Shown piece after piece: positions 1-64,000 of a stretch of DNA of 64,000 nt. The first letter of the stretch is position 1; each line of letters starts with the position of its first letter. The notes under the pieces are model-generated. The model was not told where the DNA came from. It made no database searches and saw only the letters and a program-made list of their open reading frames with translations. Position numbers and translations under genes: made by a program. The DNA is taken from NCBI GenBank assembly GCA_963746845.1, contig CAVVCZ010000004.1, forward strand, positions 320,001-384,000, written 5' to 3'. The DNA is from an uncultured Chloroflexia bacterium (GTDB lineage: Bacteria > Chloroflexota > Limnocylindria > Limnocylindrales > CSP1-4).

Positions 1-1
1 G

Positions 2-367
2 CTCGAACGGCTCGGACGGGAGCCGATCACGGACGACGAGCTGGCACGCGCGCGCGCCCTGATCGAGACCGAGGAGCTGGCGGGCCTGTCGCGCGTCGAG
101 GAGCGGGCCGATCGGCTGTCGATGTACGCAACCCTGTTCGACGACCCGGACCTGATCAACCGGATGCTCGGGCGGTACCTCGCGGTCACGGCCGACCAGA
201 TCCGGTCGGTGGCGAGCGAAGTCTTCCGGGCGGACAACCGCGTCGTCCTGACCTACCTGCCGGATCTCCCGCCGGCCGACACGGCGACCGCCGAGGAGCA
301 CGCCGAGTCCCCGGCCGACGCCGCCGGGCCCGGGGACCGGGACGCTGACGAGGAGGTCGCGGCATGA
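2..367 (+). CDS. M16 (pitrilysin-like) peptidase subunit, C-terminal part (5' truncated by window)
   Basis: Open frame from base 2; the ELARAR...AVTADQIRSVA...NRVVLTYLP pattern is typical of an M16 C-terminal domain; overlaps the start of a second M16 gene. Confidence 0.75.
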   Translation, partial: LERLGREPITDDELARARALIETEELAGLSRVEERADRLSMYATLFDDPDLINRMLGRYLAVTADQIRSVASEVFRADNRVVLTYLPDLPPADTATAEEHAESPADAAGPGDRDADEEVAA

Positions 368-1863
368 GCGCGGACGTGCGGATCGTCGCCGAGCGTCCGA
401 CCCCCGGGACGCCGCGCCCGTACGAGTTCCCCGAGGTCCACCGGTCGCGTCTGGCCAACGGGCTGTCGCTCGTGGTGGCGGACCTGCCGGGCCGGCCCCT
501 CGTCTCGGCGACGCTCGTCCTGGGCAATGGCGCCATCGACGAGCCCGACGGCGATGGCGGGGCGACGGTCCTCGCGGCGCGCGCGCTGACCGAGGGGACG
601 GAGCGCCACGACGCGGTCGCGCTGGTGGAGGCGGCCGAGCGGCTCGGAGCCGCCCTCCACGCCGAGGCGGGCTGGGACGCGATGTCGATCGGGGTGGATG
701 TGCCCGCCGCGCGGCTCGAGCCGGCGCTCGAGCTCCTCGCCGAGGTCGCTCTCCAACCGACGTTCCCGGACGCCGAGGTGGAGCGGCTGCGTGACGAGCG
801 GCTGAACGACCTGCTCCAGGCCGAGGCGGACCCGCGCCGCCGCGCCGACGAGGCGTTCGCCGCCACGATCTACAGTGGCGGCTCGCCCTACCACCGGCCG
901 TCCGGCGGCACGCGCGAGACCGTGGAGAGCCTGGACGCCGGCCGCCTCCGCGCGGCCTATCGGCGGGGCCTCGACCCGACCCGCGCGACGCTCGTCGTCG
1001 GGGGCGACCTGACCGGGATCGACGTCCCCGCGATCGCCGATCGGCTCCTGGGTGGCTGGGGTGCCCAGTTCGGCGCGGGATCGACGGGCTCGATCGTGGC
1101 CGAGAGCGCCGTCCGCGAGCGGTTCATCCGCGTCCTGCACCGGCCCGGCTCGGTCCAGACCGAGATCCGGATCGGGCATGTCGGGGTGCCGAGGCGGATC
1201 CCCGACTATCACGCCCTGTCCGTGATGGCCGCGATCCTGGGCGGGCTGTTCAACTCCCGCCTGAACGCGAAGCTCCGCGAGGAGAAGGGCTACACGTATG
1301 GTGCGGGCGCGGGGTTCGACCTCCGCCGGGCCGCCGGCCCGTTCGCCGCCCGGGCGGCGGTCAACACCGAGGTCACCGTCCCGGCGATCGTCGACACGAT
1401 CACCGAGCTCGATCGGATCCGGTCGGGTCCGGTCACGCCAGTGGAGCTGGACGCGGCACGCGACTTCCTGATCGGCGTGTTCCCGCTCCGGTTCGAGACG
1501 GCCGGCGCCGTCGTGGGTGCCCTCGCGGGCCTCGCGGTCCACGACCTGCCACACGACGAGCTGGCGCGGTACCGGGCCGGGATCGAGGCCGTCTCGATCG
1601 ACGCCGTCCAGGCCGCGGCCGTCGCCCACGTCCGGCCGGGCTCGGCGGCCATCGTCCTCGTCGGGGACGCGGACGCGTTCGGGGCGGAGCTGGAGGCGGC
1701 CGGTCTCGGACGGATCGTGATCGAGCGGGATCGCGGCCTCCAGGACGAGGGCCGGGACGACGGGGTCCAGGAGGGCCTCGGGCCGGTCGACGAAGGGACA
1801 TCCGGACCGACCGGCGGCGCGGAAGAGCCGGCCGAGGACGACGGGGGCGAGATCGCGGGCTGA
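364..1863 (+). CDS. M16 family peptidase, probably the non-catalytic subunit
   Basis: LANGL N-terminus, ILGGLFNSRLNAKLREEKGYTYG motif; no HxxEH seen. Confidence 0.9.
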   Translation: MSADVRIVAERPTPGTPRPYEFPEVHRSRLANGLSLVVADLPGRPLVSATLVLGNGAIDEPDGDGGATVLAARALTEGTERHDAVALVEAAERLGAALHAEAGWDAMSIGVDVPAARLEPALELLAEVALQPTFPDAEVERLRDERLNDLLQAEADPRRRADEAFAATIYSGGSPYHRPSGGTRETVESLDAGRLRAAYRRGLDPTRATLVVGGDLTGIDVPAIADRLLGGWGAQFGAGSTGSIVAESAVRERFIRVLHRPGSVQTEIRIGHVGVPRRIPDYHALSVMAAILGGLFNSRLNAKLREEKGYTYGAGAGFDLRRAAGPFAARAAVNTEVTVPAIVDTITELDRIRSGPVTPVELDAARDFLIGVFPLRFETAGAVVGALAGLAVHDLPHDELARYRAGIEAVSIDAVQAAAVAHVRPGSAAIVLVGDADAFGAELEAAGLGRIVIERDRGLQDEGRDDGVQEGLGPVDEGTSGPTGGAEEPAEDDGGEIAG

Positions 1864-1940
1864 GGCTCGGGGCGCCCCGCGCCGGCGCGACCCTCGCGGC
1901 CGTCCGGCGCATGGCCTCTCGCGCCCCCGACATCGCATAT

Positions 1941-2079
1941 GTGTGGGTGACACACGCGACAACGCAACAGCCTGATGCACGTGTGCGTGACACACCGGCG
2001 CGAGCAGCTGACGACCGTCCGAGCGTGAGCGGGCCGAATGGGTTGCCACCCGCTCGTCCTCGCGTGGGGGTGACACACG
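1941..2079. repeat. Intergenic element with three GTGTG-N6-CACAC-type imperfect palindromes
   Basis: GTGTGGGTGACACACG (1941), GTGTGCGTGACACACC (1981), GTGGGGGTGACACACG (2064); a related element lies at 50153-50293. Confidence 0.7.
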
Positions 2080-2225
2080 GACGGCAACGTCGAGGCACGC
2101 GCGAGAGGCGTGAAGAGCGCGCGCGAGGGAGCGCGACCGCCGCCTGAAACCTTTACGCGACGGGCCGGCTCAAGGTGGCAGAAGGTCGACGGATCGTCGG
2201 CCGCCACCGGAGAAGCCCAACCATC

Positions 2226-2720
2226 ATGGATGTCAAGAACCGCCTCGCCCGAAGCGTCGCCGTCTCGACGGTCGCCCTGTTCGTCGTGACCGGCGCCGTC
2301 CTCGGCGCCAACGCCCTGACCCAGCCGAGCCCGACCGGCACGGCCGTGCCGGTCGCCGCGACCGACGCCACCATCGAGCCCACCGAGACCGCCGAGCCCA
2401 CGGACACGGCCGAGCCGACGGAGACCGCGGAGGCGACCGAGACTGCCGAGCCTGCCGGGACGGCCGAGCCGGCCGGGACGGCCGCGCCGGCCGGGACGGC
2501 CGAACCCACCGCGACCGCCGATGACCACGGCGGCCAGGGCGAGGTCGAGGCGACCGACGACCACGGCGCGACCGCCGACGACAACGACCAGCACGAGCAG
2601 GGCGAGGACGCGAACGACGACTCCGGCACCCAGGGCTCGGGGAGCGACAACTCCGGCACCGGCTCCACCAGCTCGGGGCACGGCCATGACGGCTCAGAGG
2701 ACGAGTCCGGCGATCACTGA
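2226..2720 (+). CDS. Secreted low-complexity protein with EPTETA repeats and DDHG motifs
   Basis: Signal-peptide-like N-terminus, tandem (T/E)AEP repeats, acidic His-containing tail. Confidence 0.75.
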   Translation: MDVKNRLARSVAVSTVALFVVTGAVLGANALTQPSPTGTAVPVAATDATIEPTETAEPTDTAEPTETAEATETAEPAGTAEPAGTAAPAGTAEPTATADDHGGQGEVEATDDHGATADDNDQHEQGEDANDDSGTQGSGSDNSGTGSTSSGHGHDGSEDESGDH

Positions 2721-2759
2721 CCACCAGAAACCGCGCCGACAGCGCGCCCGAACGGAACC

Positions 2760-3407
2760 GTGGACCATGGACGGACGCTCGACGGCCCGTCCACGGTCTC
2801 GTCAGTCAACGGGGAGCGAGCCACGGCATCGTCGACCATCCACCGCCCACCCCTGGCCGATCTCGACGACGAGGCGGCCGTCGAAGCCGTGCTCGCCGGT
2901 GACCGGGACGCGTTCCGGGTCCTCGTCGACCGAGAGGGCGCCGCGGTCGTCCGAGCGTGTCATCGGATCCTCGGTGACGTGCACGAGGCCGAGGATGCAG
3001 CCCAGGAGGCATTCGTGACGGCGTTCCGCAGCCTCGCCGGATGGCGGGCCGAAGGCCCGTTCGGTGCGTGGCTCACGCGGATCGCCGTCCGGATCGCGCT
3101 CCGCCGTGTCGGGGCCCGGCGCGACGTCACGTGGCTGGACCCGATGAACCCACCCGCCGCCCTCGACCGCGCCGGAGGCCCCGATCCCGCGACGAGCGCG
3201 CTCCGATCGGAGCGGGCCGCCGATGTTCGCGCGGCGGTCGCCCGACTGGACGAGCCGTACCGTGAGGTCGTCGCGCTGCGGTTCTTCGGCGACCTCAGCC
3301 TCGACGAGATCGCCCGCCAGACCGGCCGTCCCGTCCCGACCGTCAAGACCCATCTCCGACGCGGCCTCATCCGGCTGCGCTCCGTCGTCGAAGGGAGCCC
3401 GTCGTGA
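2760..3407 (+). CDS. ECF sigma-70 factor
   Basis: Region 2 (EAEDAAQEAFVTAF...FGAWLTRIA) and region 4 (YREVVALRFFGDLSLDEIA...TVKTHLRRG). Confidence 0.93.
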   Translation: MDHGRTLDGPSTVSSVNGERATASSTIHRPPLADLDDEAAVEAVLAGDRDAFRVLVDREGAAVVRACHRILGDVHEAEDAAQEAFVTAFRSLAGWRAEGPFGAWLTRIAVRIALRRVGARRDVTWLDPMNPPAALDRAGGPDPATSALRSERAADVRAAVARLDEPYREVVALRFFGDLSLDEIARQTGRPVPTVKTHLRRGLIRLRSVVEGSPS

Positions 3408-4102
3408 CCGGCGATCGCTCGAACCTTCCCGGCGACGAGGACCGCCTCGTGCGCGAGATGACGGACGAGCTGGAGGCACTCATGGCGGGGCCGGCCGTCG
3501 CGCCCGAGGACGGGTTCACCGATCGCGTGATGGCCTCGATCGCGGGCGAGCCGCTCCCGCAGCCGGTCCGGGCGTTCACGCTGGCGCTGCTCGGAGGCCG
3601 GCTCCGTGCGGCTGGGTCGTCCCTCGGCGACGCCTGGCGGGTCGCGACGAGCGGGTTCGCGCCGGCCGTCGTCCGCGCACAGGCGCTGGCGCTCGTGCTC
3701 GCGGTGAGCGTGGCGACCATCGCGCTGGCCGGCGGGGCCACCGTCGGGGCGATGAACCTGCTGACCCCGCCGGCGACCCCGTCCAATCCGACACCGAGCC
3801 CGAGCCCCACACCGAGCACGTCACCGTCCCCAAGCCCGTCCGCGGAGCCGACGGACGGCGCATCGCCGACGGAGACGATCGAGCCGTCGGAGACGCCCGA
3901 ACCGACCGCGACCGACGACCACGGCGGTCGAACGGCGTCACCCACGGCGACCGGGACCGACGATCGCGGCGGCGGTTCCGGAAGCGGCGATTCCGGTGGT
4001 GGCGGCTCGGGAAGCGGGTCGGATGGAGGGGGCTCCGGGAAGCAAGGGACGCCCGAACCGACCGAATCCGACGATCACGGCGGCGGCGGGAGCGACGGCT
4101 AG
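3404..4102 (+). CDS. Putative membrane anti-sigma factor with Pro/Ser/Thr linker and DDHGG tail
   Basis: Overlaps the sigma stop; short cytoplasmic N-terminus (APEDGFTDRVMA), one TM segment, low-complexity C-terminus. Confidence 0.7.
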   Translation: MTGDRSNLPGDEDRLVREMTDELEALMAGPAVAPEDGFTDRVMASIAGEPLPQPVRAFTLALLGGRLRAAGSSLGDAWRVATSGFAPAVVRAQALALVLAVSVATIALAGGATVGAMNLLTPPATPSNPTPSPSPTPSTSPSPSPSAEPTDGASPTETIEPSETPEPTATDDHGGRTASPTATGTDDRGGGSGSGDSGGGGSGSGSDGGGSGKQGTPEPTESDDHGGGGSDG

Positions 4103-4129
4103 CGATCCCGGGCGGCCGGTCCCCGACCC

Positions 4130-4828
4130 GTGGGTCGCGGTACGCTCTCGCTCGTGATCGCGGTTGTCGGGAACCCCGTGGGTCGGCGCGCTCGCGGCGC
4201 CATCGCCGCGGCCGGTCTCCCGGTCGCGATCGCGAGGGCCGCAGCGGCCGCCGGCGCGGACGTCCAGGTGATCGGGAAGGTCGGCGAGGGTGCCGATGGC
4301 GACGCGGTCCTGCTGTCGCTGGCCACGCTGGGCGTCGGTCATGTGGCCCTGCTCCGGGACCCGGCGCCGGCATCGATCGAGACCGATGGGACAGGCGTGG
4401 ATCCGGACCTCCCGATCGACGAGCTCGCGGGTCTGGATGACGGTGCAGCCGACCTCATCGAACCGGACGCCGCGGCTTCGCCGGGTCCCGGCCTCGAGTC
4501 GGCCGACCTGGCGCTCGCGCTCCAGTACCTGCCCGACTATCGGGTCGTCGTCGTCGCCCAACCACTCGACGCCGCGGCGCTCGCCGCGGCGGCCGAAGCC
4601 GCCGGCTGGTCCGGCGCACGGCTCGTGGTCGTCACCGCCGACGAGCGATCGCCGGTCGCGACCCTGCCGGATGACGCCACGATCCTCGAGGCCCCGGCCG
4701 ACGACGCCGAGGGCGCCTTCGCCTCGCTCGTCGGCCGGTACGCGGCCGCGCTCGACGCCGGATCGTCGCCGGCGGACGCGTTCGCCGCGGCGTCGGGCGC
4801 GACCGGCTGGGCCGCCGTGGCCGACTGA
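4130..4828 (+). CDS. Divergent PfkB/ribokinase-like protein
   Basis: IARAAAAAGADVQVIGKVGEGADGD resembles PfkB signature 1; degenerate C-terminal motif. Confidence 0.5.
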   Translation: MGRGTLSLVIAVVGNPVGRRARGAIAAAGLPVAIARAAAAAGADVQVIGKVGEGADGDAVLLSLATLGVGHVALLRDPAPASIETDGTGVDPDLPIDELAGLDDGAADLIEPDAAASPGPGLESADLALALQYLPDYRVVVVAQPLDAAALAAAAEAAGWSGARLVVVTADERSPVATLPDDATILEAPADDAEGAFASLVGRYAAALDAGSSPADAFAAASGATGWAAVAD

Positions 4829-4831
4829 CGG

Positions 4832-5551
4832 CTAGTCGAACAGCCCGGGCGGCCCCGACGTGGCCGTCGCGAGCGACGCGAGGTCGATCGGGTCCACCAG
4901 CTCCGGGCCGTCATTCCGGACGTTGTTCACCAGGTCGCGGACGGGCTCGATCCGCAGCTCGACCTCGTCGGTCGGCTCGAACAGGCCCTGCAGCTCGGAC
5001 GGGTCGGCCAGGTCCGGGTCCAGCCACAGGTCCCACGAGCGCTCCGGCACGACGACGGGCATCCGGTCGTGGAGTGCCGCCATCTGCTCGTTCGGCGCGG
5101 TCGTGATGATCGAGAACGTCCGGACGACAGCGTCTCTCGCCGGGTCGCGCCAGCCGGACCAGAGACCGGCGAGGGCGAGCGGCCGTCGATCGGCCCGCCC
5201 GACCGTGAACGGCTGGCGCCGCCCGGCGATCCGCTGCCACTCGTAGAACCCGTCGACCGGGACGAGGCAGCGCTTCCGGCGAAGGGCGTCGGCGAACGCG
5301 GGCGACCGCGACAGGGTCTCCGAGCGGGCATTGAACATCCGTGATGCGACCTTGGCGTTGTCGGCCCAGTGCGGGATCAACCCCCAGCGCCAGGCGACGA
5401 TCGCGCGGCGCCCCTCGCGCTGGGCGACGACATACGCCTCGTCGGTCGGGGCGATGTTCCAGCGCGGTCCGAGCTCGTCGGTGAGCGGTTCGGCCGCGAA
5501 GATCTCCGCCAGCTCGGACGCCGGTCGCTGCTGGCTGAACCGTCCACACAT
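4832..5551 (-). CDS. SOS response-associated peptidase (SRAP/HMCES/YedK family)
   Basis: MCGRF N-terminus, FNARSET, GFYEW, HDRMPV motifs. Confidence 0.95.
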   Translation of the reverse strand: MCGRFSQQRPASELAEIFAAEPLTDELGPRWNIAPTDEAYVVAQREGRRAIVAWRWGLIPHWADNAKVASRMFNARSETLSRSPAFADALRRKRCLVPVDGFYEWQRIAGRRQPFTVGRADRRPLALAGLWSGWRDPARDAVVRTFSIITTAPNEQMAALHDRMPVVVPERSWDLWLDPDLADPSELQGLFEPTDEVELRIEPVRDLVNNVRNDGPELVDPIDLASLATATSGPPGLFD

Positions 5552-5592
5552 GCCCGGCAAGTCTAGACGCGCGTCCTGTATCGTCCCGGGCG

Positions 5593-6819
5593 ATGGACCA
5601 CCCCCAGGGTTCGCGGCCGGCCGTCGATCCTCGCGTCACCGGACCGCTCAGCCCTGAGGCCGCAGCCACGCTGCTCGACCAGGGCCGGGCGCTGCTGGAT
5701 GCCGGGGACTTCGGCCAGGCGCTCGCCACGTACCAGCGCGTCGTCGGCTTCGACGACCCCGAGGTGACGGCGGCCGCGCTCCTCGGCATGGCCCAGGCAC
5801 GCTACCGGATGGACGACGATGACAATGCCCTCCGGACCTGGGAGGCGGTCCTCGAGCTGCCCGAGACGACCTCCACGTACGCGGCCTGGCGGAACGTCGC
5901 GGCCGCCCGCGTCCGCGACGGCGACCTCAACGGCGCGATCGCCGCGTACCGCGAAGCGGACCGTCGGGCGCCGGCCGAGGACAAGGCGGAGATCGCGAAC
6001 CGGCTTGGCTGGTTGGCCAAGGAGACCGGCAACGTCCGTGCGTCGCGCCGGTACTTCGCCCGTGGGCGCGGGAGCTACCTGCCGGTCGCGACGTATTCGA
6101 TCCTCGGGATCACCGTCGCCGTCTCGCTTGCGGCGGCGTTCGCCGCCGACGGGGCGAAGATCTACGAGGCCCTCTGGCTCGACAAGGTCCTGATCGCGAT
6201 CGGCCAGCTGTGGAGGTTGGTCACGGTCACCCTCGTCCACGGCGACAAGCCGCCGGCCGAGCTGTCGCTGACGCTCGTCCACCTGCTCGGCAACATGTAC
6301 GCGCTGTACCTGGTCGGGCCGATCGTTGAGCGGTTGTACGGCCCATCCCGGCTCGTCGCGTTCTACATCGTCGCGGCGATCGGCGGATCACTGACGACGT
6401 TCGCGTTCGGCGAGGCGCAGTTCGGGACCGGCGCGTCCGGCGCGATCTTCGGCCTCTTCGGCGTCCTGTTCGCGGCGACGCGGCTGCATCTCCCGGTGCT
6501 CGATCGGGCGAGCCGCAACGTCGCCGGCCAGATCGGGATCCTGATCGTCATCAACATCGCGTTCGGGCTGAGCAGCGGGATCGTGGACAACATGGCCCAT
6601 ATCGGCGGGCTCGTGACGGGCGTCCTGCTCGCGGTCGCCTTCCCGCCCGGCAAGGTCCCGACCCTCCGCGCGATGTGGCAGCCGGGCGCCGACGGTCAGA
6701 TCGCGTCGGGCAACATCCTCGCGAGCCCGATGGCCCGGATCGGCTCGATCGCGCTCCTGGTCGTCCTGATGGCCGTGACGGCGGTGATCGGCTTCAACGC
6801 GTGGGGACCGCCGGGCTGA
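5593..6819 (+). CDS. Rhomboid intramembrane serine protease with N-terminal TPR repeats
   Basis: TPR-like helices, then WRLVT, HLLGNM, GASGAIFG and AHIGG rhomboid motifs. Confidence 0.9.
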   Translation: MDHPQGSRPAVDPRVTGPLSPEAAATLLDQGRALLDAGDFGQALATYQRVVGFDDPEVTAAALLGMAQARYRMDDDDNALRTWEAVLELPETTSTYAAWRNVAAARVRDGDLNGAIAAYREADRRAPAEDKAEIANRLGWLAKETGNVRASRRYFARGRGSYLPVATYSILGITVAVSLAAAFAADGAKIYEALWLDKVLIAIGQLWRLVTVTLVHGDKPPAELSLTLVHLLGNMYALYLVGPIVERLYGPSRLVAFYIVAAIGGSLTTFAFGEAQFGTGASGAIFGLFGVLFAATRLHLPVLDRASRNVAGQIGILIVINIAFGLSSGIVDNMAHIGGLVTGVLLAVAFPPGKVPTLRAMWQPGADGQIASGNILASPMARIGSIALLVVLMAVTAVIGFNAWGPPG

Positions 6820-8272
6820 CCATCGGCCGCTCCGGTGGGCTGACCGGCAGGACCACGCTGACGCGCGCGCCGTGGGGCGCGAGGTTCTCCGCGATCGCCG
6901 AGCCACCGTGGGCACGGGCGAGCTCGCGGACGATCGCCAGTCCGAGCCCGCTCCCGGACCCCGATCGCGACGGGTCGCCGCGGTAGAACCGCTCGAACGC
7001 ACGGTCGGTGCCGCCGGGCGGGAAGCCGGGGCCGTCGTCGACCACCGAGAACGCGATCGCTTCGCCGGGGACGCCGGCGGCTCCGTCCACGCGACGCGCC
7101 TCCAGCCGGACATGACCGCCCGGCCCGACGATCCCGAGGGCGTTGTCGACGAGGTTGCCGAGGATCCGGTCGAGGGCCAGCCGATCGGCCGCCAGCGACC
7201 GGGGCGTGTCATCGCCGCCGTCGCCGTCGGGCGGGTCGGCGAGGGCGAGCTCGATCCCGGAACCCTCGGCGCGCGCGGCGAAGCGATCGAACGTGGCCGC
7301 GAGGACCGCGTCGGCGTCCAGTGGCTCCAGGTGGAGCGTGTCACTGCCCGTCCGGAGCCGGTCGATCGCGCCGAGCTCCCCGACGAGCCGCTCGAGCCGC
7401 GCCGTCTCCTCCGCGATCGCCGCCGCTGCGCGCTCGGCCGCCTCGCCGGTCGCCGTGCCGTCCGCGAGGGCGGCCGCATAGCCGCCGATCACCGTGAGCG
7501 GGGTCCGGAGGTCGTGGCGCAGGTCGGCCAGCAGCTCACTCTCGCGGGCCCGGCTCCGGGCCAGCTCGATCGCGAGGACGTTGACGCGCTCGGTCAGCTC
7601 CCGGACCTCGCGCGGACCCGAGGCCGGGAGGGGCTCGGTCGGCGCCGTCACCGGGTCGATGAGCGCGTTGGCCCGGCCGGCGAGCCGGCCGAGGGGCCGC
7701 GCGACGGAACGCGAGAGGAGCACGGCCAGCGGCGCGCCGACGAGAAGCGTGACCAGGATCACGATCGGGAGCGTCCGGGTGACGTCGCGAACCGCCGAGG
7801 CACCGGACGTGTCGACCTGCGAGAGGAGGACGGCCCGGTACGGAGTCGCGTTCGGGCCGCGCAGGACGAGCGCGGCGTAGTCGTGGCTCGTCGCCGTCCG
7901 TGAAGCTCGGTCATCCCGGTCAGGGTCTCGCCGATGCGGGTATCGGTCGGGATGACGATCGGGTCGACGGGGGAGGGGTCGGTCGCCCCGATCTCGACGA
8001 TCGATCCGTCCGTCGCGAGGAGCTGGACGGTGACGCCGCGTGTCGGCCACCTCCGACCGGATCTGGTTGACGACCTGGCGCACCTCGCGATCGACGACGG
8101 CGGTCCGGATCCGGACGGCAAGCGTCTGGGCGATGTCCGCGAGCGAGCTCGACGTGGCCTCGGCGTGGAGGCCGCGCAGGACGACGAGCATCGTCGCCCC
8201 GATCGCCAGCCAGAGCACGATCGCGAGGAGCGCGAACGCACCGACGATCCGGCCGGTGAGGCTGGCGGGCAC
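6794..8272 (-). CDS. Sensor histidine kinase (HAMP-HisKA-HATPase) with compensating indels in the sensor domain
   Basis: HDLRTPLT, NLVDNAL, DDGPG, FERFYR, GSGLGLAI; about 7885-8040 reads sensibly only in a shifted frame. Confidence 0.9.
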   Translation of the reverse strand: MPASLTGRIVGAFALLAIVLWLAIGATMLVVLRGLHAEATSSSLADIAQTLAVRIRTAVVDREVRQVVNQIRSEVADTRRHRPAPRDGRIDRRDRGDRPLPRRPDRHPDRYPHRRDPDRDDRASRTATSHDYAALVLRGPNATPYRAVLLSQVDTSGASAVRDVTRTLPIVILVTLLVGAPLAVLLSRSVARPLGRLAGRANALIDPVTAPTEPLPASGPREVRELTERVNVLAIELARSRARESELLADLRHDLRTPLTVIGGYAAALADGTATGEAAERAAAAIAEETARLERLVGELGAIDRLRTGSDTLHLEPLDADAVLAATFDRFAARAEGSGIELALADPPDGDGGDDTPRSLAADRLALDRILGNLVDNALGIVGPGGHVRLEARRVDGAAGVPGEAIAFSVVDDGPGFPPGGTDRAFERFYRGDPSRSGSGSGLGLAIVRELARAHGGSAIAENLAPHGARVSVVLPVSPPERPMVSPAVPTR

Positions 8273-8275
8273 CGG

Positions 8276-8992
8276 TCAGGCTGCCGGCGAGTCGGAGGGC
8301 GATGCGGGGAGGGGTTCGCGGCCCGGCGGGACCAGCCGGTAGCCGACACCGCGGACGGTCTCGATCGGGGGGCCGTCCGGGCCGAGCTTCCGGCGGACCT
8401 CGCCGACGTGGACATCGACCGTCCGCGTCTCGCCCGGGAAGTCGGTGCCCCAGACGTCCTCGAGGAGCATGTCCCGGGTCAGGACCACGCCCGGATCGCG
8501 GGCGAGCGCCGCGAGGAGGTCGAACTCGCGGGCCCGCAGACCGAGGTCCCGGCCGGCGACCGTCGCCTCGCGCCGCCGCGGATCGATCCGGAGCGTGCCC
8601 ACCTCCATCGGCCGGCCGCCGCGGGCGGTGACGTCCGTCCGGCGGAGGATCGCCTTCACGCGGGCGACGAGGGCACGCGGGTTGAACGGCTTCGTCACGT
8701 AGTCGTCCGCGCCGAGCTCGAGACCGACGATCGCGTCGATGTCGTCGTCCCGGGCGGTGAGCATCAGGACCGGCGTGTCGCCCCGGCGGCGGATCTCCCG
8801 ACAGACCTCGAAGCCGTCGAGCCTCGGCAGCATGACGTCGAGCACGACGAGGTCCGGGTCGTGCCGGGCGTGGCGGTCGAGGGCCTCCTGCCCGTCGTAG
8901 GCGGTGACGACCGCGTAGCCCTCCTTCTCGAGGTAGAGCCGGACGAGGTCGACGATGTGGCGCTCGTCATCGACCACGAGGATCGTCTTCAT
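8276..8992 (-). CDS. OmpR/PhoB-family response regulator
   Basis: REC domain (ILVVDDE, LDVMLP, KPF) plus winged helix (RTVDVHV, TVRGVGY). Confidence 0.95.
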   Translation of the reverse strand: MKTILVVDDERHIVDLVRLYLEKEGYAVVTAYDGQEALDRHARHDPDLVVLDVMLPRLDGFEVCREIRRRGDTPVLMLTARDDDIDAIVGLELGADDYVTKPFNPRALVARVKAILRRTDVTARGGRPMEVGTLRIDPRRREATVAGRDLGLRAREFDLLAALARDPGVVLTRDMLLEDVWGTDFPGETRTVDVHVGEVRRKLGPDGPPIETVRGVGYRLVPPGREPLPASPSDSPAA

Positions 8993-9137
8993 CGCGGCGG
9001 AGGATACGCTGCGCCCGAGCCCGCGATCCCCCCTCGCGTAAGCGGACGGTAAGGCGGGCGTGCGTCAGCGGTGCGCCGACGGCGACGCGGGCACGCCCAC
9101 GGGATGCGCTAGGATCGGGCCCCCGCCCGGAGGCTCC

Positions 9138-9956
9138 ATGTTCTCGACGCTGCTCGGCGCGCTCCCGGCGATCGGCCTGGCCGACATCGAGGGGACCGGC
9201 CTCGAGCTGCTGGCGACGGGCGGCGCACCGGCCGGCCCGGATCGTTCGCCGGACGATGTCGCGGAGGCCTGGGCCGCGGCGGCCGCGACCACCGAACGAC
9301 CGGTGAAGCAGGTCCTCGCCGGTCCGTACTCGGCGGGTCGCGACGGCCCGAGCACCCGACCCATCGCCATCGCCGAGGCGCTGGTCCCGACGATCGACGC
9401 CCTCGTGCGTGCCGGCTGCGCGTTCATCGAGATCGACGAACCCGGGGCGCTCGCGATCGCCGTGATCGCCGGCGAGCGGCGACGGTTCGTCGACGCGCAT
9501 CGGCGTCTGACGGACGGCGCGCCGGCCGTGCATCTGTCCCTCGCCCTGACCGGTGGCAACCATGACGGGGCGGGAGCGTCGACATTCTTCGATCTTCCCT
9601 ACGCGAGCTACGCGTTCGACCTCATCGCCGGTCCGGACGACTGGCGCCTGATCGCGGTCGCGCCCGGGGATCGCGGGATCGTCTGTGGCGCGCTGGACGC
9701 TCGTCCGACTGCCGACGAGATGCCCGAGGTGCTGATCTGGGCTGCCCACTACGCGGCGTCCACGGCCGGGCGCGGGATGGATCGCGTCGGTCTGGCCAAC
9801 GCGCCGTCGCTCGCGGCGCTGCCGCCGGAGGTCGCCCTCCGCAAGCTCCGCCGCGTGGCGGAGGCAGCTCGTCTGGCGGTTTCGTCACGGGCCGACGTCG
9901 AAGCGACCCTTGGCTCGAGGGCGTTCGGTCGCCGACGGCGCACGGACCGGACGTGA
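9138..9956 (+). CDS. Cobalamin-independent methionine synthase-like fold protein, truncated or divergent
   Basis: VKQVLAGPYS and LVRAGCAFIEIDEP resemble MetE C-terminal domain motifs; AGGAG-like RBS upstream. Confidence 0.55.
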   Translation: MFSTLLGALPAIGLADIEGTGLELLATGGAPAGPDRSPDDVAEAWAAAAATTERPVKQVLAGPYSAGRDGPSTRPIAIAEALVPTIDALVRAGCAFIEIDEPGALAIAVIAGERRRFVDAHRRLTDGAPAVHLSLALTGGNHDGAGASTFFDLPYASYAFDLIAGPDDWRLIAVAPGDRGIVCGALDARPTADEMPEVLIWAAHYAASTAGRGMDRVGLANAPSLAALPPEVALRKLRRVAEAARLAVSSRADVEATLGSRAFGRRRRTDRT

Positions 9957-10462
9957 CGTCCGCGCCGGCCCTGCAGCCCCGCCGGTCGGCGGCCTGGTCG
10001 GCGGTCTTCCGCGTGTCGTACCGCCTGATTCGCATCATGTCGCCGCTGCTCGAGTCGTGGCGAGCCAACGGCCTGCCCGGCCTCGACGGCGTCGTCGAGC
10101 TGCGGATGGTCGGCCGGCGGACCGGCCGGCCGCGATGGATCCTCGTGACGTTGATCACCGTCGACGGCCAGGGCTACGTCGGCCATCCGAACGGCGAGGC
10201 CGCCTGGACGCGCAACATCGAGGCCTCCGGCTCGGTCGAGGTCGATCCCTCGGGCCCGACGGGTCCCCGCTACGCGGTCCACCGCCTCCCTGCCGGGCCC
10301 GAGCGCGACTCGGTGGTCCGGGCCACGTGGCGCCAGCAACCGTTCCCGGCGAACCTCCTCTACCGAGCGGCCGGACGGCATGTCGCCGCGGTGGGTGTCT
10401 ACTACCGCCTGGAGGACCGGGCCGCGCCCGAACCGACGGACGACTCGTTCGCCCGCGCCTGA
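9953..10462 (+). CDS. Deazaflavin-dependent nitroreductase (DDN/F420H2 quinone reductase)-like protein
   Basis: LRMVGRRTGRPR and AWTRNIEA motifs. Confidence 0.65.
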   Translation: MTSAPALQPRRSAAWSAVFRVSYRLIRIMSPLLESWRANGLPGLDGVVELRMVGRRTGRPRWILVTLITVDGQGYVGHPNGEAAWTRNIEASGSVEVDPSGPTGPRYAVHRLPAGPERDSVVRATWRQQPFPANLLYRAAGRHVAAVGVYYRLEDRAAPEPTDDSFARA

Positions 10463-10500
10463 TCCCGGCAGACCGACGTGACTCTTCGCCTCCATGCGTC

Positions 10501-10537
10501 TTGACACATGCAATCGAGTGCATACACTCGATTGCAT
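10501..10537 (+). promoter_or_regulatory. Sigma70-type promoter overlapped by a perfect 13-bp inverted repeat (probable LacI-family operator)
   Basis: TTGACA (10501)-N16-TACACT (10523); ATGCAATCGAGTG-cata-CACTCGATTGCAT (10508-10537); a LacI gene lies in the downstream operon. Confidence 0.7.
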
Positions 10538-10832
10538 CGGCCGTCCGACGCGGTGATGTCACTCCGAGCCGTGGCCGAGCATGCGACCGAGATCGCTCGC
10601 GCTTTCGAGCGCTGGACCAGGCGGACTACCAGCTCGCCCGCGGTGAAGGGACCGCGAGCGAGTCTTCGGTCGGCCGAGAACCTCGTCACCAGGTGGCGAG
10701 GACGGCCGCGAAACCGACATCGGGCCGCGGTCGGCCGCGACACGAGGCCTGCGTAGAAGGGAGGTTCGCCAGCGGGGCGGAGACAGGAGACCGGTGACGA
10801 CCGGCAGGATCGGCTACATGGAGGAAATCGAG

Positions 10833-11876
10833 ATGGCGAGACAGGGCATGCGACGTTGGCTGGCGATCCTCGCGACCAGCGCGCTCGTCGTGTTGAGTGC
10901 GTGCAATTCGTCCAGCTCCGCCGCGCCGGCCGCGAGCGGGGGTAGTGCCGGCACGGCCAACGCCCAGTTCTGCTCCGGGGTGAACCTCGTGTTCTTCCCC
11001 GGCGGAACGGCGGGCGGCGGTTTCGAGACGGTCGTCTACAACGGTGCGAAGGCCGCCGAGGCGGCATTCGGGCCCAAGATCACGTACCAGTGGTCCGATT
11101 GGGACCCGAACAAGATGATCACCCAGTTCTCGCAGGCGATGGCGACCAAGCCCGACGGCATCGCCGTCATGGGTCACCCCGGTGATGCCGCCTTCGACCC
11201 GCTCATCAAGCAGGCCGAGGACCAGGGCATCCTCGTCACCGTCATGAACACCGAGCTCGGCAACGCCCAGGCGAGCTACGCGACGAAGGGCCTCGGCTAC
11301 GTCGGTGCGGTCCTGCACGACGCGGGCTCCGCGCTCGCCAACGAGGCCATCGCGCGTGGTGGGCTCAAGTCCGGCGATCGTGCCTTCGTCTGGGGCCTCA
11401 AGGCCCAGGCCGGCCGCGGCGAGCGGACACAGGGGATCATCGACGCGCTCGACAAGGCAGGCCTGAAAGTCGACTACCAGGAGATCGACGACGCGACCAA
11501 CAAGGATCCGGCCAACGGGACGCCGGTCTTCACGGGCTACGCCTCTTCGCATGCTGACGTCAAGGCCATGTTCATCGACCACGGCAACCTGACGTCGACC
11601 ATCCCCACGTACATGAAGGCCGCCAACCTCGCCGCCGGCAGCGTGTACATGGCCGGCTTCGACGCCTCTGCCGCGACGGTGAAGGGGATCCAGGACGGCT
11701 ACATCAGCCTGGTCATCGACCAGCAGCAGTATCTCCAGGGCTTCATGGCCGTCCAACAGCTGTGCCTCACCAAGAAGTACGGCTTCAGCGGCCTGTTCAT
11801 CAACACCGGTGGCGGCTTCGTCGACAAGTCCAACATCGACGCGATCGCCCCGCTGGTGCAACAGCAGATCCGGTAG
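10833..11876 (+). CDS. Sugar ABC transporter substrate-binding lipoprotein (PBP1)
   Basis: GGAGGA RBS, LSAC lipobox, KPDGIAV and IDQQQYLQGF motifs. Confidence 0.9.
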   Translation: MARQGMRRWLAILATSALVVLSACNSSSSAAPAASGGSAGTANAQFCSGVNLVFFPGGTAGGGFETVVYNGAKAAEAAFGPKITYQWSDWDPNKMITQFSQAMATKPDGIAVMGHPGDAAFDPLIKQAEDQGILVTVMNTELGNAQASYATKGLGYVGAVLHDAGSALANEAIARGGLKSGDRAFVWGLKAQAGRGERTQGIIDALDKAGLKVDYQEIDDATNKDPANGTPVFTGYASSHADVKAMFIDHGNLTSTIPTYMKAANLAAGSVYMAGFDASAATVKGIQDGYISLVIDQQQYLQGFMAVQQLCLTKKYGFSGLFINTGGGFVDKSNIDAIAPLVQQQIR

Positions 11877-12761
11877 GTGGCGGTCTCTCCGGCGGATGAC
11901 CGCCAGATTGGCGGGCGCGAGAGCGCCCGCCAATCGGCTTCCGCCTCTCCGCCACGCCTCGAGCTGCGCGGGGTCTCCAAGTCCTTCGGCGGCGTTCACG
12001 TCCTCGAGGGCATCGACTTCCGACTCGGTTCGAGCGAAGTGGTGGGCCTGCTCGGCGACAATGGCGCCGGCAAGTCCACCCTCATCAAGATCATCACCGG
12101 CGTCCATCGGCCGGACCATGGCGAGATCCTCTTCGGCGGCGAGTCGGTCCAGGGCCTCACCGTCGAGAAGGCGCGTGGTCTGGGCGTCGAGACCGTCTAC
12201 CAGGAGCGGGCGCTGGCGGATCAGCAGCCGCTCTGGCGAAACATCTTCATGGGGCGGCCGCTGACCTATTCGCTCGGATTCCTGCGGGTCGGCCAGATGC
12301 GCCGCATCACCCAGGAGCTCATGGGCGAGTCCATGGGCTTCACATCGGCGGCCCTGACACCGAACACGACCGTCCTGGGCCTGTCGGGTGGCGAGCGTCA
12401 GGGCCTGGCGATCGTCAGGGCCCTGCACTTCGAAGCCGACATCATCGTGCTCGACGAGCCGACGATGGGCCTCTCACTGAAGGAGACCGAGAAGCTCATC
12501 GCCTTCGTCGAGGGGATCCGCGCGGCGGGCAAGTCGGCGATCTTCATCGACCACAACATCTTCCACGTGTACTCGGTTGCCGACCGCATCGTGGTGCTGG
12601 ATCGGGGCCGGGTCGCGGGCGAGTTCCCGACGTCGCGCTACTCCCTCGACGAGCTCATGAACATCATGCGCGAGGTCGCGTCGAGCGGGACGTACACCGA
12701 GGCGGAGCGCTACCGGCCGCCGAGCCAGCCTGCCTCCGAACCTTCGGGAGGGCTCGCGTGA
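11877..12761 (+). CDS. Sugar ABC transporter ATP-binding protein
   Basis: GDNGAGKST, LSGGERQ, LDEPT. Confidence 0.95.
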   Translation: MAVSPADDRQIGGRESARQSASASPPRLELRGVSKSFGGVHVLEGIDFRLGSSEVVGLLGDNGAGKSTLIKIITGVHRPDHGEILFGGESVQGLTVEKARGLGVETVYQERALADQQPLWRNIFMGRPLTYSLGFLRVGQMRRITQELMGESMGFTSAALTPNTTVLGLSGGERQGLAIVRALHFEADIIVLDEPTMGLSLKETEKLIAFVEGIRAAGKSAIFIDHNIFHVYSVADRIVVLDRGRVAGEFPTSRYSLDELMNIMREVASSGTYTEAERYRPPSQPASEPSGGLA

Positions 12762-13753
12762 GCGCGCGGCCCGCGGCGGTCGGCCGGCGGAGCGGGCGGA
12801 GCGTATTCCTCGCCTCCTGGGCGTCGCAGATCGGCATCACGGTGGCGTTCCTCGTCCTGTGGCTCGCCTTCGTCATCCTCGCGCCGACCACGTTCCTGAA
12901 GGCGCCGATCTACCAGTCGTTCGCCCAGACGACGCCGTTCTTCGCGATCATGGCGATGCCCCTCACGATGGTGATCGTTGCGGGCGACATCGACCTGTCC
13001 TTCCCCGCGACGATGTCTCTCGGCATGGTCGGGTTCGTCGGTGCCTGGCAGGCCACCGGCAGCGTCGAGCTCGGCGTCGCCGCGGCCCTCGGCGTCGGCG
13101 TCCTGTGCGGTCTTTTCAACGGGTTCTTCGTCGTGTTCATCGGCATCCCGTCGCTGGTCGTGACGATCGGGACACAGTTCCTCTTCCGCGGTCTCGCGCT
13201 GGTCCTGGTCGGCGGCAAGCAGTACCCGCTGGTCACCACCCAGGCATCGCCCGTGTACGAGGTCCTCGTCGGCAGACTGTTCGGCATCCCGATGGAGTTC
13301 TACTGGCTCGTCCTCATCGCCATCGCCACGTGGATCCTGCTCAACCGCCACCGGCTCGGCCAGAACGCGTACGTCACTGGCGACAACAGGCAGGCCGCCG
13401 CGCTCATGGGCATCCCCATCGGTCGGACACGGATCGCGCTGTTCGTCCTCGTCGGGGTCGCTGCGACGTTCGCGGGCGTCCTCAACAGCCTCCAGGTCGT
13501 CAACTACTACCCATCAATGGGCGACGGCTATCTGCTGCCGACCCTCGCGGCGATCTTCGTCGGCGGGACATCGGTGTTCGGCGGCCGCGGCAGTGTCTGG
13601 GGGACGGCCCTCGGTGCGTTCATGATCGGCGGGATCCAGGCCGGTCTCGTCGCCATCGGGCTGAGCGACTACTACCCCAGCGTCGTGTACGGCGCCGTCA
13701 TCCTGATCTCCGTCTCCATTCACGCGCTCCTGCGACGCCGCTTCGAGTACTGA
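12758..13753 (+). CDS. Sugar ABC transporter permease (RbsC-like)
   Basis: GDIDLS, IPSLVVTIGT, AIFVGGTSVFGGRG motifs; multiple TM segments. Confidence 0.93.
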   Translation: MSARPAAVGRRSGRSVFLASWASQIGITVAFLVLWLAFVILAPTTFLKAPIYQSFAQTTPFFAIMAMPLTMVIVAGDIDLSFPATMSLGMVGFVGAWQATGSVELGVAAALGVGVLCGLFNGFFVVFIGIPSLVVTIGTQFLFRGLALVLVGGKQYPLVTTQASPVYEVLVGRLFGIPMEFYWLVLIAIATWILLNRHRLGQNAYVTGDNRQAAALMGIPIGRTRIALFVLVGVAATFAGVLNSLQVVNYYPSMGDGYLLPTLAAIFVGGTSVFGGRGSVWGTALGAFMIGGIQAGLVAIGLSDYYPSVVYGAVILISVSIHALLRRRFEY

Positions 13754-14955
13754 TGGGCTCGACGAGGACGCCCACCGACCCGCCCGGCGCCGGCAGCCGG
13801 GGCTCGCCCGCGCCGCGGGCCGTCGGCGCGCGGCCACCCACGATGAAGGACATCGCGATCGCGGCGGGGGTGTCACGGAGCACGGTGTCGCGGATCCTCA
13901 GCGATGCTCCTCTCACGGTGCCGATCGCCCAGGAGACCCGGGAGCGCGTCCTGGCTGCCGCACGCGATCGCGGATACCGACCGAACCCGCTTGCTCGGGC
14001 GCTCCGTGGCGCGCCGATGATGCTGCTTGGGGCGATCGTCCGGGACATCACGGACCCGTTCTTCAGCGGCGCCATCGAGGCCGTCTCGCTGGCGGCCCGA
14101 GCCCGTGGCTACAACATCGTGCTCGGCCTCGCTCACGCCCGGGCCACCGAGGCCCTGGAGCTTGCGGCGATCCTCGAGGCGCGCCAGTGCGACGGGATCC
14201 TCCTCCTCGGCGACATGGGTGACCAGCCCCGCCTCCTCGCCGACCTGCGCGACTCCCACGTCCCGGTCGTGGCCATGTGGCAGGGAACCAGGCTCGACCT
14301 CATCCCCGGCGTTCAGGTCGACAACCGCCTCGGCACGCGACTCGCAGTGGAGCACCTGATCGGACTGGGTCACCGTCGGATCGCGTTCATCGGTGGTCGC
14401 CTCCTCGGGGACATCCGCGAGCGGCAGGCCGCCTACACCGCAGCGGTGTCGGCGATCCCGGGCGAGGTCCCTGCGGCATACCTGCAGCATGTCGCCAACA
14501 CGCCGGAGGGCGGAGAAGCCGCGCTCAACGCCCTCCTGCGCCTGTCGCCTCGACCGACCGCGGTGGTCGCCTCGACCGACGTCCTCGCCGTCGGCGTCCT
14601 GCGCGGCGCCCTGCTCCGTGGCGTGCGGGTCCCCGACGAGCTGTCGGTCGTCGGGTTCGATGACATCCCGATGGCGAAGTCGACCGTCCCCGGCCTGACC
14701 ACGGTCCGCATGCCGATCGCGGCCATGGCCGCCGAGGCCATCGCCCTTGCGGTGGGCCCGGACCGCACCGGCTCGGACGGGCACGTCGGCAGCGTCGACA
14801 GTGTTGGCAGTGCGCCGGGGCCGGCCGGAGGTCGGGACCGGGCCGGCGCCGGGCAAGGCGATGCGACGGCGCTGCGTCGAGGGCCATCGACGGTGCGGGT
14901 CTTCCCGCCGACTCTCGTGATCCGCCAGTCGACGACATCGCCGCTCGTCGCTTGA
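13753..14955 (+). CDS. LacI-family transcriptional regulator
   Basis: TMKDIAIAAGVSRSTVSRIL HTH, GYRPNPLARAL, VPDELSVVGFDD. Confidence 0.95.
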   Translation: MGSTRTPTDPPGAGSRGSPAPRAVGARPPTMKDIAIAAGVSRSTVSRILSDAPLTVPIAQETRERVLAAARDRGYRPNPLARALRGAPMMLLGAIVRDITDPFFSGAIEAVSLAARARGYNIVLGLAHARATEALELAAILEARQCDGILLLGDMGDQPRLLADLRDSHVPVVAMWQGTRLDLIPGVQVDNRLGTRLAVEHLIGLGHRRIAFIGGRLLGDIRERQAAYTAAVSAIPGEVPAAYLQHVANTPEGGEAALNALLRLSPRPTAVVASTDVLAVGVLRGALLRGVRVPDELSVVGFDDIPMAKSTVPGLTTVRMPIAAMAAEAIALAVGPDRTGSDGHVGSVDSVGSAPGPAGGRDRAGAGQGDATALRRGPSTVRVFPPTLVIRQSTTSPLVA

Positions 14956-15090
14956 CGAGGGGGCCCTCGGGAGCTCGGATCGGTCGGACCGACGCTGACC
15001 GACCGTGGTGGCCGGCATCCCGGTCGCCAGCCGGCCGGCGAAGGTAGGCTACGAGCTCACCGGTTCGCAGCATCACGGGGTTTCCTCACT

Positions 15091-16353
15091 GTGACGACCA
15101 GGTTCTGGCACGGCTTCGCCGACATGCATACCGTCGCCGACCACGAGGTCGTGATCCGATCGGCCAAGGGCGTCTGGCTCGAGGACATCGCCGGGCGGCG
15201 ATACATCGACGCGACCGCGGCCCTCTGGTTCTGCAACGTCGGCTACGGCCGGGGCGAGATCGCGGCGGCCGTGGGCGAGCAGCTCGTCCGGCTGCCCGCG
15301 TACTCGTCGTTCGGCGCCTATACCTCCGAGCCGACGATCGAGCTCGCCGAACGCCTGGTCGCGCTCGCGCCATTCCCGAACGCCGTCGTGTTCCTGGGCT
15401 CGGGCGGCTCGGATGCGGTGGACACCGCCGCAAAGCTCGTCCGCCGCTACTGGGACGTCGTCGGGCGGCCGGAGAAGCGGGTGATCGTGTCGCGCGAGTT
15501 CGGCTACCACGGGATGCACGGATGGGGGACGTCGCTCGTCGGGATCGGACCCATGAAGACCGGCTACGGCGGCAACTTCATCGACGAGGTCATCAACGTC
15601 GGGACGATGGACGTCGAGACGCTCGGCGCCCTGTTCGCCGAGCGGTCCGGCGAGATCGCCGCGTTCATCGGTGAGCCGGTCGTCGGCGCCGGGGGAGTCA
15701 TCCCGCCCGAGCCGCACTACTGGCCCGAAGTGACCCGCCTGTGCCGCGAGCACGACATCCTGCTCATCGCCGACGAGGTGATCACCGGGTTCGGGCGGAC
15801 CGGGCATCTGTGGGGATCGGAGCGGTACGGGATCGAGCCCGACCTGATCACCTTCGCGAAAGGCGTCACGTCCGGGTACGTGCCGCTCGGCGGTGTGCTG
15901 GTGGGCGAGCGCGTCCGGGCGCCGTTCTGGGACGACTACGTGCCCGGGGCGGTATTCCGGCACGGATACACGTACTCCGGGCATGCCGGCGCGGCGGCTG
16001 CGGCGATGGCGAACCTCGACATCCTCGAGGGCGAGGGGCTCGTGGCGCGCGTCGCGGAGCTCGAGCCGGGCTTCGAGCGGGCCATCCGATTGCTGGAGTC
16101 GGCGCCCGGGGTCGGCGAGGTGCGGACCGTCGGGTTGACGGCCGCCGTGGCGTTCGCGCCGGAGCTGCTGGCCGCCGACCCGGGGCTGCCGGAACGGGCC
16201 GTCGTCGCGGCCCTGGAGCACGGAGTCGCCACGCGCGTCCTGCGCGGCCACGCGCTCCAGATCTCGCCACCGTTCGTGATCACCGAAACGGAGATCCACC
16301 AGATGGTCGAGGGCCTGAACGAGGCTCTGATCGCCGTCGCGGCCGCCCACTGA
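15091..16353 (+). CDS. Class III PLP-dependent aminotransferase
   Basis: LLIADEVITGFGRTG, FAKGVTSGYVPLG, HGYTYSGH. Confidence 0.95.
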   Translation: MTTRFWHGFADMHTVADHEVVIRSAKGVWLEDIAGRRYIDATAALWFCNVGYGRGEIAAAVGEQLVRLPAYSSFGAYTSEPTIELAERLVALAPFPNAVVFLGSGGSDAVDTAAKLVRRYWDVVGRPEKRVIVSREFGYHGMHGWGTSLVGIGPMKTGYGGNFIDEVINVGTMDVETLGALFAERSGEIAAFIGEPVVGAGGVIPPEPHYWPEVTRLCREHDILLIADEVITGFGRTGHLWGSERYGIEPDLITFAKGVTSGYVPLGGVLVGERVRAPFWDDYVPGAVFRHGYTYSGHAGAAAAAMANLDILEGEGLVARVAELEPGFERAIRLLESAPGVGEVRTVGLTAAVAFAPELLAADPGLPERAVVAALEHGVATRVLRGHALQISPPFVITETEIHQMVEGLNEALIAVAAAH

Positions 16354-16371
16354 GCGCCGCGCAATCGCTGT

Positions 16372-16389
16372 CATCCACATCTCGGATGG
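16372..16389. repeat. Palindromic repeat, left copy flanking the HTH-nuclease gene
   Basis: CATCCACATCTCGGATGG; its reverse complement matches 17328-17345 at 16/18 positions. Confidence 0.7.
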
Positions 16390-16438
16390 GTGACGGCCGT
16401 CGCCCTCGTCACACCGTGCCGACCGCCACTCCGTCGAC

Positions 16439-17266
16439 CTACCGGCGCGCAGAGCTGATCCGCAACTCGGATGGCGGTCGGCCCGTCAGCTGCCGCGCCG
16501 CGTCCGCGTAGTCGAGATAGGGAGCCGATCGCCGCCGGCCGTCGGACCGCGTCGGACGAAGCCAGTCCGTTGCCCGGAGCCGCGGATCCACGGTCGCGAT
16601 GGCCCCTCCGAGCGGCTGGCCGGTCGGCTCGGCAACCCACCGTCCCAGCTCGGTCCCGCCCGAAGGAAACGTCCGTTTCAAGGCCGCGCGGTTCAGTTGC
16701 GCGTTCAGGTCATTCTCGGCTGAGGCAAGGAGGAGCAGGGCCGTCGTGGTCGTGCGCGGCCTCCAGGCAAGGCGGTGGGCTGCCGACCAGGCCTCCCGCT
16801 CGTACCAGCTGATCGTTCGCTGGATCGCGCCGACATCGACGATCCGCGTCTTGATCTCGCCGACGATGAGGCTCCGATCGACCTCGCGAAACGCCAGGAC
16901 GTCGATCCAGCCGCGGATCCGCCCTCCGCCGACCTCGACTTCCAGCCGCACCTGCCAGCCGGACCGCACGAGCCGCCGAGCCACGTACCCCGCACACACC
17001 GCGTGCACGAGGTCCCGCTGCTCGCGGCGACCGGCGAGCCCGATCGTTCCCCCGTCCAGCGAGACCCGGATGCCGAGCAGGTTCAGCGCTCCCGATGCCA
17101 GACGCCCGTCGATGTCGCGGGTCCGCCCGGCCTCGAGCCTGGAGATCGCAGCCTGGCTGGAGCCCAGCCGTCGCGCGAGCTCCGTCTGCGACCAACGACT
17201 CTCCCGGCGTGTCTTCCTGATCGTCGCGCCGATCGCGCGGGCGAGATCGAACGCGGTTGACGACAT
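16439..17266 (-). CDS. XRE-type HTH fused to a PD-(D/E)XK/DUF559-like endonuclease domain
   Basis: SQTELARRLGSSQAAISRLEAG HTH; EVEV...GWIDVLAF...GEIKT nuclease-like motif. Confidence 0.75.
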   Translation of the reverse strand: MSSTAFDLARAIGATIRKTRRESRWSQTELARRLGSSQAAISRLEAGRTRDIDGRLASGALNLLGIRVSLDGGTIGLAGRREQRDLVHAVCAGYVARRLVRSGWQVRLEVEVGGGRIRGWIDVLAFREVDRSLIVGEIKTRIVDVGAIQRTISWYEREAWSAAHRLAWRPRTTTTALLLLASAENDLNAQLNRAALKRTFPSGGTELGRWVAEPTGQPLGGAIATVDPRLRATDWLRPTRSDGRRRSAPYLDYADAARQLTGRPPSELRISSARR

Positions 17267-17327
17267 GAACCGGGGATACCACGAGGCGCTTCACCCGCGG
17301 TTGATCAGGCGCCGTGTCCAGCCCGAG

Positions 17328-17468
17328 CCATCCGAGATTCGGATGAGATCGACGGCATCCCCGAGCGACGACCTGCTCCGCGCACATCTCATCGCTCGGG
17401 CCCGGCCACGAATCCATCCGAGAAGCGGATAGCGCGCGATCTCGTCGCCGAAACCTCGGTACGGATGG
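17328..17468. repeat. Cluster of CCATCCGAGAnnCGGAT palindromes upstream of the HTH-nuclease gene
   Basis: CCATCCGAGATTCGGATG (17328), CCATCCGAGAAGCGGATA (17414), partial inverted copy ending CGGATGG (17468). Confidence 0.7.
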
Positions 17469-17690
17469 CCGCGATCCCTGACCGGCTCGCCGGAACGAAC
17501 CGGGCGGCCCCGCGGTTCGGGCGGCGGGTCACCAGAGATCGCTCGCCGAACCTCGGAAGCCGGTGCGAAACGAGGTTGCAGGACGGTCGCGAACGGCGCA
17601 GGATTCAGGGCATTCCCGGACGCAGCTGACCCTGGACGTGGCACCCCGCCGGCCTGACCGTCGGCGCGGTTCTGGAAGGAGGCTCCAGTC

Positions 17691-18200
<510 letters not shown>

Positions 18201-18225
18201 GCCGAGAGCCGAGAGGAGCACCCCG

Positions 18226-20646
18226 ATGGCCATCGACACTCCCGAGGCCCCCGACGTCCTCGGCGCACCCATCAAGCGGGTCGAGGACCCGCGGTTCATC
18301 ACCGGCAAGGGCCGCTATCTCGACGACATCACGCTGACCGGGATGACCCACATGGCCATCCTGCGCAGCCCGTACGCCCATGCGAACATCCGCTCGATCG
18401 ACACGTCCGCCGCGAAGACGAAGCCCGGCGTGCTCGCGGTGTTCGTCGGCGCCGACATCCCGTGGAACCCGCTCCCGATGGCCTGGCCGGCCGGCGGATC
18501 GGCCGGGATCCAGAACAACGTCAACACGCCGCGGATCATCGCCACGGACAGCGTGAAGTGGACCGGCGAGGGCGTGGCGGCCGTCGTCGCCGAGACGGAG
18601 GCCGAGGCGGTCGACGCGCTCGAGGCGATCCAGGTCGACTGGGAGCCGCTGCCGGCCGTCGTCGACGCGGAGAAGGCGACCCGGCCCGGCGCGCCGCAGC
18701 TCCACGAGAACGCGCCGAACAACGAGGTCTTCACCTGGACCGTCGGCGACAAGGAAGGAACGGAGGCGGCCTTCGGCGACGCGGAAGTCGTCGTCAGGCA
18801 GCGGCTCGTCAACCACCGGCTGATCCCGAACCCGATGGAGGTCCGGGGCGACATCGGCTGGTACAACCCCGGGACCGACGAGTACACGATCTGGATGTCG
18901 AGCCAGACGCCGCACATCCAGCGGCTCCTGCTCGCCGCCTTCGTGACCGGCATCCCGGAGCACAAGGTCCGCTGCATCAGCCCGGACGTCGGCGGGGCGT
19001 TCGGCTCGAAGATCTTCTGCTACGCGGACATGGCCCTCGTGATGTGGGCCAGCAAGGCGATCGGCGGCCGGCCCGTGAAGTGGGTCGAGACGCGGACCGA
19101 GAACTACCAGAGCACGATCCACGGCCGCGACCACATCACCTACCTCGAGATCGCCGGCAAGCGCGACGGCGAGGTCACCGGCCTGCGGGTCAAGACGTTT
19201 GCCAACCTCGGCGGCCGCCTGTCGACGATCGGGCCCGGCATCCCGACCACGCTCTACGCCCGGGTCCTGTCCGGCTGCTACAAGATCCCGAACGTCTTCG
19301 CCGAGGTGACCGGCGTCTACACGAACACGACGTTCGTCGACGCCTACCGCGGCGCCGGCCGGCCCGAGGCGACCTACGTCGTCGAGCGGGCGATGGACCT
19401 CTTCGCGAACGAGATCGGGATGGACAAGGCGGCGATCCGCCGCAAGAACTTCATCCCGCCCGACCAGTTCCCGTACGAGAACCCGTCGGGGCTCGGCACC
19501 GCGTCGGGCGGCGCGAAGATCTACATCGACTCCGGCAACTACGAGCCGGCCCTCAACAAGGCCCTCCTCGCAGCGGGCTACGACGACCTGGCGAAGACGA
19601 AGGCCGAGGCGAAGAGCCGCGGCAAGCTCCTCGGGATGGGGCTCAGCACCTACATCGAGGTGTGCGGCGTCGCGCCGTCGAAGTGGATCGGCGCGGTCGG
19701 CGAGGGCTGGGGCGCCGCGATGTGGGAGTCCGCGAACATCAAGGTCCACCTGACCGGCAAGGTCATCGTCACTATGGGCACCCAGCCCCAGGGCCAGGGC
19801 CACGAGACGACGTACAGCCAGGTCATCGCTCACGAGCTCGGCGTGCCGATGGAGGACATCGTCATCCAGCACTCGGACACGCAGGGCACCCCGTTCGGCT
19901 ACGGCTCGTACGGCAGCCGGACGTCGTCGGTCGGCAGCACCGCCGCGATCAAGGCGGCCGACAAGGTCAAGGAGAAGGCCCGGCGCTACGCCGCGCACAT
20001 GCTCGAGGCCTCGCCCGAGGACATCGAGATCATCGGCGCGGAGTATCGGGTCAAGGGCTCGCCCGAGAAGAAGAAGACGATCCAGGAGATCGCCTTCGCC
20101 CTCGACCTCGGGTTCAGCCTCCCCGACGGCATGGAGCCGTACCTCGACGAGACCGCCTACTACGACACGCCGAACTGCACGTGGCCGTTCGGCACCCATA
20201 TCGCCATCGTCGAGGTCGACGAGGAGACCGGCGAGACCGATCTCAAGCGGTACATCGCCGTCGACGACGTGGGCAAGAAGATCAACCCGATGATCGTCGA
20301 CGGCCAGCTCCACGGTGGCATCGCCCAGGGCGTCGGCCAGGCGCTCTGGGAGCAGGCCGTGTACAGCGACGAGGGACAGCTCCTGTCCGGCTCGATGCTG
20401 GACTACGCCCTGCCGCGCGCGTCCTATCTCCCGAACTTCGAGCTCGACGAGACCGTCACCCCGTCGCCGGTCAACCCGATCGGCGTCAAGGGCGTCGGCG
20501 AGGCGGGCTGCATCGCCAGCACCGCCGCGGTCGCGAACGCCGTCAACGACGCGCTCGCGCCCCTCGGCATCACCCATCTCGACATGCCGTTCACCGCCCA
20601 GACCGTGTGGCGGGCGATCCAGTCGGCGAAGGGAGGCCAGGCATGA
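18226..20646 (+). CDS. Molybdopterin large subunit, CoxL form II-like (xanthine oxidase family)
   Basis: Active-site loop AYRGAGR; S-L-M gene order. Confidence 0.93.
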   Translation: MAIDTPEAPDVLGAPIKRVEDPRFITGKGRYLDDITLTGMTHMAILRSPYAHANIRSIDTSAAKTKPGVLAVFVGADIPWNPLPMAWPAGGSAGIQNNVNTPRIIATDSVKWTGEGVAAVVAETEAEAVDALEAIQVDWEPLPAVVDAEKATRPGAPQLHENAPNNEVFTWTVGDKEGTEAAFGDAEVVVRQRLVNHRLIPNPMEVRGDIGWYNPGTDEYTIWMSSQTPHIQRLLLAAFVTGIPEHKVRCISPDVGGAFGSKIFCYADMALVMWASKAIGGRPVKWVETRTENYQSTIHGRDHITYLEIAGKRDGEVTGLRVKTFANLGGRLSTIGPGIPTTLYARVLSGCYKIPNVFAEVTGVYTNTTFVDAYRGAGRPEATYVVERAMDLFANEIGMDKAAIRRKNFIPPDQFPYENPSGLGTASGGAKIYIDSGNYEPALNKALLAAGYDDLAKTKAEAKSRGKLLGMGLSTYIEVCGVAPSKWIGAVGEGWGAAMWESANIKVHLTGKVIVTMGTQPQGQGHETTYSQVIAHELGVPMEDIVIQHSDTQGTPFGYGSYGSRTSSVGSTAAIKAADKVKEKARRYAAHMLEASPEDIEIIGAEYRVKGSPEKKKTIQEIAFALDLGFSLPDGMEPYLDETAYYDTPNCTWPFGTHIAIVEVDEETGETDLKRYIAVDDVGKKINPMIVDGQLHGGIAQGVGQALWEQAVYSDEGQLLSGSMLDYALPRASYLPNFELDETVTPSPVNPIGVKGVGEAGCIASTAAVANAVNDALAPLGITHLDMPFTAQTVWRAIQSAKGGQA

Positions 20647-21482
20647 TCCCGGCGTCGTTCGGCTACACGCGGGCGGCGACGCTGTCCGACGCGGTTGCCG
20701 CAGTCGGCGGCGGGGCCAAGATCCTCGCCGGCGGCCAGAGCCTCGTGCCGCTGCTGAAGCTGCGCCTGGCCTCGGCCGACCAACTGGTGGACATCGGGCG
20801 GATCGCGGAGCTCAAGGGCTACCGGCACACGGCCGACGGCGGCGTCGAAATCGGCGCCCTGACGACCTACGCCGAGTGGCAGGCCGCCACGGACGTGCCC
20901 GAGGTGGCCGCGGCGATCGACCTGATCGCTGACGTCCAGGTCCGCAACCGCGGCACGATCGGCGGAGCGATCGCCCACGCCGACCCGGCGTCGGACGCGA
21001 CCGCGATCGTGCTCGCATACGAAGGCAGCGCGGTCCTGCGTGGGCCGGGTGGCGAGCGGGTCGTTCAGCTCGACGGCTTCTTCGAGGGTCCGTTCCAGAC
21101 CGGGATGCGGCCCGACGAGATCCTCGTGGCGATCCGCCGCGGGCCGCTCCGTCCCGGCACGAGATTCGCGTATCGAAAGCTCGCCCAGAAGGCGTCGGGC
21201 TACCCGATCGTGGGGATCGCGGCTGCCATCGTGTCCGACGGCGGCACGATCAGCCACGCCGCGATCGGCGTGACCGGCGTCCACGAGCATGCCTACCGGG
21301 CCGAGGACGTCGAGGCGGCGCTGGTCGGCTCCGACGGCTCGCCGGCGGCGGTCGCCGCGGCCGCGGCGCACGTCACCGACGGCGTCGAGATCAACTCGGA
21401 CATCCACGCGGACGCGCAGTATCGGGCGGCGATGGCCGTCGCGTACACGCGCCGCGCGATCGAGGGGGCCCTCGGCCGCTAG
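20643..21482 (+). CDS. CoxM/CutM-like FAD-binding medium subunit
   Basis: KILAGGQSL, VRNRGTIGG, HADPASD; ATGA overlap with the large subunit. Confidence 0.93.
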   Translation: MIPASFGYTRAATLSDAVAAVGGGAKILAGGQSLVPLLKLRLASADQLVDIGRIAELKGYRHTADGGVEIGALTTYAEWQAATDVPEVAAAIDLIADVQVRNRGTIGGAIAHADPASDATAIVLAYEGSAVLRGPGGERVVQLDGFFEGPFQTGMRPDEILVAIRRGPLRPGTRFAYRKLAQKASGYPIVGIAAAIVSDGGTISHAAIGVTGVHEHAYRAEDVEAALVGSDGSPAAVAAAAAHVTDGVEINSDIHADAQYRAAMAVAYTRRAIEGALGR

Positions 21483-21509
21483 GTCGAGGGCTCGGGTAAC
21501 GCTCCGCGG

Positions 21510-22559
21510 GTGCGACTCGAGCGACTGATACCGGGCCGGCGCTCGCCTGCCACGCTCGTCGGGGCGGTCCTGGCGCGCGACATCGTCGTCGCGGGCCAGC
21601 GCTGGTCGAAAGGCCGCCGTCTGTCCGCCGACGACCTCGAGGCCTTCGCGGCGGACCCGTCGTTCGGCGTCGGACCGGTCACGGTCATCGTCCTCGACCC
21701 TGGCGACCTGCATGAGGACGACGCCGCCCTCCGTCTCGCCGAGGTGGTCACCGGACCGGGCCTCCGCGTCCGGGGCCCGGTCCAGAGCCGGGTCGATCTC
21801 GTCGCCGAGCACGACGGGGTCGTCCATGTCCGGATCGCCGAGCTCGAACGCCTGAACCGGCTCGACCCGCTCGAGGTGTTCACGCGCCTGGACGGATCGA
21901 TCGTGGCCGAGGGCGATCTCGTCGCGAGCGTGAAGGTCGCGCCGCATGTCGTCGAGGCGACCGTCGTCGCCGCCGGCGCCGCGATCGCCCGGGACGGCCG
22001 GCGGCCCCTGTTCCGGGTCGCGCCGTTCGTGCCCCGCACGGTCGCCGTCGTCGTCAAGGAGTCCCTCCGCAGCGCGGACCGGCCGCGGTTCGAGACGAGC
22101 GTCCGGGACAAGGTCGAGAGCCTCGGCTCGCGGATCACGTCGATCGACTACGTCGCCGACGAGGACAAGGCGGTGCGGGCAGCGCTCGCCCGCGACGCGC
22201 GCGGTCCCGATCGCGTCGACGTGATCCTCACGGCCGGCGGCCGCTCGACCGACCCGTCCGACCCGTTCTTCACCGCGGTCGAGGCGCTGGGCGGCCGGAT
22301 CGTCCGGCGGGGCGTGCCGGCCCACCCGGGATCGATGCTCTGGCTGGCACGGATCGGCCGGACGGCGATCCTCGGGCTGCCGACGTGCGGCGCATATTCC
22401 AAGGCGACCGCGGCCGACCTCCTGCTGCCGCGACTCCTCACGGGCGAGCCGCCGACGCGCACGACCGTGTCTCACCTCGGCCACGGGGGCGTCCTCACCC
22501 GCGAGATGCGGTTCCGCTTCCCGGCCTACGCCCGCGAGCTCGACGCCCCCGACGGCTGA
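21510..22559 (+). CDS. Molybdopterin-binding (MoeA/MogA-like domain) accessory protein
   Basis: ILTAGG...DP.D, GVPAHPGSMLW, ILGLPTCG, LGHGG motifs. Confidence 0.75.
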   Translation: MRLERLIPGRRSPATLVGAVLARDIVVAGQRWSKGRRLSADDLEAFAADPSFGVGPVTVIVLDPGDLHEDDAALRLAEVVTGPGLRVRGPVQSRVDLVAEHDGVVHVRIAELERLNRLDPLEVFTRLDGSIVAEGDLVASVKVAPHVVEATVVAAGAAIARDGRRPLFRVAPFVPRTVAVVVKESLRSADRPRFETSVRDKVESLGSRITSIDYVADEDKAVRAALARDARGPDRVDVILTAGGRSTDPSDPFFTAVEALGGRIVRRGVPAHPGSMLWLARIGRTAILGLPTCGAYSKATAADLLLPRLLTGEPPTRTTVSHLGHGGVLTREMRFRFPAYARELDAPDG

Positions 22560-22671
22560 CCCGCGTGACTGCCCGTGTCAATCGGCCGACACGGGCCCCC
22601 AAATGGAACCTGGGTTCCTCCCTCCACGCGACGCGACGTGATGAATCCGGATCACCAACCCGAGGTGATCC

Positions 22672-23739
22672 ATGTCGAACTTCCACAGCGCCAGATCGGT
22701 GCGTGGCGCCGCGGCAATCGCGGCGATCCTCCTGCTCACGGCCTGCACAGCATCCGGCGGCGTCGATCGTGCCCCGGACGGACCGACTCCCGGCGCGACC
22801 GCTGCGCCATCGCCGTCGCGATCGCCCTCGGCCGCGCCGTCAGGCGTGGCCCGGGCGGGCGAGGCATCCGTCCAACCGACGGCGGCTGTTGTCGCTCCTG
22901 GCCCAGGGGTCCTGCCGCGAACCATCAGCTACGGAGGCCTCACCTGGGACGTGACCGACGCGGTCATCACGAACCAGGATCCGACGCGATACGTCGCCGG
23001 CACGCCCGCCCCACCGACCGACAAGACGTCCCTGATCGTGGACTTCGAGATCCGGAACGACAGTCCGCACGTCTTCTTCGTGACGACGACCTCACGGCTC
23101 GTCGTCGAGCTGCCGGACAAGACCGTGGTGCCGGGTCGGGACCTGGAGCGGCCGAGCGCCGCGCCCGAGTCGTCCGTCGAGAGCCGCTATGCCTTCGAGG
23201 TTCCCGATGACACCGCGTTCGATGACGTCGTCCTCCGGTTCGAGGACCCGGATCGCGAGCCGTCCGTCGATCTGCCGCTCAGCGGGTCCGCGCCGGCCGT
23301 CGAGCAGAACACCACGACCAAGGTCGATCGGGTGGCGCCGATCAGGCTCCCGGGCATCGACATGAAATGGACGATCGGATCCGTGATCACCGGCCGTGAC
23401 TGGCCCCTGCCGATCGGGTTCAAGGGCGGGACGAGGGTCGCCGGCGCTCGCGCCGAGCGCGACCATCAGTGGGTCGGGATCGTGGCCCGCGTCGATGTCG
23501 ACCGGTGCGACTGCAAGGGTGGCGTCCTCGATCAAGCCGGATCGGTCCGCCTCCTCGTCGACGGGATGCCCTTCACGGCATCCGCCGGTGACAGCTCGAA
23601 GGCGATCATGAACGCCAGCACCTTCTCCGACGTGATGCTCGTGTTCGCCATCCCGACCGGGGCATCGGACGCGGTGCTCCAGGTCGGTCCGCTCGAGAAG
23701 CCGGAGCAGCAGGCCAGGATCCCCGTCGCCCTCGAGTGA
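22672..23739 (+). CDS. Hypothetical lipoprotein
   Basis: LTAC lipobox, Pro/Ala linker, beta-rich domains. Confidence 0.7.
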   Translation: MSNFHSARSVRGAAAIAAILLLTACTASGGVDRAPDGPTPGATAAPSPSRSPSAAPSGVARAGEASVQPTAAVVAPGPGVLPRTISYGGLTWDVTDAVITNQDPTRYVAGTPAPPTDKTSLIVDFEIRNDSPHVFFVTTTSRLVVELPDKTVVPGRDLERPSAAPESSVESRYAFEVPDDTAFDDVVLRFEDPDREPSVDLPLSGSAPAVEQNTTTKVDRVAPIRLPGIDMKWTIGSVITGRDWPLPIGFKGGTRVAGARAERDHQWVGIVARVDVDRCDCKGGVLDQAGSVRLLVDGMPFTASAGDSSKAIMNASTFSDVMLVFAIPTGASDAVLQVGPLEKPEQQARIPVALE

Positions 23740-23806
23740 TCTGCGCCGCCCGGGCCGGTCCGCGCGATCGTGTGGAGGCCGATTTCCCCGTATCCTCGAC
23801 GGGCCG

Positions 23807-26212
23807 ATGGCGCGACCCGTCACTCCACCGCAGACGCCGGCCTGGCCGGACGCCGCCCCGCCCGAGGTCGACACGACCCTGATCGGGCGTGACGCCCTGC
23901 TGGCCGATGTCGTCGAGGCCGTCCTCCGGGGCGATGCCAGGATCGTCGTGCTGAGCGGGCTGGGCGGAGTCGGCAAGACGCGCCTCGCGATCGAGGTCGC
24001 ACGGCGGGTCGGCGAGCCGTTCCGCGGGCGCATCGCGTGGGTCACGCTCGGTCAGGCGTCGCGCGACGGCGGGCTCGTCGCGGCGACCGCGGCCGCGCTC
24101 GGGCTGGCCGGCGGTGAGCCGGACCACGTTGCCGACGCGGTGGCCGAGACGATCGGCGACGAGCCCGCGCTCGTCATCCTGGATCGGGCCGAGGTCGGGC
24201 TCCACGATCTCGGGATGCTCGACGAGCTGGTGAGGCTCGCGCCGCCGCTCCGCGTGCTCGCGACGTCGCGGATCGCCGTCGAACGCGCCGGGACCCGGTC
24301 CGTTGTCGTCGACACGCTCCGGGTGCCGCGGGAGACCGAGGATGCGGCGACCGTGGCGGCCAGCCCGGCGGTGGCCCTCCTGCTCGAACGGGCGGTGCGC
24401 GCCGGCGCGGACATCGAGATCAACGATCGGACGTCCGCGGCGATCGCCCGGCTCGTCACCCATCTCGATGGCCTGCCCCTTGCGCTCGAGCTGGCAGGTC
24501 CGCTCCTGCGCGTGCTGCCGCCTCACCGGCTGGTCGCCCAGGTCCACGAGCGGCTCGATCCGGTCGTGGCGACGATCCAGTGGAGCCACGACCAGCTGAC
24601 CCCGGACGACCGATTGCTGTACCGCCGGATCGCGGTCTTCGGGGTCCCGTTCCGCGAGCGCCACGTCCGCACGTACGGCGAGCGAGCGCAGGCGCATGGG
24701 CTGTCCGAGCTGCCGCACGACGTCGGCCCCGCGCTGCGTCGCCTGGCGGCGGCCGGTCTCCTGCGGGCGGGCCCCGACGACGTCGAGTCGGAGGCGGCGA
24801 CCGGACCGGACGACCCGCGCGGTGGCGACGTGCGCGAATACGAGCTGCCCGCCCTCGTGCGCGAGGACGCGGTCCGCCGGCTCGAGGCAAGCGGCGAGGC
24901 GACCGCCGCGATGTGGGCCCGGGCGAACGACCTGCTCGCGCTGTGCGAGCTGGCGGACGCCGAGCTGGCGATCCGATCCCGCCGGGACATCCTCGACCAG
25001 CTGGACTTCGTCCATCCGGACCTGATCGCCTCCCTCGATCGCGCGCGGGCCGCCGGGGAGGGACGGTTCCTCCTCCTGATGACCGGGGCGCTCGCCGAGT
25101 ACTGGCGTGCTCGCGGTCGTCTCGCCGAGGGTCGGATCTGGCTGGACACGGCGCTCCGTCTCGGACCCCAGACCCGGACGGCAGAGCGGGCCCGGGCGCT
25201 CCACGGCGCCGGCATGCTCGCGAACTGGCAGAGCGACTTCGGTCGCGCCCGGACGGTGCTCCAGGAAGCCCTCGACATCCGGCTGGAGCTCGGGCGCGGC
25301 GCGGAGGCCGCGTCGACGCTCAACCAGCTCGGGCTGATCGGGCTCGACACGGGCGATCTCGCCGAGGCCGAGGCGCGCTGCCGGCAGGGTCTCGAGATCC
25401 GGCGCTCCCTCGGCGACGATGCGGCCGTCGCGGCGTCGCTCAACACGCTCGGCGGGGTCATCCACTTCGGCGGGCGGCCGGAGGAGGCGCGCGTGCTCTT
25501 CCAGGAGAGCCTCGCGATCCGGCGCGGCCTCGGCGACGATGCCGGCGCGTCGGTGTCCCTCGGCAACCTGGCGCTCGTCGCCCGGGACGAGCGGGACCTC
25601 GCCGGTGCCGCGGAGATGTTGCGCGAGGCGATCTCGACGAGAGATCGGCTCGGCGATCGGCAGCGGGTCGCCGTCGTCCGCCACAACCTCGCGCTCGTCC
25701 TGTTCGATGCCGGCGACATCGACGGCGCCCGGATCGAGCTGGGGGCGGCCCTGTCGACCGCGCGCGACCTGGGCGATCGGCTCGAGATGTCGAACGCGCT
25801 GTCCGATCTCGGGTTCGTGGAGGCCTCCGCGGGGAACATCGAGCGCGCGGCCATGCTCCAGGGCGAGTCGCTGGCCGTCGCCGCGCGGATCGGCGCGAAG
25901 GGAATCGTCGCCCAGGCGATCGACGGTGCCGCCGGGATCGTCGCGGTCCAGGGCGATCGGTGCGCGGCGGCGACGCTCTGGGGTGCCGCCGCCGGGATCC
26001 GGCGCAAGGCGCGGTATTCGATGCTGATCGCCGATCGGCGGCGGGTCGAGGCGGAGGTCCAGGCGGCCCGCGGCGCCGGGGACGAGACGCCGTTCGACAC
26101 GGCCTGGACCGAGGGCGAGGACCTCTCGATCGATGAGGCGATCACGCGCGCCCAGGCTGCCCTCGGGGCGGCCGTTCCGCCGCCGCGCGCGGGCGGACAG
26201 GTCGCGGTGTAG
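23807..26212 (+). CDS. STAND/NB-ARC-like ATPase with TPR repeats
   Basis: GLGGVGKTRLA Walker A, VLATSR, LDGLPLALELA, repeated LNQLG/LNTLG/LGNLA TPRs. Confidence 0.9.
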   Translation: MARPVTPPQTPAWPDAAPPEVDTTLIGRDALLADVVEAVLRGDARIVVLSGLGGVGKTRLAIEVARRVGEPFRGRIAWVTLGQASRDGGLVAATAAALGLAGGEPDHVADAVAETIGDEPALVILDRAEVGLHDLGMLDELVRLAPPLRVLATSRIAVERAGTRSVVVDTLRVPRETEDAATVAASPAVALLLERAVRAGADIEINDRTSAAIARLVTHLDGLPLALELAGPLLRVLPPHRLVAQVHERLDPVVATIQWSHDQLTPDDRLLYRRIAVFGVPFRERHVRTYGERAQAHGLSELPHDVGPALRRLAAAGLLRAGPDDVESEAATGPDDPRGGDVREYELPALVREDAVRRLEASGEATAAMWARANDLLALCELADAELAIRSRRDILDQLDFVHPDLIASLDRARAAGEGRFLLLMTGALAEYWRARGRLAEGRIWLDTALRLGPQTRTAERARALHGAGMLANWQSDFGRARTVLQEALDIRLELGRGAEAASTLNQLGLIGLDTGDLAEAEARCRQGLEIRRSLGDDAAVAASLNTLGGVIHFGGRPEEARVLFQESLAIRRGLGDDAGASVSLGNLALVARDERDLAGAAEMLREAISTRDRLGDRQRVAVVRHNLALVLFDAGDIDGARIELGAALSTARDLGDRLEMSNALSDLGFVEASAGNIERAAMLQGESLAVAARIGAKGIVAQAIDGAAGIVAVQGDRCAAATLWGAAAGIRRKARYSMLIADRRRVEAEVQAARGAGDETPFDTAWTEGEDLSIDEAITRAQAALGAAVPPPRAGGQVAV

Positions 26213-26222
26213 GATCGCCGCC

Positions 26223-27161
26223 ATGTCCCAGGTCACCGAACCCTCGTCCGGCGCGAGCACGCACGACCCCCTCGACACGGTCGACGGGATCGTCGCGAGC
26301 TTCCGCGAGCGCGACTACGTCTGCGATCGCTCGCTCGCGACCGCGGTCTTCCTCGGCCTCCGGCTCGGCCGGCCGCTGCTCCTCGAGGGCGAGGCGGGCG
26401 TCGGCAAGACGGAGCTGGCCAAGGTCCTGGCGGCCAGCCTCGGTGCGCGCCTGATCCGGCTCCAGTGCTATGAGGGCCTCGACGTCAACGCCGCGGTCTA
26501 CGAGTGGAACTACCCGCGCCAGATGCTCGAGATCCGGCTGCTCGAGGCCCGCGGGCAGGCGGACCGCGCCACCGCCCACGACATCTTCGGACCGGAGTTC
26601 CTGATCCGGCGGCCGCTCCTCCAGGCGCTCGAGGCCGACGCCGACGGCGAGCCGCCGGTCCTGCTGATCGACGAGATCGACCGGGCCGACGAGGAGTTCG
26701 AGGCGTACCTCCTCGAGATCCTGTCGGACTTCCAGGTCACGGTGCCGGAGATCGGCACGATCAAGGCGGCCCGGCCGCCGCGGGTGATCCTGACCTCGAA
26801 CCGAACCCGCGAGGTCCACGACGCGCTCAAGCGCCGCTGCCTGTACCACTGGATCGACTATCCGTCGGCGCAGAAGGAGTTCGAGATCGTCCTCGCCCGG
26901 GTCCCCGAGGCGCCCGAGCGGCTCGCCCGGGACGTCGTCGGGTTCGTCCATCGGCTGCGCGAGGCGGACCTCACGAAGGTGCCGGGCATCGCCGAGACGC
27001 TGGACTGGGCCGCGGCCCTCCTGTCGCTCGGCTCACGGGAGCTGACCGGCGAGGTCGTCGACGAGACGCTGGGCGTCGTCCTCAAGTACGAGGAGGACAT
27101 CCGGCGCGTCCGCGGTGACACTGCCCGGGCCTATCTCGCGGAGGCCGGCGCGACCGCCTGA
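26223..27161 (+). CDS. coxD: MoxR-family AAA+ ATPase CoxD
   Basis: LEGEAGVGKTE, RLQCYEGLD, LLIDEIDRAD, HDALKRRC. Confidence 0.9.
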   Translation: MSQVTEPSSGASTHDPLDTVDGIVASFRERDYVCDRSLATAVFLGLRLGRPLLLEGEAGVGKTELAKVLAASLGARLIRLQCYEGLDVNAAVYEWNYPRQMLEIRLLEARGQADRATAHDIFGPEFLIRRPLLQALEADADGEPPVLLIDEIDRADEEFEAYLLEILSDFQVTVPEIGTIKAARPPRVILTSNRTREVHDALKRRCLYHWIDYPSAQKEFEIVLARVPEAPERLARDVVGFVHRLREADLTKVPGIAETLDWAAALLSLGSRELTGEVVDETLGVVLKYEEDIRRVRGDTARAYLAEAGATA

Positions 27162-27185
27162 CCGGCGGCCCACCGAGCACCGGCG

Positions 27186-28598
27186 ATGACGACGCCGCGG
27201 GACCCGAACGACCCGGCGATCGTCCGCGCGCCGTGGGGTCCCGAGGTCGACGGACGGCGCCTGCTCGCGGAGTCGGTCGGGTTCGGGCGGGCGCTCCGTG
27301 CCGCCGGGCTCCCCACGGACCTCGGCGCCGCGGTGGACTTCGCCCGCGCCCTCGCCATGGTCGACATCGGCGAGCGCGAGACGGTCCGGGCGGCGGGCCA
27401 GGCTGTGTTCGTCCGGCGCCGCGACGACCGCGAGGTCTATGACCGCGTCTTCGCCCGCTGGTGGCGCCGGCGCGGCCGGAAGCGCCCGAACACCGACGGT
27501 CCCGCCGTGGCAACGGACGATCCGGACGCCGCCGAGCCGGAGGACGGCGTCGCCTCACCGGCCGGCGACGAGGGCTCGATCGGGGACGACGCGAACCGGA
27601 TCGACGGGATCCCGATGCCGATCTCGTCCGACGAGGACGACGACAGCGAGATCGACGGGGTCATCGCGGCCCCGACGGCGTATTCGGCCAGCGAGCTTCT
27701 CCGCCACCGCGACTTCGACCGGATGACCGCGGCCGAGCTGCGCGACGCCGAGCGGCTCGTCGACCTCCTGGAGCCGCGGCTCGAGCTCCGTCGGACGCGC
27801 CGGTACGAGCTCCATCACCACGGCCGGCTGCTCGCGCCGCGGACGATGATGCGGCGGAACATCGCCACCGGCGGTCAGTTCACCGAGTGGGTCTGGCGGC
27901 GCCCGACGAAACGACCCCGCCAGATCGTCGTGCTGTGCGACATCTCCGGCTCGATGGAGCGCCACTCGCGGCTGCTCCTGCGGTTCGTCCAGGCGTTGTC
28001 GGCCGCGTCGTCCGTCAAGACCGAGTCGTTCGTGTTCGGAACGCGGCTGACGCGCGTCACGCGGCTCCTCCGCGACCGGGATCGCGACCGCGCGCTCGCC
28101 AAGGTCGCGGACAGCGTCAACGACTGGGCCGGCGGGACGCGGATCGGCGAGTCGTTCCGCGACTTCAACCTGCACTGGGCCCGCCGGACGCTCCGGACGA
28201 GCGGTGTCGTGATCGTCGTCTCGGACGGCTGGGACCGGGGCGACCCGGCGCTCGTCGCGACCGAGACGGCCCGGCTGCGGCGGAACTGCCACCGCCTCGT
28301 CTGGCTCAACCCGCTGGCCGGGACGCCCGGCTACGAGCCGCTTGCAGGTGGGATGCGGGCCGCCCTGCCGTACATCGACGACTTCGTCCCCGCCGGGACC
28401 GTGGCCAGCCTCGAGCGGCTCGGCGAGATCCTGGCCGGTGTCCGGACCAACGACGTCCGGCGCGGGGGCGAGGCCGCGGCCTCCGCCGATGCCGGTGAGC
28501 GCGGATCGAGCCAGGTCCTGCGATCGATCGAACCCCCCGCGCCGCTGGAGCTGAACGCCGATCCCACGACCGCCCAACCGCTGACCCGCACCACGTGA
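27186..28598 (+). CDS. coxE: VWA-domain protein CoxE
   Basis: LCDISGSM MIDAS, FGTRLTRVT, GGTRIG, SDGWDRG, WLNPL. Confidence 0.9.
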   Translation: MTTPRDPNDPAIVRAPWGPEVDGRRLLAESVGFGRALRAAGLPTDLGAAVDFARALAMVDIGERETVRAAGQAVFVRRRDDREVYDRVFARWWRRRGRKRPNTDGPAVATDDPDAAEPEDGVASPAGDEGSIGDDANRIDGIPMPISSDEDDDSEIDGVIAAPTAYSASELLRHRDFDRMTAAELRDAERLVDLLEPRLELRRTRRYELHHHGRLLAPRTMMRRNIATGGQFTEWVWRRPTKRPRQIVVLCDISGSMERHSRLLLRFVQALSAASSVKTESFVFGTRLTRVTRLLRDRDRDRALAKVADSVNDWAGGTRIGESFRDFNLHWARRTLRTSGVVIVVSDGWDRGDPALVATETARLRRNCHRLVWLNPLAGTPGYEPLAGGMRAALPYIDDFVPAGTVASLERLGEILAGVRTNDVRRGGEAAASADAGERGSSQVLRSIEPPAPLELNADPTTAQPLTRTT

Positions 28599-28617
28599 CC
28601 CGGAGAGGACCGACCCG

Positions 28618-29730
28618 ATGAAGGAGCTGCTGGAGACCCTGGACGGCTGGACGGCCGATGGCGTCGGGATCGGGCGGGCGGTCGTCGTCCGCACGTTCGG
28701 AAGCGCGCCGCGGCCCGAGGGCGCGGTCCTCGTCCGGGCCGACGACGGCCGGATCGCCGGGTCGGTCAGCGGTGGCTGCGTCGAGGGCGCGGCCGCGGGC
28801 GAGATCGAGCGAGCGCGCGCGGACGGCCACAGCCGGGTGATCCGCTACGGGATCAGCGACGAGGAGGCCTGGGACGTCGGTCTGGCGTGCGGCGGCACGA
28901 TCGACGTGCTGATCGAGCCGGTCGTCCCCGCGGTCGCGGTCGCGGGCGCCCGAGAGCGAGGCCGCGCGGTTGCGACGGTGCTGCCGGCGGATGCGCCGCC
29001 GTCCGCGTTCGGGCGGCACGAGCCGGGGGAGGGGAGCCTCCCTTCGCGCCCGATCGTCATTGCGGCGGACGGCTCGCTCGACGGATCGCTGGGGTCGCCC
29101 GCGGACGACGACGCCCTGCGCGCTGCAGCGGCGGACGCGCTCCTGCGCGGAACGTCCCGGACGGTTGCGATCGGGGACCGGCAGGTCTTCGTCGAGGCGT
29201 TCCCGCTCAAGCCGCGGCTCGTGATCGTGGGTGCCGTGGAGGTGGCCCGGTCGCTCGCCGTCTTCGCCAAGGAGCTCGGCTACGAGGTCGTCGTCGTGGA
29301 CGGCCGGGCGTCGTTCGCGACCCCGGAGCGGTTCCCACCCGATCGCGTGGATCGGCTCGTCGTCGGCTGGCCGGACGAGGTCGCCGACGAGATCGGGCTC
29401 GGCCAGGACGACGCGGTCGCGGTCCTCACCCACGATGTGAAGTTCGACGAGCCGGCGATCGTCGAGGCCCTCCGCCGCGGCTGCCGGTACGTCGGCGCGG
29501 TCGGATCGAAGAAGACCCAGGGCGATCGTCGCGCGCGGCTGCGCGACGCCGGTGTCACGGACGAGGAGCTGGCACGGCTCCGCGGCCCGGTGGGGCTGGA
29601 CCTCGGCGGGCGGAATCCGTCCGAGACCGCGCTCGCGATCATCGCCGAGGTCGTCGCCGAGCGGTACGGCGGGAGCGGGACGCCGCTCGTGGACAAGGCG
29701 CGCGCGGTCGAGGCGGCCGTCGTCGCGTGA
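28618..29730 (+). CDS. XdhC/CoxI-family molybdenum cofactor insertion chaperone
   Basis: GSAPRPEGA, GSVSGGCVE, GLACGG, YVGAVGS, GPVGLDLGG. Confidence 0.93.
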   Translation: MKELLETLDGWTADGVGIGRAVVVRTFGSAPRPEGAVLVRADDGRIAGSVSGGCVEGAAAGEIERARADGHSRVIRYGISDEEAWDVGLACGGTIDVLIEPVVPAVAVAGARERGRAVATVLPADAPPSAFGRHEPGEGSLPSRPIVIAADGSLDGSLGSPADDDALRAAAADALLRGTSRTVAIGDRQVFVEAFPLKPRLVIVGAVEVARSLAVFAKELGYEVVVVDGRASFATPERFPPDRVDRLVVGWPDEVADEIGLGQDDAVAVLTHDVKFDEPAIVEALRRGCRYVGAVGSKKTQGDRRARLRDAGVTDEELARLRGPVGLDLGGRNPSETALAIIAEVVAERYGGSGTPLVDKARAVEAAVVA

Positions 29731-30335
29731 CGATCGCGGCCGTCGTCCTGGCGGCCGGTGCCGGCTCCCGGTTCGGCGGGGGCAAGCTCCGGGCACTCCT
29801 TCGCGACCGTCCGATCGTGGTCCACGTCGTCGACGCCGCGCGCGCCGCGGCGCTCGATCCGATCGTCGTCGTCGTGCCGCCGACGGGCGAGCTGGATGAC
29901 CTGGACCTGGGCACGGCGCGACGCGTCATCAACTCGAACCCGGCCGAGGGGCTGTCGAGCTCCGTTCGGCTCGGGCTGCGGGCGCTGGAGCTCGACGCCG
30001 CCGTCGACGCGGCCGTCATCCTGCCCGGCGACCAGCCGCTCGTCCGGCCGGACGTCATCGGCGCGCTGGTCGCGGCGCTCGAGGGGGCTCCGGCGATGCC
30101 GTTCGTCGTGCCGCGCTACGCGGACGACCCGGCGCCGAACCCGATCCTCGCGCGCCGCTCCATCTGGCGGCTCGCCGACGAGCTGGCAGGCGACCGCGGG
30201 TTCGGACCCCTTCTCGCCGCCCACCCGGAGCTCGTCGTCCACGTCGCGGTCGACGGCTCGAACCCCGATGTCGACACGCCCACCGATCTCGAGCGTCTCG
30301 CCGAAGCCGGGAAGCCGCCGTCGGGCGTATCGTGA
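29727..30335 (+). CDS. Molybdenum cofactor cytidylyltransferase (MocA-like)
   Basis: VLAAGAGSRFGGGKL, GDQP, DVDTP; context of MCD-dependent enzymes. Confidence 0.85.
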   Translation: MTIAAVVLAAGAGSRFGGGKLRALLRDRPIVVHVVDAARAAALDPIVVVVPPTGELDDLDLGTARRVINSNPAEGLSSSVRLGLRALELDAAVDAAVILPGDQPLVRPDVIGALVAALEGAPAMPFVVPRYADDPAPNPILARRSIWRLADELAGDRGFGPLLAAHPELVVHVAVDGSNPDVDTPTDLERLAEAGKPPSGVS

Positions 30336-30339
30336 CCGG

Positions 30340-31188
30340 ATGACGACCGCCACCGCCGCTGCGCTCGAGGAGGCCTGGGCCGAACGGGTCCGGGCCAATC
30401 GCGAGCAGGTCGACCAGGTCCGCGAGGTCCCCGACCACGACTTCTACGCCCCGGTCTCGTCGCTGTTCGTCGCCGATCCGCGGCGGACCGGCGAGGAGGC
30501 GCTCGACGCCCTCATCGCGTTGGCCGAGCCGGGCGACCGCTGGCTCGACATCGGCGCCGGGGCCGGCCGGTACGCGCTGCCGCTCGCCATCCACGTCGAC
30601 GAGGTGATCGCCGTCGAGCCGTCCGCCTCGATGCGCAACGCGCTGCGAACCGGCAAGGCGGAGCACGGTCTCGCGAACCTGCGGATCGTCGCCGGTGCCT
30701 GGCCCGACGCGCTCGCGGAGCTCGGCGACCCGCCGGTCGCGGATGTCGCCTTCGTCGCCCATGTCGGTTACGACATCGAGGGGATCGGGCCGTTCCTCGA
30801 CGCGATGGAGGAGGCCGCCGGCCGCATGTGCGTCGCGATGCTCACCGACCAGAGCCCGGCGTCGGTCGCCGACCCGTTCTGGCCGATCGTCCACGGCGTC
30901 GAGCGAATCCCGTTGCCGGCCCTGCCGGACCTCGCGGAGCTGCTCCGGGCCCGCGGCCGGAAGACCGAGATCCAGCGCGTCGAGCGCTCGCCGCGGACGT
31001 TCGACTCGTTCGACGGTCTCGCGACCTTCATCCGACGCCAGCTGTGGATCGCCGACGACGGCGAGAAGGAGCAGCGGTTCCGGGAGGCCCTGTCGATCAT
31101 GGCGCGCGAGCGCGACGACGACGGCTGGACGCTCGCGACCCCACCGGTCGGCTCGATCGGCATCCTCACCTGGACCCCGCCCGACTGA
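30340..31188 (+). CDS. Class I SAM-dependent methyltransferase
   Basis: WLDIGAGAGR motif I, VIAVEPS. Confidence 0.85.
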   Translation: MTTATAAALEEAWAERVRANREQVDQVREVPDHDFYAPVSSLFVADPRRTGEEALDALIALAEPGDRWLDIGAGAGRYALPLAIHVDEVIAVEPSASMRNALRTGKAEHGLANLRIVAGAWPDALAELGDPPVADVAFVAHVGYDIEGIGPFLDAMEEAAGRMCVAMLTDQSPASVADPFWPIVHGVERIPLPALPDLAELLRARGRKTEIQRVERSPRTFDSFDGLATFIRRQLWIADDGEKEQRFREALSIMARERDDDGWTLATPPVGSIGILTWTPPD

Positions 31189-31200
31189 CGCCCAGGTTCG

Positions 31201-31668
31201 TCAGGGGCTCGCTGGCCGCGCGGCGTAGGCCACCCGCTGGAACGGCCACGATTCGTCCAGCCAGCGCGTGACGGTGCGGAACAGCTCCGTGTCGAGATCG
31301 GCGTCCATCGCGCGAACCCACGACTGGACGGTCGCGTCGTGGTCGGCGTCCTTGCCCGGGTAGATGTAGACGCAGCCGATCACCGTCTCCTCGTCCGGCG
31401 CCAGAACGGTGTAGGTGAAGCCGACGCGTGCCATGAAGTCCGCCGCGTGGCCTTCGAGGTCGTTCCGGTTCTCCTCGAGGCTCATCGGGTGCGGCCAATC
31501 GCCATCCGGGAAGCCCGGTGTGGCACGGATGTGATCGATGCTCGACGTCCAGGCGGCGTGGTCGGACGCGTTGTGCTCAGGCCCGAGCGGGCGAAGCCGG
31601 AACCGCGGGTGATCCATGCCCGTCGGCGGGCTGAACTCGGGAGGGACGAAGTCGGACATCCGGACCAT
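31201..31668 (-). CDS. GNAT-like N-acetyltransferase
   Basis: FRLRPLGP..., FTYTVL...VIGCVYIYP family pattern. Confidence 0.75.
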   Translation of the reverse strand: MVRMSDFVPPEFSPPTGMDHPRFRLRPLGPEHNASDHAAWTSSIDHIRATPGFPDGDWPHPMSLEENRNDLEGHAADFMARVGFTYTVLAPDEETVIGCVYIYPGKDADHDATVQSWVRAMDADLDTELFRTVTRWLDESWPFQRVAYAARPASP

Positions 31669-31735
31669 GTTCGCACCTCGTGAAGCGCAGGTCGGCCGGC
31701 GGCGATAGGCTCCCGTCGAAGGGAGACCCGATCGA

Positions 31736-32209
31736 ATGACGACGCCCGGCAGCGGAACGAAGCCGATCAGCACCCTGGTCTGCGTCAGCTGCGGCAAGAA
31801 GAACCGGATCGCGCCGAGCGAGCGCGGTGCTCCGCACTGCGGGAACTGCGGCAAGCCGCTGGCATGGGTGGTCGACGCGAACGAGTCGACGTTCGAGGTC
31901 GAGACGCGGGCCCAGCCAACCGTCGTGGTCGACTTGTGGGCGCCGTGGTGCGGCCCATGCCGGTTCGTCTCGCCGATCCTCGACGAGCTCGCTCACCAGT
32001 ACGCGGGTCGTCTCAAGGTCGTCAAGGTCAACGTCGACGACAACCAGGGTCTCGCCCGCCGGTTCGACGCATCGAGCATCCCGACGATGGTGGTGCTCCG
32101 CGATGGCGCCGTGGTCGATCGGGTCGTCGGGGCGCTGCCGAAGCCACAGCTCCAGGCGCAGATCGCGCGCCATGTGAAGCCCCCGAAGACGACCGAGCCA
32201 GTCCAGTGA
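31736..32209 (+). CDS. trxC: Thioredoxin 2 with N-terminal zinc finger
   Basis: CVSC...CGNC plus WCGPC active site. Confidence 0.9.
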   Translation: MTTPGSGTKPISTLVCVSCGKKNRIAPSERGAPHCGNCGKPLAWVVDANESTFEVETRAQPTVVVDLWAPWCGPCRFVSPILDELAHQYAGRLKVVKVNVDDNQGLARRFDASSIPTMVVLRDGAVVDRVVGALPKPQLQAQIARHVKPPKTTEPVQ

Positions 32210-32233
32210 AGGCCGAGAAGTGCTACTCGGCCT
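32210..32233. terminator. Hairpin directly after trxC; also resembles the right flank of the array repeat
   Basis: AGGCCGAG-aagtgcta-CTCGGCCT; no U-tract. Confidence 0.4.
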
Positions 32234-32338
32234 ACCCCGGCGACCAGTAGACCAGCGGTCAGATGGGCGGCCAGTGCTCCTTCGGACCCAGACGCAGTCG
32301 GGTTCTACCGGGACCACCGGGCGAACTAGACTCCGGGC

Positions 32339-32637
32339 GTGCGACAAGCCCGACTGGCGCTGTTCGTCGGGGTCGTCGGCCTCCTTGCCTGGCCCCTGTC
32401 CTACGCATGGATCCCGAATGCCGGACACAACCCGGAATGGATCGGGGTTGTAGTCCCCGTGGCCGAGTGGGGAGCGGTCGCGTGTGCGGTCATCGCGATC
32501 TGGCTCGGGATCAGGTCACGGCGAGCCGGCGTGACATCGCTCGCAGCCGTCTGGGCACCCGCGTCGGCCTCCTGACGCTCGGTCTGATGGCCATCGCCGC
32601 CTTCGGGATCGCGCCTGCCCTGCATCGAGAAGGTTGA
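32339..32637 (+). pseudogene. Small three-TM membrane protein with a frameshift near 32560 (real or sequencing error)
   Basis: Hydrophobic frame ends at ...AAVWAP; a second frame continues RVGLLTLGLMAIAAFGIAPALHREG*; one extra C in a C-run would join them. Confidence 0.55.
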
Positions 32638-32875
32638 CCATGCGCTAGAGCCGCTGGGCGAGCATCCACGCCCCAGCCGGCCTCCCAACCGCTCGTCGTC
32701 CTCGAGGCCGTCCCGGGCCGCCTGAAGCTCCCACTGGGCGATCAGGCGCTCCGCTTGATCCGGTAGCTCGCCCCCGCCGATAGCCGTTGGAGCGTCGCCG
32801 CCCGCTTGAAGCCGCCTGCCGCACGACGTCGGTGAGGCCATGGCGGCGGTAGGCCGGTAGACTCCGGGGCCTGCC

Positions 32876-34060
32876 GTGTCGACGCCATCGCACTCCCGAC
32901 TCAAGACCCCCGAGGACATCGATCGCGTCGCGGGCATGGCCGATCCCGTGATCCGCAACCTCCAGATCACCCAGGCCTATCACGATCTCTCGGACGCGGC
33001 GGCGGCGCTCCTCGGGCCCGTCGCCAACTGGTGCACGTACGCGACGTGGGCGTCGAAGCAGGCCGGACGCACGATCCGCAAGGAGGACATCCAACGCGCG
33101 CTGGAGGCGGCGTTTCGAACCTCACCGGCCGCGATGGGCGCCTCGAGCGAGGTCATGACGGAGGCAAGCCGATTCGGCGCGGACATCTCTGTCAGCGACT
33201 CGCTCCGGTCTGTTTGGGAGGTCATCGATCCTGCGGCCGCACTGGATCAGGCCAGCGCCGCGGTTGCCCGTGGCAACCTCCGCGTGTTCGAGGAGATCGG
33301 CCGCGAGTTCGCGCGCTTCGACGTCGAGTGCGGCGGGGATGCGGCCGTCGACCCGGACACCCTCGCCCGGTTCGTGGAGGGTCTTGTGCCGGGCGAACCG
33401 CCCGAAGGACAGCGCTACCTGCGCCAGGCCTTCTCCCATTACCACCAGGCGCGCTTCGAGGTCAACCCGATGACGCGCGCCCAGCTCGTCCTGCTCGCCA
33501 ACCTGGAGATCGGTTTCCACGAGCAGACCCGTCTCCAGCCGGAGATTGCGGCTGCGCTCAACGCCGCCGTCGTGGATCCACGCGACAGGCGGGAGCGCGT
33601 CGTCGCGGCCTTGTTCCCGGATGCCGGCTGGATCGTTCGGTCGCGTGTCTTGATCGCCCGGCTGCGCGGGCGACGCACGCTGCTCGATCTCGCCATCGAC
33701 GCGCTGGTCCTCGAAGAGCAAGCGCTCGTACGCCGCGTCCTGACTCGTCACTTCATGTCCATCGACCTCGGGGCCGCCCTCCACCTCAGGCTCGGCGAGG
33801 ACCTCGGCGCGGACTTCCCGCCGTCACTTCGGGAGATCGTCCTGCCCGAGCTCCGCCAGCTTCTCGATCGGATCGATCCGACGCGTGATGACCCGCGGGA
33901 ATCCGGTGCCGTGGACTGGGCCGATCTCGATGATCGGGTGCATTTCATCGCCGAGATGTTCCGGTGCTTCCAGGAATCACCGTTCCTGTTCGACCCGCCA
34001 TTTACGCCGGCACAGCTGCTACTGCTCGACGCCGGCGAACGACCGCCAGATCCGCTCTGA
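32876..34060 (+). CDS. Hypothetical protein (array gene 1)
   Basis: 394-aa ORF with coding-like composition (RNLQITQAYH, ANWCTYATWASKQAG, EIGFHEQTRLQPEI); function not recognised. Confidence 0.75.
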   Translation: MSTPSHSRLKTPEDIDRVAGMADPVIRNLQITQAYHDLSDAAAALLGPVANWCTYATWASKQAGRTIRKEDIQRALEAAFRTSPAAMGASSEVMTEASRFGADISVSDSLRSVWEVIDPAAALDQASAAVARGNLRVFEEIGREFARFDVECGGDAAVDPDTLARFVEGLVPGEPPEGQRYLRQAFSHYHQARFEVNPMTRAQLVLLANLEIGFHEQTRLQPEIAAALNAAVVDPRDRRERVVAALFPDAGWIVRSRVLIARLRGRRTLLDLAIDALVLEEQALVRRVLTRHFMSIDLGAALHLRLGEDLGADFPPSLREIVLPELRQLLDRIDPTRDDPRESGAVDWADLDDRVHFIAEMFRCFQESPFLFDPPFTPAQLLLLDAGERPPDPL

Positions 34061-34154
34061 TGCCACGGCGGCTGACGGGTCGAGGAGCGGCCACCTCGGC
34101 GGTCCCGGGCCCGCGGGAAACGCGCCGCTACCGTGGCCGCCTGGTTCGGCCCGA

Positions 34155-34184
34155 TAGACCTTTCCCTTGCATTGCTACACGGCC
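34155..34184 (+). repeat. Array repeat copy 1
   Basis: TAG-ACCTTTCCCTTGCATTG-CTACACGGCC. Confidence 0.9.
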
Positions 34185-34496
34185 GTCGCACATCGACGGA
34201 ACCGACCCGCGGGGCTGGTGACGACACCACAGACCATGCACAGCTTCACCCGCCAATCGTCCGCAGGGTTGCTGGCGCGGTCTATTCGCTCGCGGTGCTA
34301 CGCCCCTGGAGCCATACTCGATGGCTCCACTACGGGCGGCGGTGAGGATCCGACGTGCTCGACCAGCGGCGGTCGTTCTGGGCGCGGTGCTCTCGCGCTT
34401 GCTGACGGACGCATGACTCGGATCACTCCGAGCAGACGGGCGGCATGGAGCCGGGGTCCGCATGAACAGCGTGATGCCGGACGCAAGGAGGCTGCG

Positions 34497-35189
34497 ATGA
34501 GGCTGTTCGAGCTTGCCTACGCGTGCCGGGTCTATGGCCACATGACCGATTACGACAACGCTCTAGTGCAATTCCGCAAGGTTGCACAGCCACAGCTCGA
34601 CCCATCTCGTCCGGAGCAACAGGTGGCGCTATTCCGCTGGCTCAACGAGTGGGGGTGTCGGCAGTTCGCGAAGCAGCATCACGCGACCGTCGCCGCAGTC
34701 TCGCTCGTGCGATGGGCAGATCGGTGGCTCGGCTCGTTGCCCGGACCTGACGCTCGACTCGAAGAACTCGGTCCAGCGGAGCTCAAGCGGGCGGCCGATG
34801 CATACGGTGCGCTCCAATCTCAGATAGCAAGCCACCGAGGTGCGAGCTCGACACCCGTCAGGTTCGGAGCTACCGGCGCGGCGAAGACCCTGTTTGCGTT
34901 GCGACCGAACGTCTTCGCACCCTGGGACGATCCCATCCGCGTCAGATTGCACCTCGACGGCGGGCGATCCAGCTTCGCCACCTACTTGGCGGTAGTAGCT
35001 GACCACCTGCGCGCGCTGTCAGCGGAGGCGGGCGTGCCTGTCGCGGACCTGCCGGCCCTCGTTCGGCGCCCGGGATCGACACCGCCGAAGCTCATCGATG
35101 AGTACAACTGGGTCGTGATCACGAGGAACAGCCGTCCCCCTTCGCGTGCGGAGTTGGCGCAATGGCTGCAATGGGCAGACCTGCCCTAG
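34497..35189 (+). CDS. Hypothetical protein (array gene 2)
   Basis: AAGGAGG RBS before ATG; motif GATGAAKTLFALRPNVFAPWD. Confidence 0.75.
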   Translation: MRLFELAYACRVYGHMTDYDNALVQFRKVAQPQLDPSRPEQQVALFRWLNEWGCRQFAKQHHATVAAVSLVRWADRWLGSLPGPDARLEELGPAELKRAADAYGALQSQIASHRGASSTPVRFGATGAAKTLFALRPNVFAPWDDPIRVRLHLDGGRSSFATYLAVVADHLRALSAEAGVPVADLPALVRRPGSTPPKLIDEYNWVVITRNSRPPSRAELAQWLQWADLP

Positions 35190-35276
35190 CCATTCCAGGC
35201 TGGCTACCAGCCGCCTCGCGGATGTGCACCGGGTTCAACTAGCCCGCGACTTGGCGCCCCTCGTTCCCGCACTCGA

Positions 35277-35306
35277 TGAACCTTTCCCTTGCATTGGTTC
35301 TTCGCC
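35277..35306 (+). repeat. Array repeat copy 2
   Basis: TGA-ACCTTTCCCTTGCATTG-GTTCTTCGCC. Confidence 0.9.
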
Positions 35307-35440
35307 GTTCCCGGAGATGGACCAACAGGCGCCATCCGGCCGGAATGGTCTCGATCGCGGACAGATGGGTCGTGGCACCGGGACCAGTCGAGCCATGGCT
35401 AGGCACGGGGCCCACGTCCCGTCGCTACAGTTGGATGGCG

Positions 35441-36253
35441 ATGGCCAAGAAGACGCCCCAGGAAGAAATGCGCGAGTTCCTGACCGGGCAGTCACCGGAG
35501 CGGGCCGCGATGCGCCGTTTCTTCAGCCGCCTGCCCAGCGGGCCGAACTGCAAGATTTGCGCTGCGCCGTTCGCGGGACCAGGTGGGGCGGTCCTTGGAC
35601 ATGTGGGCTTTGGTCGCTTCGCCGGTAACCCCACGATCTGCAACTTCTGCATCACGGATCTGCAGCGTAAGGGAGTCCAGGGCGCGGAGATTCCGGTGAG
35701 CCTGCTGTTTGCCGACATCCGTGGCTCGACTGCCATCGGCGAGCGCCTATCTCCGACTGAGTTCCGGGCTTTTCTCGACCATTTCTATCGGATCTCGTCG
35801 AAGGCCGTGGTGGGCAGCAACGGCATCGTCGACAAGTTCGTCGGTGACGAGGTCATCGGCCTGTTCTTCCGTGGCATCAGCGGCGATGACCATGCGGCTG
35901 CGGCCATCAGGGCGGGACGGACGCTGCTCTTGCGGGCGGGACGCGCGGATGTCACGCCGACCGGCCCGATCCCCATTGGCGCTGGCGTCCATACAGGGGT
36001 CGCCTTCGTGGGCTCGACGGCGACGGACGGCGTCGTGAAAGACTTCACGGCACTCGGGGACGTGGTCAACACGACGGCGCGGCTCGCGGGCCATGCCGCA
36101 AGCGGTCAGCTCCTCGTCTCGGTCGAGGCTGCCATGGCGGCCGGCATGGACACTACGGTCCTCGACCGTCGCACGGTCGAAGTTCGCGGCCGCACCGAAC
36201 CCGTCGAGGTCGTCTCCTTGACGATCACGGGCGAGCCGATCGCGGCGAGCTGA
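35441..36253 (+). CDS. Class III adenylate/guanylate cyclase with N-terminal CxxC...CxxC (array gene 3)
   Basis: LLFADIRGST, DKFVGDEV, GAGVHTG, GDVVNTTARL; CKIC and CNFC. Confidence 0.9.
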   Translation: MAKKTPQEEMREFLTGQSPERAAMRRFFSRLPSGPNCKICAAPFAGPGGAVLGHVGFGRFAGNPTICNFCITDLQRKGVQGAEIPVSLLFADIRGSTAIGERLSPTEFRAFLDHFYRISSKAVVGSNGIVDKFVGDEVIGLFFRGISGDDHAAAAIRAGRTLLLRAGRADVTPTGPIPIGAGVHTGVAFVGSTATDGVVKDFTALGDVVNTTARLAGHAASGQLLVSVEAAMAAGMDTTVLDRRTVEVRGRTEPVEVVSLTITGEPIAAS

Positions 36254-36365
36254 TCGTCAGCGTGGCGGGAAGTACCTGAGCATCAGGATCGTCGCTATTC
36301 GTCTTCCTGATGGTGATGAAGCTGGGAGCCTCACCGACGCCACCAGACGCGGCCCTCCGCCCGGA

Positions 36366-36395
36366 TAAACCCTTCCCTTGCATTGCTACATGGCC
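36366..36395 (+). repeat. Array repeat copy 3
   Basis: TAA-ACCCTTCCCTTGCATTG-CTACATGGCC. Confidence 0.9.
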
Positions 36396-36492
36396 TTCGC
36401 AGCGGCTAGCGATTCGGGGACCTGACTTGAACGCGCGTCCGGCCGAGGTCGCCGAGTGGTGATCGCTGTCTGTCCATGGCTATGCTGGGGAC

Positions 36493-37119
36493 GTGGTGCG
36501 TGACGGCTACTGGCAGAACGTCTACCTGACGCGGCCGCCTGCTGAGGTCGGCTGGTACGAGCCGGACCCGGTTGTATCCCGGCGTCTGGTCGCGGAGGCC
36601 GTTCGCGGTGGGGCTCAGAGCGTCCTCGACGTCGGCGGGGGAGCCTCGTCCCTGGTAGACCATCTGCTCGACCTCGACATCCCACGCATCGCCGTGCTTG
36701 ACGTGTCCGACGCCGGGATGGACGTGTCGAGGCGCCGCCTTGGCAGTCGCGCGAGTCGAGTCGAATGGATTGTCGGTGACGTGACGAGCGTGAGCGACGT
36801 GGGTCAGTTCGACATCTGGCACGACCGTGCCGTCTTTCACTTCCTGGTCGAGCCTGAGGACCGCGCGGCCTACGTCCGTCTTGCGCAAAGGACGCTCGGC
36901 CACGGAGGAACCCTGTTCGTCGCGACCTTCGCCCCAGATGGCCCAGAGCGATGCAGTGGGCTACCAGTCTGCCGGTACGACGGCGACCTCCTCGCGCAAA
37001 CCCTGGGACCAGCCTTCCGACTCGACGCCACCGAGCGGTACACCCACACGACGCCGGGTGGCGTCGCCCAGGCCTTCGTTTACGCGGCCTTCGCACGCGT
37101 CGGCAACGTCCTCGACTAG
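36493..37119 (+). CDS. Class I SAM-dependent methyltransferase (array gene 4)
   Basis: VLDVGGGASSLVD, WHDRAVFHFL, TFAPDGPERCSGL. Confidence 0.9.
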   Translation: MVRDGYWQNVYLTRPPAEVGWYEPDPVVSRRLVAEAVRGGAQSVLDVGGGASSLVDHLLDLDIPRIAVLDVSDAGMDVSRRRLGSRASRVEWIVGDVTSVSDVGQFDIWHDRAVFHFLVEPEDRAAYVRLAQRTLGHGGTLFVATFAPDGPERCSGLPVCRYDGDLLAQTLGPAFRLDATERYTHTTPGGVAQAFVYAAFARVGNVLD

Positions 37120-37148
37120 ACCAACGGCAACGGCGGCGACCGAACCGC

Positions 37149-37178
37149 TGAACCTTTCCCTTGCATTGGTTCTCGGCC
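37149..37178 (+). repeat. Array repeat copy 4
   Basis: TGA-ACCTTTCCCTTGCATTG-GTTCTCGGCC. Confidence 0.9.
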
Positions 37179-37314
37179 TGCTCCCGTCCTGATCGCCTAG
37201 GGGATGTCGTCGGCCACGAGACGTTGTAATCTGCCGAGACTGCCCGTCTCGGTGCTGATCGCACCGGGCGGGCATTTCTGTATGAGAAGGAGCGACGGGC
37301 GGAGGGAGGCAACG

Positions 37315-38256
37315 GTGACCACGGAGAACGAGGCCCCAGGCAAGGTAGGCGTCGTGAACGTGGGAGGGGCGCACCTTCGGTATCGGATCGAGGGAAAAGG
37401 CCAGCCGTGCCTGGTGGTCGGCTCCAGCGTCTGCTACCCCCGAGTGTTCTCGCAGGACCTGCGCCGGCACCTGCAGCTGATCTTCGTCGACCTGCGGCAC
37501 TTCGTCGACCCGCGAGAACTTCCTTCGGCGGATCCGTCGTTCGATCTCAATCGAATCTCCCTCGACACCTATGCCGACGACATCGAGCAGGTCCGACAGG
37601 CACTCGGGCTTGGCGACGTGGTCGTGATCGGCCATTCCATCCACGCCACCCTCGCGCTGGAGTACGCCCGCCGCTATCCCGAGCATGTCCGAGGCGTGGT
37701 CCCCATTGGCGGGTTCGCTGGAACGGAAGGAGACGAAGCGGCGACCGACGCGCTCTGGGACGCCGCGTCCGACGAGCGGAAGGAGATCTTCGCTCGGAAC
37801 AAGGCCGAGCTGACGTCCGAGCTGCAGGCCAGCCTCTCGCCGTCAGAGTTCTTCGTCCGCCGGTACGTGGCCCTTGGGCCGTGGTACTGGTACGACCCCA
37901 CGACCGATGCTTCCTGGCTATGGGAGGACGTCGTGCCGGACATGCCTGTCTTCACTCGACTGGGGGAGCTGCTCAACCCGTACGACCTGGCCCAGGGGCC
38001 AGGCGAGATCAGCGTGCCGGTGCTCATCGCCGACGGCAAGCATGACTTCGGCAATCCCTGGACGAACTGGGAAGCGCACGCGCACAAGCTCCCCCGCCAC
38101 ACCTTCGCGTTCTTCGAAAAGAGTGCGCACTTTCCGTCGCTCGAGGAGCCGGAGCTCTTCGACCGGACGCTGCTGGCGTGGATCGAGGATCTCGCTCCCG
38201 CTCCCCTGATCTCCGTCGGTTCGACTCTAGGTCGATCACCAGTCACCGAGAGCTAG
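37315..38256 (+). CDS. Alpha/beta hydrolase, proline iminopeptidase-like (array gene 5)
   Basis: GGAGG RBS, GHSIH nucleophile elbow, GKHD, SAHFPSLEEP; its stop codon is the TAG of repeat 5. Confidence 0.85.
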   Translation: MTTENEAPGKVGVVNVGGAHLRYRIEGKGQPCLVVGSSVCYPRVFSQDLRRHLQLIFVDLRHFVDPRELPSADPSFDLNRISLDTYADDIEQVRQALGLGDVVVIGHSIHATLALEYARRYPEHVRGVVPIGGFAGTEGDEAATDALWDAASDERKEIFARNKAELTSELQASLSPSEFFVRRYVALGPWYWYDPTTDASWLWEDVVPDMPVFTRLGELLNPYDLAQGPGEISVPVLIADGKHDFGNPWTNWEAHAHKLPRHTFAFFEKSAHFPSLEEPELFDRTLLAWIEDLAPAPLISVGSTLGRSPVTES

Positions 38257-38273
38257 ACCTTTACCTTGCACTG
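38254..38273 (+). repeat. Array repeat copy 5
   Basis: TAG-ACCTTTACCTTGCACTG. Confidence 0.85.
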
Positions 38274-38430
38274 CTGGTCGGGGTCCTCTGATCGCCCGTT
38301 GATGGCGTCGTATGAGGACTTTCGACCCCCCAATTCCGACCACCGGCCCGGCCTAGACTCGCGACGTGACGAAGCGAATCGCGGCCACTCCTGCGACTTC
38401 GTAACGCGGCAGCCGTAGGGGCGGATCGAC

Positions 38431-38547
38431 ATGCGCTTCATCCTCGCCTGGGTGTATCTGATCTACCTGTTCGCCAGGCAGCACCCGAAGACGTTCCTCG
38501 CGATCTGGGGATCGCTGATCGTGTTGGGCGCGATCACGAAACGCTGA
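38431..38547 (+). CDS. 38-aa hydrophobic micropeptide (array gene 6)
   Basis: MRFILAWVYLIYLFARQHPKTFLAIWGSLIVLGAITKR*; its stop is the TGA of repeat 6; below the ORF-track cutoff. Confidence 0.55.
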   Translation: MRFILAWVYLIYLFARQHPKTFLAIWGSLIVLGAITKR

Positions 38548-38564
38548 ACCCTTCCCTTGCACTG
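38545..38564 (+). repeat. Array repeat copy 6
   Basis: TGA-ACCCTTCCCTTGCACTG. Confidence 0.85.
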
Positions 38565-38697
38565 GTCGCAACCCGGTCCTGACGACATCGTCTGCTGATC
38601 ACGGAGCCGGCCCGCCCCACGACGCCGGGTAGACTGGTTGCATGCTCAACGAGTCACTTCGCGTCGACGACATCTGCGCTCCGACGCAGCCGGACCG

Positions 38698-39350
38698 ATG
38701 AAGGTCGAGATCTGGTCGGACGTCGTCTGCCCGTGGTGCTACATCGGCAAGCGCCGGTTCGAGCGGGCCCTCGCGGACTTCGACGGGGCCGCCGACATCG
38801 AGGTCCAGTGGCGGAGCTTCCAGCTCAATCCGGATCAGCCGCGCGGCGTCCGCGCCACCCACGATGAGTACCTCGCCGCGAAGATGGGGGCGAGCATCGA
38901 CCAGGTCCACCAGCTCAACGCCCGCGTCGTCGCGCTCGCCGCGGAGGAGGGCCTCGAGTACCACTTCGAGACCTACCAGGTGATCAACACCTTCGATGCG
39001 CACCGCGTGGCGCACCTGGCCCGGGCGAACGGTTTCGACGATCCGGCGCAGGAGCGGCTGCTGCGGGCCCAGCTCGTCGAGGGCGAGGTGCTCGACGACG
39101 CGGACACCCTCGCCCGACTCGGCGGCGAGATCGGCCTCGATCCGGCCGACGTCCGGCGGTCCTCGCGACGGATGAATTCGCCTCGGACGTGCGTCACGAT
39201 CTCGCAGAAGCGCGGGCGCTGGGCATCAACGGCGTGCCGTTCTTCGCCTTCGACCGGCGGTTCGGGGTGTCCGGCGCGCAGCCCGCCGAGATCTTCCTCG
39301 ACGCGTTGCGCATGGCCCGGGCCGAGGCCGGCGGCGCGACGCCGGTCTAA
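38698..39350 (+). CDS. DsbA/FrnE-family oxidoreductase with a frameshift near 39158
   Basis: MKVEIWSDVVCPWCYIG; the conserved C-terminus (LGINGVPFF...VSGAQP) lies in another frame ending at TAA 39350. Confidence 0.85.
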
Positions 39351-39440
39351 GGGTCCGATGCGTCCGCTTCGGCGACGAGCGATGAGTCCTGCGGCCTCCA
39401 GCGGTCGTATCGTCGAACCCATGACCGAGGAGGACGTCCG

Positions 39441-40004
39441 ATGCGCAGCGTGACCTATTCGATGGGCGTCTCGCTGGACGGCTACATCGTGGGGCCGGAC
39501 GGCAACATCACCTCGTGGGCGCCTGACGAGGAAGTCTGGCAATTCGTGCTGGACGAGATCCGCGGGGTCGACGTCCACCTGATGGGCCGCCGCCTGTACG
39601 AGACGATGCTGTACTGGGAGGACCCGGACCAGGAGTCCTCGTTCGACGCCTCGGAGCTCGCGTGGGTCGCGCTCTGGAGGCCGCTCCCGAAGGTGGTGTT
39701 CTCGACCACGCTGTCGGCGGTGGAGGGCACCGCCCGCCTGGCGTCCGGCGGCCTCGTTGAAGAGATCGAGCGGTTGCGGGCCGAGCCGGGCGAGGGCGAC
39801 ATCGCGATCGGCGGCGCGACGCTCGCCGCCGAGGCGGCGGCGCTGGACCTGATCGACGAGTTCCGGATCCGTGTCTACCCGGTGCTGGTCGGCGGCGGCA
39901 TCCCGTACTTCCCGCGGGCCGAGCGCCGGGTGGATCTCGAGCTCGTCGAGACCCGGACCTTCAGCTCGAAGGTCGTCTACCTCCGCTACCGCGTGCCGCG
40001 CTAG
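39441..40004 (+). CDS. Dihydrofolate reductase/RibD C-terminal family protein
   Basis: VSLDGYI, LMGRRLYE, IGGATLA, PVLVGGG. Confidence 0.9.
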   Translation: MRSVTYSMGVSLDGYIVGPDGNITSWAPDEEVWQFVLDEIRGVDVHLMGRRLYETMLYWEDPDQESSFDASELAWVALWRPLPKVVFSTTLSAVEGTARLASGGLVEEIERLRAEPGEGDIAIGGATLAAEAAALDLIDEFRIRVYPVLVGGGIPYFPRAERRVDLELVETRTFSSKVVYLRYRVPR

Positions 40005-41506
40005 CCGCGTTCCGAGGCAGTCGGCGGTCCGAACCAGGTGGTCAGCGCCTCGGCGAGCCCCAGCTGCGTCCCGTCTCCCACCCACGCCACGTATCCGTCT
40101 GGCCGGATCAGCACGGCGGAGGGGGCGGCGACCGCCCCGAGGGCCGGAAGCTCCCACGGACCGTCGGACCTGGCCTCGACCAGCCGAACCCGATCGGCCC
40201 ACGGCGTGATGTCGAAGCCGCCGGGCGTTCCAAGATCGATCAGCACCGGCCGGGCATCGTGCAACAGGCTGAAGACCCGCAGCGGGCCGTCGGCGGTGAC
40301 CAGGTCGAGATCGGGCATGCGGCGTCCGAGCAGCGCGTGGCCCACGCCGAGGTCGTAGTGAATGTCCAGGCCGGACATCATCGCGGCGAACCGTCGACGC
40401 GGCTCGTCCATGCTCAGGAGCTCGGACACGCTGTCGCGCAAGGCCTCGGTGCGCTCGTCGGCGCGCGTGAGCGCGACCTGCGCCATCGTGGTGCGGAGCA
40501 CGCGGGCACCGACGGGGTGCCGCTCGTCGTGGTACGTATCGAGCAGACGCTCCGGCGAGATCCCCTTGACCACCTGCGCCAGCTTCCATCCCAGGTTCAC
40601 CGCGTCCTGCACACCGGTATTGAGGCCCTGCCCACCCACCGGGGAGTGCACGTGGGCAGCGTCGCCGGCCAAGAGGACGCGTCCCTTGCGGTAGGCCGCG
40701 GCCTGGCGAGTCACGTCGGTGAACCGGGTGATCCAGGTGAGATCGTGGATCCCGTAATCGGTCCCGTACACGGCGATGAGGCCCTCGCGAAGGTCGCGCA
40801 GGGTGGGCTCGGCGGTGCCGACCTCCGGCTCGGTCAACATCACCCCGACCGTCCCGCCCGGCTTGTAGACCACCGCGCCGTCCTGGATCTCGTACTCGAC
40901 CTTGCCCAGGGCATGCGTGCCCGACGGCGTCCGGCGAATGCCCAGCTCGGGCTCCTCGGTCATCTCGACCTCGGCGAGCAGGGCGCTCGTCGTCGCATCC
41001 CAGCCGCGGAACTCGATGCCGGCTTCCTTGCGGACCAGGCTGCGTCCTCCGTCGCACCCGACGAGATACGGCGCCCAGAGGCGTCGACCGTCGGACAGCA
41101 CGACGTCCACGCCATCGTCGTCCTGCGCGAACCCGGTCACCTCGGTGCCGTAGTGGATCGGGACCTTCAGCTCGGCGACCCAGCCCGCGAGGATGCGCTC
41201 GATATGTCGCTGCCACAGACCCAGCCCGTAGGGATGCCGGGTGGGAAAGTCGCTGATGTCCAGCCGGATCATTGCGAACCCGGCGACCTGGGCCACCTGC
41301 CCCTCGGCAAGGAATCGATCGGCGAAACCGCGCTGATCGAGGACCTCGATCGTGCGTGACTGCAGGCCGCCGGCGCGCGAGCCCGGGAGGTCCTGGTCCG
41401 GGCGCCGCTCGACGATGACGGAGTCGACGCCGGCGAGGGCCAGCTCGCCCGCCAGCATCAGCCCCGTCGGACCAGCTCCGGTGATCACCACCGCATGCCC
41501 GGTCAT
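40001..41506 (-). CDS. FAD-dependent aromatic monooxygenase (rifamycin monooxygenase Rox-like family)
   Basis: GAGPTGLMLA, LVGCDGGRS, LAGDAAHVHSPVGGQGLN, LIRPDGYVAW. Confidence 0.88.
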   Translation of the reverse strand: MTGHAVVITGAGPTGLMLAGELALAGVDSVIVERRPDQDLPGSRAGGLQSRTIEVLDQRGFADRFLAEGQVAQVAGFAMIRLDISDFPTRHPYGLGLWQRHIERILAGWVAELKVPIHYGTEVTGFAQDDDGVDVVLSDGRRLWAPYLVGCDGGRSLVRKEAGIEFRGWDATTSALLAEVEMTEEPELGIRRTPSGTHALGKVEYEIQDGAVVYKPGGTVGVMLTEPEVGTAEPTLRDLREGLIAVYGTDYGIHDLTWITRFTDVTRQAAAYRKGRVLLAGDAAHVHSPVGGQGLNTGVQDAVNLGWKLAQVVKGISPERLLDTYHDERHPVGARVLRTTMAQVALTRADERTEALRDSVSELLSMDEPRRRFAAMMSGLDIHYDLGVGHALLGRRMPDLDLVTADGPLRVFSLLHDARPVLIDLGTPGGFDITPWADRVRLVEARSDGPWELPALGAVAAPSAVLIRPDGYVAWVGDGTQLGLAEALTTWFGPPTASERG

Positions 41507-41644
41507 CGCCGCGAACCCATGGGCTGATCGTGGTCCATGGCCGCGCGGTGGTCAACGGATGACACCTCGGGCGTTGCAACTGCGCCACCGAGTGTGGGAA
41601 ACCTCGCGTCCGCCCGACCCCAATGCCAAACTCCGGAGACCCGA

Positions 41645-42013
41645 TCAAGAAGTCTGCGTGGCTCCCGCGGTGCTGATCTCCCACTGACTGCCTTCACACG
41701 GCTTCGCAATCGTCGCGATGGTGCGCCCATCCTGGATCACGACGAATGTCCCTGTCATGCACGAGTGGAGCAGCGGACCGTTGAAACCCCGGGTAGCGCC
41801 GGGCGCGATCGTCTCAACGGCTTCTGGGTGGTCCAGACCGTCGCCCGACGTCTCATGGACAGTGACCTGCACAGTGCCACTGGTCAGGTTGGCGATCGTC
41901 ACGGGCCTCGCCGCTCCCATGTCGGAACAGCCCGCGACCAGCAGTGCGACGAGCGCGACGCCCACCCCGATCACGCTTGCCCGACGTTGAACATTGAGAC
42001 GAGCGCGTGTCAT
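41645..42013 (-). CDS. Small hypothetical lipoprotein
   Basis: Hydrophobic stretch ending in a VAGC lipobox. Confidence 0.55.
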   Translation of the reverse strand: MTRARLNVQRRASVIGVGVALVALLVAGCSDMGAARPVTIANLTSGTVQVTVHETSGDGLDHPEAVETIAPGATRGFNGPLLHSCMTGTFVVIQDGRTIATIAKPCEGSQWEISTAGATQTS

Positions 42014-42097
42014 GTGGCCATCGTCATCGACGACCGGGACTGACGCAAGAGATCGGCGGTTCCCACACCTTGTGGCGCTGCGGGCTCTTCCCTGCTC

Positions 42098-42127
42098 TTG
42101 ACATGTGACAAGCGAGTCACATATATT
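42098..42127 (+). promoter_or_regulatory. Promoter with ATGTGAC-N6-GTCACAT operator, probably ArsR autoregulation and a leaderless transcript
   Basis: TTGACA (42098)-N18-TATATT (42122); palindrome at 42103-42122; in-frame GTG at 42135. Confidence 0.7.
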
Positions 42128-42134
42128 CGCGGCT

Positions 42135-42920
42135 GTGGACGAGATGGCGGCGATCTTCCGAGCGCTGGGCGATCCCAGCCGGCGCCTGCTCCTCGATCGG
42201 CTGTTCGATCGCGACGGACAGACCCTCGGCGAGCTGTGCACCTGGCTGCCGGAGATGACCCGGTTCGGCGTGATGCGCCACCTCGACGTTCTCGAGGAGG
42301 CCGGCCTGATCGAGACGCGGAAGGTCGGCCGCGAGAAGCACCACTACCTGAACCCCGTCCCGATCCGGCTCGTCGCCGATCGCTGGATCGGCAAGTTCGC
42401 CGAGCCGGTCGTCGGGCGGATGACCGCGATCAAGCACGACCTGGAGGCACCCGCGATGCTCGCACCCGATCACGTCTACTCGGTCTACATCCGGGCCACG
42501 CCGGACCGCGTCTGGCGAGCGATCACCGACGGCGTCGAGACCGAGCGCTACTACTACGGTACCCACGTCGATTCCGACTGGTCGAAGGGCGGCCGGGTCG
42601 CCTACTCCTATCCGGACGGCTCCGTGGCCGCCGACGGGGAGGTGATCGACATCGACCCGGGGCGGTTCGTCACGATGACGTTCCATCCGCGCTGGAGCCC
42701 GGAGGTCGACGCCGAGGGCCCGGTCCGGATGACATGGGCGATCGAGCCGGCCGGACCGGAGACGTCGAAGCTGACCGTCACGACGGCCGGGATCCAGGAG
42801 GGCGGCGCGATCGCGCGCGAATTCGCCGGCGGCACGGTGTTCATCGTGTCGGGGCTGAAGACGTACCTGGAGACGGGCGAGTCGATCGCGTCCGCGCCGG
42901 AGCCCGCGACGGCGGGCTGA
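42135..42920 (+). CDS. ArsR-family HTH fused to an SRPBCC/AHSA1 domain
   Basis: FRALGDPSRR...MTRFGVMRHL...HYLNPVPI; YIRATPDRVWRAITD...SGLKTYLETG. Confidence 0.9.
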   Translation: MDEMAAIFRALGDPSRRLLLDRLFDRDGQTLGELCTWLPEMTRFGVMRHLDVLEEAGLIETRKVGREKHHYLNPVPIRLVADRWIGKFAEPVVGRMTAIKHDLEAPAMLAPDHVYSVYIRATPDRVWRAITDGVETERYYYGTHVDSDWSKGGRVAYSYPDGSVAADGEVIDIDPGRFVTMTFHPRWSPEVDAEGPVRMTWAIEPAGPETSKLTVTTAGIQEGGAIAREFAGGTVFIVSGLKTYLETGESIASAPEPATAG

Positions 42921-42927
42921 CGGGGCA

Positions 42928-43093
42928 CCGCCCGCGATGCGCCGAGTGCGTCAAACGACGCCCGGCGCCCGCCCCACCGGACGATAGACGCGCCTGCCGC
43001 GCCAAACGTCGGCTGAACGGCCCGGATCGGCCGGGATCGGGCCCGCGCGGCACGTCCAGCGGTCGTTTGACGCAGCGGCTGCATCGCGGGCGG
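42928..43093. repeat. About 166-bp element with 32-bp imperfect terminal inverted repeats (MITE/REP-doublet-like)
   Basis: CCGCCCGCGATGC-N6-TGCGTCAAACGAC ... GTCGTTTGACGCA-N6-GCATCGCGGGCGG. Confidence 0.7.
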
Positions 43094-43111
43094 GGCTCAC
43101 CCACGCAGCAC

Positions 43112-43143
43112 GAGGCCCGACCCCTCCGAAGGGGTCGGGCCTC
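43112..43143. terminator. Perfect 14-bp GC hairpin between convergent genes
   Basis: GAGGCCCGACCCCT-ccga-AGGGGTCGGGCCTC. Confidence 0.7.
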
Positions 43144-43164
43144 ATGACCTTGCGACGAACGGGA

Positions 43165-43503
43165 CTACATGATCCCGACGACGTGACCCTCCGGATCGGC
43201 GAAGAGCGCGATCGTCGTCTCGGGCGCTACCTCGGTCAGGGGCATGAGCACCCGCCCACCCTTGGCCGCCACCTTGTCGAGGACGCCCTGCGCGTTCTCG
43301 GTGTGGACGTAGAACGTGACGTGGCCGATCGTCCCGTCCTGCGACGCGCCGATCCCGCCGCTGACGCCGCTGTCCTGACGGACCATCCCGTACCCGCCGG
43401 GATTGTTCTTGTCGAGGTCCCAGCCGAAGATGTCCTCATAGAAGGACTGGAGTGCGGCTCCGTCCTTGCCACGGACCTCGACGTGCACGATCTGGGCTCC
43501 CAT
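43165..43503 (-). CDS. VOC/glyoxalase-family protein
   Basis: GGAGG RBS; IVHVEV...FYEDIFGW...FADPEGHVVG. Confidence 0.9.
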   Translation of the reverse strand: MGAQIVHVEVRGKDGAALQSFYEDIFGWDLDKNNPGGYGMVRQDSGVSGGIGASQDGTIGHVTFYVHTENAQGVLDKVAAKGGRVLMPLTEVAPETTIALFADPEGHVVGIM

Positions 43504-43849
43504 GGCACAACCTCCTCGATTCGTTGTTCGGCGGCCCGTCGGGTCCGCCCCTTCATCTGCACGACGAACGGCCACGGACGGAATCGACAGGCGGATCGCC
43601 CTGGGAACCGATCCGCGTTCGCCGACGAAATCCGGAGTGGCGAGGCATTCCACCGCAACCTGATCACCCCATCAGTGTTCAACGGCGTTACACTTCGAGC
43701 AGCGGACCACGGACGGATCGCGCGCACCTACGGACGCCGCAAGCGAGCCCATCCGCCGGCCCGATCGTCGACATCTGGCAGCTCGTCGCGAGGGGAGCGG
43801 GACGGGCCAGTGAACGCCCCCATCGTGGGGTGGAGGAGGACGGTCGCGC

Positions 43850-44722
43850 ATGATCCCGGCACCCTTCGATTACGCTCGTCCGCCGGATCTGGACGGCGCC
43901 CTCAAGCTCCTTGCCGATCACGAGGGTGAGGCCAAGATCCTGTCGGGCGGCTACAGCCTCCTGCCCCTGCTGAAGCTGCGCCTCGCGCAGCCCGGCCTCC
44001 TCGTCGACATCCAGGACGTCACCGGGCTCGACGGGATCGTCGAGACGGACGACGAGCTCCGGATCGGCGCGCGGGCCACCCATCGCCAGATCCACGAGAG
44101 CGCGATCATCGGACGCTATCCGCTGCTCCACGACGTGTCGGGCGGGATCGGCGATCCGCAGGTCCGCAACTGGGGCACGATCGGCGGCTCCGTCGCGCAC
44201 GCCGACCCGGCCTCCGATTGGCCGGCCGCGCTCCTCGCCGTCAACGCGCGGGTCGTCTGCCGCGGGCGCAACGGCGAGCGCCAGATCGCGGCCCGCGACT
44301 TCTTCCTCGACACGTTCACGACGGCCATCGAGCCGACCGAGGTCCTGACCGAGATCCGCTTCGGCCGCCGGCCACGCGGCCAGGGTGGCGCCTACACGAA
44401 GCTCGAGCGACGGGTCGGCGACTTCGCGACCGCCGGCGTCGCGGCGGTTGTCCGGGTGGGCGACGGCGGATCGATCGGGTTCGCCGGGATCGGCGTGACC
44501 GGCGTCTCCGGCTCACCATTCGCCGCGACGGACGCCGAGGCCGCCCTGACCGGCAAGGTGGCCTCCGACGACGTGTTCCGGGCGGCTGGATCGGCGGCCG
44601 CCGCGATGAGCGAGCCCGCGGCGGACCTCCGCGGTCCCGTCGACTACAAGCGGGCGATGGTCGCCGAGCTCACCGTTCGATCGCTCCGCAAGGCGGTCGA
44701 GCGCGCGCTGGCGTACGCGTGA
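43850..44722 (+). CDS. coxM: Aerobic CO dehydrogenase medium (FAD) subunit
   Basis: MIPAPFDY, ILSGGYSL, VRNWGTIGG; M-S-L order. Confidence 0.92.
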   Translation: MIPAPFDYARPPDLDGALKLLADHEGEAKILSGGYSLLPLLKLRLAQPGLLVDIQDVTGLDGIVETDDELRIGARATHRQIHESAIIGRYPLLHDVSGGIGDPQVRNWGTIGGSVAHADPASDWPAALLAVNARVVCRGRNGERQIAARDFFLDTFTTAIEPTEVLTEIRFGRRPRGQGGAYTKLERRVGDFATAGVAAVVRVGDGGSIGFAGIGVTGVSGSPFAATDAEAALTGKVASDDVFRAAGSAAAAMSEPAADLRGPVDYKRAMVAELTVRSLRKAVERALAYA

Positions 44723-44815
44723 GGGAGCGACGATGACCAATCCTCGGGCCAATGGCCTCGCGGAGCTCGGCCTTGGACCTCGGAGAGCCCCGTCCTGTTC
44801 CACGGAGACACGACC

Positions 44816-45352
44816 GTGACGAATCAGCACATCAGGGTTACCGTCAACGGCGAGGCCCGCGAGGCCGACGTCGAGCCGCGGCTCCTCCTTGTCCACCTGC
44901 TCCGCGACGTCTTCGGGCTGACCGGGACGCACATCGGCTGCGACACGAGCAACTGCGGCGCGTGCACGGTCCACGTCAACGGCCGGAGTGCGAAGTCGTG
45001 CACGATGCTCGCGGTCCAGGCCGACGGCGCCGAGATCAAGACGATCGAGGGGATGGTCGACGGGGCCACCCTCCATCCGCTCCAGCAGGCGTTCTGGGAC
45101 CAGCACGGTCTCCAGTGCGGGTTCTGCACCCCCGGGATGATCATGCAGGCCGCCTGGCTGCTCGACGAGAACCCGAGCCCATCCGAGGCAGAGATCCGCG
45201 AGGGGATCAGCGGCAACCTCTGTCGCTGCACCGGCTACGTGAACATCGTGAAGGCGATCCAGCAGGCGGCGGGCGAGCTCAGCACGAGCGAGTCGGCGCC
45301 CGTCGTGGCCGCCGCGACCACCGACGGCCAGGCCGTCGCGGCGGAGGCATGA
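44816..45352 (+). CDS. coxS: Aerobic CO dehydrogenase small (2Fe-2S) subunit
   Basis: [24 protein letters not shown]. Confidence 0.93.
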
Positions 45353-45353
45353 G

Positions 45354-47723
45354 ATGACGACCGACGCACCCCTCCAGACGACCCCCGAGGTCGGGGGCAT
45401 GGGTCACTCCGTCAAGCGCAAGGAGGACCCCCGGTTCATCCGGGGAAAGGGCGAGTACATCGACGACGTCAACCTCCCGGGCCAGCTCTGGCTCGACATC
45501 GTCCGCAGCCCGTATGCCCACGCCACGATCAAGGGCATCGACGCCAGCGAGGCGTTGAAGGTCCCGGGCGTGGTCGCCGTGATCACCGGCGCCGACCTCG
45601 AGAAGGCCGGTCTCCACTGGATGCCGACCCTCGCGGGCGACAAGCAGATGGTCCTGCCGACGACGACCGTGATGTACCAGGCCCAGGAGGTCGCGGCCAT
45701 CGTCGCCACCTCGCGCTACGCGGCCGCCGACGGCGTGGCCGCCGTGATGGTCGACTACGAGCCGCTGCCGGTCATCGTCGACCCGCACAAGGCGCTCGAG
45801 CCGGATGCGTTCGTCCTCCGTCCGGACCGGGGTCCGGACAAGCAGAACAACCACATCTGGCACTGGGAATCGGGGGACAAGGCCAAGGCCGATGCGGCGA
45901 TGGCCGCCGCCGAGGTCCACGTCGAAGAGGACATCTACATCCCGCGGATCCACGTCGCGTCGATCGAGACGTGCGGCTGCGTCGCCGACTGGGACGCCGT
46001 CCGCGGCCAGCTGACCCTCCACATGACCACCCAGGCGCCGCACGCGATCCGGACGGTCCTCGCCCTGGTCTCCGGCCTGCCGGAGCAGAACATCCGGGTG
46101 AAGACCCACGACATCGGCGGCGGCTTCGGCGGCAAGGTGCCGGTCTACCCCGGCTACGTCCTCGCGGTCGTCGCCAGCCTGACCGTCGGCAAGCCGATCA
46201 AGTGGATCGAGGATCGCTCGGAGAACCTCCAGGCGGACTCGTTCGCCCGGGACTACCACATCCACGCCGAGATGAGCGCCACCAAGGCGGGCAAGATCAC
46301 CGGCCTCAAGGTCCGGACGATCGCCGACCACGGCTACACCGATGCCGCGGCCGACCCGTCGAAGTTCCCGGCCGGGCTGTTCAACGTCATCACCGGCTCG
46401 TACGACTTCCAGAACGCGTTCGTCGAGGTCGACGGCGTCTACACGAACAAGCCGCCGGGCGGCGTCGCCTACCGCTGCTCGTTCCGGGTGACCGAGGCCG
46501 TCCACGCGATCGAGCGGATGGTCGACATCCTCGCCCACGACATCGGCAAGGACCCGGCCCAGCTCCGGATGGAGAACTTCATCCAGCCCGACCAGTTCCC
46601 GTACGCCACGCCGACGGGCTGGTCGTACGACTCGGGCAACTACCCGGCCGCCCTCCAGAAGGCGATGGACATGATCGACTACGCCGGGCTCCGCCGGGAG
46701 CAGGCGGAGAAGCGGGCCCGTGGCGAGCTGATGGGCATCGGGATCAGCAGCTTCACCGAGATCGTCGGCGCGGGACCGTCCCACGACTTCGACATCCTCG
46801 GGATCAAGATGTTCGACTCGTGCGAGATCCGGGTCCACCCGACGGGCAAGGTCATCGCCCGGCTCGGCGTCCAGTCGCAGGGCCAGGGCCACGAAACCAC
46901 CTTCGCCCAGATCATCGCCGAGGAGCTCGGCTTCCCGGTCGCCGACATCAAGATCGAGGAAGGCGACACGGATACCGCGCCGTATGGGCTCGGGACCTAT
47001 GCGTCACGCTCGACACCGGTCGCCGGCGCCGCCACGGCCGTCGCCGCGCGCAAGATCAAGGAGAAGGCCCGGCACATCGCCGCGCATCTCCTCGAGGCGA
47101 GCGCGGACGATCTCGAGTGGTCCAACGGGAAGTGGAGCGTCAAGGGCTCACCCGAGCGCTTCAAGACCATCCAGGAGATCGCCTTCGCGGCCTACACCAA
47201 CCATCCGGCCGGGATGGAGGCCGGCCTCGAGGCCGTCGACTACTACGACCCGCCGAACCTGACGTTCCCGTTCGGCAGCTACATCTGCGTCGTCGACATC
47301 GACAAGGGGACCGGTGAGGTCCACGTCCGCCGCTTCGTCGCGATCGACGACTGCGGCAACATCATCAACCCGATGATCGTCGACGGCCAGATCCACGGCG
47401 GGCTCACGATGGGCCTGGCGCCGGCACTGTACGAGTCGATCACCTACGACGACAACGGCAACAACCTCGCCGGCACGTTCATGGACTACCTCCTCCCGAC
47501 CGCGGTCGAGACTCCGGCGTGGGAGGTCGGCAAGACGGTCACGCCGTCGCCGCATCACCCGATCGGCGCGAAGGGCGTCGGGGAGTCGGCCACCGTCGGC
47601 GCCCCGCCGGCGATCGCGAACGCCGTCGTCGATGCCCTGTGGCATCTCGGCGTCCGCAACATCGACATCCCGATCACCCCCCAGAAGGTCTGGGCGATCC
47701 TGCACGAGAAGGGCGTCTCGTAG
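45354..47723 (+). CDS. coxL: Form I aerobic [MoCu] CO dehydrogenase large subunit
   Basis: Diagnostic AYRCSFR active-site loop; GGGFGGKV, LQADSFARDY. Confidence 0.97.
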   Translation: MTTDAPLQTTPEVGGMGHSVKRKEDPRFIRGKGEYIDDVNLPGQLWLDIVRSPYAHATIKGIDASEALKVPGVVAVITGADLEKAGLHWMPTLAGDKQMVLPTTTVMYQAQEVAAIVATSRYAAADGVAAVMVDYEPLPVIVDPHKALEPDAFVLRPDRGPDKQNNHIWHWESGDKAKADAAMAAAEVHVEEDIYIPRIHVASIETCGCVADWDAVRGQLTLHMTTQAPHAIRTVLALVSGLPEQNIRVKTHDIGGGFGGKVPVYPGYVLAVVASLTVGKPIKWIEDRSENLQADSFARDYHIHAEMSATKAGKITGLKVRTIADHGYTDAAADPSKFPAGLFNVITGSYDFQNAFVEVDGVYTNKPPGGVAYRCSFRVTEAVHAIERMVDILAHDIGKDPAQLRMENFIQPDQFPYATPTGWSYDSGNYPAALQKAMDMIDYAGLRREQAEKRARGELMGIGISSFTEIVGAGPSHDFDILGIKMFDSCEIRVHPTGKVIARLGVQSQGQGHETTFAQIIAEELGFPVADIKIEEGDTDTAPYGLGTYASRSTPVAGAATAVAARKIKEKARHIAAHLLEASADDLEWSNGKWSVKGSPERFKTIQEIAFAAYTNHPAGMEAGLEAVDYYDPPNLTFPFGSYICVVDIDKGTGEVHVRRFVAIDDCGNIINPMIVDGQIHGGLTMGLAPALYESITYDDNGNNLAGTFMDYLLPTAVETPAWEVGKTVTPSPHHPIGAKGVGESATVGAPPAIANAVVDALWHLGVRNIDIPITPQKVWAILHEKGVS

Positions 47724-47757
47724 GGCTCCGCCCGGCGAACGTTCCGGACCCGCGTCC

Positions 47758-48804
47758 ATGACCCGCAGCGTCTTCGCGAGGGCGGCCGAGCTCGAAGAGG
47801 CCGGCCGCCCGTTCGTCGTCGCGACCGTCGTCGCCGTCGCCCGGCCGACGTCCGCGCGACCCGGCGCGAGCGGCATCGTCCACCCCGACGGCACGATCGA
47901 GGGCTGGGTCGGCGGCAGCTGCGCCCAGCCCGTGGTCGTCCGCGAGGCGCTCCATGCGATGGCCGACGGCCAGCCCCGCCTCCTCCGCCTGTCGAAGGAC
48001 GGGCCGGCCGAGGGGCGGCGCGCCGACGGCGTCATCGAGCTCGTGATGACCTGCCACTCCGGTGGCACCCTGGAGATCTACGTGGAACCGCATCTCCCCG
48101 CGCCGCTCCTGTGGGTCGCCGGCACGACCCCGATCGCCGGCGCCCTCGCCACGCTCGGTGCCGCCTCCGGATGGCGCGTCTCGGTCTTCGACCCGTTCGC
48201 GGCCGCGGAGGACTTCCCGGCGGCGGAGCGGGTCAGCCCGGAGGTGGCGCTCGGTCGCGTCGACCCGGAGTCGAGCCCGTACATCGTCGTCGCGACGCAG
48301 GGCCAGTGGGACGAGGAGGCCCTGGCCGCCGGGCTCCGCCGGAATGCCTCCTACGTCGGGCTCGTCGCCTCACCGACGCGGGCGAACGTCGTCCGCCAGT
48401 GGCTCCGCGACGAGACCGGTCTCGCCGAGGAGCGGCTCGCCGCGCTCCGCGCCCCGGCGGGCATGGACCTCGGCGCGGAGACGCCCGAGGAGATCGCGCT
48501 CTCGATCCTCGCCGAGCTGGTCCAGGTCCGGCGCGGTCGCGCCCCGTTCGTCGCGGCGCCCGGTCCGGCGACGCTCAGCGGTGACGCGGCCATGGCCGTC
48601 CAGCCGCTCCAGCCCGTGGTCGACGACATCGTCCTCGTCGACCCGGTCTGCGGGATGACGGTGGATCGCTCGACGGCTCGCCACCTCGCCGAGCACGACG
48701 GCACGGTCTACGCGTTCTGCTCGATCGGCTGCCGGACGCGGTTCATCAAGGAGCCGTCGGAGTATCTGTCCGCTCCCGGCACGCACTCCATGGAGGCCTC
48801 ATGA
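47758..48804 (+). CDS. XdhC/CoxF-like accessory protein with C-terminal YHS metal-binding domain
   Basis: GWVGGSCA, MTCHSGG, APAGMDLG; C-terminal DPVCGM...YAFCSIGC. Confidence 0.88.
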   Translation: MTRSVFARAAELEEAGRPFVVATVVAVARPTSARPGASGIVHPDGTIEGWVGGSCAQPVVVREALHAMADGQPRLLRLSKDGPAEGRRADGVIELVMTCHSGGTLEIYVEPHLPAPLLWVAGTTPIAGALATLGAASGWRVSVFDPFAAAEDFPAAERVSPEVALGRVDPESSPYIVVATQGQWDEEALAAGLRRNASYVGLVASPTRANVVRQWLRDETGLAEERLAALRAPAGMDLGAETPEEIALSILAELVQVRRGRAPFVAAPGPATLSGDAAMAVQPLQPVVDDIVLVDPVCGMTVDRSTARHLAEHDGTVYAFCSIGCRTRFIKEPSEYLSAPGTHSMEAS

Positions 48805-49241
48805 AGTTCGAGGGAACCGTCGACATCGCCGCGCCGCGTGACAAGGTCTGGGCCTTCGTCATCGATCCGAACCAGGTCGGCCAGTGCGGGCCGGGGGTCG
48901 AATCGATCGAGGTCATCGACGACACGCACTTCAAGGCGACGGCGAAGGTGGGGATCGGCTTCATCAGCGCACGGTTCGTCGTGAACATGGAGATGGCGGA
49001 GCAGCAGCCGCCGGACCGGGCGGTGATCAAGGCCCACGGCCAGGCGCCCGGCAGCGCGGTCGACGCGACGGCCCAGATGACGCTCAGCGACGGCGAATCC
49101 GGCGGGACCCGGATGGACTGGAGCGCGGACGTCGCGATCTCCGGCAGCCTCGCGTCGCTCGGCGCGCGCCTGATCGAGGGGACCGCGAACAAGATGATCG
49201 GCCAGACCTTCGAGTGCATGAAGGAGAAGCTCGAGGGGTAG
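48801..49241 (+). CDS. coxG: CoxG (SRPBCC) CO dehydrogenase accessory protein
   Basis: APRDKVWAF..DP...CGPG, GSLASLGARLI; context. Confidence 0.88.
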   Translation: MKFEGTVDIAAPRDKVWAFVIDPNQVGQCGPGVESIEVIDDTHFKATAKVGIGFISARFVVNMEMAEQQPPDRAVIKAHGQAPGSAVDATAQMTLSDGESGGTRMDWSADVAISGSLASLGARLIEGTANKMIGQTFECMKEKLEG

Positions 49242-49274
49242 GGAAGGGCGGCCGGCCGGCCCGACCGGAGCACG

Positions 49275-49913
49275 ATGGAGCGGATCAGCCGGGTCGTCGG
49301 CCCGGTGGCGACCAACGTCCACGTCCTTGCGGATCCGCGCACGCGCGAGGCCATCGCGATCGATACGGCGATCCCGTCGCTGGCCTGGATCGCCGACGAG
49401 CTGGCCGCCCGCGACTGGACGCTCAAGCTCATCGTCTCCACGCACGGGCACTGGGACCACATCGGGGACAACGCCGCGGTGTCGGCCGCCACGGGCGCCG
49501 AGATCGCCGTGCATGCCCTGGACCGGGAGGCGCTGATCCGGCCGATGCCGCTCTGGGCGCCGTTCGAGATCCCGCCGTCCGTGCCGGCGGTCGAGCTCGC
49601 CGAGGGCGGCGAGATCCGGTTCGGCGAGATCCGGCTCCAGGTGCTCCACACGCCGGGCCACACCCCGGGCTCGGTCTGCCTGCTCTCGAACGACGATGGG
49701 CTGCTGCTCAGCGGCGACACGCTGTTCGCGGGCGGCTGGGGCCGGACGGACCTGCCGGGCGGCTCCGAGGCGGCGATCGCGGAGTCGCTCGTGCGCCTGT
49801 CCGAGCTCGAGGCGCCGGTGACGGTCCTGCCCGGCCACGGCCCGTCGACGACGATCGGCCGCGAGCGGCCGTGGCTGGAGCTGGTGCGGTCGACCGGGCG
49901 GCTGCCCGCCTGA
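49275..49913 (+). CDS. Metallo-beta-lactamase-fold hydrolase (glyoxalase II-like)
   Basis: THGHWDH, TPGHTPG, GDTLF, PGHG. Confidence 0.92.
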   Translation: MERISRVVGPVATNVHVLADPRTREAIAIDTAIPSLAWIADELAARDWTLKLIVSTHGHWDHIGDNAAVSAATGAEIAVHALDREALIRPMPLWAPFEIPPSVPAVELAEGGEIRFGEIRLQVLHTPGHTPGSVCLLSNDDGLLLSGDTLFAGGWGRTDLPGGSEAAIAESLVRLSELEAPVTVLPGHGPSTTIGRERPWLELVRSTGRLPA

Positions 49914-50152
49914 ATCGGACGCTTCCGTTGCGGCCATGGGTCACCGACGTGCTCGAATGCGGAACGTCGGCCGTCCCTGCCGGACATGTCGTCGACACAT
50001 GCTCGAACGGTGTCGCACGGATCCGGGCGATCAGGGACCAACCGGCGACGTCCCACGATGGGCCACGCACATCAGCGGACAGGCGTACCCGGGCGGGGCG
50101 GGGCCCCCGCGCCGGGCGGGGCGGGGCCCGGCGCCTCGCGCCGCCTCGCGCG

Positions 50153-50293
50153 CGTGTGTCACTCCCACGCGAACACGCGATAGGTTTCGTTGCGTGTGCG
50201 CGGCACACGGCCGACACGACGGCGGGCGCCCGTGACGCTCGGATCGGCGGGAAGGTCGGTCGGCTCGCCGTTCTCGCGTGTGTCAGGCACACG
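50153..50293. repeat. Second copy of the three-palindrome CGTGTG...CACACG element
   Basis: CGTGTGTCACTCCCACG (50153), CGTGTGCGCGGCACACG (50193), CGTGTGTCAGGCACACG (50277); spacing 40/84 versus 40/83 at 1941-2079. Confidence 0.7.
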
Positions 50294-50352
50294 CGCGGGA
50301 GGGCCGGCCGGGGCGAGGGGAGGCTCGCGCGCCGCGCCCTGCGCCTCAGAGC

Positions 50353-51297
50353 TCAGCCGTTCACGAGCCCCGTCGTGTCGACGACCTCGAGCATCGAGCC
50401 GGTGATCCCCTGGAGCCCGTGCAGGTCGTCGTCGTTCCAGCGCGGGTCGGGGGCGCCCGAGATGTAGTACGCGGAGCCGTTGTCGGCCAGGATCATCCCG
50501 TACTTCTTCAGCGCCGCGAGGATCACGCGGCTCTGCGGACCGTACGCGTTGATGTTCACGCTCGCCTTCAGGCGAACGCGCAGGCCCATCGGCGGGAGCG
50601 ACGCGCTCGATCCGTCGCCCGCGTCGTGGCGGGCCGGGTAGATGTGGGCGGACCGGGTCGACGGGACGGTGAACCGGAGCGCGTGCGCGATCACGCCCGC
50701 CGCGACCTCGTCGTACCGGGCGAGGCCCGGGTAGATCGGCAGCCCTGCGGCATCGGCCGAGGTCCAGCCGTCTGGCCGGAGGGCGTTCGAGGTCAGGTCC
50801 CAGGTGGCGCCGGAGCCGGCGGTCCAGGTTCCGTTGACCTTCGCGGCCGCGAACAGCTCCCACAGCCGGCAGGTCTTCTGGTCGACCATGAGGATGTGCC
50901 GGTCACCACCCGCGCCGGCCCCCTCGATCTTCGGCGATGGCGGGATCGGGTAGCCCACCCGGTCCGATTCGGACGGCCACTGGAACGTGACCGTCGAAGC
51001 AGCCGTCGCCGCCGAGTTGACCATGTTCACGGGGATGCCGTAGCCGGCGAACGTGCCGAAATCCGGATGCAGGTACTTGCTCACGCCCATCGTCGCGATG
51101 AGGGTCGCCGAGTCGCTCCGGACGGGCAGGGCATCGACGCGCTTGTTCCAGACGTTCGACGCGGGAAAGGGCAGCGTGCACGGCGTCCGGTACTTGTAGC
51201 GCGAGATGGTCGGCGCGGCCGACGCCGAGGCGCCGCCGACCGAGGCGGCCACGAGGGCGATGAGGACGGCCACGCGGAGCGAGCGACGAGCGGGCAT
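50353..51297 (-). CDS. Secreted hypothetical protein
   Basis: Signal peptide; motifs GGDRHIL, WTSADAAGLP, HALRFT, LKKYGMILADNGS. Confidence 0.8.
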   Translation of the reverse strand: MPARRSLRVAVLIALVAASVGGASASAAPTISRYKYRTPCTLPFPASNVWNKRVDALPVRSDSATLIATMGVSKYLHPDFGTFAGYGIPVNMVNSAATAASTVTFQWPSESDRVGYPIPPSPKIEGAGAGGDRHILMVDQKTCRLWELFAAAKVNGTWTAGSGATWDLTSNALRPDGWTSADAAGLPIYPGLARYDEVAAGVIAHALRFTVPSTRSAHIYPARHDAGDGSSASLPPMGLRVRLKASVNINAYGPQSRVILAALKKYGMILADNGSAYYISGAPDPRWNDDDLHGLQGITGSMLEVVDTTGLVNG

Positions 51298-51502
51298 GCC
51301 GTCATCGTCCGACGGCGGCTGTCGATGAGCGCTGATCCGATGGTCCCGAACGGTGCCCGAACACACCGCCTGATTGGCTGTCGCGCCCGAACGCCGATGG
51401 CCGCGTTGTCGACCGCGCTGCTCGCTCACGCACATTGAAGTGCGCTCGCTCCGCTGCTCCCCGGCGCCTTGCCCTCGGCGCCCGGACGCGACGAACGCCG
51501 TG

Positions 51503-52513
51503 TTAGCCGAGCGAGACGTCCTTCCGGTAGGCCACGCCGACGCGGTGACGCCGGAAGCCCATTGCCTCGTACACGCGGAGGGCGCCCGAGACGTTCTCCG
51601 CATCGACCCCGAGAGCCGCCTCCGTGAGCCCGCGCTCGCGCAGCGCGACGAGCGAGCGGGCGATCAGCGCCGACGCGAGCCCGCGGCGACGCCACGGCCG
51701 GCGGACGCTGATGTGCTCGAGCCAGCCGCGACCGATCCCCAGCTGGACGTTCTCCTTGGCGAAGACGAACGGCATCACGGAGCCGGCGATCTCGTCGCCG
51801 TCCCAGGCCACCTGCCACAGGCTCGTGTCGAGCTCGGGCATCGCGAACCATCGATCGAAGTCCGCGTCCGTCCGCTCGCCGTGGTTCCAGTGATCGCGGA
51901 ACGCCTCGACGTCGGCGTCCCAGATCCGGCGGTGGTCGTCCGCCTCGACGGGCCGGACCTCCAGTCCGTCCGGCATCGGCAGATCCGGGATCGGCTCGGC
52001 GAGATCGCGGACCATCATGTAGCCGTACCGGACGATCCGGTACCCGGCTCCCTCGTACAGGGCCACGGCGCCCACCTGGACCTCGTCCGGCCAGGCGGTC
52101 AGGGCCCGGTTTCGTGGGCGCCCGTCGACGCGCGCGACCTCGGCGGCGCGCCGCTCGGTCCAGCCGAGCAGGGCCCGGCCGAGACCGCGTCGACGCCACG
52201 CCGGGCGGACCCAGCCCTCCATCTGATGGCTCCCGATCCCGTCGCGTGTCCGTACGTCGGTCTCGGCCGCGGCGACGACCACCCCGTCGATCTCGGCGAG
52301 GAGGACATCCCGACGCGGATCGAACTCGTCGGCGTGCTCGTAGTCGTTCCGGAGCTGTTCGACGGTCGGGATCCAGTCGATCCCGTCGGCGAGATGGGCC
52401 TCGCCGATCAGCGCGGCGAGCGCCGCGTAGTCGCGTGCGGGGTCGAACGGGCGGAAGCGCAGCCCCGGGATCGCCGGCGCGACGGGGAAGGCGACCGGGG
52501 TGTCGTCGATCAT
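51503..52513 (-). CDS. Tandem-domain GNAT acetyltransferase
   Basis: Two RRRGL(G/A) acetyl-CoA motifs, LGVDAEN, YEAMGF. Confidence 0.88.
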   Translation of the reverse strand: MIDDTPVAFPVAPAIPGLRFRPFDPARDYAALAALIGEAHLADGIDWIPTVEQLRNDYEHADEFDPRRDVLLAEIDGVVVAAAETDVRTRDGIGSHQMEGWVRPAWRRRGLGRALLGWTERRAAEVARVDGRPRNRALTAWPDEVQVGAVALYEGAGYRIVRYGYMMVRDLAEPIPDLPMPDGLEVRPVEADDHRRIWDADVEAFRDHWNHGERTDADFDRWFAMPELDTSLWQVAWDGDEIAGSVMPFVFAKENVQLGIGRGWLEHISVRRPWRRRGLASALIARSLVALRERGLTEAALGVDAENVSGALRVYEAMGFRRHRVGVAYRKDVSLG

Positions 52514-53556
52514 GGCGCGTCCTCCGCGCCGGCCGGCTCGACGGCCGGCAGGGGCTTGCGGTAGGCGGTCGTGCTCGAGGCGACCTGGAAGCCGCAGGAT
52601 TCGTAGAGCCCGAGCGCCTGGTTCGCGTTCGCCGAGTCGACGCCGAGCGCTGCCGTCGTGACGCCCCGATCGCGGAGGGCCAGAAGGCTCCGGGCGATCA
52701 GGGCCCGTGCCAGCCCGCGCCTGCGCCAGGGCCGTCGAGTGAACACGGAATCGAGCCAGCCGACCGGGATGCCGTCGTGGCCCTTGTGGATCCCGTTGAG
52801 GATGCCGCCCGCGATCTCGTCGCCGTCGAACGCGACGACCCACAGCGACGTGTCGGTGTCCGGGTCGGCCATCATCTGGGTGTAGACGCTCTCCGGGTCG
52901 TCGACCGACCCGAAGCTCTCGAGAAAGGCCTCCGTGTCGGCAGCGATCACGGCCCGGATCGCGGTCGGCTCGGTCGGGATCGGCCGGGTCTCGAGACCGT
53001 CGGGCAGGGGCAGATCCGGGATGGCCTCGAAGTCGGGGCGGCGCATCGAGTGGAACCGCCGGAACGGCTCGTAGCCTGCCCGTCGCAGGACGATGCCGCC
53101 GCCGACGTCGCCGTCGTGGCTGAACGTCGTCAGCCAGCGCGGCCGGTCGAGCGCCGCGCCCGCGGCCCGGTCCTCGGCGGCCATGGCGATTCGCCGCGCC
53201 TCGGTCCAGGCGAGGAGCCGCGCGCCCACCCCGCGTCGCCGGACATCCGGGTCGACAAAGCAGGCGGACTCGTACCAGCGCTCGCCGTCGGTTGAATCCG
53301 TCCACTGGACCCTGCCGTAGCCGACGATCGCCTCGCCGCTCCGGGCGATGACGAGATCCGTGGCCGGCGTGAAGTGCTGAAGGCTGTCGTAGTAGGCGTG
53401 CATCGCCTCGAACGTGTTCCGTTCGATCTCGCCGTCGGCGCGCCGGGTCCGTTCCGCCGTCGCGTACATCCCCGGCAGCTCCGCCTCGAGATCCATCGAA
53501 GGGTCGATCCGCACCCCGGCCCCGGTCGCGGCGTCCGCCGCCCGCGTGGAGGTCAT
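52510..53556 (-). CDS. Tandem-domain GNAT acetyltransferase (paralogue of the adjacent gene)
   Basis: RRRGVG and WRRRGLARALI motifs, LGVDSAN. Confidence 0.88.
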   Translation of the reverse strand: MTSTRAADAATGAGVRIDPSMDLEAELPGMYATAERTRRADGEIERNTFEAMHAYYDSLQHFTPATDLVIARSGEAIVGYGRVQWTDSTDGERWYESACFVDPDVRRRGVGARLLAWTEARRIAMAAEDRAAGAALDRPRWLTTFSHDGDVGGGIVLRRAGYEPFRRFHSMRRPDFEAIPDLPLPDGLETRPIPTEPTAIRAVIAADTEAFLESFGSVDDPESVYTQMMADPDTDTSLWVVAFDGDEIAGGILNGIHKGHDGIPVGWLDSVFTRRPWRRRGLARALIARSLLALRDRGVTTAALGVDSANANQALGLYESCGFQVASSTTAYRKPLPAVEPAGAEDAP

Positions 53557-54665
53557 CGCCAGCCCTCCGTCCCGTACTTCGCGTCCATGTGCCGGCCCAC
53601 CGCCTTGCCGATCGCCTTCCACTTCCGTCGCTCCTCGGCGCGCGCCAGGCCGTCGACGCGGCGCTCGTGGTGGGCAGCCTCCCGCTGCAGCTTGCGCCAG
53701 CTCTCGAACCGATCCGCCGGCAGACGGCCGTCCGCCCGCGCCGCGCTCACGGCACAGCCCGGCTCGCCGTCGTGCGAGCAGTCATTGAACCGACAGCCGG
53801 CCGCGAGCTCGTCGATGTCGCCGAACGAACGATCGAGGCCGTCGCCGTCCCAGAGGGCCAGCTCGCGCATCCCCGGTGTGTCGAGGATCAGTCCGCCGTC
53901 GGGCAGCAGGTGGAGCTGGCGGCGCGTGGTCGTGTGGCGTCCCCGCGCGTCGTCGTCGCGGATGTCCTGGGTCACGGCGATCTCGGCGCCGGCCAGCCGA
54001 TTCAGGAGGGTCGACTTGCCCACGCCCGACGAGCCGACAAACGCGACCGTTCGGCCGGAGCCGATCCGCTCTCGGACCTGCTCGACGCCACGGCCGTCGA
54101 CGGCGCTCACCGCGATGACGGTCGCGCCCGTCGCCACGGCCTCGACCGCGGCGAGCGCCTCCGCGATGTCGTCGTCGCTGTCCAGGTCGGCCTTGGAGAG
54201 GAGGACGACCGGTTCGGCACCGCTGTCCCATGCGGCCGCCAGGTAGCGCTCGAGACGACGCACATTGAGGTCGGCGTTGAGCGACGCGACGACGAAGACG
54301 ACGTCGAGGTTGGCGCCGACGACCTGCGCCTCGGTCCGCCGGCCCGCGGCCTGGCGGACCAGCGCGGAGCGGCGGGGGAGCAGGGCATGGATGACCGTCT
54401 CACCGGTCATCCCGCCCTCGACCGCGACCCAGTCGCCGACGGCCGGGAATGCCGATGGATCGTCATCCGCGTCGAACCGGAAGCGGCCGCTGACCGCGGC
54501 CCGCTGCTCGCCGGCGGCGCCGGCGAGCTGGTACGAGCCGCGATCCTCGGCGACGACCCGGGCCGGCTCACGGCCCAGCGCGGCATGCGCCGCATGGGCT
54601 GCGGCCAGCGCCTCGGTCCAGCCGAGCGCATGGAGGGTCGTCGGAGCGGCGAAGGTCCCGCTCAT
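53553..54665 (-). CDS. rsgA: Ribosome small subunit-dependent GTPase A
   Basis: AVGDWV, ANLD, SKADL, GSSGVGKST, GRHTTT, DTPGMRE, CRFNDCSH..EPGC. Confidence 0.95.
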   Translation of the reverse strand: MSGTFAAPTTLHALGWTEALAAAHAAHAALGREPARVVAEDRGSYQLAGAAGEQRAAVSGRFRFDADDDPSAFPAVGDWVAVEGGMTGETVIHALLPRRSALVRQAAGRRTEAQVVGANLDVVFVVASLNADLNVRRLERYLAAAWDSGAEPVVLLSKADLDSDDDIAEALAAVEAVATGATVIAVSAVDGRGVEQVRERIGSGRTVAFVGSSGVGKSTLLNRLAGAEIAVTQDIRDDDARGRHTTTRRQLHLLPDGGLILDTPGMRELALWDGDGLDRSFGDIDELAAGCRFNDCSHDGEPGCAVSAARADGRLPADRFESWRKLQREAAHHERRVDGLARAEERRKWKAIGKAVGRHMDAKYGTEGWR

Positions 54666-55465
54666 CCGACGCGCTTCAGCTTGCCGGTCCGCTTGGCGTA
54701 GCGCTCGGCGCGGCCGAACGCCCACAGCCCGAACGGGATGAGGAACACGCCCATCACGATCAGGGGCCAGACGTCGTACAGGAGCTCGTTGACCGGCGTC
54801 CCGTCGACGACGCCCTTGCGGACGCCATCGAGGACGTAGGTCGCCGGCGAGAACTTCGAGAGCACCTGCATCCAGCCGGGCAGGATCGTGACGGAGTAGT
54901 ACACGCCGCTGACGAGCAGCAGGCATGACTGGAGGACGAACGTCATCTGCGCCCCGCGCTCCACGTAGAGGAGCGGCAGGATCGCGGCGATCATCCCGAT
55001 CCCGACGATGCTGAACGAGCCGAGCAGGACGAACGTGATGACCGTGACCGGGTTCGCCCCGGCCACCTCGAGCTGGGGGAAGAACAGGATCAGCACGACG
55101 AGGATCGCGGCGGTGTGGATCAGCCCGTACACCATCGCGTACAGGACCGAGCCGAGCAGCTGCGACCAGCGCCGGATCGGCGCCATCATCGTGTACTCGA
55201 GCGTGCCCTCCCAACGCTCGACGCTGATCGTCTCCGCGATCCAGCTGAACACCACCGAGAGGTAGTTCCAGAAGATCGCGCCGATCATCAGCATCAACGT
55301 GAGGTGGGCGTCGCCCTGATCGGCCCCGATGAGCGAGATGCTGAGCGCACCCGCCACGGAGTAGATCAGGAAGGCGATCTCCCAGCCCCAGTAGCGCCGG
55401 GTCAGGAAGAAGTTGCGCTCCATGAAGGCGTACGACGCCTTCATCTCGTGCGCGAGGGTGGTCAT
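54662..55465 (-). CDS. ABC-2 type exporter permease
   Basis: ERWEGTLEY, SGVYY...LPGWMQ...SPATY; six TM segments. Confidence 0.9.
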   Translation of the reverse strand: MTTLAHEMKASYAFMERNFFLTRRYWGWEIAFLIYSVAGALSISLIGADQGDAHLTLMLMIGAIFWNYLSVVFSWIAETISVERWEGTLEYTMMAPIRRWSQLLGSVLYAMVYGLIHTAAILVVLILFFPQLEVAGANPVTVITFVLLGSFSIVGIGMIAAILPLLYVERGAQMTFVLQSCLLLVSGVYYSVTILPGWMQVLSKFSPATYVLDGVRKGVVDGTPVNELLYDVWPLIVMGVFLIPFGLWAFGRAERYAKRTGKLKRVG

Positions 55466-55500
55466 GGGGGTTCTCCGGGTCTGGGCGCCGGCCCGGCCGC

Positions 55501-55695
55501 TCATTGCGGCCGAGCCAGCGAATAGGCCGCCTCACCGGCCAGGCGGTTCCCGAACCGGATGATCCGCGTGCCGATGGCACGCCGGATCGACGGCGCGGGC
55601 GTCTCGAACTGGCGGCTGATGGCCGCCCGGTCGAAGGCCTGCTGGCGAAGCTCGTTGATCAGCCAGAGCTGGTCGTTGGCGTTCGCGAACTGCAT
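55501..55695 (-). CDS. 64-aa small hypothetical protein inside the ABC operon
   Basis: Strong AAAGGAGGTGA RBS; MQFANANDQLWLINELRQQAFDRAAISRQF... Confidence 0.7.
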   Translation of the reverse strand: MQFANANDQLWLINELRQQAFDRAAISRQFETPAPSIRRAIGTRIIRFGNRLAGEAAYSLARPQ

Positions 55696-55712
55696 CTCGT
55701 TCTCACCTCCTT

Positions 55713-56600
55713 TCATTCGGTGTCGTCGTCGGCCTCGTCCTCGACGTCGTCGTCGAGCGAGCGGCCGGTGTGGGTCATGAAGACGTCGTGGAGGGTCGCG
55801 GTCCGACCCGTCCGTGCTGCCTCGGTCGCGATCAGGCCGGCCGGCGTGTCCTCGACGACGACCCGGCCGCCGGCCAGGACCGTGATCGAGTCGCACAGCC
55901 GCTCGGCCTCGTCCAGGTCGTGCGTCGTGAGGACGATCGACGCGTCGTGCGTCTCCCGGAGCTCCTCGATGAACGCCTGGACGTCGAGCTTCGAGCGCGG
56001 ATCGAGACCCGTCGTCGGCTCGTCGAGCAGGAGGAGCGACGGGCTCGTCAACAGGGCTCGCGCGATGGCGACCTTCTGCTGCATCCCCCGGCTCATCTGC
56101 TCGATGGGCCGGCCCACCCGCTTCTCGCTGATCCCGAGGCGACCCAGGATCGCGATGGCCTCGTGCTTCGCCTGCGCCGCCTCGAGGCCATAGAGCCTGG
56201 CGGCGAAGAGGAGGTTCTCCATCGGGCTGAGCTTCTTGAAGAAGGCGGCGTCGACGCTGACCCGGTTGATCAGCCGCTTGACCTCCATCTCGTCTCGCTC
56301 GATGTCGAAGCCGAAGACCGAGACCCGGCCCTCGTCCAGGGTCAGCAGGCCCGAGACGAGGCGGATGAGGGTGGACTTGCCCGACCCGTTGGCGCCGAGG
56401 ATCCCGACGATGTCGCCCCGCTCGAGGCGGAGGGACACGTCCGCGATCGCGATGACGGGCGTGCGCTTGCGACCGACGACGAACCGCTTGGTGACGCCCT
56501 CCACGAGGAGCGCCGGCACGGCCGTGTCGACCGCCCGCGCAGCGCCGCTGGCGCCGTCTGGACGGGCGATCTTCTGTTGTCCGAGGACGGTGGCGGTCAC
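55713..56600 (-). CDS. ABC exporter ATP-binding protein (DrrA-like)
   Basis: GANGSGKST, MSRGMQQK, LDEPTTGLD, TTHDL. Confidence 0.95.
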   Translation of the reverse strand: MTATVLGQQKIARPDGASGAARAVDTAVPALLVEGVTKRFVVGRKRTPVIAIADVSLRLERGDIVGILGANGSGKSTLIRLVSGLLTLDEGRVSVFGFDIERDEMEVKRLINRVSVDAAFFKKLSPMENLLFAARLYGLEAAQAKHEAIAILGRLGISEKRVGRPIEQMSRGMQQKVAIARALLTSPSLLLLDEPTTGLDPRSKLDVQAFIEELRETHDASIVLTTHDLDEAERLCDSITVLAGGRVVVEDTPAGLIATEAARTGRTATLHDVFMTHTGRSLDDDVEDEADDDTE

Positions 56601-56759
56601 TGCACTGGGCTCCTGGTGGTTCGCGCGGTAGGGACGACTGGTGGCGTTTCCGCTGCGGATCCGGTGACCGGGAATCGATCGAGCCGCGGACCCGGTTCGA
56701 TGCTCCGGCGCATCGCGTGGGCTCGCGGCTCGGGTGACGGCTCTCCGCGGAGAGGCATC

Positions 56760-56791
56760 AAAAAAGCCGGGGGCCCGTCTGGCCCACGGCT
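56760..56791 (-). terminator. Intrinsic terminator in the 5' leader of the ABC operon (attenuator)
   Basis: Minus strand AGCCGtGGGCC-agacg-GGCCCcCGGCT followed by a T run (six T including the stem end). Confidence 0.8.
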
Positions 56792-56827
56792 CGTGGTTCG
56801 TCTGGAGGGCGGACTCGCCGCCTCAGG

Positions 56828-56914
56828 CTAGCTCGAGATGGGCACAGATCTCCCGCTCACGACGGCACTGAGGGGTGCGGTCGTGCGCCGGTAGAACTCG
56901 GTGTTCATCTGCAT
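56828..56914 (-). CDS. Putative 28-aa leader peptide
   Basis: GGAGG RBS; MQMNTEFYRRTTAPLSAVVSGRSVPISS*; ends about 36 nt before the terminator. Confidence 0.6.
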   Translation of the reverse strand: MQMNTEFYRRTTAPLSAVVSGRSVPISS

Positions 56915-57064
56915 TCGGAGTGACCTCCGCGAGCTGGATGGGACGGGCGATCTGCACGCCGGCGGGCAGTCTACGCGCGTCGAGGACGCGACGTCAACCG
57001 GGCGGAACGACGATGTCGGCCATGCGACAGATGACGTAGGGCGGGTGAGTGCCGACCCCGCCGA

Positions 57065-57234
57065 TGTGCATCGTATGCACACGTCGACACAGCCCGGCTG
57101 CGTTCGTGTCGGAGTCGTGCACCTCGTGCACAGGTTCGCCCCAGGGCGGCGGAAACGTGCATCCGATGCTTGGTTCGCGACCATTTCCGGTGCGACACAC
57201 AGGCCAAGCATTGCGACGCGTGCACCCGGTGCAA
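57065..57234. repeat. Four GTGCA-N5-TGCAC-type palindromes
   Basis: Copies at 57066, 57117, 57157 and 57220. Confidence 0.7.
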
Positions 57235-57255
57235 GCGGCACAATCGAGCCGGACA

Positions 57256-57858
57256 TCAGAGGTCCAGCCGGACCACGGGGCGGGGCCAGCGGGTTGCGCC
57301 CGGCCGGCGCTCGCCGACGACGTCGAACCCCGCTCCCAGGAACATCCGGAGCGTCCCCCCGTAGGCGATCGGCGTCGGGATCCGCTGACCACCGGGCTCG
57401 ATCGGGTAGGCCTCGACCGAGCCCGCGCCGCCGGTCCTGGCGTGGTCGACGCCCGCGGCCAGCATGGCCCGCGCCAGGCCCCGGCCCCGTTCGCGGCGAT
57501 CGACCACGAAGCAGACGATCGACCAGACGGGCGCCCTGGCAGACGCGTCGGACATGTGGTTCTCGCGCCCTGCGAGCTTCAGGAACCCGTCCCGGGGCCC
57601 GACGCTCACCCACGCAACGACCCGGCCGTCGCGGTAGCCCAGGAGACCCGGCGATGGTCCGCGAACGGTCCGCTCGGTGAGGACCTCCCGGTTCTCGTCC
57701 CGCGGCCGTGCCTTGACGGAGCCCGTGATGTGGAACGAGGCGCACCAGCACCACTTCGGGTCGCCCGGCTGCTCGAACAGACCGGCGAGATCCTCGAGAC
57801 GGTCAGGGGTCAGCGGCCGGATGTCGAGCCCGGTCTCGGCCGGCACTTCCGCCATCAC
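57256..57858 (-). CDS. GNAT acetyltransferase with N-terminal CWC motif
   Basis: CWC, AWVSVGPR, WSIVCFVV...RGRGL, VEAYP. Confidence 0.88.
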   Translation of the reverse strand: MMAEVPAETGLDIRPLTPDRLEDLAGLFEQPGDPKWCWCASFHITGSVKARPRDENREVLTERTVRGPSPGLLGYRDGRVVAWVSVGPRDGFLKLAGRENHMSDASARAPVWSIVCFVVDRRERGRGLARAMLAAGVDHARTGGAGSVEAYPIEPGGQRIPTPIAYGGTLRMFLGAGFDVVGERRPGATRWPRPVVRLDL

Positions 57859-58448
57859 GATTCGATCGATCGCCGGACGATGACCCGACGGACGGTCGCC
57901 TGTGGCGAGTCGATCCGGTGGACGACCTCGAAGCCGGCGGCCTCGAACGTCGACAGGAGCCCTGTGTACCCGAGTGCGGCCGGGACGCGCCCGTCGCCGG
58001 GATCGACCGGGTACGCCTCGATTCCCGGCGCGCCGTGGTCCCGGGCGTACTCGGTGGCCGCCTCGAGCAGCAGCGTCGTGAGGCCCTCGCCACGTGCCGC
58101 CTTGGAGACCACGAAGCAGACGACCGACCAGACCGGCGTGTCGTCGATCCTCGGGCGGACCCGTGAGTTCGTCAGGCGTTCGTAGTCCTCACGAGGCGCG
58201 ACGCTGACCCAGCCGATCGCCCGGCCATCCCGAGAGGCGAGGAGCCCGGGCGCCGGGTCGCGCCCCTCGTCGACGAGGGCGTGGAATCCCTCCCGGGTCT
58301 CCGCGCTGTTCGTGAACGACCAGTCCTTCGACCGGAGCCGCCAGAACATGCACCAGCAGGTCTTCGGGTCCCCACCCTCGCTGAACAGCGCGGCGACGTC
58401 GTCCCAGCGATCCGGGGTCAGCGGGACGATCTCGAGCGCCTCGTCCAT
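57855..58448 (-). CDS. GNAT acetyltransferase with CWC motif (tandem paralogue)
   Basis: CWCMFWR, GWVSVAPR, WSVVCFVV, IEAYP. Confidence 0.88.
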   Translation of the reverse strand: MDEALEIVPLTPDRWDDVAALFSEGGDPKTCWCMFWRLRSKDWSFTNSAETREGFHALVDEGRDPAPGLLASRDGRAIGWVSVAPREDYERLTNSRVRPRIDDTPVWSVVCFVVSKAARGEGLTTLLLEAATEYARDHGAPGIEAYPVDPGDGRVPAALGYTGLLSTFEAAGFEVVHRIDSPQATVRRVIVRRSIES

Positions 58449-58498
58449 GCCCCGCATCCTAGACCGTCGATCCGCCAGTCCCTGTCATCATCGAGGCG

Positions 58499-59416
58499 AT
58501 GGACGACGAGCGCCTCGCCTGGCTCCGGGCTGCGGTCGCGCCGCCGCGGCGGTCGATCGTCGAGCTGGTCGGGGGCGGGGTTCTGGACCCCGAGCTCGCG
58601 GGCCTCGCATGGCTGCTGCTCGAGGCCCGACTGCCATTGATCGTCGCCGGACTCGCCCAGGGTGCCGGCAAGACGACCCTGTTCGATGCCCTGCTGGACT
58701 TCCTGCCGGCGACCACCCGCCGGATCGACCTCGCGGGTGTCGAGGAAGACTTCGCATGGCTGCCCGAGGCGCCGGCGCTCGGCTGGCCGTCCTCGACGAG
58801 CGAGCTCTACGTCCCGCCGACGTCCGTGCTGCCCGTCACGCCGGCCTCGGGGTACCTGGTGGCGGCCGAGCTGTCCGCCCACCTGCCGCTCTACACCTGG
58901 GGCGAGGCGGCCCGGACGCTGGTCCGGGCGGCGTCGCTCGGGTACGGGATCGGTGCCACGATCCACGCGGATCGGCTCGAGGACGTCCACGACGAGCTCC
59001 GGTCGCCGTCCGTGGGTCTGACCGACGACGAGCTCTCGTATCTGGGGCTGATCCTCGTCATCCGGCCGGAGCGCGGCCCGGACGGTCACGTCCGCAGGCG
59101 GGTCGTCGCCGCCCACTACGCACGGCCGGTGGGTCGAGACGAGCACGGCCACGTCCAGCGCCTGCCACCGGCGGTCGTCGCGGTCCGCGACGAGCGGTCC
59201 GACCGGCTCGAGCACTTCGCGTGGGGGATCATGCCGGAGCTCGCGATCCGCCTGGGGCGGAAGGCCGGCGACCTCGAGGCCGACCATGCCGAGCGTGCGG
59301 AGCTGCTCCGGCAGCTGGCAGCCGAGGGCGTCGTCGACGTGGACTCGGTCCGTCACGAGATCGCGGCATTCGTCGGCGCGCATTCGTCGGCGCGCGACCG
59401 ATCACCGCTGCACTGA
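58499..59416 (+). CDS. P-loop ATPase, CpaF/VirB11-like, without an N-terminal domain
   Basis: GAGKTT Walker A, ATIHA His-box-like motif. Confidence 0.65.
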   Translation: MDDERLAWLRAAVAPPRRSIVELVGGGVLDPELAGLAWLLLEARLPLIVAGLAQGAGKTTLFDALLDFLPATTRRIDLAGVEEDFAWLPEAPALGWPSSTSELYVPPTSVLPVTPASGYLVAAELSAHLPLYTWGEAARTLVRAASLGYGIGATIHADRLEDVHDELRSPSVGLTDDELSYLGLILVIRPERGPDGHVRRRVVAAHYARPVGRDEHGHVQRLPPAVVAVRDERSDRLEHFAWGIMPELAIRLGRKAGDLEADHAERAELLRQLAAEGVVDVDSVRHEIAAFVGAHSSARDRSPLH

Positions 59417-59423
59417 GCAGCTC

Positions 59424-59513
59424 GTGCTGACCGGCATCGACCATCTCGTGATCGCGGTGACGGACCCGGACGCCGGAGTGACCATCGTCGTCGGTCCGTC
59501 GGTGCCAAGATGA
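59424..59513 (+). pseudogene. Remnant N-terminus of a VOC/glyoxalase-like gene
   Basis: (V)LTGIDHLVIAVTDPDA, then a stop after about 29 codons. Confidence 0.5.
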
Positions 59514-62188
59514 CCCAGCCGATGGGACTTCCGACCGGTCCAGCCGTCACGTTCCTGTTCACCGACATCGAGGGCTCGACGCGCCTCGAGCGCGCCGTCG
59601 GTTCGGCCGCCTGGGCGGGGATCGTCGCCCGCCACGATGCGCTGCTTCGTGGCGCGATCGAGACGAACGGCGGCGCCGTCGTCAAGACCGAGGGCGACGC
59701 GTTCTTCGCGGCCTTCGCGCGGCCCGTCGACGCCGTACGAGCGGCCGTCGACGCCCAGCGAGCCCTCGCCGCCGAACCCTGGCCGGATGACGCGACGCTC
59801 CGGGTCCGGATGGGCCTCCACCTCGGCGAGGGTCGGCTCCGCCACGCCGGACCGGACGGCGACCATCCAGAGGACTACGTCGGGATCGACGTGAACTACA
59901 CGGCCCGCATCACGGCTGCCGGAAACGGCGGCCAGGTCGTCGTGTCCGATGCGCTGGCCATCGCCGTCCGGGACGACGTGGCGGCAAAGCCAGCGCTCGG
60001 GGACGCCGAGCTCGTGGACGAGGGGCTTCGCGCCGTCAAGGACTTCGACGATCCCGCGCGGCTTCATCGCCTGGTGATCCCCGGCGCGGCCGACGACATC
60101 CGCCGCCTGCGGACGAGCGACGCACCGTCGAACCTCCCGGGCGAGGTCACCGCGCTCGTCGGCCGCGAGGCGGAGATCGAGCTCCTCCGCGAGGCGCTCG
60201 GGACGAGCCGGATCGTGACCCTGACCGGACCGGGCGGCAGCGGCAAGACCCGCCTCGCGCTGGGCGTCGCCCGCACCACGGTCGACCGGTTCCCGCACGG
60301 CTCCTGGTTCGTCGACCTGGCCGCGCTGCGCGAGCCCACGCTGCTCGAGGCCGCGATCGCCGCAACGATCGGGGTCCGCGAGACGACCGATCAGACCGTC
60401 GCCGAGGCCCTCGGGTCCCGGCTTCGGGACCAGACCGCGCTGTTCGTCCTCGACAACCTCGAGCAGCTCCTTCCGGATGCCGCGGACCGTGTCGCGGGGC
60501 TCGTCCGCGCAGCGCCCGAGATCCGGATCCTCGTGACCAGCCGCGAGCTGCTGAGGATCTCGGGCGAGCGTGGGTTCCCGGTTCCTCCTCTCGACGGATC
60601 GGCCGGCGTCGCGCTGTTCGAGGACCGGGCGCGCGGCCATCGACCCGACTTCCTCCTGACCGACGAGGGTCGGGCAGCGATCCGTGCGATCTGCGACCGG
60701 CTCGGCGGCCTGCCCCTCGCGATCGAGCTCGCGGCGGCGCGGATCCGGACCTTGAGCCCGGCCCAGATCCTCGAGCGACTCGGTCGCAGCCTGGACCTGG
60801 CCGGTGGCAGTCGCGACCTGCCGGAGCGCCAGCGCACGCTCCGCGGCGCGATCACCTGGAGCCATGACCTGCTGTCCGACGCGGAGCGCCGCCTGTTCCG
60901 ACGGCTGGCGGTGTTCGCCGGCGGGTGGACGGTCGACGGGGCCGAGGCCGTCACGAACGCGGACGGCGATCTCGGCATCGACCTCGTCGACGGGCTGGAG
61001 TCGCTCGCCGACAAGAGCCTGGTGCGGGTCGAGCCCGACGACGACGGCGGCGGGGGCGGGAGCGGGAGCGACGAGACCCGCTTCGGGCTCCACCCGCTCC
61101 TTCGCGAGTACGCCGTCGAGCGCCTCGAGGACGGGGGCGAGCTGGCTGCGATGCAGCTCCGGCACGCGGATCTCATGACCGTGGTCGCCGAGCGGCTCGG
61201 CTCGGGCATCCTCGGCGCCGACGGCGAGGCCCGGATCACCCGGCTCGATCACGAGGAGTACAACCTCCGTGCTGCGATCGACTGGTCGCTGGCGAACGAC
61301 CGATCCGACGTCGGCCTTCGCCTGATGGCAACCACCTGGCGCTGGTTCCAGCAGCGCGGCCGGCTGCGCGAGGGCCTCGCCATCCTCGCCGAGCTCCTTG
61401 CACGGCCGGCAGGCGATGTCCGCGTCCGGATCGGCGGGCTCGCCGCCCAGGGTGGCCTGGCGTACTGGATGGACGACCTTGCGCTGGCGCGGGCCGCCTA
61501 CGACGAACGCCTGGAGCTCGCATCGGGCACCGGCGATCCAGTGCTTGTCGCCGACGCTCACTACGACCGCGGCTTCCTGTCGATGGCGGAACGGGACGGC
61601 GAGAGCCTTCGCCGCCACGAGCAGGAAGCCCTGAACCTGTACCTCGCGGCGGATCGGGGGGACGACGTGCTCCGGGCGCGTTCGGCCCTGGTGCTCGGGG
61701 TCTTCCTGGCCGGCGACGATGCCCAGGCGATCGCGCTCCAGGAGGAGAACCTGGCCGCATACCGAAGGAACGCGTCCCGGAACGAGATCGCCGACGCGTC
61801 GACGCTTCTGGCGGGCATCCTCTTCCGGCACGGGGAGCCGGCGCTGGCCTGGGAGCGGATGATCGAGGGCCTGCGGACCTTCGCCGCAAGCGAGTTCTGG
61901 TCGGGGATCGCTCGCGACCTGGTGGTGGCCGCGCAGCTCCAGGTCGTCCATGGCGATGCCGAGCTCGGCGCGCGGGTCGCGGGCGCCGTTCATGAGCTCG
62001 CGCGGGAGCGGGGCCTGATGCTGGCTCCGATCAAGATCCTCCACCTGCCGGACCCGGCCGAGCTGGCCGTCGAGCGGCTCGGCCAGCACCGCGCCGAGGA
62101 GCTCCTCCGGGCCGGCGCCGCGGTTCCCATCGACGAGGTCATCGACGAGGTCCTGGCCGCGCCGGTGCCCACCGGCGCCCTCGTTTGA
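59510..62188 (+). CDS. Adenylate/guanylate cyclase - STAND ATPase - TPR-like signalling protein
   Basis: FLFTDIEGST, KTEGDAF, VRMGLHLG; GPGGSGKTRL, LDNLEQ, GLPLAIELAAA. Confidence 0.92.
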   Translation: MTQPMGLPTGPAVTFLFTDIEGSTRLERAVGSAAWAGIVARHDALLRGAIETNGGAVVKTEGDAFFAAFARPVDAVRAAVDAQRALAAEPWPDDATLRVRMGLHLGEGRLRHAGPDGDHPEDYVGIDVNYTARITAAGNGGQVVVSDALAIAVRDDVAAKPALGDAELVDEGLRAVKDFDDPARLHRLVIPGAADDIRRLRTSDAPSNLPGEVTALVGREAEIELLREALGTSRIVTLTGPGGSGKTRLALGVARTTVDRFPHGSWFVDLAALREPTLLEAAIAATIGVRETTDQTVAEALGSRLRDQTALFVLDNLEQLLPDAADRVAGLVRAAPEIRILVTSRELLRISGERGFPVPPLDGSAGVALFEDRARGHRPDFLLTDEGRAAIRAICDRLGGLPLAIELAAARIRTLSPAQILERLGRSLDLAGGSRDLPERQRTLRGAITWSHDLLSDAERRLFRRLAVFAGGWTVDGAEAVTNADGDLGIDLVDGLESLADKSLVRVEPDDDGGGGGSGSDETRFGLHPLLREYAVERLEDGGELAAMQLRHADLMTVVAERLGSGILGADGEARITRLDHEEYNLRAAIDWSLANDRSDVGLRLMATTWRWFQQRGRLREGLAILAELLARPAGDVRVRIGGLAAQGGLAYWMDDLALARAAYDERLELASGTGDPVLVADAHYDRGFLSMAERDGESLRRHEQEALNLYLAADRGDDVLRARSALVLGVFLAGDDAQAIALQEENLAAYRRNASRNEIADASTLLAGILFRHGEPALAWERMIEGLRTFAASEFWSGIARDLVVAAQLQVVHGDAELGARVAGAVHELARERGLMLAPIKILHLPDPAELAVERLGQHRAEELLRAGAAVPIDEVIDEVLAAPVPTGALV

Positions 62189-62221
62189 CGCCTCGCGGAG
62201 CCGGTCGTACGCTCGCCGCCC

Positions 62222-63670
62222 GTGCCACCGACCACTGACGATCCCGCCCGCCGACCGCAGACCCTCGGGGAGCTGCGCGCCGCGGGCTGGTCCGGGCGCT
62301 CGGTCAAGGAAGAGCTCCGGGCCAATCTGCTGGCGCGGCTGGCCGCGGGGCGCCCGATCATGTCGGGCATCGTCGGGTACGACGAATCCGTCCTGCCAGC
62401 CGTCGAGAACGCGATCATCGCGGGGCAGGATCTCGTCTTCCTCGGCGAGCGCGGGCAGGCCAAGACGCGTCTGGCGCGCCTCCTGGTGGGGCTGCTGGAC
62501 GAGGCGATCCCCGTCGTGCGCGGCGGAGAGCTGAACGACGACCCGCTCGCGCCGATCTCGCCGAGCGCCATCGCCATCGTCGCCGAGCACGGGGACGACA
62601 CCCCGATCGACTGGCTGCCCCGCGACCGTCGCTACGCGGAGAAGCTCGCGACACCGGACATCACGATCGCCGACCTGATCGGCGAGGTCGATCCCATCCG
62701 GGTCGCCGAGGGCCGCTACCTGAGCGACGAGCTGACGCTCCACTACGGGCTGATCCCGCGTTCGAACCGCGGGATCTTCGCGATCAACGAGCTGCCCGAC
62801 CTCGCGGAACGGATCCAGGTGGGCCTCCTGAACATCCTCGAGGAGCGCGACGTCCAGATCCGCGGCTTCCAGGTCCGGCTTCCGCTCGACCTGTTCGTCG
62901 TCGCGAGCGCCAACCCCGAGGACTACACGAGCCGCGGCCGGATCATCACGCCGCTCAAGGACCGCCTCGGGTCGCAGATCCGGACGCACTATCCGCGGAC
63001 CTTGGACCACGAGCTCGAGATCGTCCGCCAGGAGAAGCAGCGCTTCGCCGGCGGCGACGACGAGCCCGCGATCGCGGTGCCCGGGTTCATGGAGGAGCTG
63101 CTCGCCGAGCTGACCCACCTCGCGCGGCGATCGCCCGAGATCAGCCAGCGTTCCGGCGTCAGCGTCCGGGTCACGGTCGCGAACACCGAGGTGCTCGAGG
63201 CGGCCGCCCTCCGCCGCGCCGTCCGGCTCGGCGAGACCGTGGCCGCGCCGCGCGTCTCCGACCTGGGTGCCGTCGTCGCCTCGACCGTCGGCAAGATCGA
63301 GCTCGAGTCCGTCGGCGACGACGCGCCCGAGGAGCGGATCGTCGAGCGGCTGATCACGAAGGCCCTGTTCGCGACGTTCGGGCGGCGGGTCGACCTGGAC
63401 GACCTCGATGACGTGGTCGTCTCGTTCGAGGACGGTCTCGTGATCGAGACGGGTGACCGCGTGCCGTCGCGCGAGTACGTCCACTGGATGGGCGAGGTCC
63501 CCGGGCTGCATGACGCCGTCCGGCGGCTCGGCACGTTCGATGTCACGGACGGGGCGGAGGAGCCGGCGGTCGTCGCGTCAGCGGTCGAGTTCCTCCTCGA
63601 GGGCCTTCACCTCTCCCGGCGGATCAACAAGGACCGCTCGGGCTCCGGAGCCGTCGTCTACCGGCGATGA
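62222..63670 (+). CDS. Magnesium chelatase-like AAA+ ATPase
   Basis: GERGQAKTR, INELPDLAERIQVGLLN, ANPEDYT. Confidence 0.88.
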   Translation: MPPTTDDPARRPQTLGELRAAGWSGRSVKEELRANLLARLAAGRPIMSGIVGYDESVLPAVENAIIAGQDLVFLGERGQAKTRLARLLVGLLDEAIPVVRGGELNDDPLAPISPSAIAIVAEHGDDTPIDWLPRDRRYAEKLATPDITIADLIGEVDPIRVAEGRYLSDELTLHYGLIPRSNRGIFAINELPDLAERIQVGLLNILEERDVQIRGFQVRLPLDLFVVASANPEDYTSRGRIITPLKDRLGSQIRTHYPRTLDHELEIVRQEKQRFAGGDDEPAIAVPGFMEELLAELTHLARRSPEISQRSGVSVRVTVANTEVLEAAALRRAVRLGETVAAPRVSDLGAVVASTVGKIELESVGDDAPEERIVERLITKALFATFGRRVDLDDLDDVVVSFEDGLVIETGDRVPSREYVHWMGEVPGLHDAVRRLGTFDVTDGAEEPAVVASAVEFLLEGLHLSRRINKDRSGSGAVVYRR

Positions 63671-63686
63671 GCGACGGCGACGGCAG

Positions 63687-64000
63687 ATGACCGCGTCGTA
63701 CTCGCCCGACCCGCGCGACCTCGAGGCGCCCGGCGCCGCGTCGTCCGGCCGGGATCCGCTGCTGGCCCGCGCCGCCCGCTACGCGCGCTGGGACGGCACC
63801 CAGACGATCCCCGCCCTCGATGCCGACGAGATCCTCGACGCGATGGCCGACGACGTCATGGCCGAGGGCGACCTGTCCGAGGCGCTCCGGCGGTTGATGG
63901 AGCGCGGCTGGCGGACCTCGGACCCAACGCGCAGGGACCTCGCCGGGCTGAACGAGCTGCGCGAGCGCCTCCGCCGGCGCCGCGAGGAGCTCCAGGAGCG
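63687..64000 (+). CDS. Probable VWA-domain partner of the AAA+ ATPase (3' truncated)
   Basis: Open frame from ATG 63687 with RYARWDGTQ...ALRRLMERG; the usual neighbour of this ATPase type. Confidence 0.65.
   Translation, partial: MTASYSPDPRDLEAPGAASSGRDPLLARAARYARWDGTQTIPALDADEILDAMADDVMAEGDLSEALRRLMERGWRTSDPTRRDLAGLNELRERLRRRREELQE

Follow-up and report, generated by a model that had tools for sequence, protein, structure and literature searches.

Gene array between trxC and dsbA

The window (the whole 64,000-nucleotide stretch of DNA analysed, from an uncultured Chloroflexia bacterium) contains six exact copies of the 17-mer ACCYTTMCCTTGCAYTG between the genes for thioredoxin 2 (left) and DsbA (right). 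All six are on the + strand, at 34158, 35280, 36369, 37152, 38257 and 38548, exactly where a sequence-only reading of this DNA had reported them, and are packed into one 4.4-kb stretch. The chance expectation for the 17-mer in the window is 0, and 100 shuffles gave 0 matches compared to the 6 observed. Allowing up to 2 mismatches revealed no additional match in the window, as that reading had maintained, or in the whole genome (G000; 3,564,506 bases in 12 contigs, 92% complete). A profile search of the genome added one degenerate site, at C4:602404, beside a 5′ fragment of ssb. The features of the locus are:

31736..32209, +, trxC, thioredoxin 2 with an N-terminal zinc ribbon, left flank (PF00085, 9.5e-26; Zn_ribbon_Thio2)
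32210..32233, +, left boundary, attB/attI-like palindrome AGGCCGAG-AAGTGCTA-CTCGGCCT
32221-32222, invariant TG of the left boundary; cassette 1 starts at 32223
32223..34174, +, unit 1, 1.95 kb, possibly composite
32339-32575, +, small membrane ORF in unit 1
32645-32842, -, decayed copy of a multi-copy small gene in unit 1
32876-34060, +, 394-aa protein without a Pfam family in unit 1
34153..34189, +, site s1, 22-nt left arm ending in TG plus 15-nt right arm
34497..35189, +, unit 2 gene, 230-aa protein without a Pfam family
35275..35311, +, site s2
35276..36253, +, unit 3 gene, adenylate/guanylate cyclase (PF00211, 5.7e-09)
36364..36400, +, site s3
36493..37119, +, unit 4 gene, class-I SAM methyltransferase (PF13649, PF08241)
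37147..37183, +, site s4
37204..38256, +, unit 5 gene, alpha/beta hydrolase (PF00561, 2.2e-17)
38252..38288, +, site s5
38431..38547, +, candidate 38-aa hydrophobic ORF of uncertain coding status in unit 6, a 291-bp unit
38543..38579, +, site s6, right end of the array
38638..39453, +, dsbA with leader region, right flank (PF01323, 2.9e-25)

The array begins at 32223, directly 3′ of the trxC stop codon, so the first unit starts ~650 bp ahead of the position (32876) originally proposed. Copies of the 394-aa gene of unit 1 with ~94-95% identity are present in contigs from two other soil runs. Pfam assignments agreed with the earlier list of unrelated genes: a PF00211 cyclase, a class-I methyltransferase, an alpha/beta hydrolase, two proteins without a Pfam family and a 38-aa ORF. 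Among the array genes searched in Pfam, none was recognisable as a remnant of a phage, a conjugation system or an integrase. The window contains no tRNA, and Rfam gave no match at E≤1. An impression that the block is more AT-rich than its flanks was confirmed, as GC is 0.645-0.683 across 33-39 kb and about 0.69-0.75 in the flanks.

The cyclase gene probably starts later than 35276, and the hydrolase gene probably starts at the GTG near 37316; the hydrolase stop codon directly abuts the s5 core. At the right end, the right arm of s6 (GTCGCAACCCGG) is the furthest from consensus among the sites. Contigs from sequencing runs X1 and X2 are identical to the dsbA flank, with the match beginning at 38562 and other letters ahead of it.

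Six TAGACT hexamers occur in the window, four of them on the + strand inside the array. By eye, three of these four lie 6-13 nt ahead of candidate start codons, while the fourth, at 38354, has no assigned ORF. A sigma-70 consensus scan found no promoter. The placement of the hexamers suggests that cassettes may bring promoters of their own.

A bipartite site of about 36 bp

Information content around the junction extends from -22 to +14, defining a conserved site of ~36 bp. The earlier description of a conserved sequence distinct from attC holds, with the length corrected from 17 to about 36 bp. The left part is a 22-bp cassette-specific arm with an invariant TG at its end (consensus GcTAAACCTTTCCCTTGCAyTG; 22 nt), and each cassette ends with this arm. 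Each cassette starts with the right arm (consensus gTACTCGGCCTTCtC; roughly 14 nt), and the bipartite site around TG forms where two cassettes abut. A triplet first read as TRR proved to have the consensus TAA among 60 distinct sites (TAA 33, TAG 8, TGA 7 and 12 others: CAA 5 and ATA, TTA, CCA, TTG, AAA, TAC and GAA 1 each). Since TGG was seen 0 times and expected about 1.2 times, these counts do not demonstrate stop-codon selection at the triplet.

Within this one array, positions -3 and +1 are polymorphic and TG is invariant, so that any crossover would have to be short. Dyad symmetry of the cassette sites is weak (5/9 positions, by eye), and the information spans unequal arms of 22 and 14 nt. 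Such weak symmetry is unusual for serine and tyrosine recombinase sites alike. Large serine recombinases act at a non-palindromic 2-bp crossover between imperfect inverted half-sites, the attP-type half being the longer and the attB-type half the shorter. DNA folds of 107 nt at the six sites shared no helix (z -2.0 to +2.1), and no terminator-like structure was present at the sites. The unit ends are unrelated in sequence, are not inverted repeats and do not match the end of an IS.

The left boundary behind trxC consists of the right arm only, with the right-arm profile matching at 32221-32243. By eye, its dyad symmetry extends to 8/9 positions, and it can be read as an imperfect 11-6-11 palindrome with 9/11 positions matching. 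This palindrome, whose sole perfect copy in the genome is at the boundary, folds into an 8-bp hairpin (z -2.1). The trxC 3′ flank may be regarded as a putative secondary site, palindromic around TG, that would anchor the window array.

Arrays in relatives change content at the site

Five or more genera of the family contain the site. The genomes compared, all metagenome-assembled, contain arrays with 5 sites (G013), 4-5 (G436), 5 (G186) and 3 (G036), and soil contigs contain up to 4. Of 20 soil metagenome contigs retrieved with a 27-letter pattern, all were genuine and 12 carried at least 2 sites. Unit size was near 1 kb in >15 independent arrays. The motif is clustered rather than scattered, as exact copies in the genome are confined to the array and arrays recur in relatives. 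The description of a co-oriented array with one gene per site holds for this window; as a general rule it does not, since related arrays differ, those of G013 and G436 having genes in both orientations with respect to the site.

Comparison of the trxC-dsbA interval, proposed in the sequence-only reading as a check, revealed differences among congeners that break at the site. In G436, the trxC junction (..AGGCCGAGAAcTG|GTACGCGGCC) and the dsbA flank are the same as in the window, with 4-5 sites between them, and none of 7 window cassette proteins was found in the interval (tblastn, 1e-5). In G016, trxC and dsbA are 0.8 kb apart without a site, and homology to the window resumes at about 38627. 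Among trxC loci of 13 congeners fetched and examined, one had sites.

Units are also shared between arrays. Positions 4652-6033 of G436 are 83% identical to 12211-10863 of G016 L018, and each of these two segments is bounded by sites on either side; 3854-4609 of G436 match G021 L023 (91%), and 6077-7270 match G016 L021 (92%). In all three pairs, homology ends at the site. Among 63 site instances, pairs sharing only one flank, up to the junction, numbered 8 on the left and >30 on the right, a few being weak or cut off at a contig end. Window units figure in two of these pairs: the unit lying right of one site in soil contig L106 matches unit 3 at 71% over 339 nt, and in soil contig L109 a unit end, which has a different right neighbour, matches the last 153 nt of unit 5 ahead of its site at 82%. 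We found no circular junction or deletion allele in the assembled contigs of the sequencing runs.

ssb as a candidate primary target

In antisense, codons 40-45 of a stand-alone ssb paralog match the 14-bp right arm. This gene and the cassette site have TG plus the right arm in common, without any match on the left side, and dyad symmetry is lacking from the left half of this target. The ssb locus is empty in the genome under study, while its congener G013 carries a 10.8-kb array inserted at codon 45; around 1.049 Mb, contig C4 is colinear with G013:C29 except for this array, which lies between ssb and a GGDEF-HD gene. In G013, a 284-bp duplication containing the ssb 5′ end and upstream region has its start precisely at TG|GAACTC. 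A 5′ fragment of ssb was immediately right of a site in 6 of the 20 soil contigs.

These findings suggest that primary attachment could take place within the ssb paralog, with exchange following codon 45, and that cassettes entering the live ssb junction would bring a replacement ssb 5′ end. Because nothing beyond TG and the right arm matches, insertion into ssb and behind trxC occurred without two-sided homology. As judged from this one-sided match, the exchange is site-specific rather than homologous.

Search for the recombinase

As previously noted, the window holds no recombinase: none was found among ORFs searched from 27186 to 42043, and none was linked to any of roughly 35 site-bearing loci examined. 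Since no known family was linked to these loci, the recombinase may belong to a new family or be a host enzyme newly used. PF00239 had no match in six of ten site-bearing genomes (G000, G013, G016, G436, G021 and G071), although with MAG completeness of 59-92% this leaves absence of a serine recombinase unproven. For PF00589, the genome encodes an XerD-like protein (C4:588761), an XerC-like protein (C4:539865) and two fragments, and nothing else. Other site-bearing genomes mostly had two strong matches, with one in two incomplete MAGs. Except for a fragment in G013:C18, no PF00589 gene was within 20 kb of an array.

IS110 and Y1 transposases were absent from the four genus-g1 genomes searched. 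A search for Y2 (IS91-type) enzymes was uninformative, since the control had no match anywhere. A scan of the genome with a generic dif-like motif, allowing up to 5 mismatches, gave 0 matches and so did not locate the host dif.

In G409, a site lies inside an element carrying a frameshifted large serine recombinase. We rejected this protein as the array enzyme, as a good site was found at 0 of 12 loci of close homologues fetched; as a query against G000 it retrieved nothing at 1e-10. Our informal estimate of enzyme type gives a serine-type enzyme with a 2-bp crossover a sizeable minority share and host Xer a small one, with the rest going to another or a new family. Most likely, the recombinase gene is on an unbinned mobile element.

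Probable cassette recombination and its alternatives

We consider it probable that 32223-38564 comprises six cassettes, perhaps more, each mobile on its own and moving by conservative site-specific recombination at TG. In such a model, a trans-acting conservative site-specific recombinase would exchange strands at TG or beside it. A circular one-site cassette, a form we infer, would integrate wherever TG plus the right arm is offered, and recombination between two direct sites would excise a cassette. Cassettes would supply their own promoters. The initial proposal, gene capture in an integron-like array whose site is not attC, is supported by confinement of the motif to arrays, by the congener breakpoints and by the lack of a match to an IS end.

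Host XerC/XerD could be the enzyme, as in IMEX/pdif, with no dedicated recombinase. The pair is the sole recombinase family detected in the site-bearing genomes searched, both G000 proteins are clearly Xer-like, and the lack of a linked recombinase at arrays would be explained. A dif site has an 11-6-11 layout with a conserved XerD arm, and the left boundary can be read by eye in that geometry. Like Xer modules (IMEX at dif and Acinetobacter pdif), the array has small cargo and short sites, lacks its own recombinase and might share the use of a host enzyme. However, its sites are direct repeats rather than alternating inverted sites, differ in sequence from known dif sites and are anchored at ssb and trxC rather than the replication terminus. 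Known Xer-binding arms in other phyla are AT-rich, while the arms here are GC-rich, and the would-be 6-bp spacer is polymorphic between sites of one array. We therefore regard Xer as an unlikely enzyme.

The cassette model can also be weighed against serial integration of larger elements (prophage, ICE or island) that eroded to about one gene, leaving scars, with single cassettes immobile. Some units begin with long ssb 5′ fragments, like a target-repairing element; the degenerate site in the genome lies between tRNA-Pro and a tRNA-3′-end-like repeat (by eye; ARAGORN made no call); and the G409 site is within an element bearing a large serine recombinase. Nonetheless, the ~1-kb unit size in >15 independent arrays, the recurrence of whole 0.8-1.4-kb site-bounded units elsewhere with different neighbours, and the lack of phage, conjugation or integrase remnants in the array genes searched make this history quite improbable.

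We consider it highly unlikely that the repeat is a cis element (a terminator, RNA-processing or regulator site) 3′ of accessory genes, with RecA-dependent shuffling between the 36-bp repeats. The repeat always follows a unit and, in the window, a gene 3′ end, and 36 bp may suffice for rare homologous exchange. However, the 3.56-Mb genome contains no occurrence outside the array bar one degenerate copy, the G013 and G436 genes are on either strand relative to the site, the ssb and trxC insertions lack two-sided homology, and the sites lack terminator-like structure.

The attC sites of integrons have conserved structure and variable sequence, forming imperfect palindromes of 55-140 bp (R''-L''...L'-R'). 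A classical integron or CALIN, with attC sites recombined by IntI, would account for units of roughly one gene each and for the direct repetition of the sites in one orientation, and integrase-less integron arrays (CALINs) are described (PMC4889954), but it is implausible given a conserved 36-bp sequence unlike attC, 107-nt stretches without a common hairpin, a junction (TG|sTAC) that differs from G|TTRRRY, a genome whose tyrosine recombinases are XerC/XerD-like proteins plus two fragments only, and no Rfam match.

Two further candidates were rejected: a REP/BIME or dispersed regulator site, which would be scattered in many intergenic copies, as six exact copies lie within 4.4 kb with one degenerate copy elsewhere, and an IS, MITE or mobile insertion cassette, which would have terminal inverted repeats and a target-site duplication or share its ends with a resident transposase-bearing element, as the unit ends are unrelated and IS110/Y1 were absent from the four genomes searched.

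Comparison with known systems

The cassette array may also represent a hitherto undescribed platform for gene capture in soil Chloroflexota, a parallel to integrons that evolved independently, with a short, unstructured bipartite site, an ssb target, self-promoted cassettes and a recombinase of a new family or repurposed from the host; to this broader proposal we give slightly less than even weight. If correct, the platform would be functionally parallel to integrons, and its cassettes could hold a spare ssb 5′ end.

As in integron arrays, the units are in tandem, mostly single-gene and unrelated in function, with one site each. One-ORF, one-site cassettes vary in content among close relatives at a fixed locus, units are common to unrelated arrays, and a distinct array-proximal site has the role of attI. 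In contrast to integrons, the conserved 36-bp site is hairpin-less rather than structured and variable, IntI is missing, genes can be on either strand, cassettes may be self-promoted rather than promoterless with a common Pc, and the primary attachment site would be within a coding gene, ssb.

SCC composite islands assemble at staphylococcal rlmH through the CcrAB large serine recombinases, with units of 3-60 kb. They resemble this array in tandem accretion inside a conserved gene, in short direct repeats at every junction, in carrying a piece of the target gene that keeps it intact, and in having many units without their own recombinase, which depend, or here would depend, on an enzyme in trans. 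They differ in that units here are ~1 kb and single-gene, the target is ssb codon 45 rather than the rlmH 3′ end, and a serine recombinase was not found in 6 of 10 site-bearing genomes. Tycheposon cargo arrays of marine cyanobacteria likewise have cargo between repeated att remnants, with integrases often missing. Their att repeats are partial tRNAs, an origin that the array repeats do not share, and their units are larger and less regular than those of the array.

A probable cassette array between trxC and dsbA

A pattern search of the window returned six + strand copies of the 17-mer ACCYTTMCCTTGCAYTG, at 34158, 35280, 36369, 37152, 38257 and 38548, the same six on which the sequence-only reading had based its proposal of an integron-like array. 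There was no other match in the window at up to two mismatches (100 dinucleotide-preserving shuffles gave none), and a scan of the whole source assembly (G000; 12 contigs, 3,564,506 bases, 92% complete) recovered only these copies at the same tolerance. A Pfam search of the open reading frames (ORFs) between the copies agreed with the gene content proposed earlier, and the lower GC content noticed by eye was borne out, at 0.645-0.683 for 33-39 kb compared to about 0.69-0.75 around it.

Features of the array and its flanks (window positions)
31736-32209, thioredoxin-2 gene (trxC), left flank
32210-32233, left boundary AGGCCGAG-AAGTGCTA-CTCGGCCT, directly 3′ of the trxC stop
Array gene, 394-aa protein, no Pfam family
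Array gene, 230-aa protein, no Pfam family
Array gene, cyclase, PF00211
Array gene, class-I methyltransferase
Array gene, alpha/beta-type hydrolase
Array gene, 38-aa ORF
DsbA gene (dsbA), right flank

Alignment of the six copies revealed conservation past the 17-mer on both sides. Thus, the earlier claim of a site conserved in sequence stood, but its length of 17 bp did not. From 63 site instances (the window, 10 related genomes, and 20 soil metagenome contigs) we derived the consensus GcTAAACCTTTCCCTTGCAyTG | gTACTCGGCCTTCtC, with information content from -22 to +14 relative to the bar; the 22-nt left arm ends in an invariant TG. The triplet preceding ACC, previously described as TRR, was TAA in 33, TAG in 8, TGA in 7, and another triplet in 12 of 60 distinct sites. 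Since only about 1.2 TGG are expected at the observed frequencies, its reading as a selected stop codon was not significant.

Using a profile search, we found the right arm, without the left core, at 32210-32233. With this boundary 3′ of trxC, the array spans 32223 to 38564. The palindrome at the boundary is the sole perfect copy in the genome and folds into an 8-bp hairpin. By eye, dyad symmetry around TG held at 8 of 9 positions for this boundary, at 7 and 6 of 9 for the equivalent boundaries of the related genomes G436 and G021, and at 5 of 9 for an ordinary cassette site. At 32613-32630, a possible decayed site noticed by eye had no profile match even at E<=100. As the window contains no tRNA, a tRNA-derived att site was rejected. 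An Rfam search of 30-41 kb returned no family at E<=1.

Two observations concern the neighborhood. On the minus strand, 32645-32842 holds a frameshifted copy of a multi-copy small-gene family (about 65 aa, ..RLIGEGESPE.AE.L..WELQAARDGLERDGRYWEAGWAWMLA..) with seven copies in G000 and several in the relative G016. The copies elsewhere in G000 lie on C4, the contig whose positions 320001-384000 form the window, at 298430, 299162, 303332, 604548, 910250 and 910962; family members often have a cassette site or an integrase fragment 0.4-2 kb away. The region upstream of the array (27186-29730) may be a maturation cluster for a molybdenum hydroxylase or CO dehydrogenase, judging by its CoxE-like VWA and XdhC/CoxI accessory genes.

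A link between the site and ssb

In three relatives, the DNA to the right of a site is the antisense of ssb codons 1-45, so that ssb is interrupted exactly at the site. G000 retains an intact copy of the targeted ssb (C4:1048984, ..GAGAAGGCCGAGTAC|CACAAC..). This sequence shows that every site has, as its right arm, ssb codons 40-45 in antisense; the TG is common to site and gene. Of the two SSB genes in G000, the canonical one follows rpsF directly (C4:901437-902200), and the targeted one is a stand-alone paralog.

The empty ssb locus of G000 is colinear with a filled locus in the relative G013 (contig C29), where an extra block of 10.8 kb (fetched locus L013, 7256-18048) containing five sites lies between ssb and a GGDEF-HD gene. 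Here the 5′ end of ssb and its upstream region are present in a 284-bp duplication that starts exactly at TG|GAACTC, with the first 219 bp identical between copies. Thus, the unit adjoining ssb in G013 supplies a new intact 5′ end. A decayed ssb 5′ remnant follows the last site of this array. On the other side of ssb, G013 carries a further 3.6 kb (L013 3132-6782) that is absent from G000 (~C4 1.0496 Mb); this second indel, free of cassette sites, encodes a multicopper oxidase and an MFS transporter.

G000 also contains a degenerate seventh site, at C4:602404-602452 (L026 10405-10453), which abuts an ssb 5′ fragment. It sits in a 1.8-kb stretch from tRNA-Pro(ggg) to an apparent tRNA 3′-end repeat (judged by eye and not called by ARAGORN), which looks like an island remnant. 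Since copies in G000 are confined to the array apart from this one, a dispersed repeat was rejected.

Single units differ between loci and recur in new contexts

Comparison of the trxC-dsbA interval across congeners, as the sequence-only reading had suggested, revealed differing content behind a shared junction. Of 13 congener trxC loci, only that of G436 had sites. G436 and the window share the same junction (..AGGCCGAGAAcTG|GTACGCGGCC) and the same dsbA flank; the G436 interval contains 4-5 sites, and none of seven window cassette proteins matched within it (tblastn, 1e-5). A gap of 0.8 kb, holding one minus-strand membrane gene and no site, separates trxC from dsbA in G016, the nearest relative at this locus.

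Individual units were also found in other contexts. G436 4652-6033 matched G016 L018 12211-10863 at 83%, with sites at both ends in both genomes. G436 3854-4609 matched G021 L023 at 91%, with homology stopping right after ..CATTG, and G436 6077-7270 matched G016 L021 at 92%. Among the 63 instances, pairs sharing sequence up to the junction on one flank numbered 8 for the left flank only and more than 30 for the right flank only, a few of them weak or truncated by contig ends. Such one-flank pairs include the end of the window hydrolase unit with soil contig L109 (82% over 153 nt) and the window cyclase unit with a unit in soil contig L106 (71% over 339 nt).

We aligned assembled contigs of four soil sequencing runs to the window. 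Contigs from two of them (X1 and X2, from one study) agree letter for letter with the dsbA flank, over 455 and 132 nt. In both, the match begins at 38562, inside the sixth site, and is preceded by unrelated letters, of which a 20-nt piece was absent from G000 and the fetched loci. This break is compatible with a near-identical strain that would have a different neighbor at the sixth site. No circular or deletion junctions at sites were seen in the assembled contigs of the four runs, which cover the array in part; an apparent joint of 34134 to 37144 in run X5 was rejected as a site-to-site alignment ambiguity.

Different cargo at the same locus, units shared across contexts, an ssb locus empty in one genome and filled in another, and recurrence of the arrays support the earlier integron-like reading, and with it a probable cassette array whose site is new and derived from ssb, with representatives in several genera of a Chloroflexota family from soil. 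Integrons are, to our knowledge, the sole well-established case of single genes being kept and shuffled as cassettes. An unrelated second system would mean that the same solution evolved more than once and, as its hosts belong to an abundant and mostly uncultured phylum of soil, would open up a further stock of mobile accessory genes. The listings and abstracts returned by a full-text literature search contained nothing on ssb-targeting elements or cassettes, or on this site.

A proposed mechanism and its relation to known systems

We propose, on three grounds, that units move by conservative site-specific recombination, with strand exchange either at the invariant TG or beside it. As ssb and the trxC flank match cassette sites only in TG and the right arm, the insertions did not occur by two-sided homologous exchange. 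In the window array, positions -3 and +1 are polymorphic and TG is constant, so that any crossover would have to be very short. Serine recombinases typically cross over within 2 bp, and integron-type and Xer/CTX-type reactions, which exchange single strands, show the same tolerance. The unequal arms of 22 and 14 nt resemble the attP-type and attB-type half-sites of large serine recombinases.

The array is not an integron, as IntI, an attC-like structure, and the G|TTRRRY junction are all absent. When 107-nt stretches around the six window sites were folded as single-stranded DNA, there was no common helix (z -2.0 to +2.1), and a hairpin or attC-like structure at these sites was rejected. The two ends of a unit are not inverted repeats. 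Peel-and-paste transposition of the IS200/IS605 type was rejected, as the four genus genomes searched have no Y1 transposase and there is no conserved subterminal hairpin. Group II intron ends came into consideration from the core, which begins GTGCA in the ssb sense and ends AY in the site sense; they were rejected since the units have unrelated interiors, with no conserved domains following.

Candidates for the recombinase

The ORFs searched from 27186 to 42043 contained no recombinase domains. PF00589 matches in G000 were one XerD-like and one XerC-like protein plus two fragments. Across ten site-bearing genomes, no tyrosine recombinase lay within 20 kb of the arrays except for a fragment on G013:C18. 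IS110-type and Y1 enzymes were absent from the four genus genomes searched; in the Y2 search, the control itself matched nowhere.

One rival is that the host Xer proteins act at cassette sites. No recombinase family other than Xer was found in the site-bearing genomes searched; the GC-rich arms, however, are unlike known Xer sites, and a generic dif motif had no match in the genome. Alternatively, a serine-type enzyme would fit a site with room for only a very short crossover, 2 bp being serine-typical. However, six site-bearing genomes (G000, G013, G016, G436, G021, and G071) gave no match to PF00239 and lack any serine recombinase. The site-bearing genomes were assembled from metagenomes and are 59-92% complete. 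Plasmids and phages are often missing from assemblies of this kind, and the recombinase may simply have been left unbinned. The missing enzyme is a concrete, testable target and, if it indeed uses a 36-bp site and a 2-bp crossover, could interest builders of genome-engineering tools.

In the relative G409, a frameshifted large serine recombinase lies 3 kb from a site. Matches to it occur in 139 genomes; 12 close homologue loci were fetched from these, and as none had a good site, it was rejected as the enzyme. In one of these loci (G244:C9), ssb is uninterrupted at the matching position, and thus the element-borne ssb of G409 was a target. The three serine-recombinase loci of G186 and G036, and further G409 flanks, had no sites. 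G244 itself carries several nearly identical large serine recombinases (L151, L153-L155); of its seven matches to the G409 query, four are 92-94% identical. An ssb gene lies 3.3 kb upstream of at least one copy, and the copies look like a multi-copy integrative element carrying its own ssb. Other genomes of genus g10 likewise have multiple nearly identical copies each.

Tyrosine integrases of G036 (19 matches, on small contigs) were rejected, as their 13 contig stretches had neither site nor ssb fragment. The remainder of the G036 array contig, C120, also lacked both. About 300 bp past the last site on this contig (L015 5948-6283), the N-terminus of an ORF resembles an IS256-type transposase by eye.

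Distribution, expression, and cargo

At up to one mismatch, the site pattern occurred in 11 of 401 genomes of the family; the right arm was present in all nine that were fetched, which represent at least five genera. Single matches at two mismatches were no commoner in these 401 genomes than for a reversed control pattern. The motif in relatives again occurs in arrays, the outcome that the earlier reading had set as a test, and site-to-site spacing clusters near 1 kb. A 27-letter pattern recovered 20 soil metagenome contigs, all genuine, with at least two sites in 12 and an ssb 5′ fragment to the right of a site in six. A broader scan of genome contigs used too strict a pattern, and the matches (3 of 15 genuine) say little on distribution. 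A phage origin was rejected, as all 38 viral-contig matches look like chance, in low-GC contigs without the right arm. Since the site is short, sequence-defined, and easily searched, cassette content could be mined directly from metagenomes.

A sigma-70 consensus scan found no promoter. Four of the window's six TAGACT hexamers are inside the array on the + strand (32327, 32858, 38354, and 38630). Those at 32327, 32858, and 38630 are 6-13 nt ahead of candidate start codons read by eye, and that at 38354 has no assigned ORF. This arrangement suggests that TAGACT may be a -10 box and that units may bear their own promoters for leaderless transcripts.

Cargo ranges over cyclases, hydrolases, methyltransferases, secreted proteins, and a recurrent DUF4760-like family. 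The last is the commonest, a membrane-anchored protein of about 170-250 aa whose weak DUF4760 match (8.1e-05) is below the cut-off. It was found in seven independent sources, once as a tandem pair.

DUF4760-like cargo
L023, 3295-3816
G436 (L094)
Soil contigs L105, L106 (two copies), L113, L116, L117
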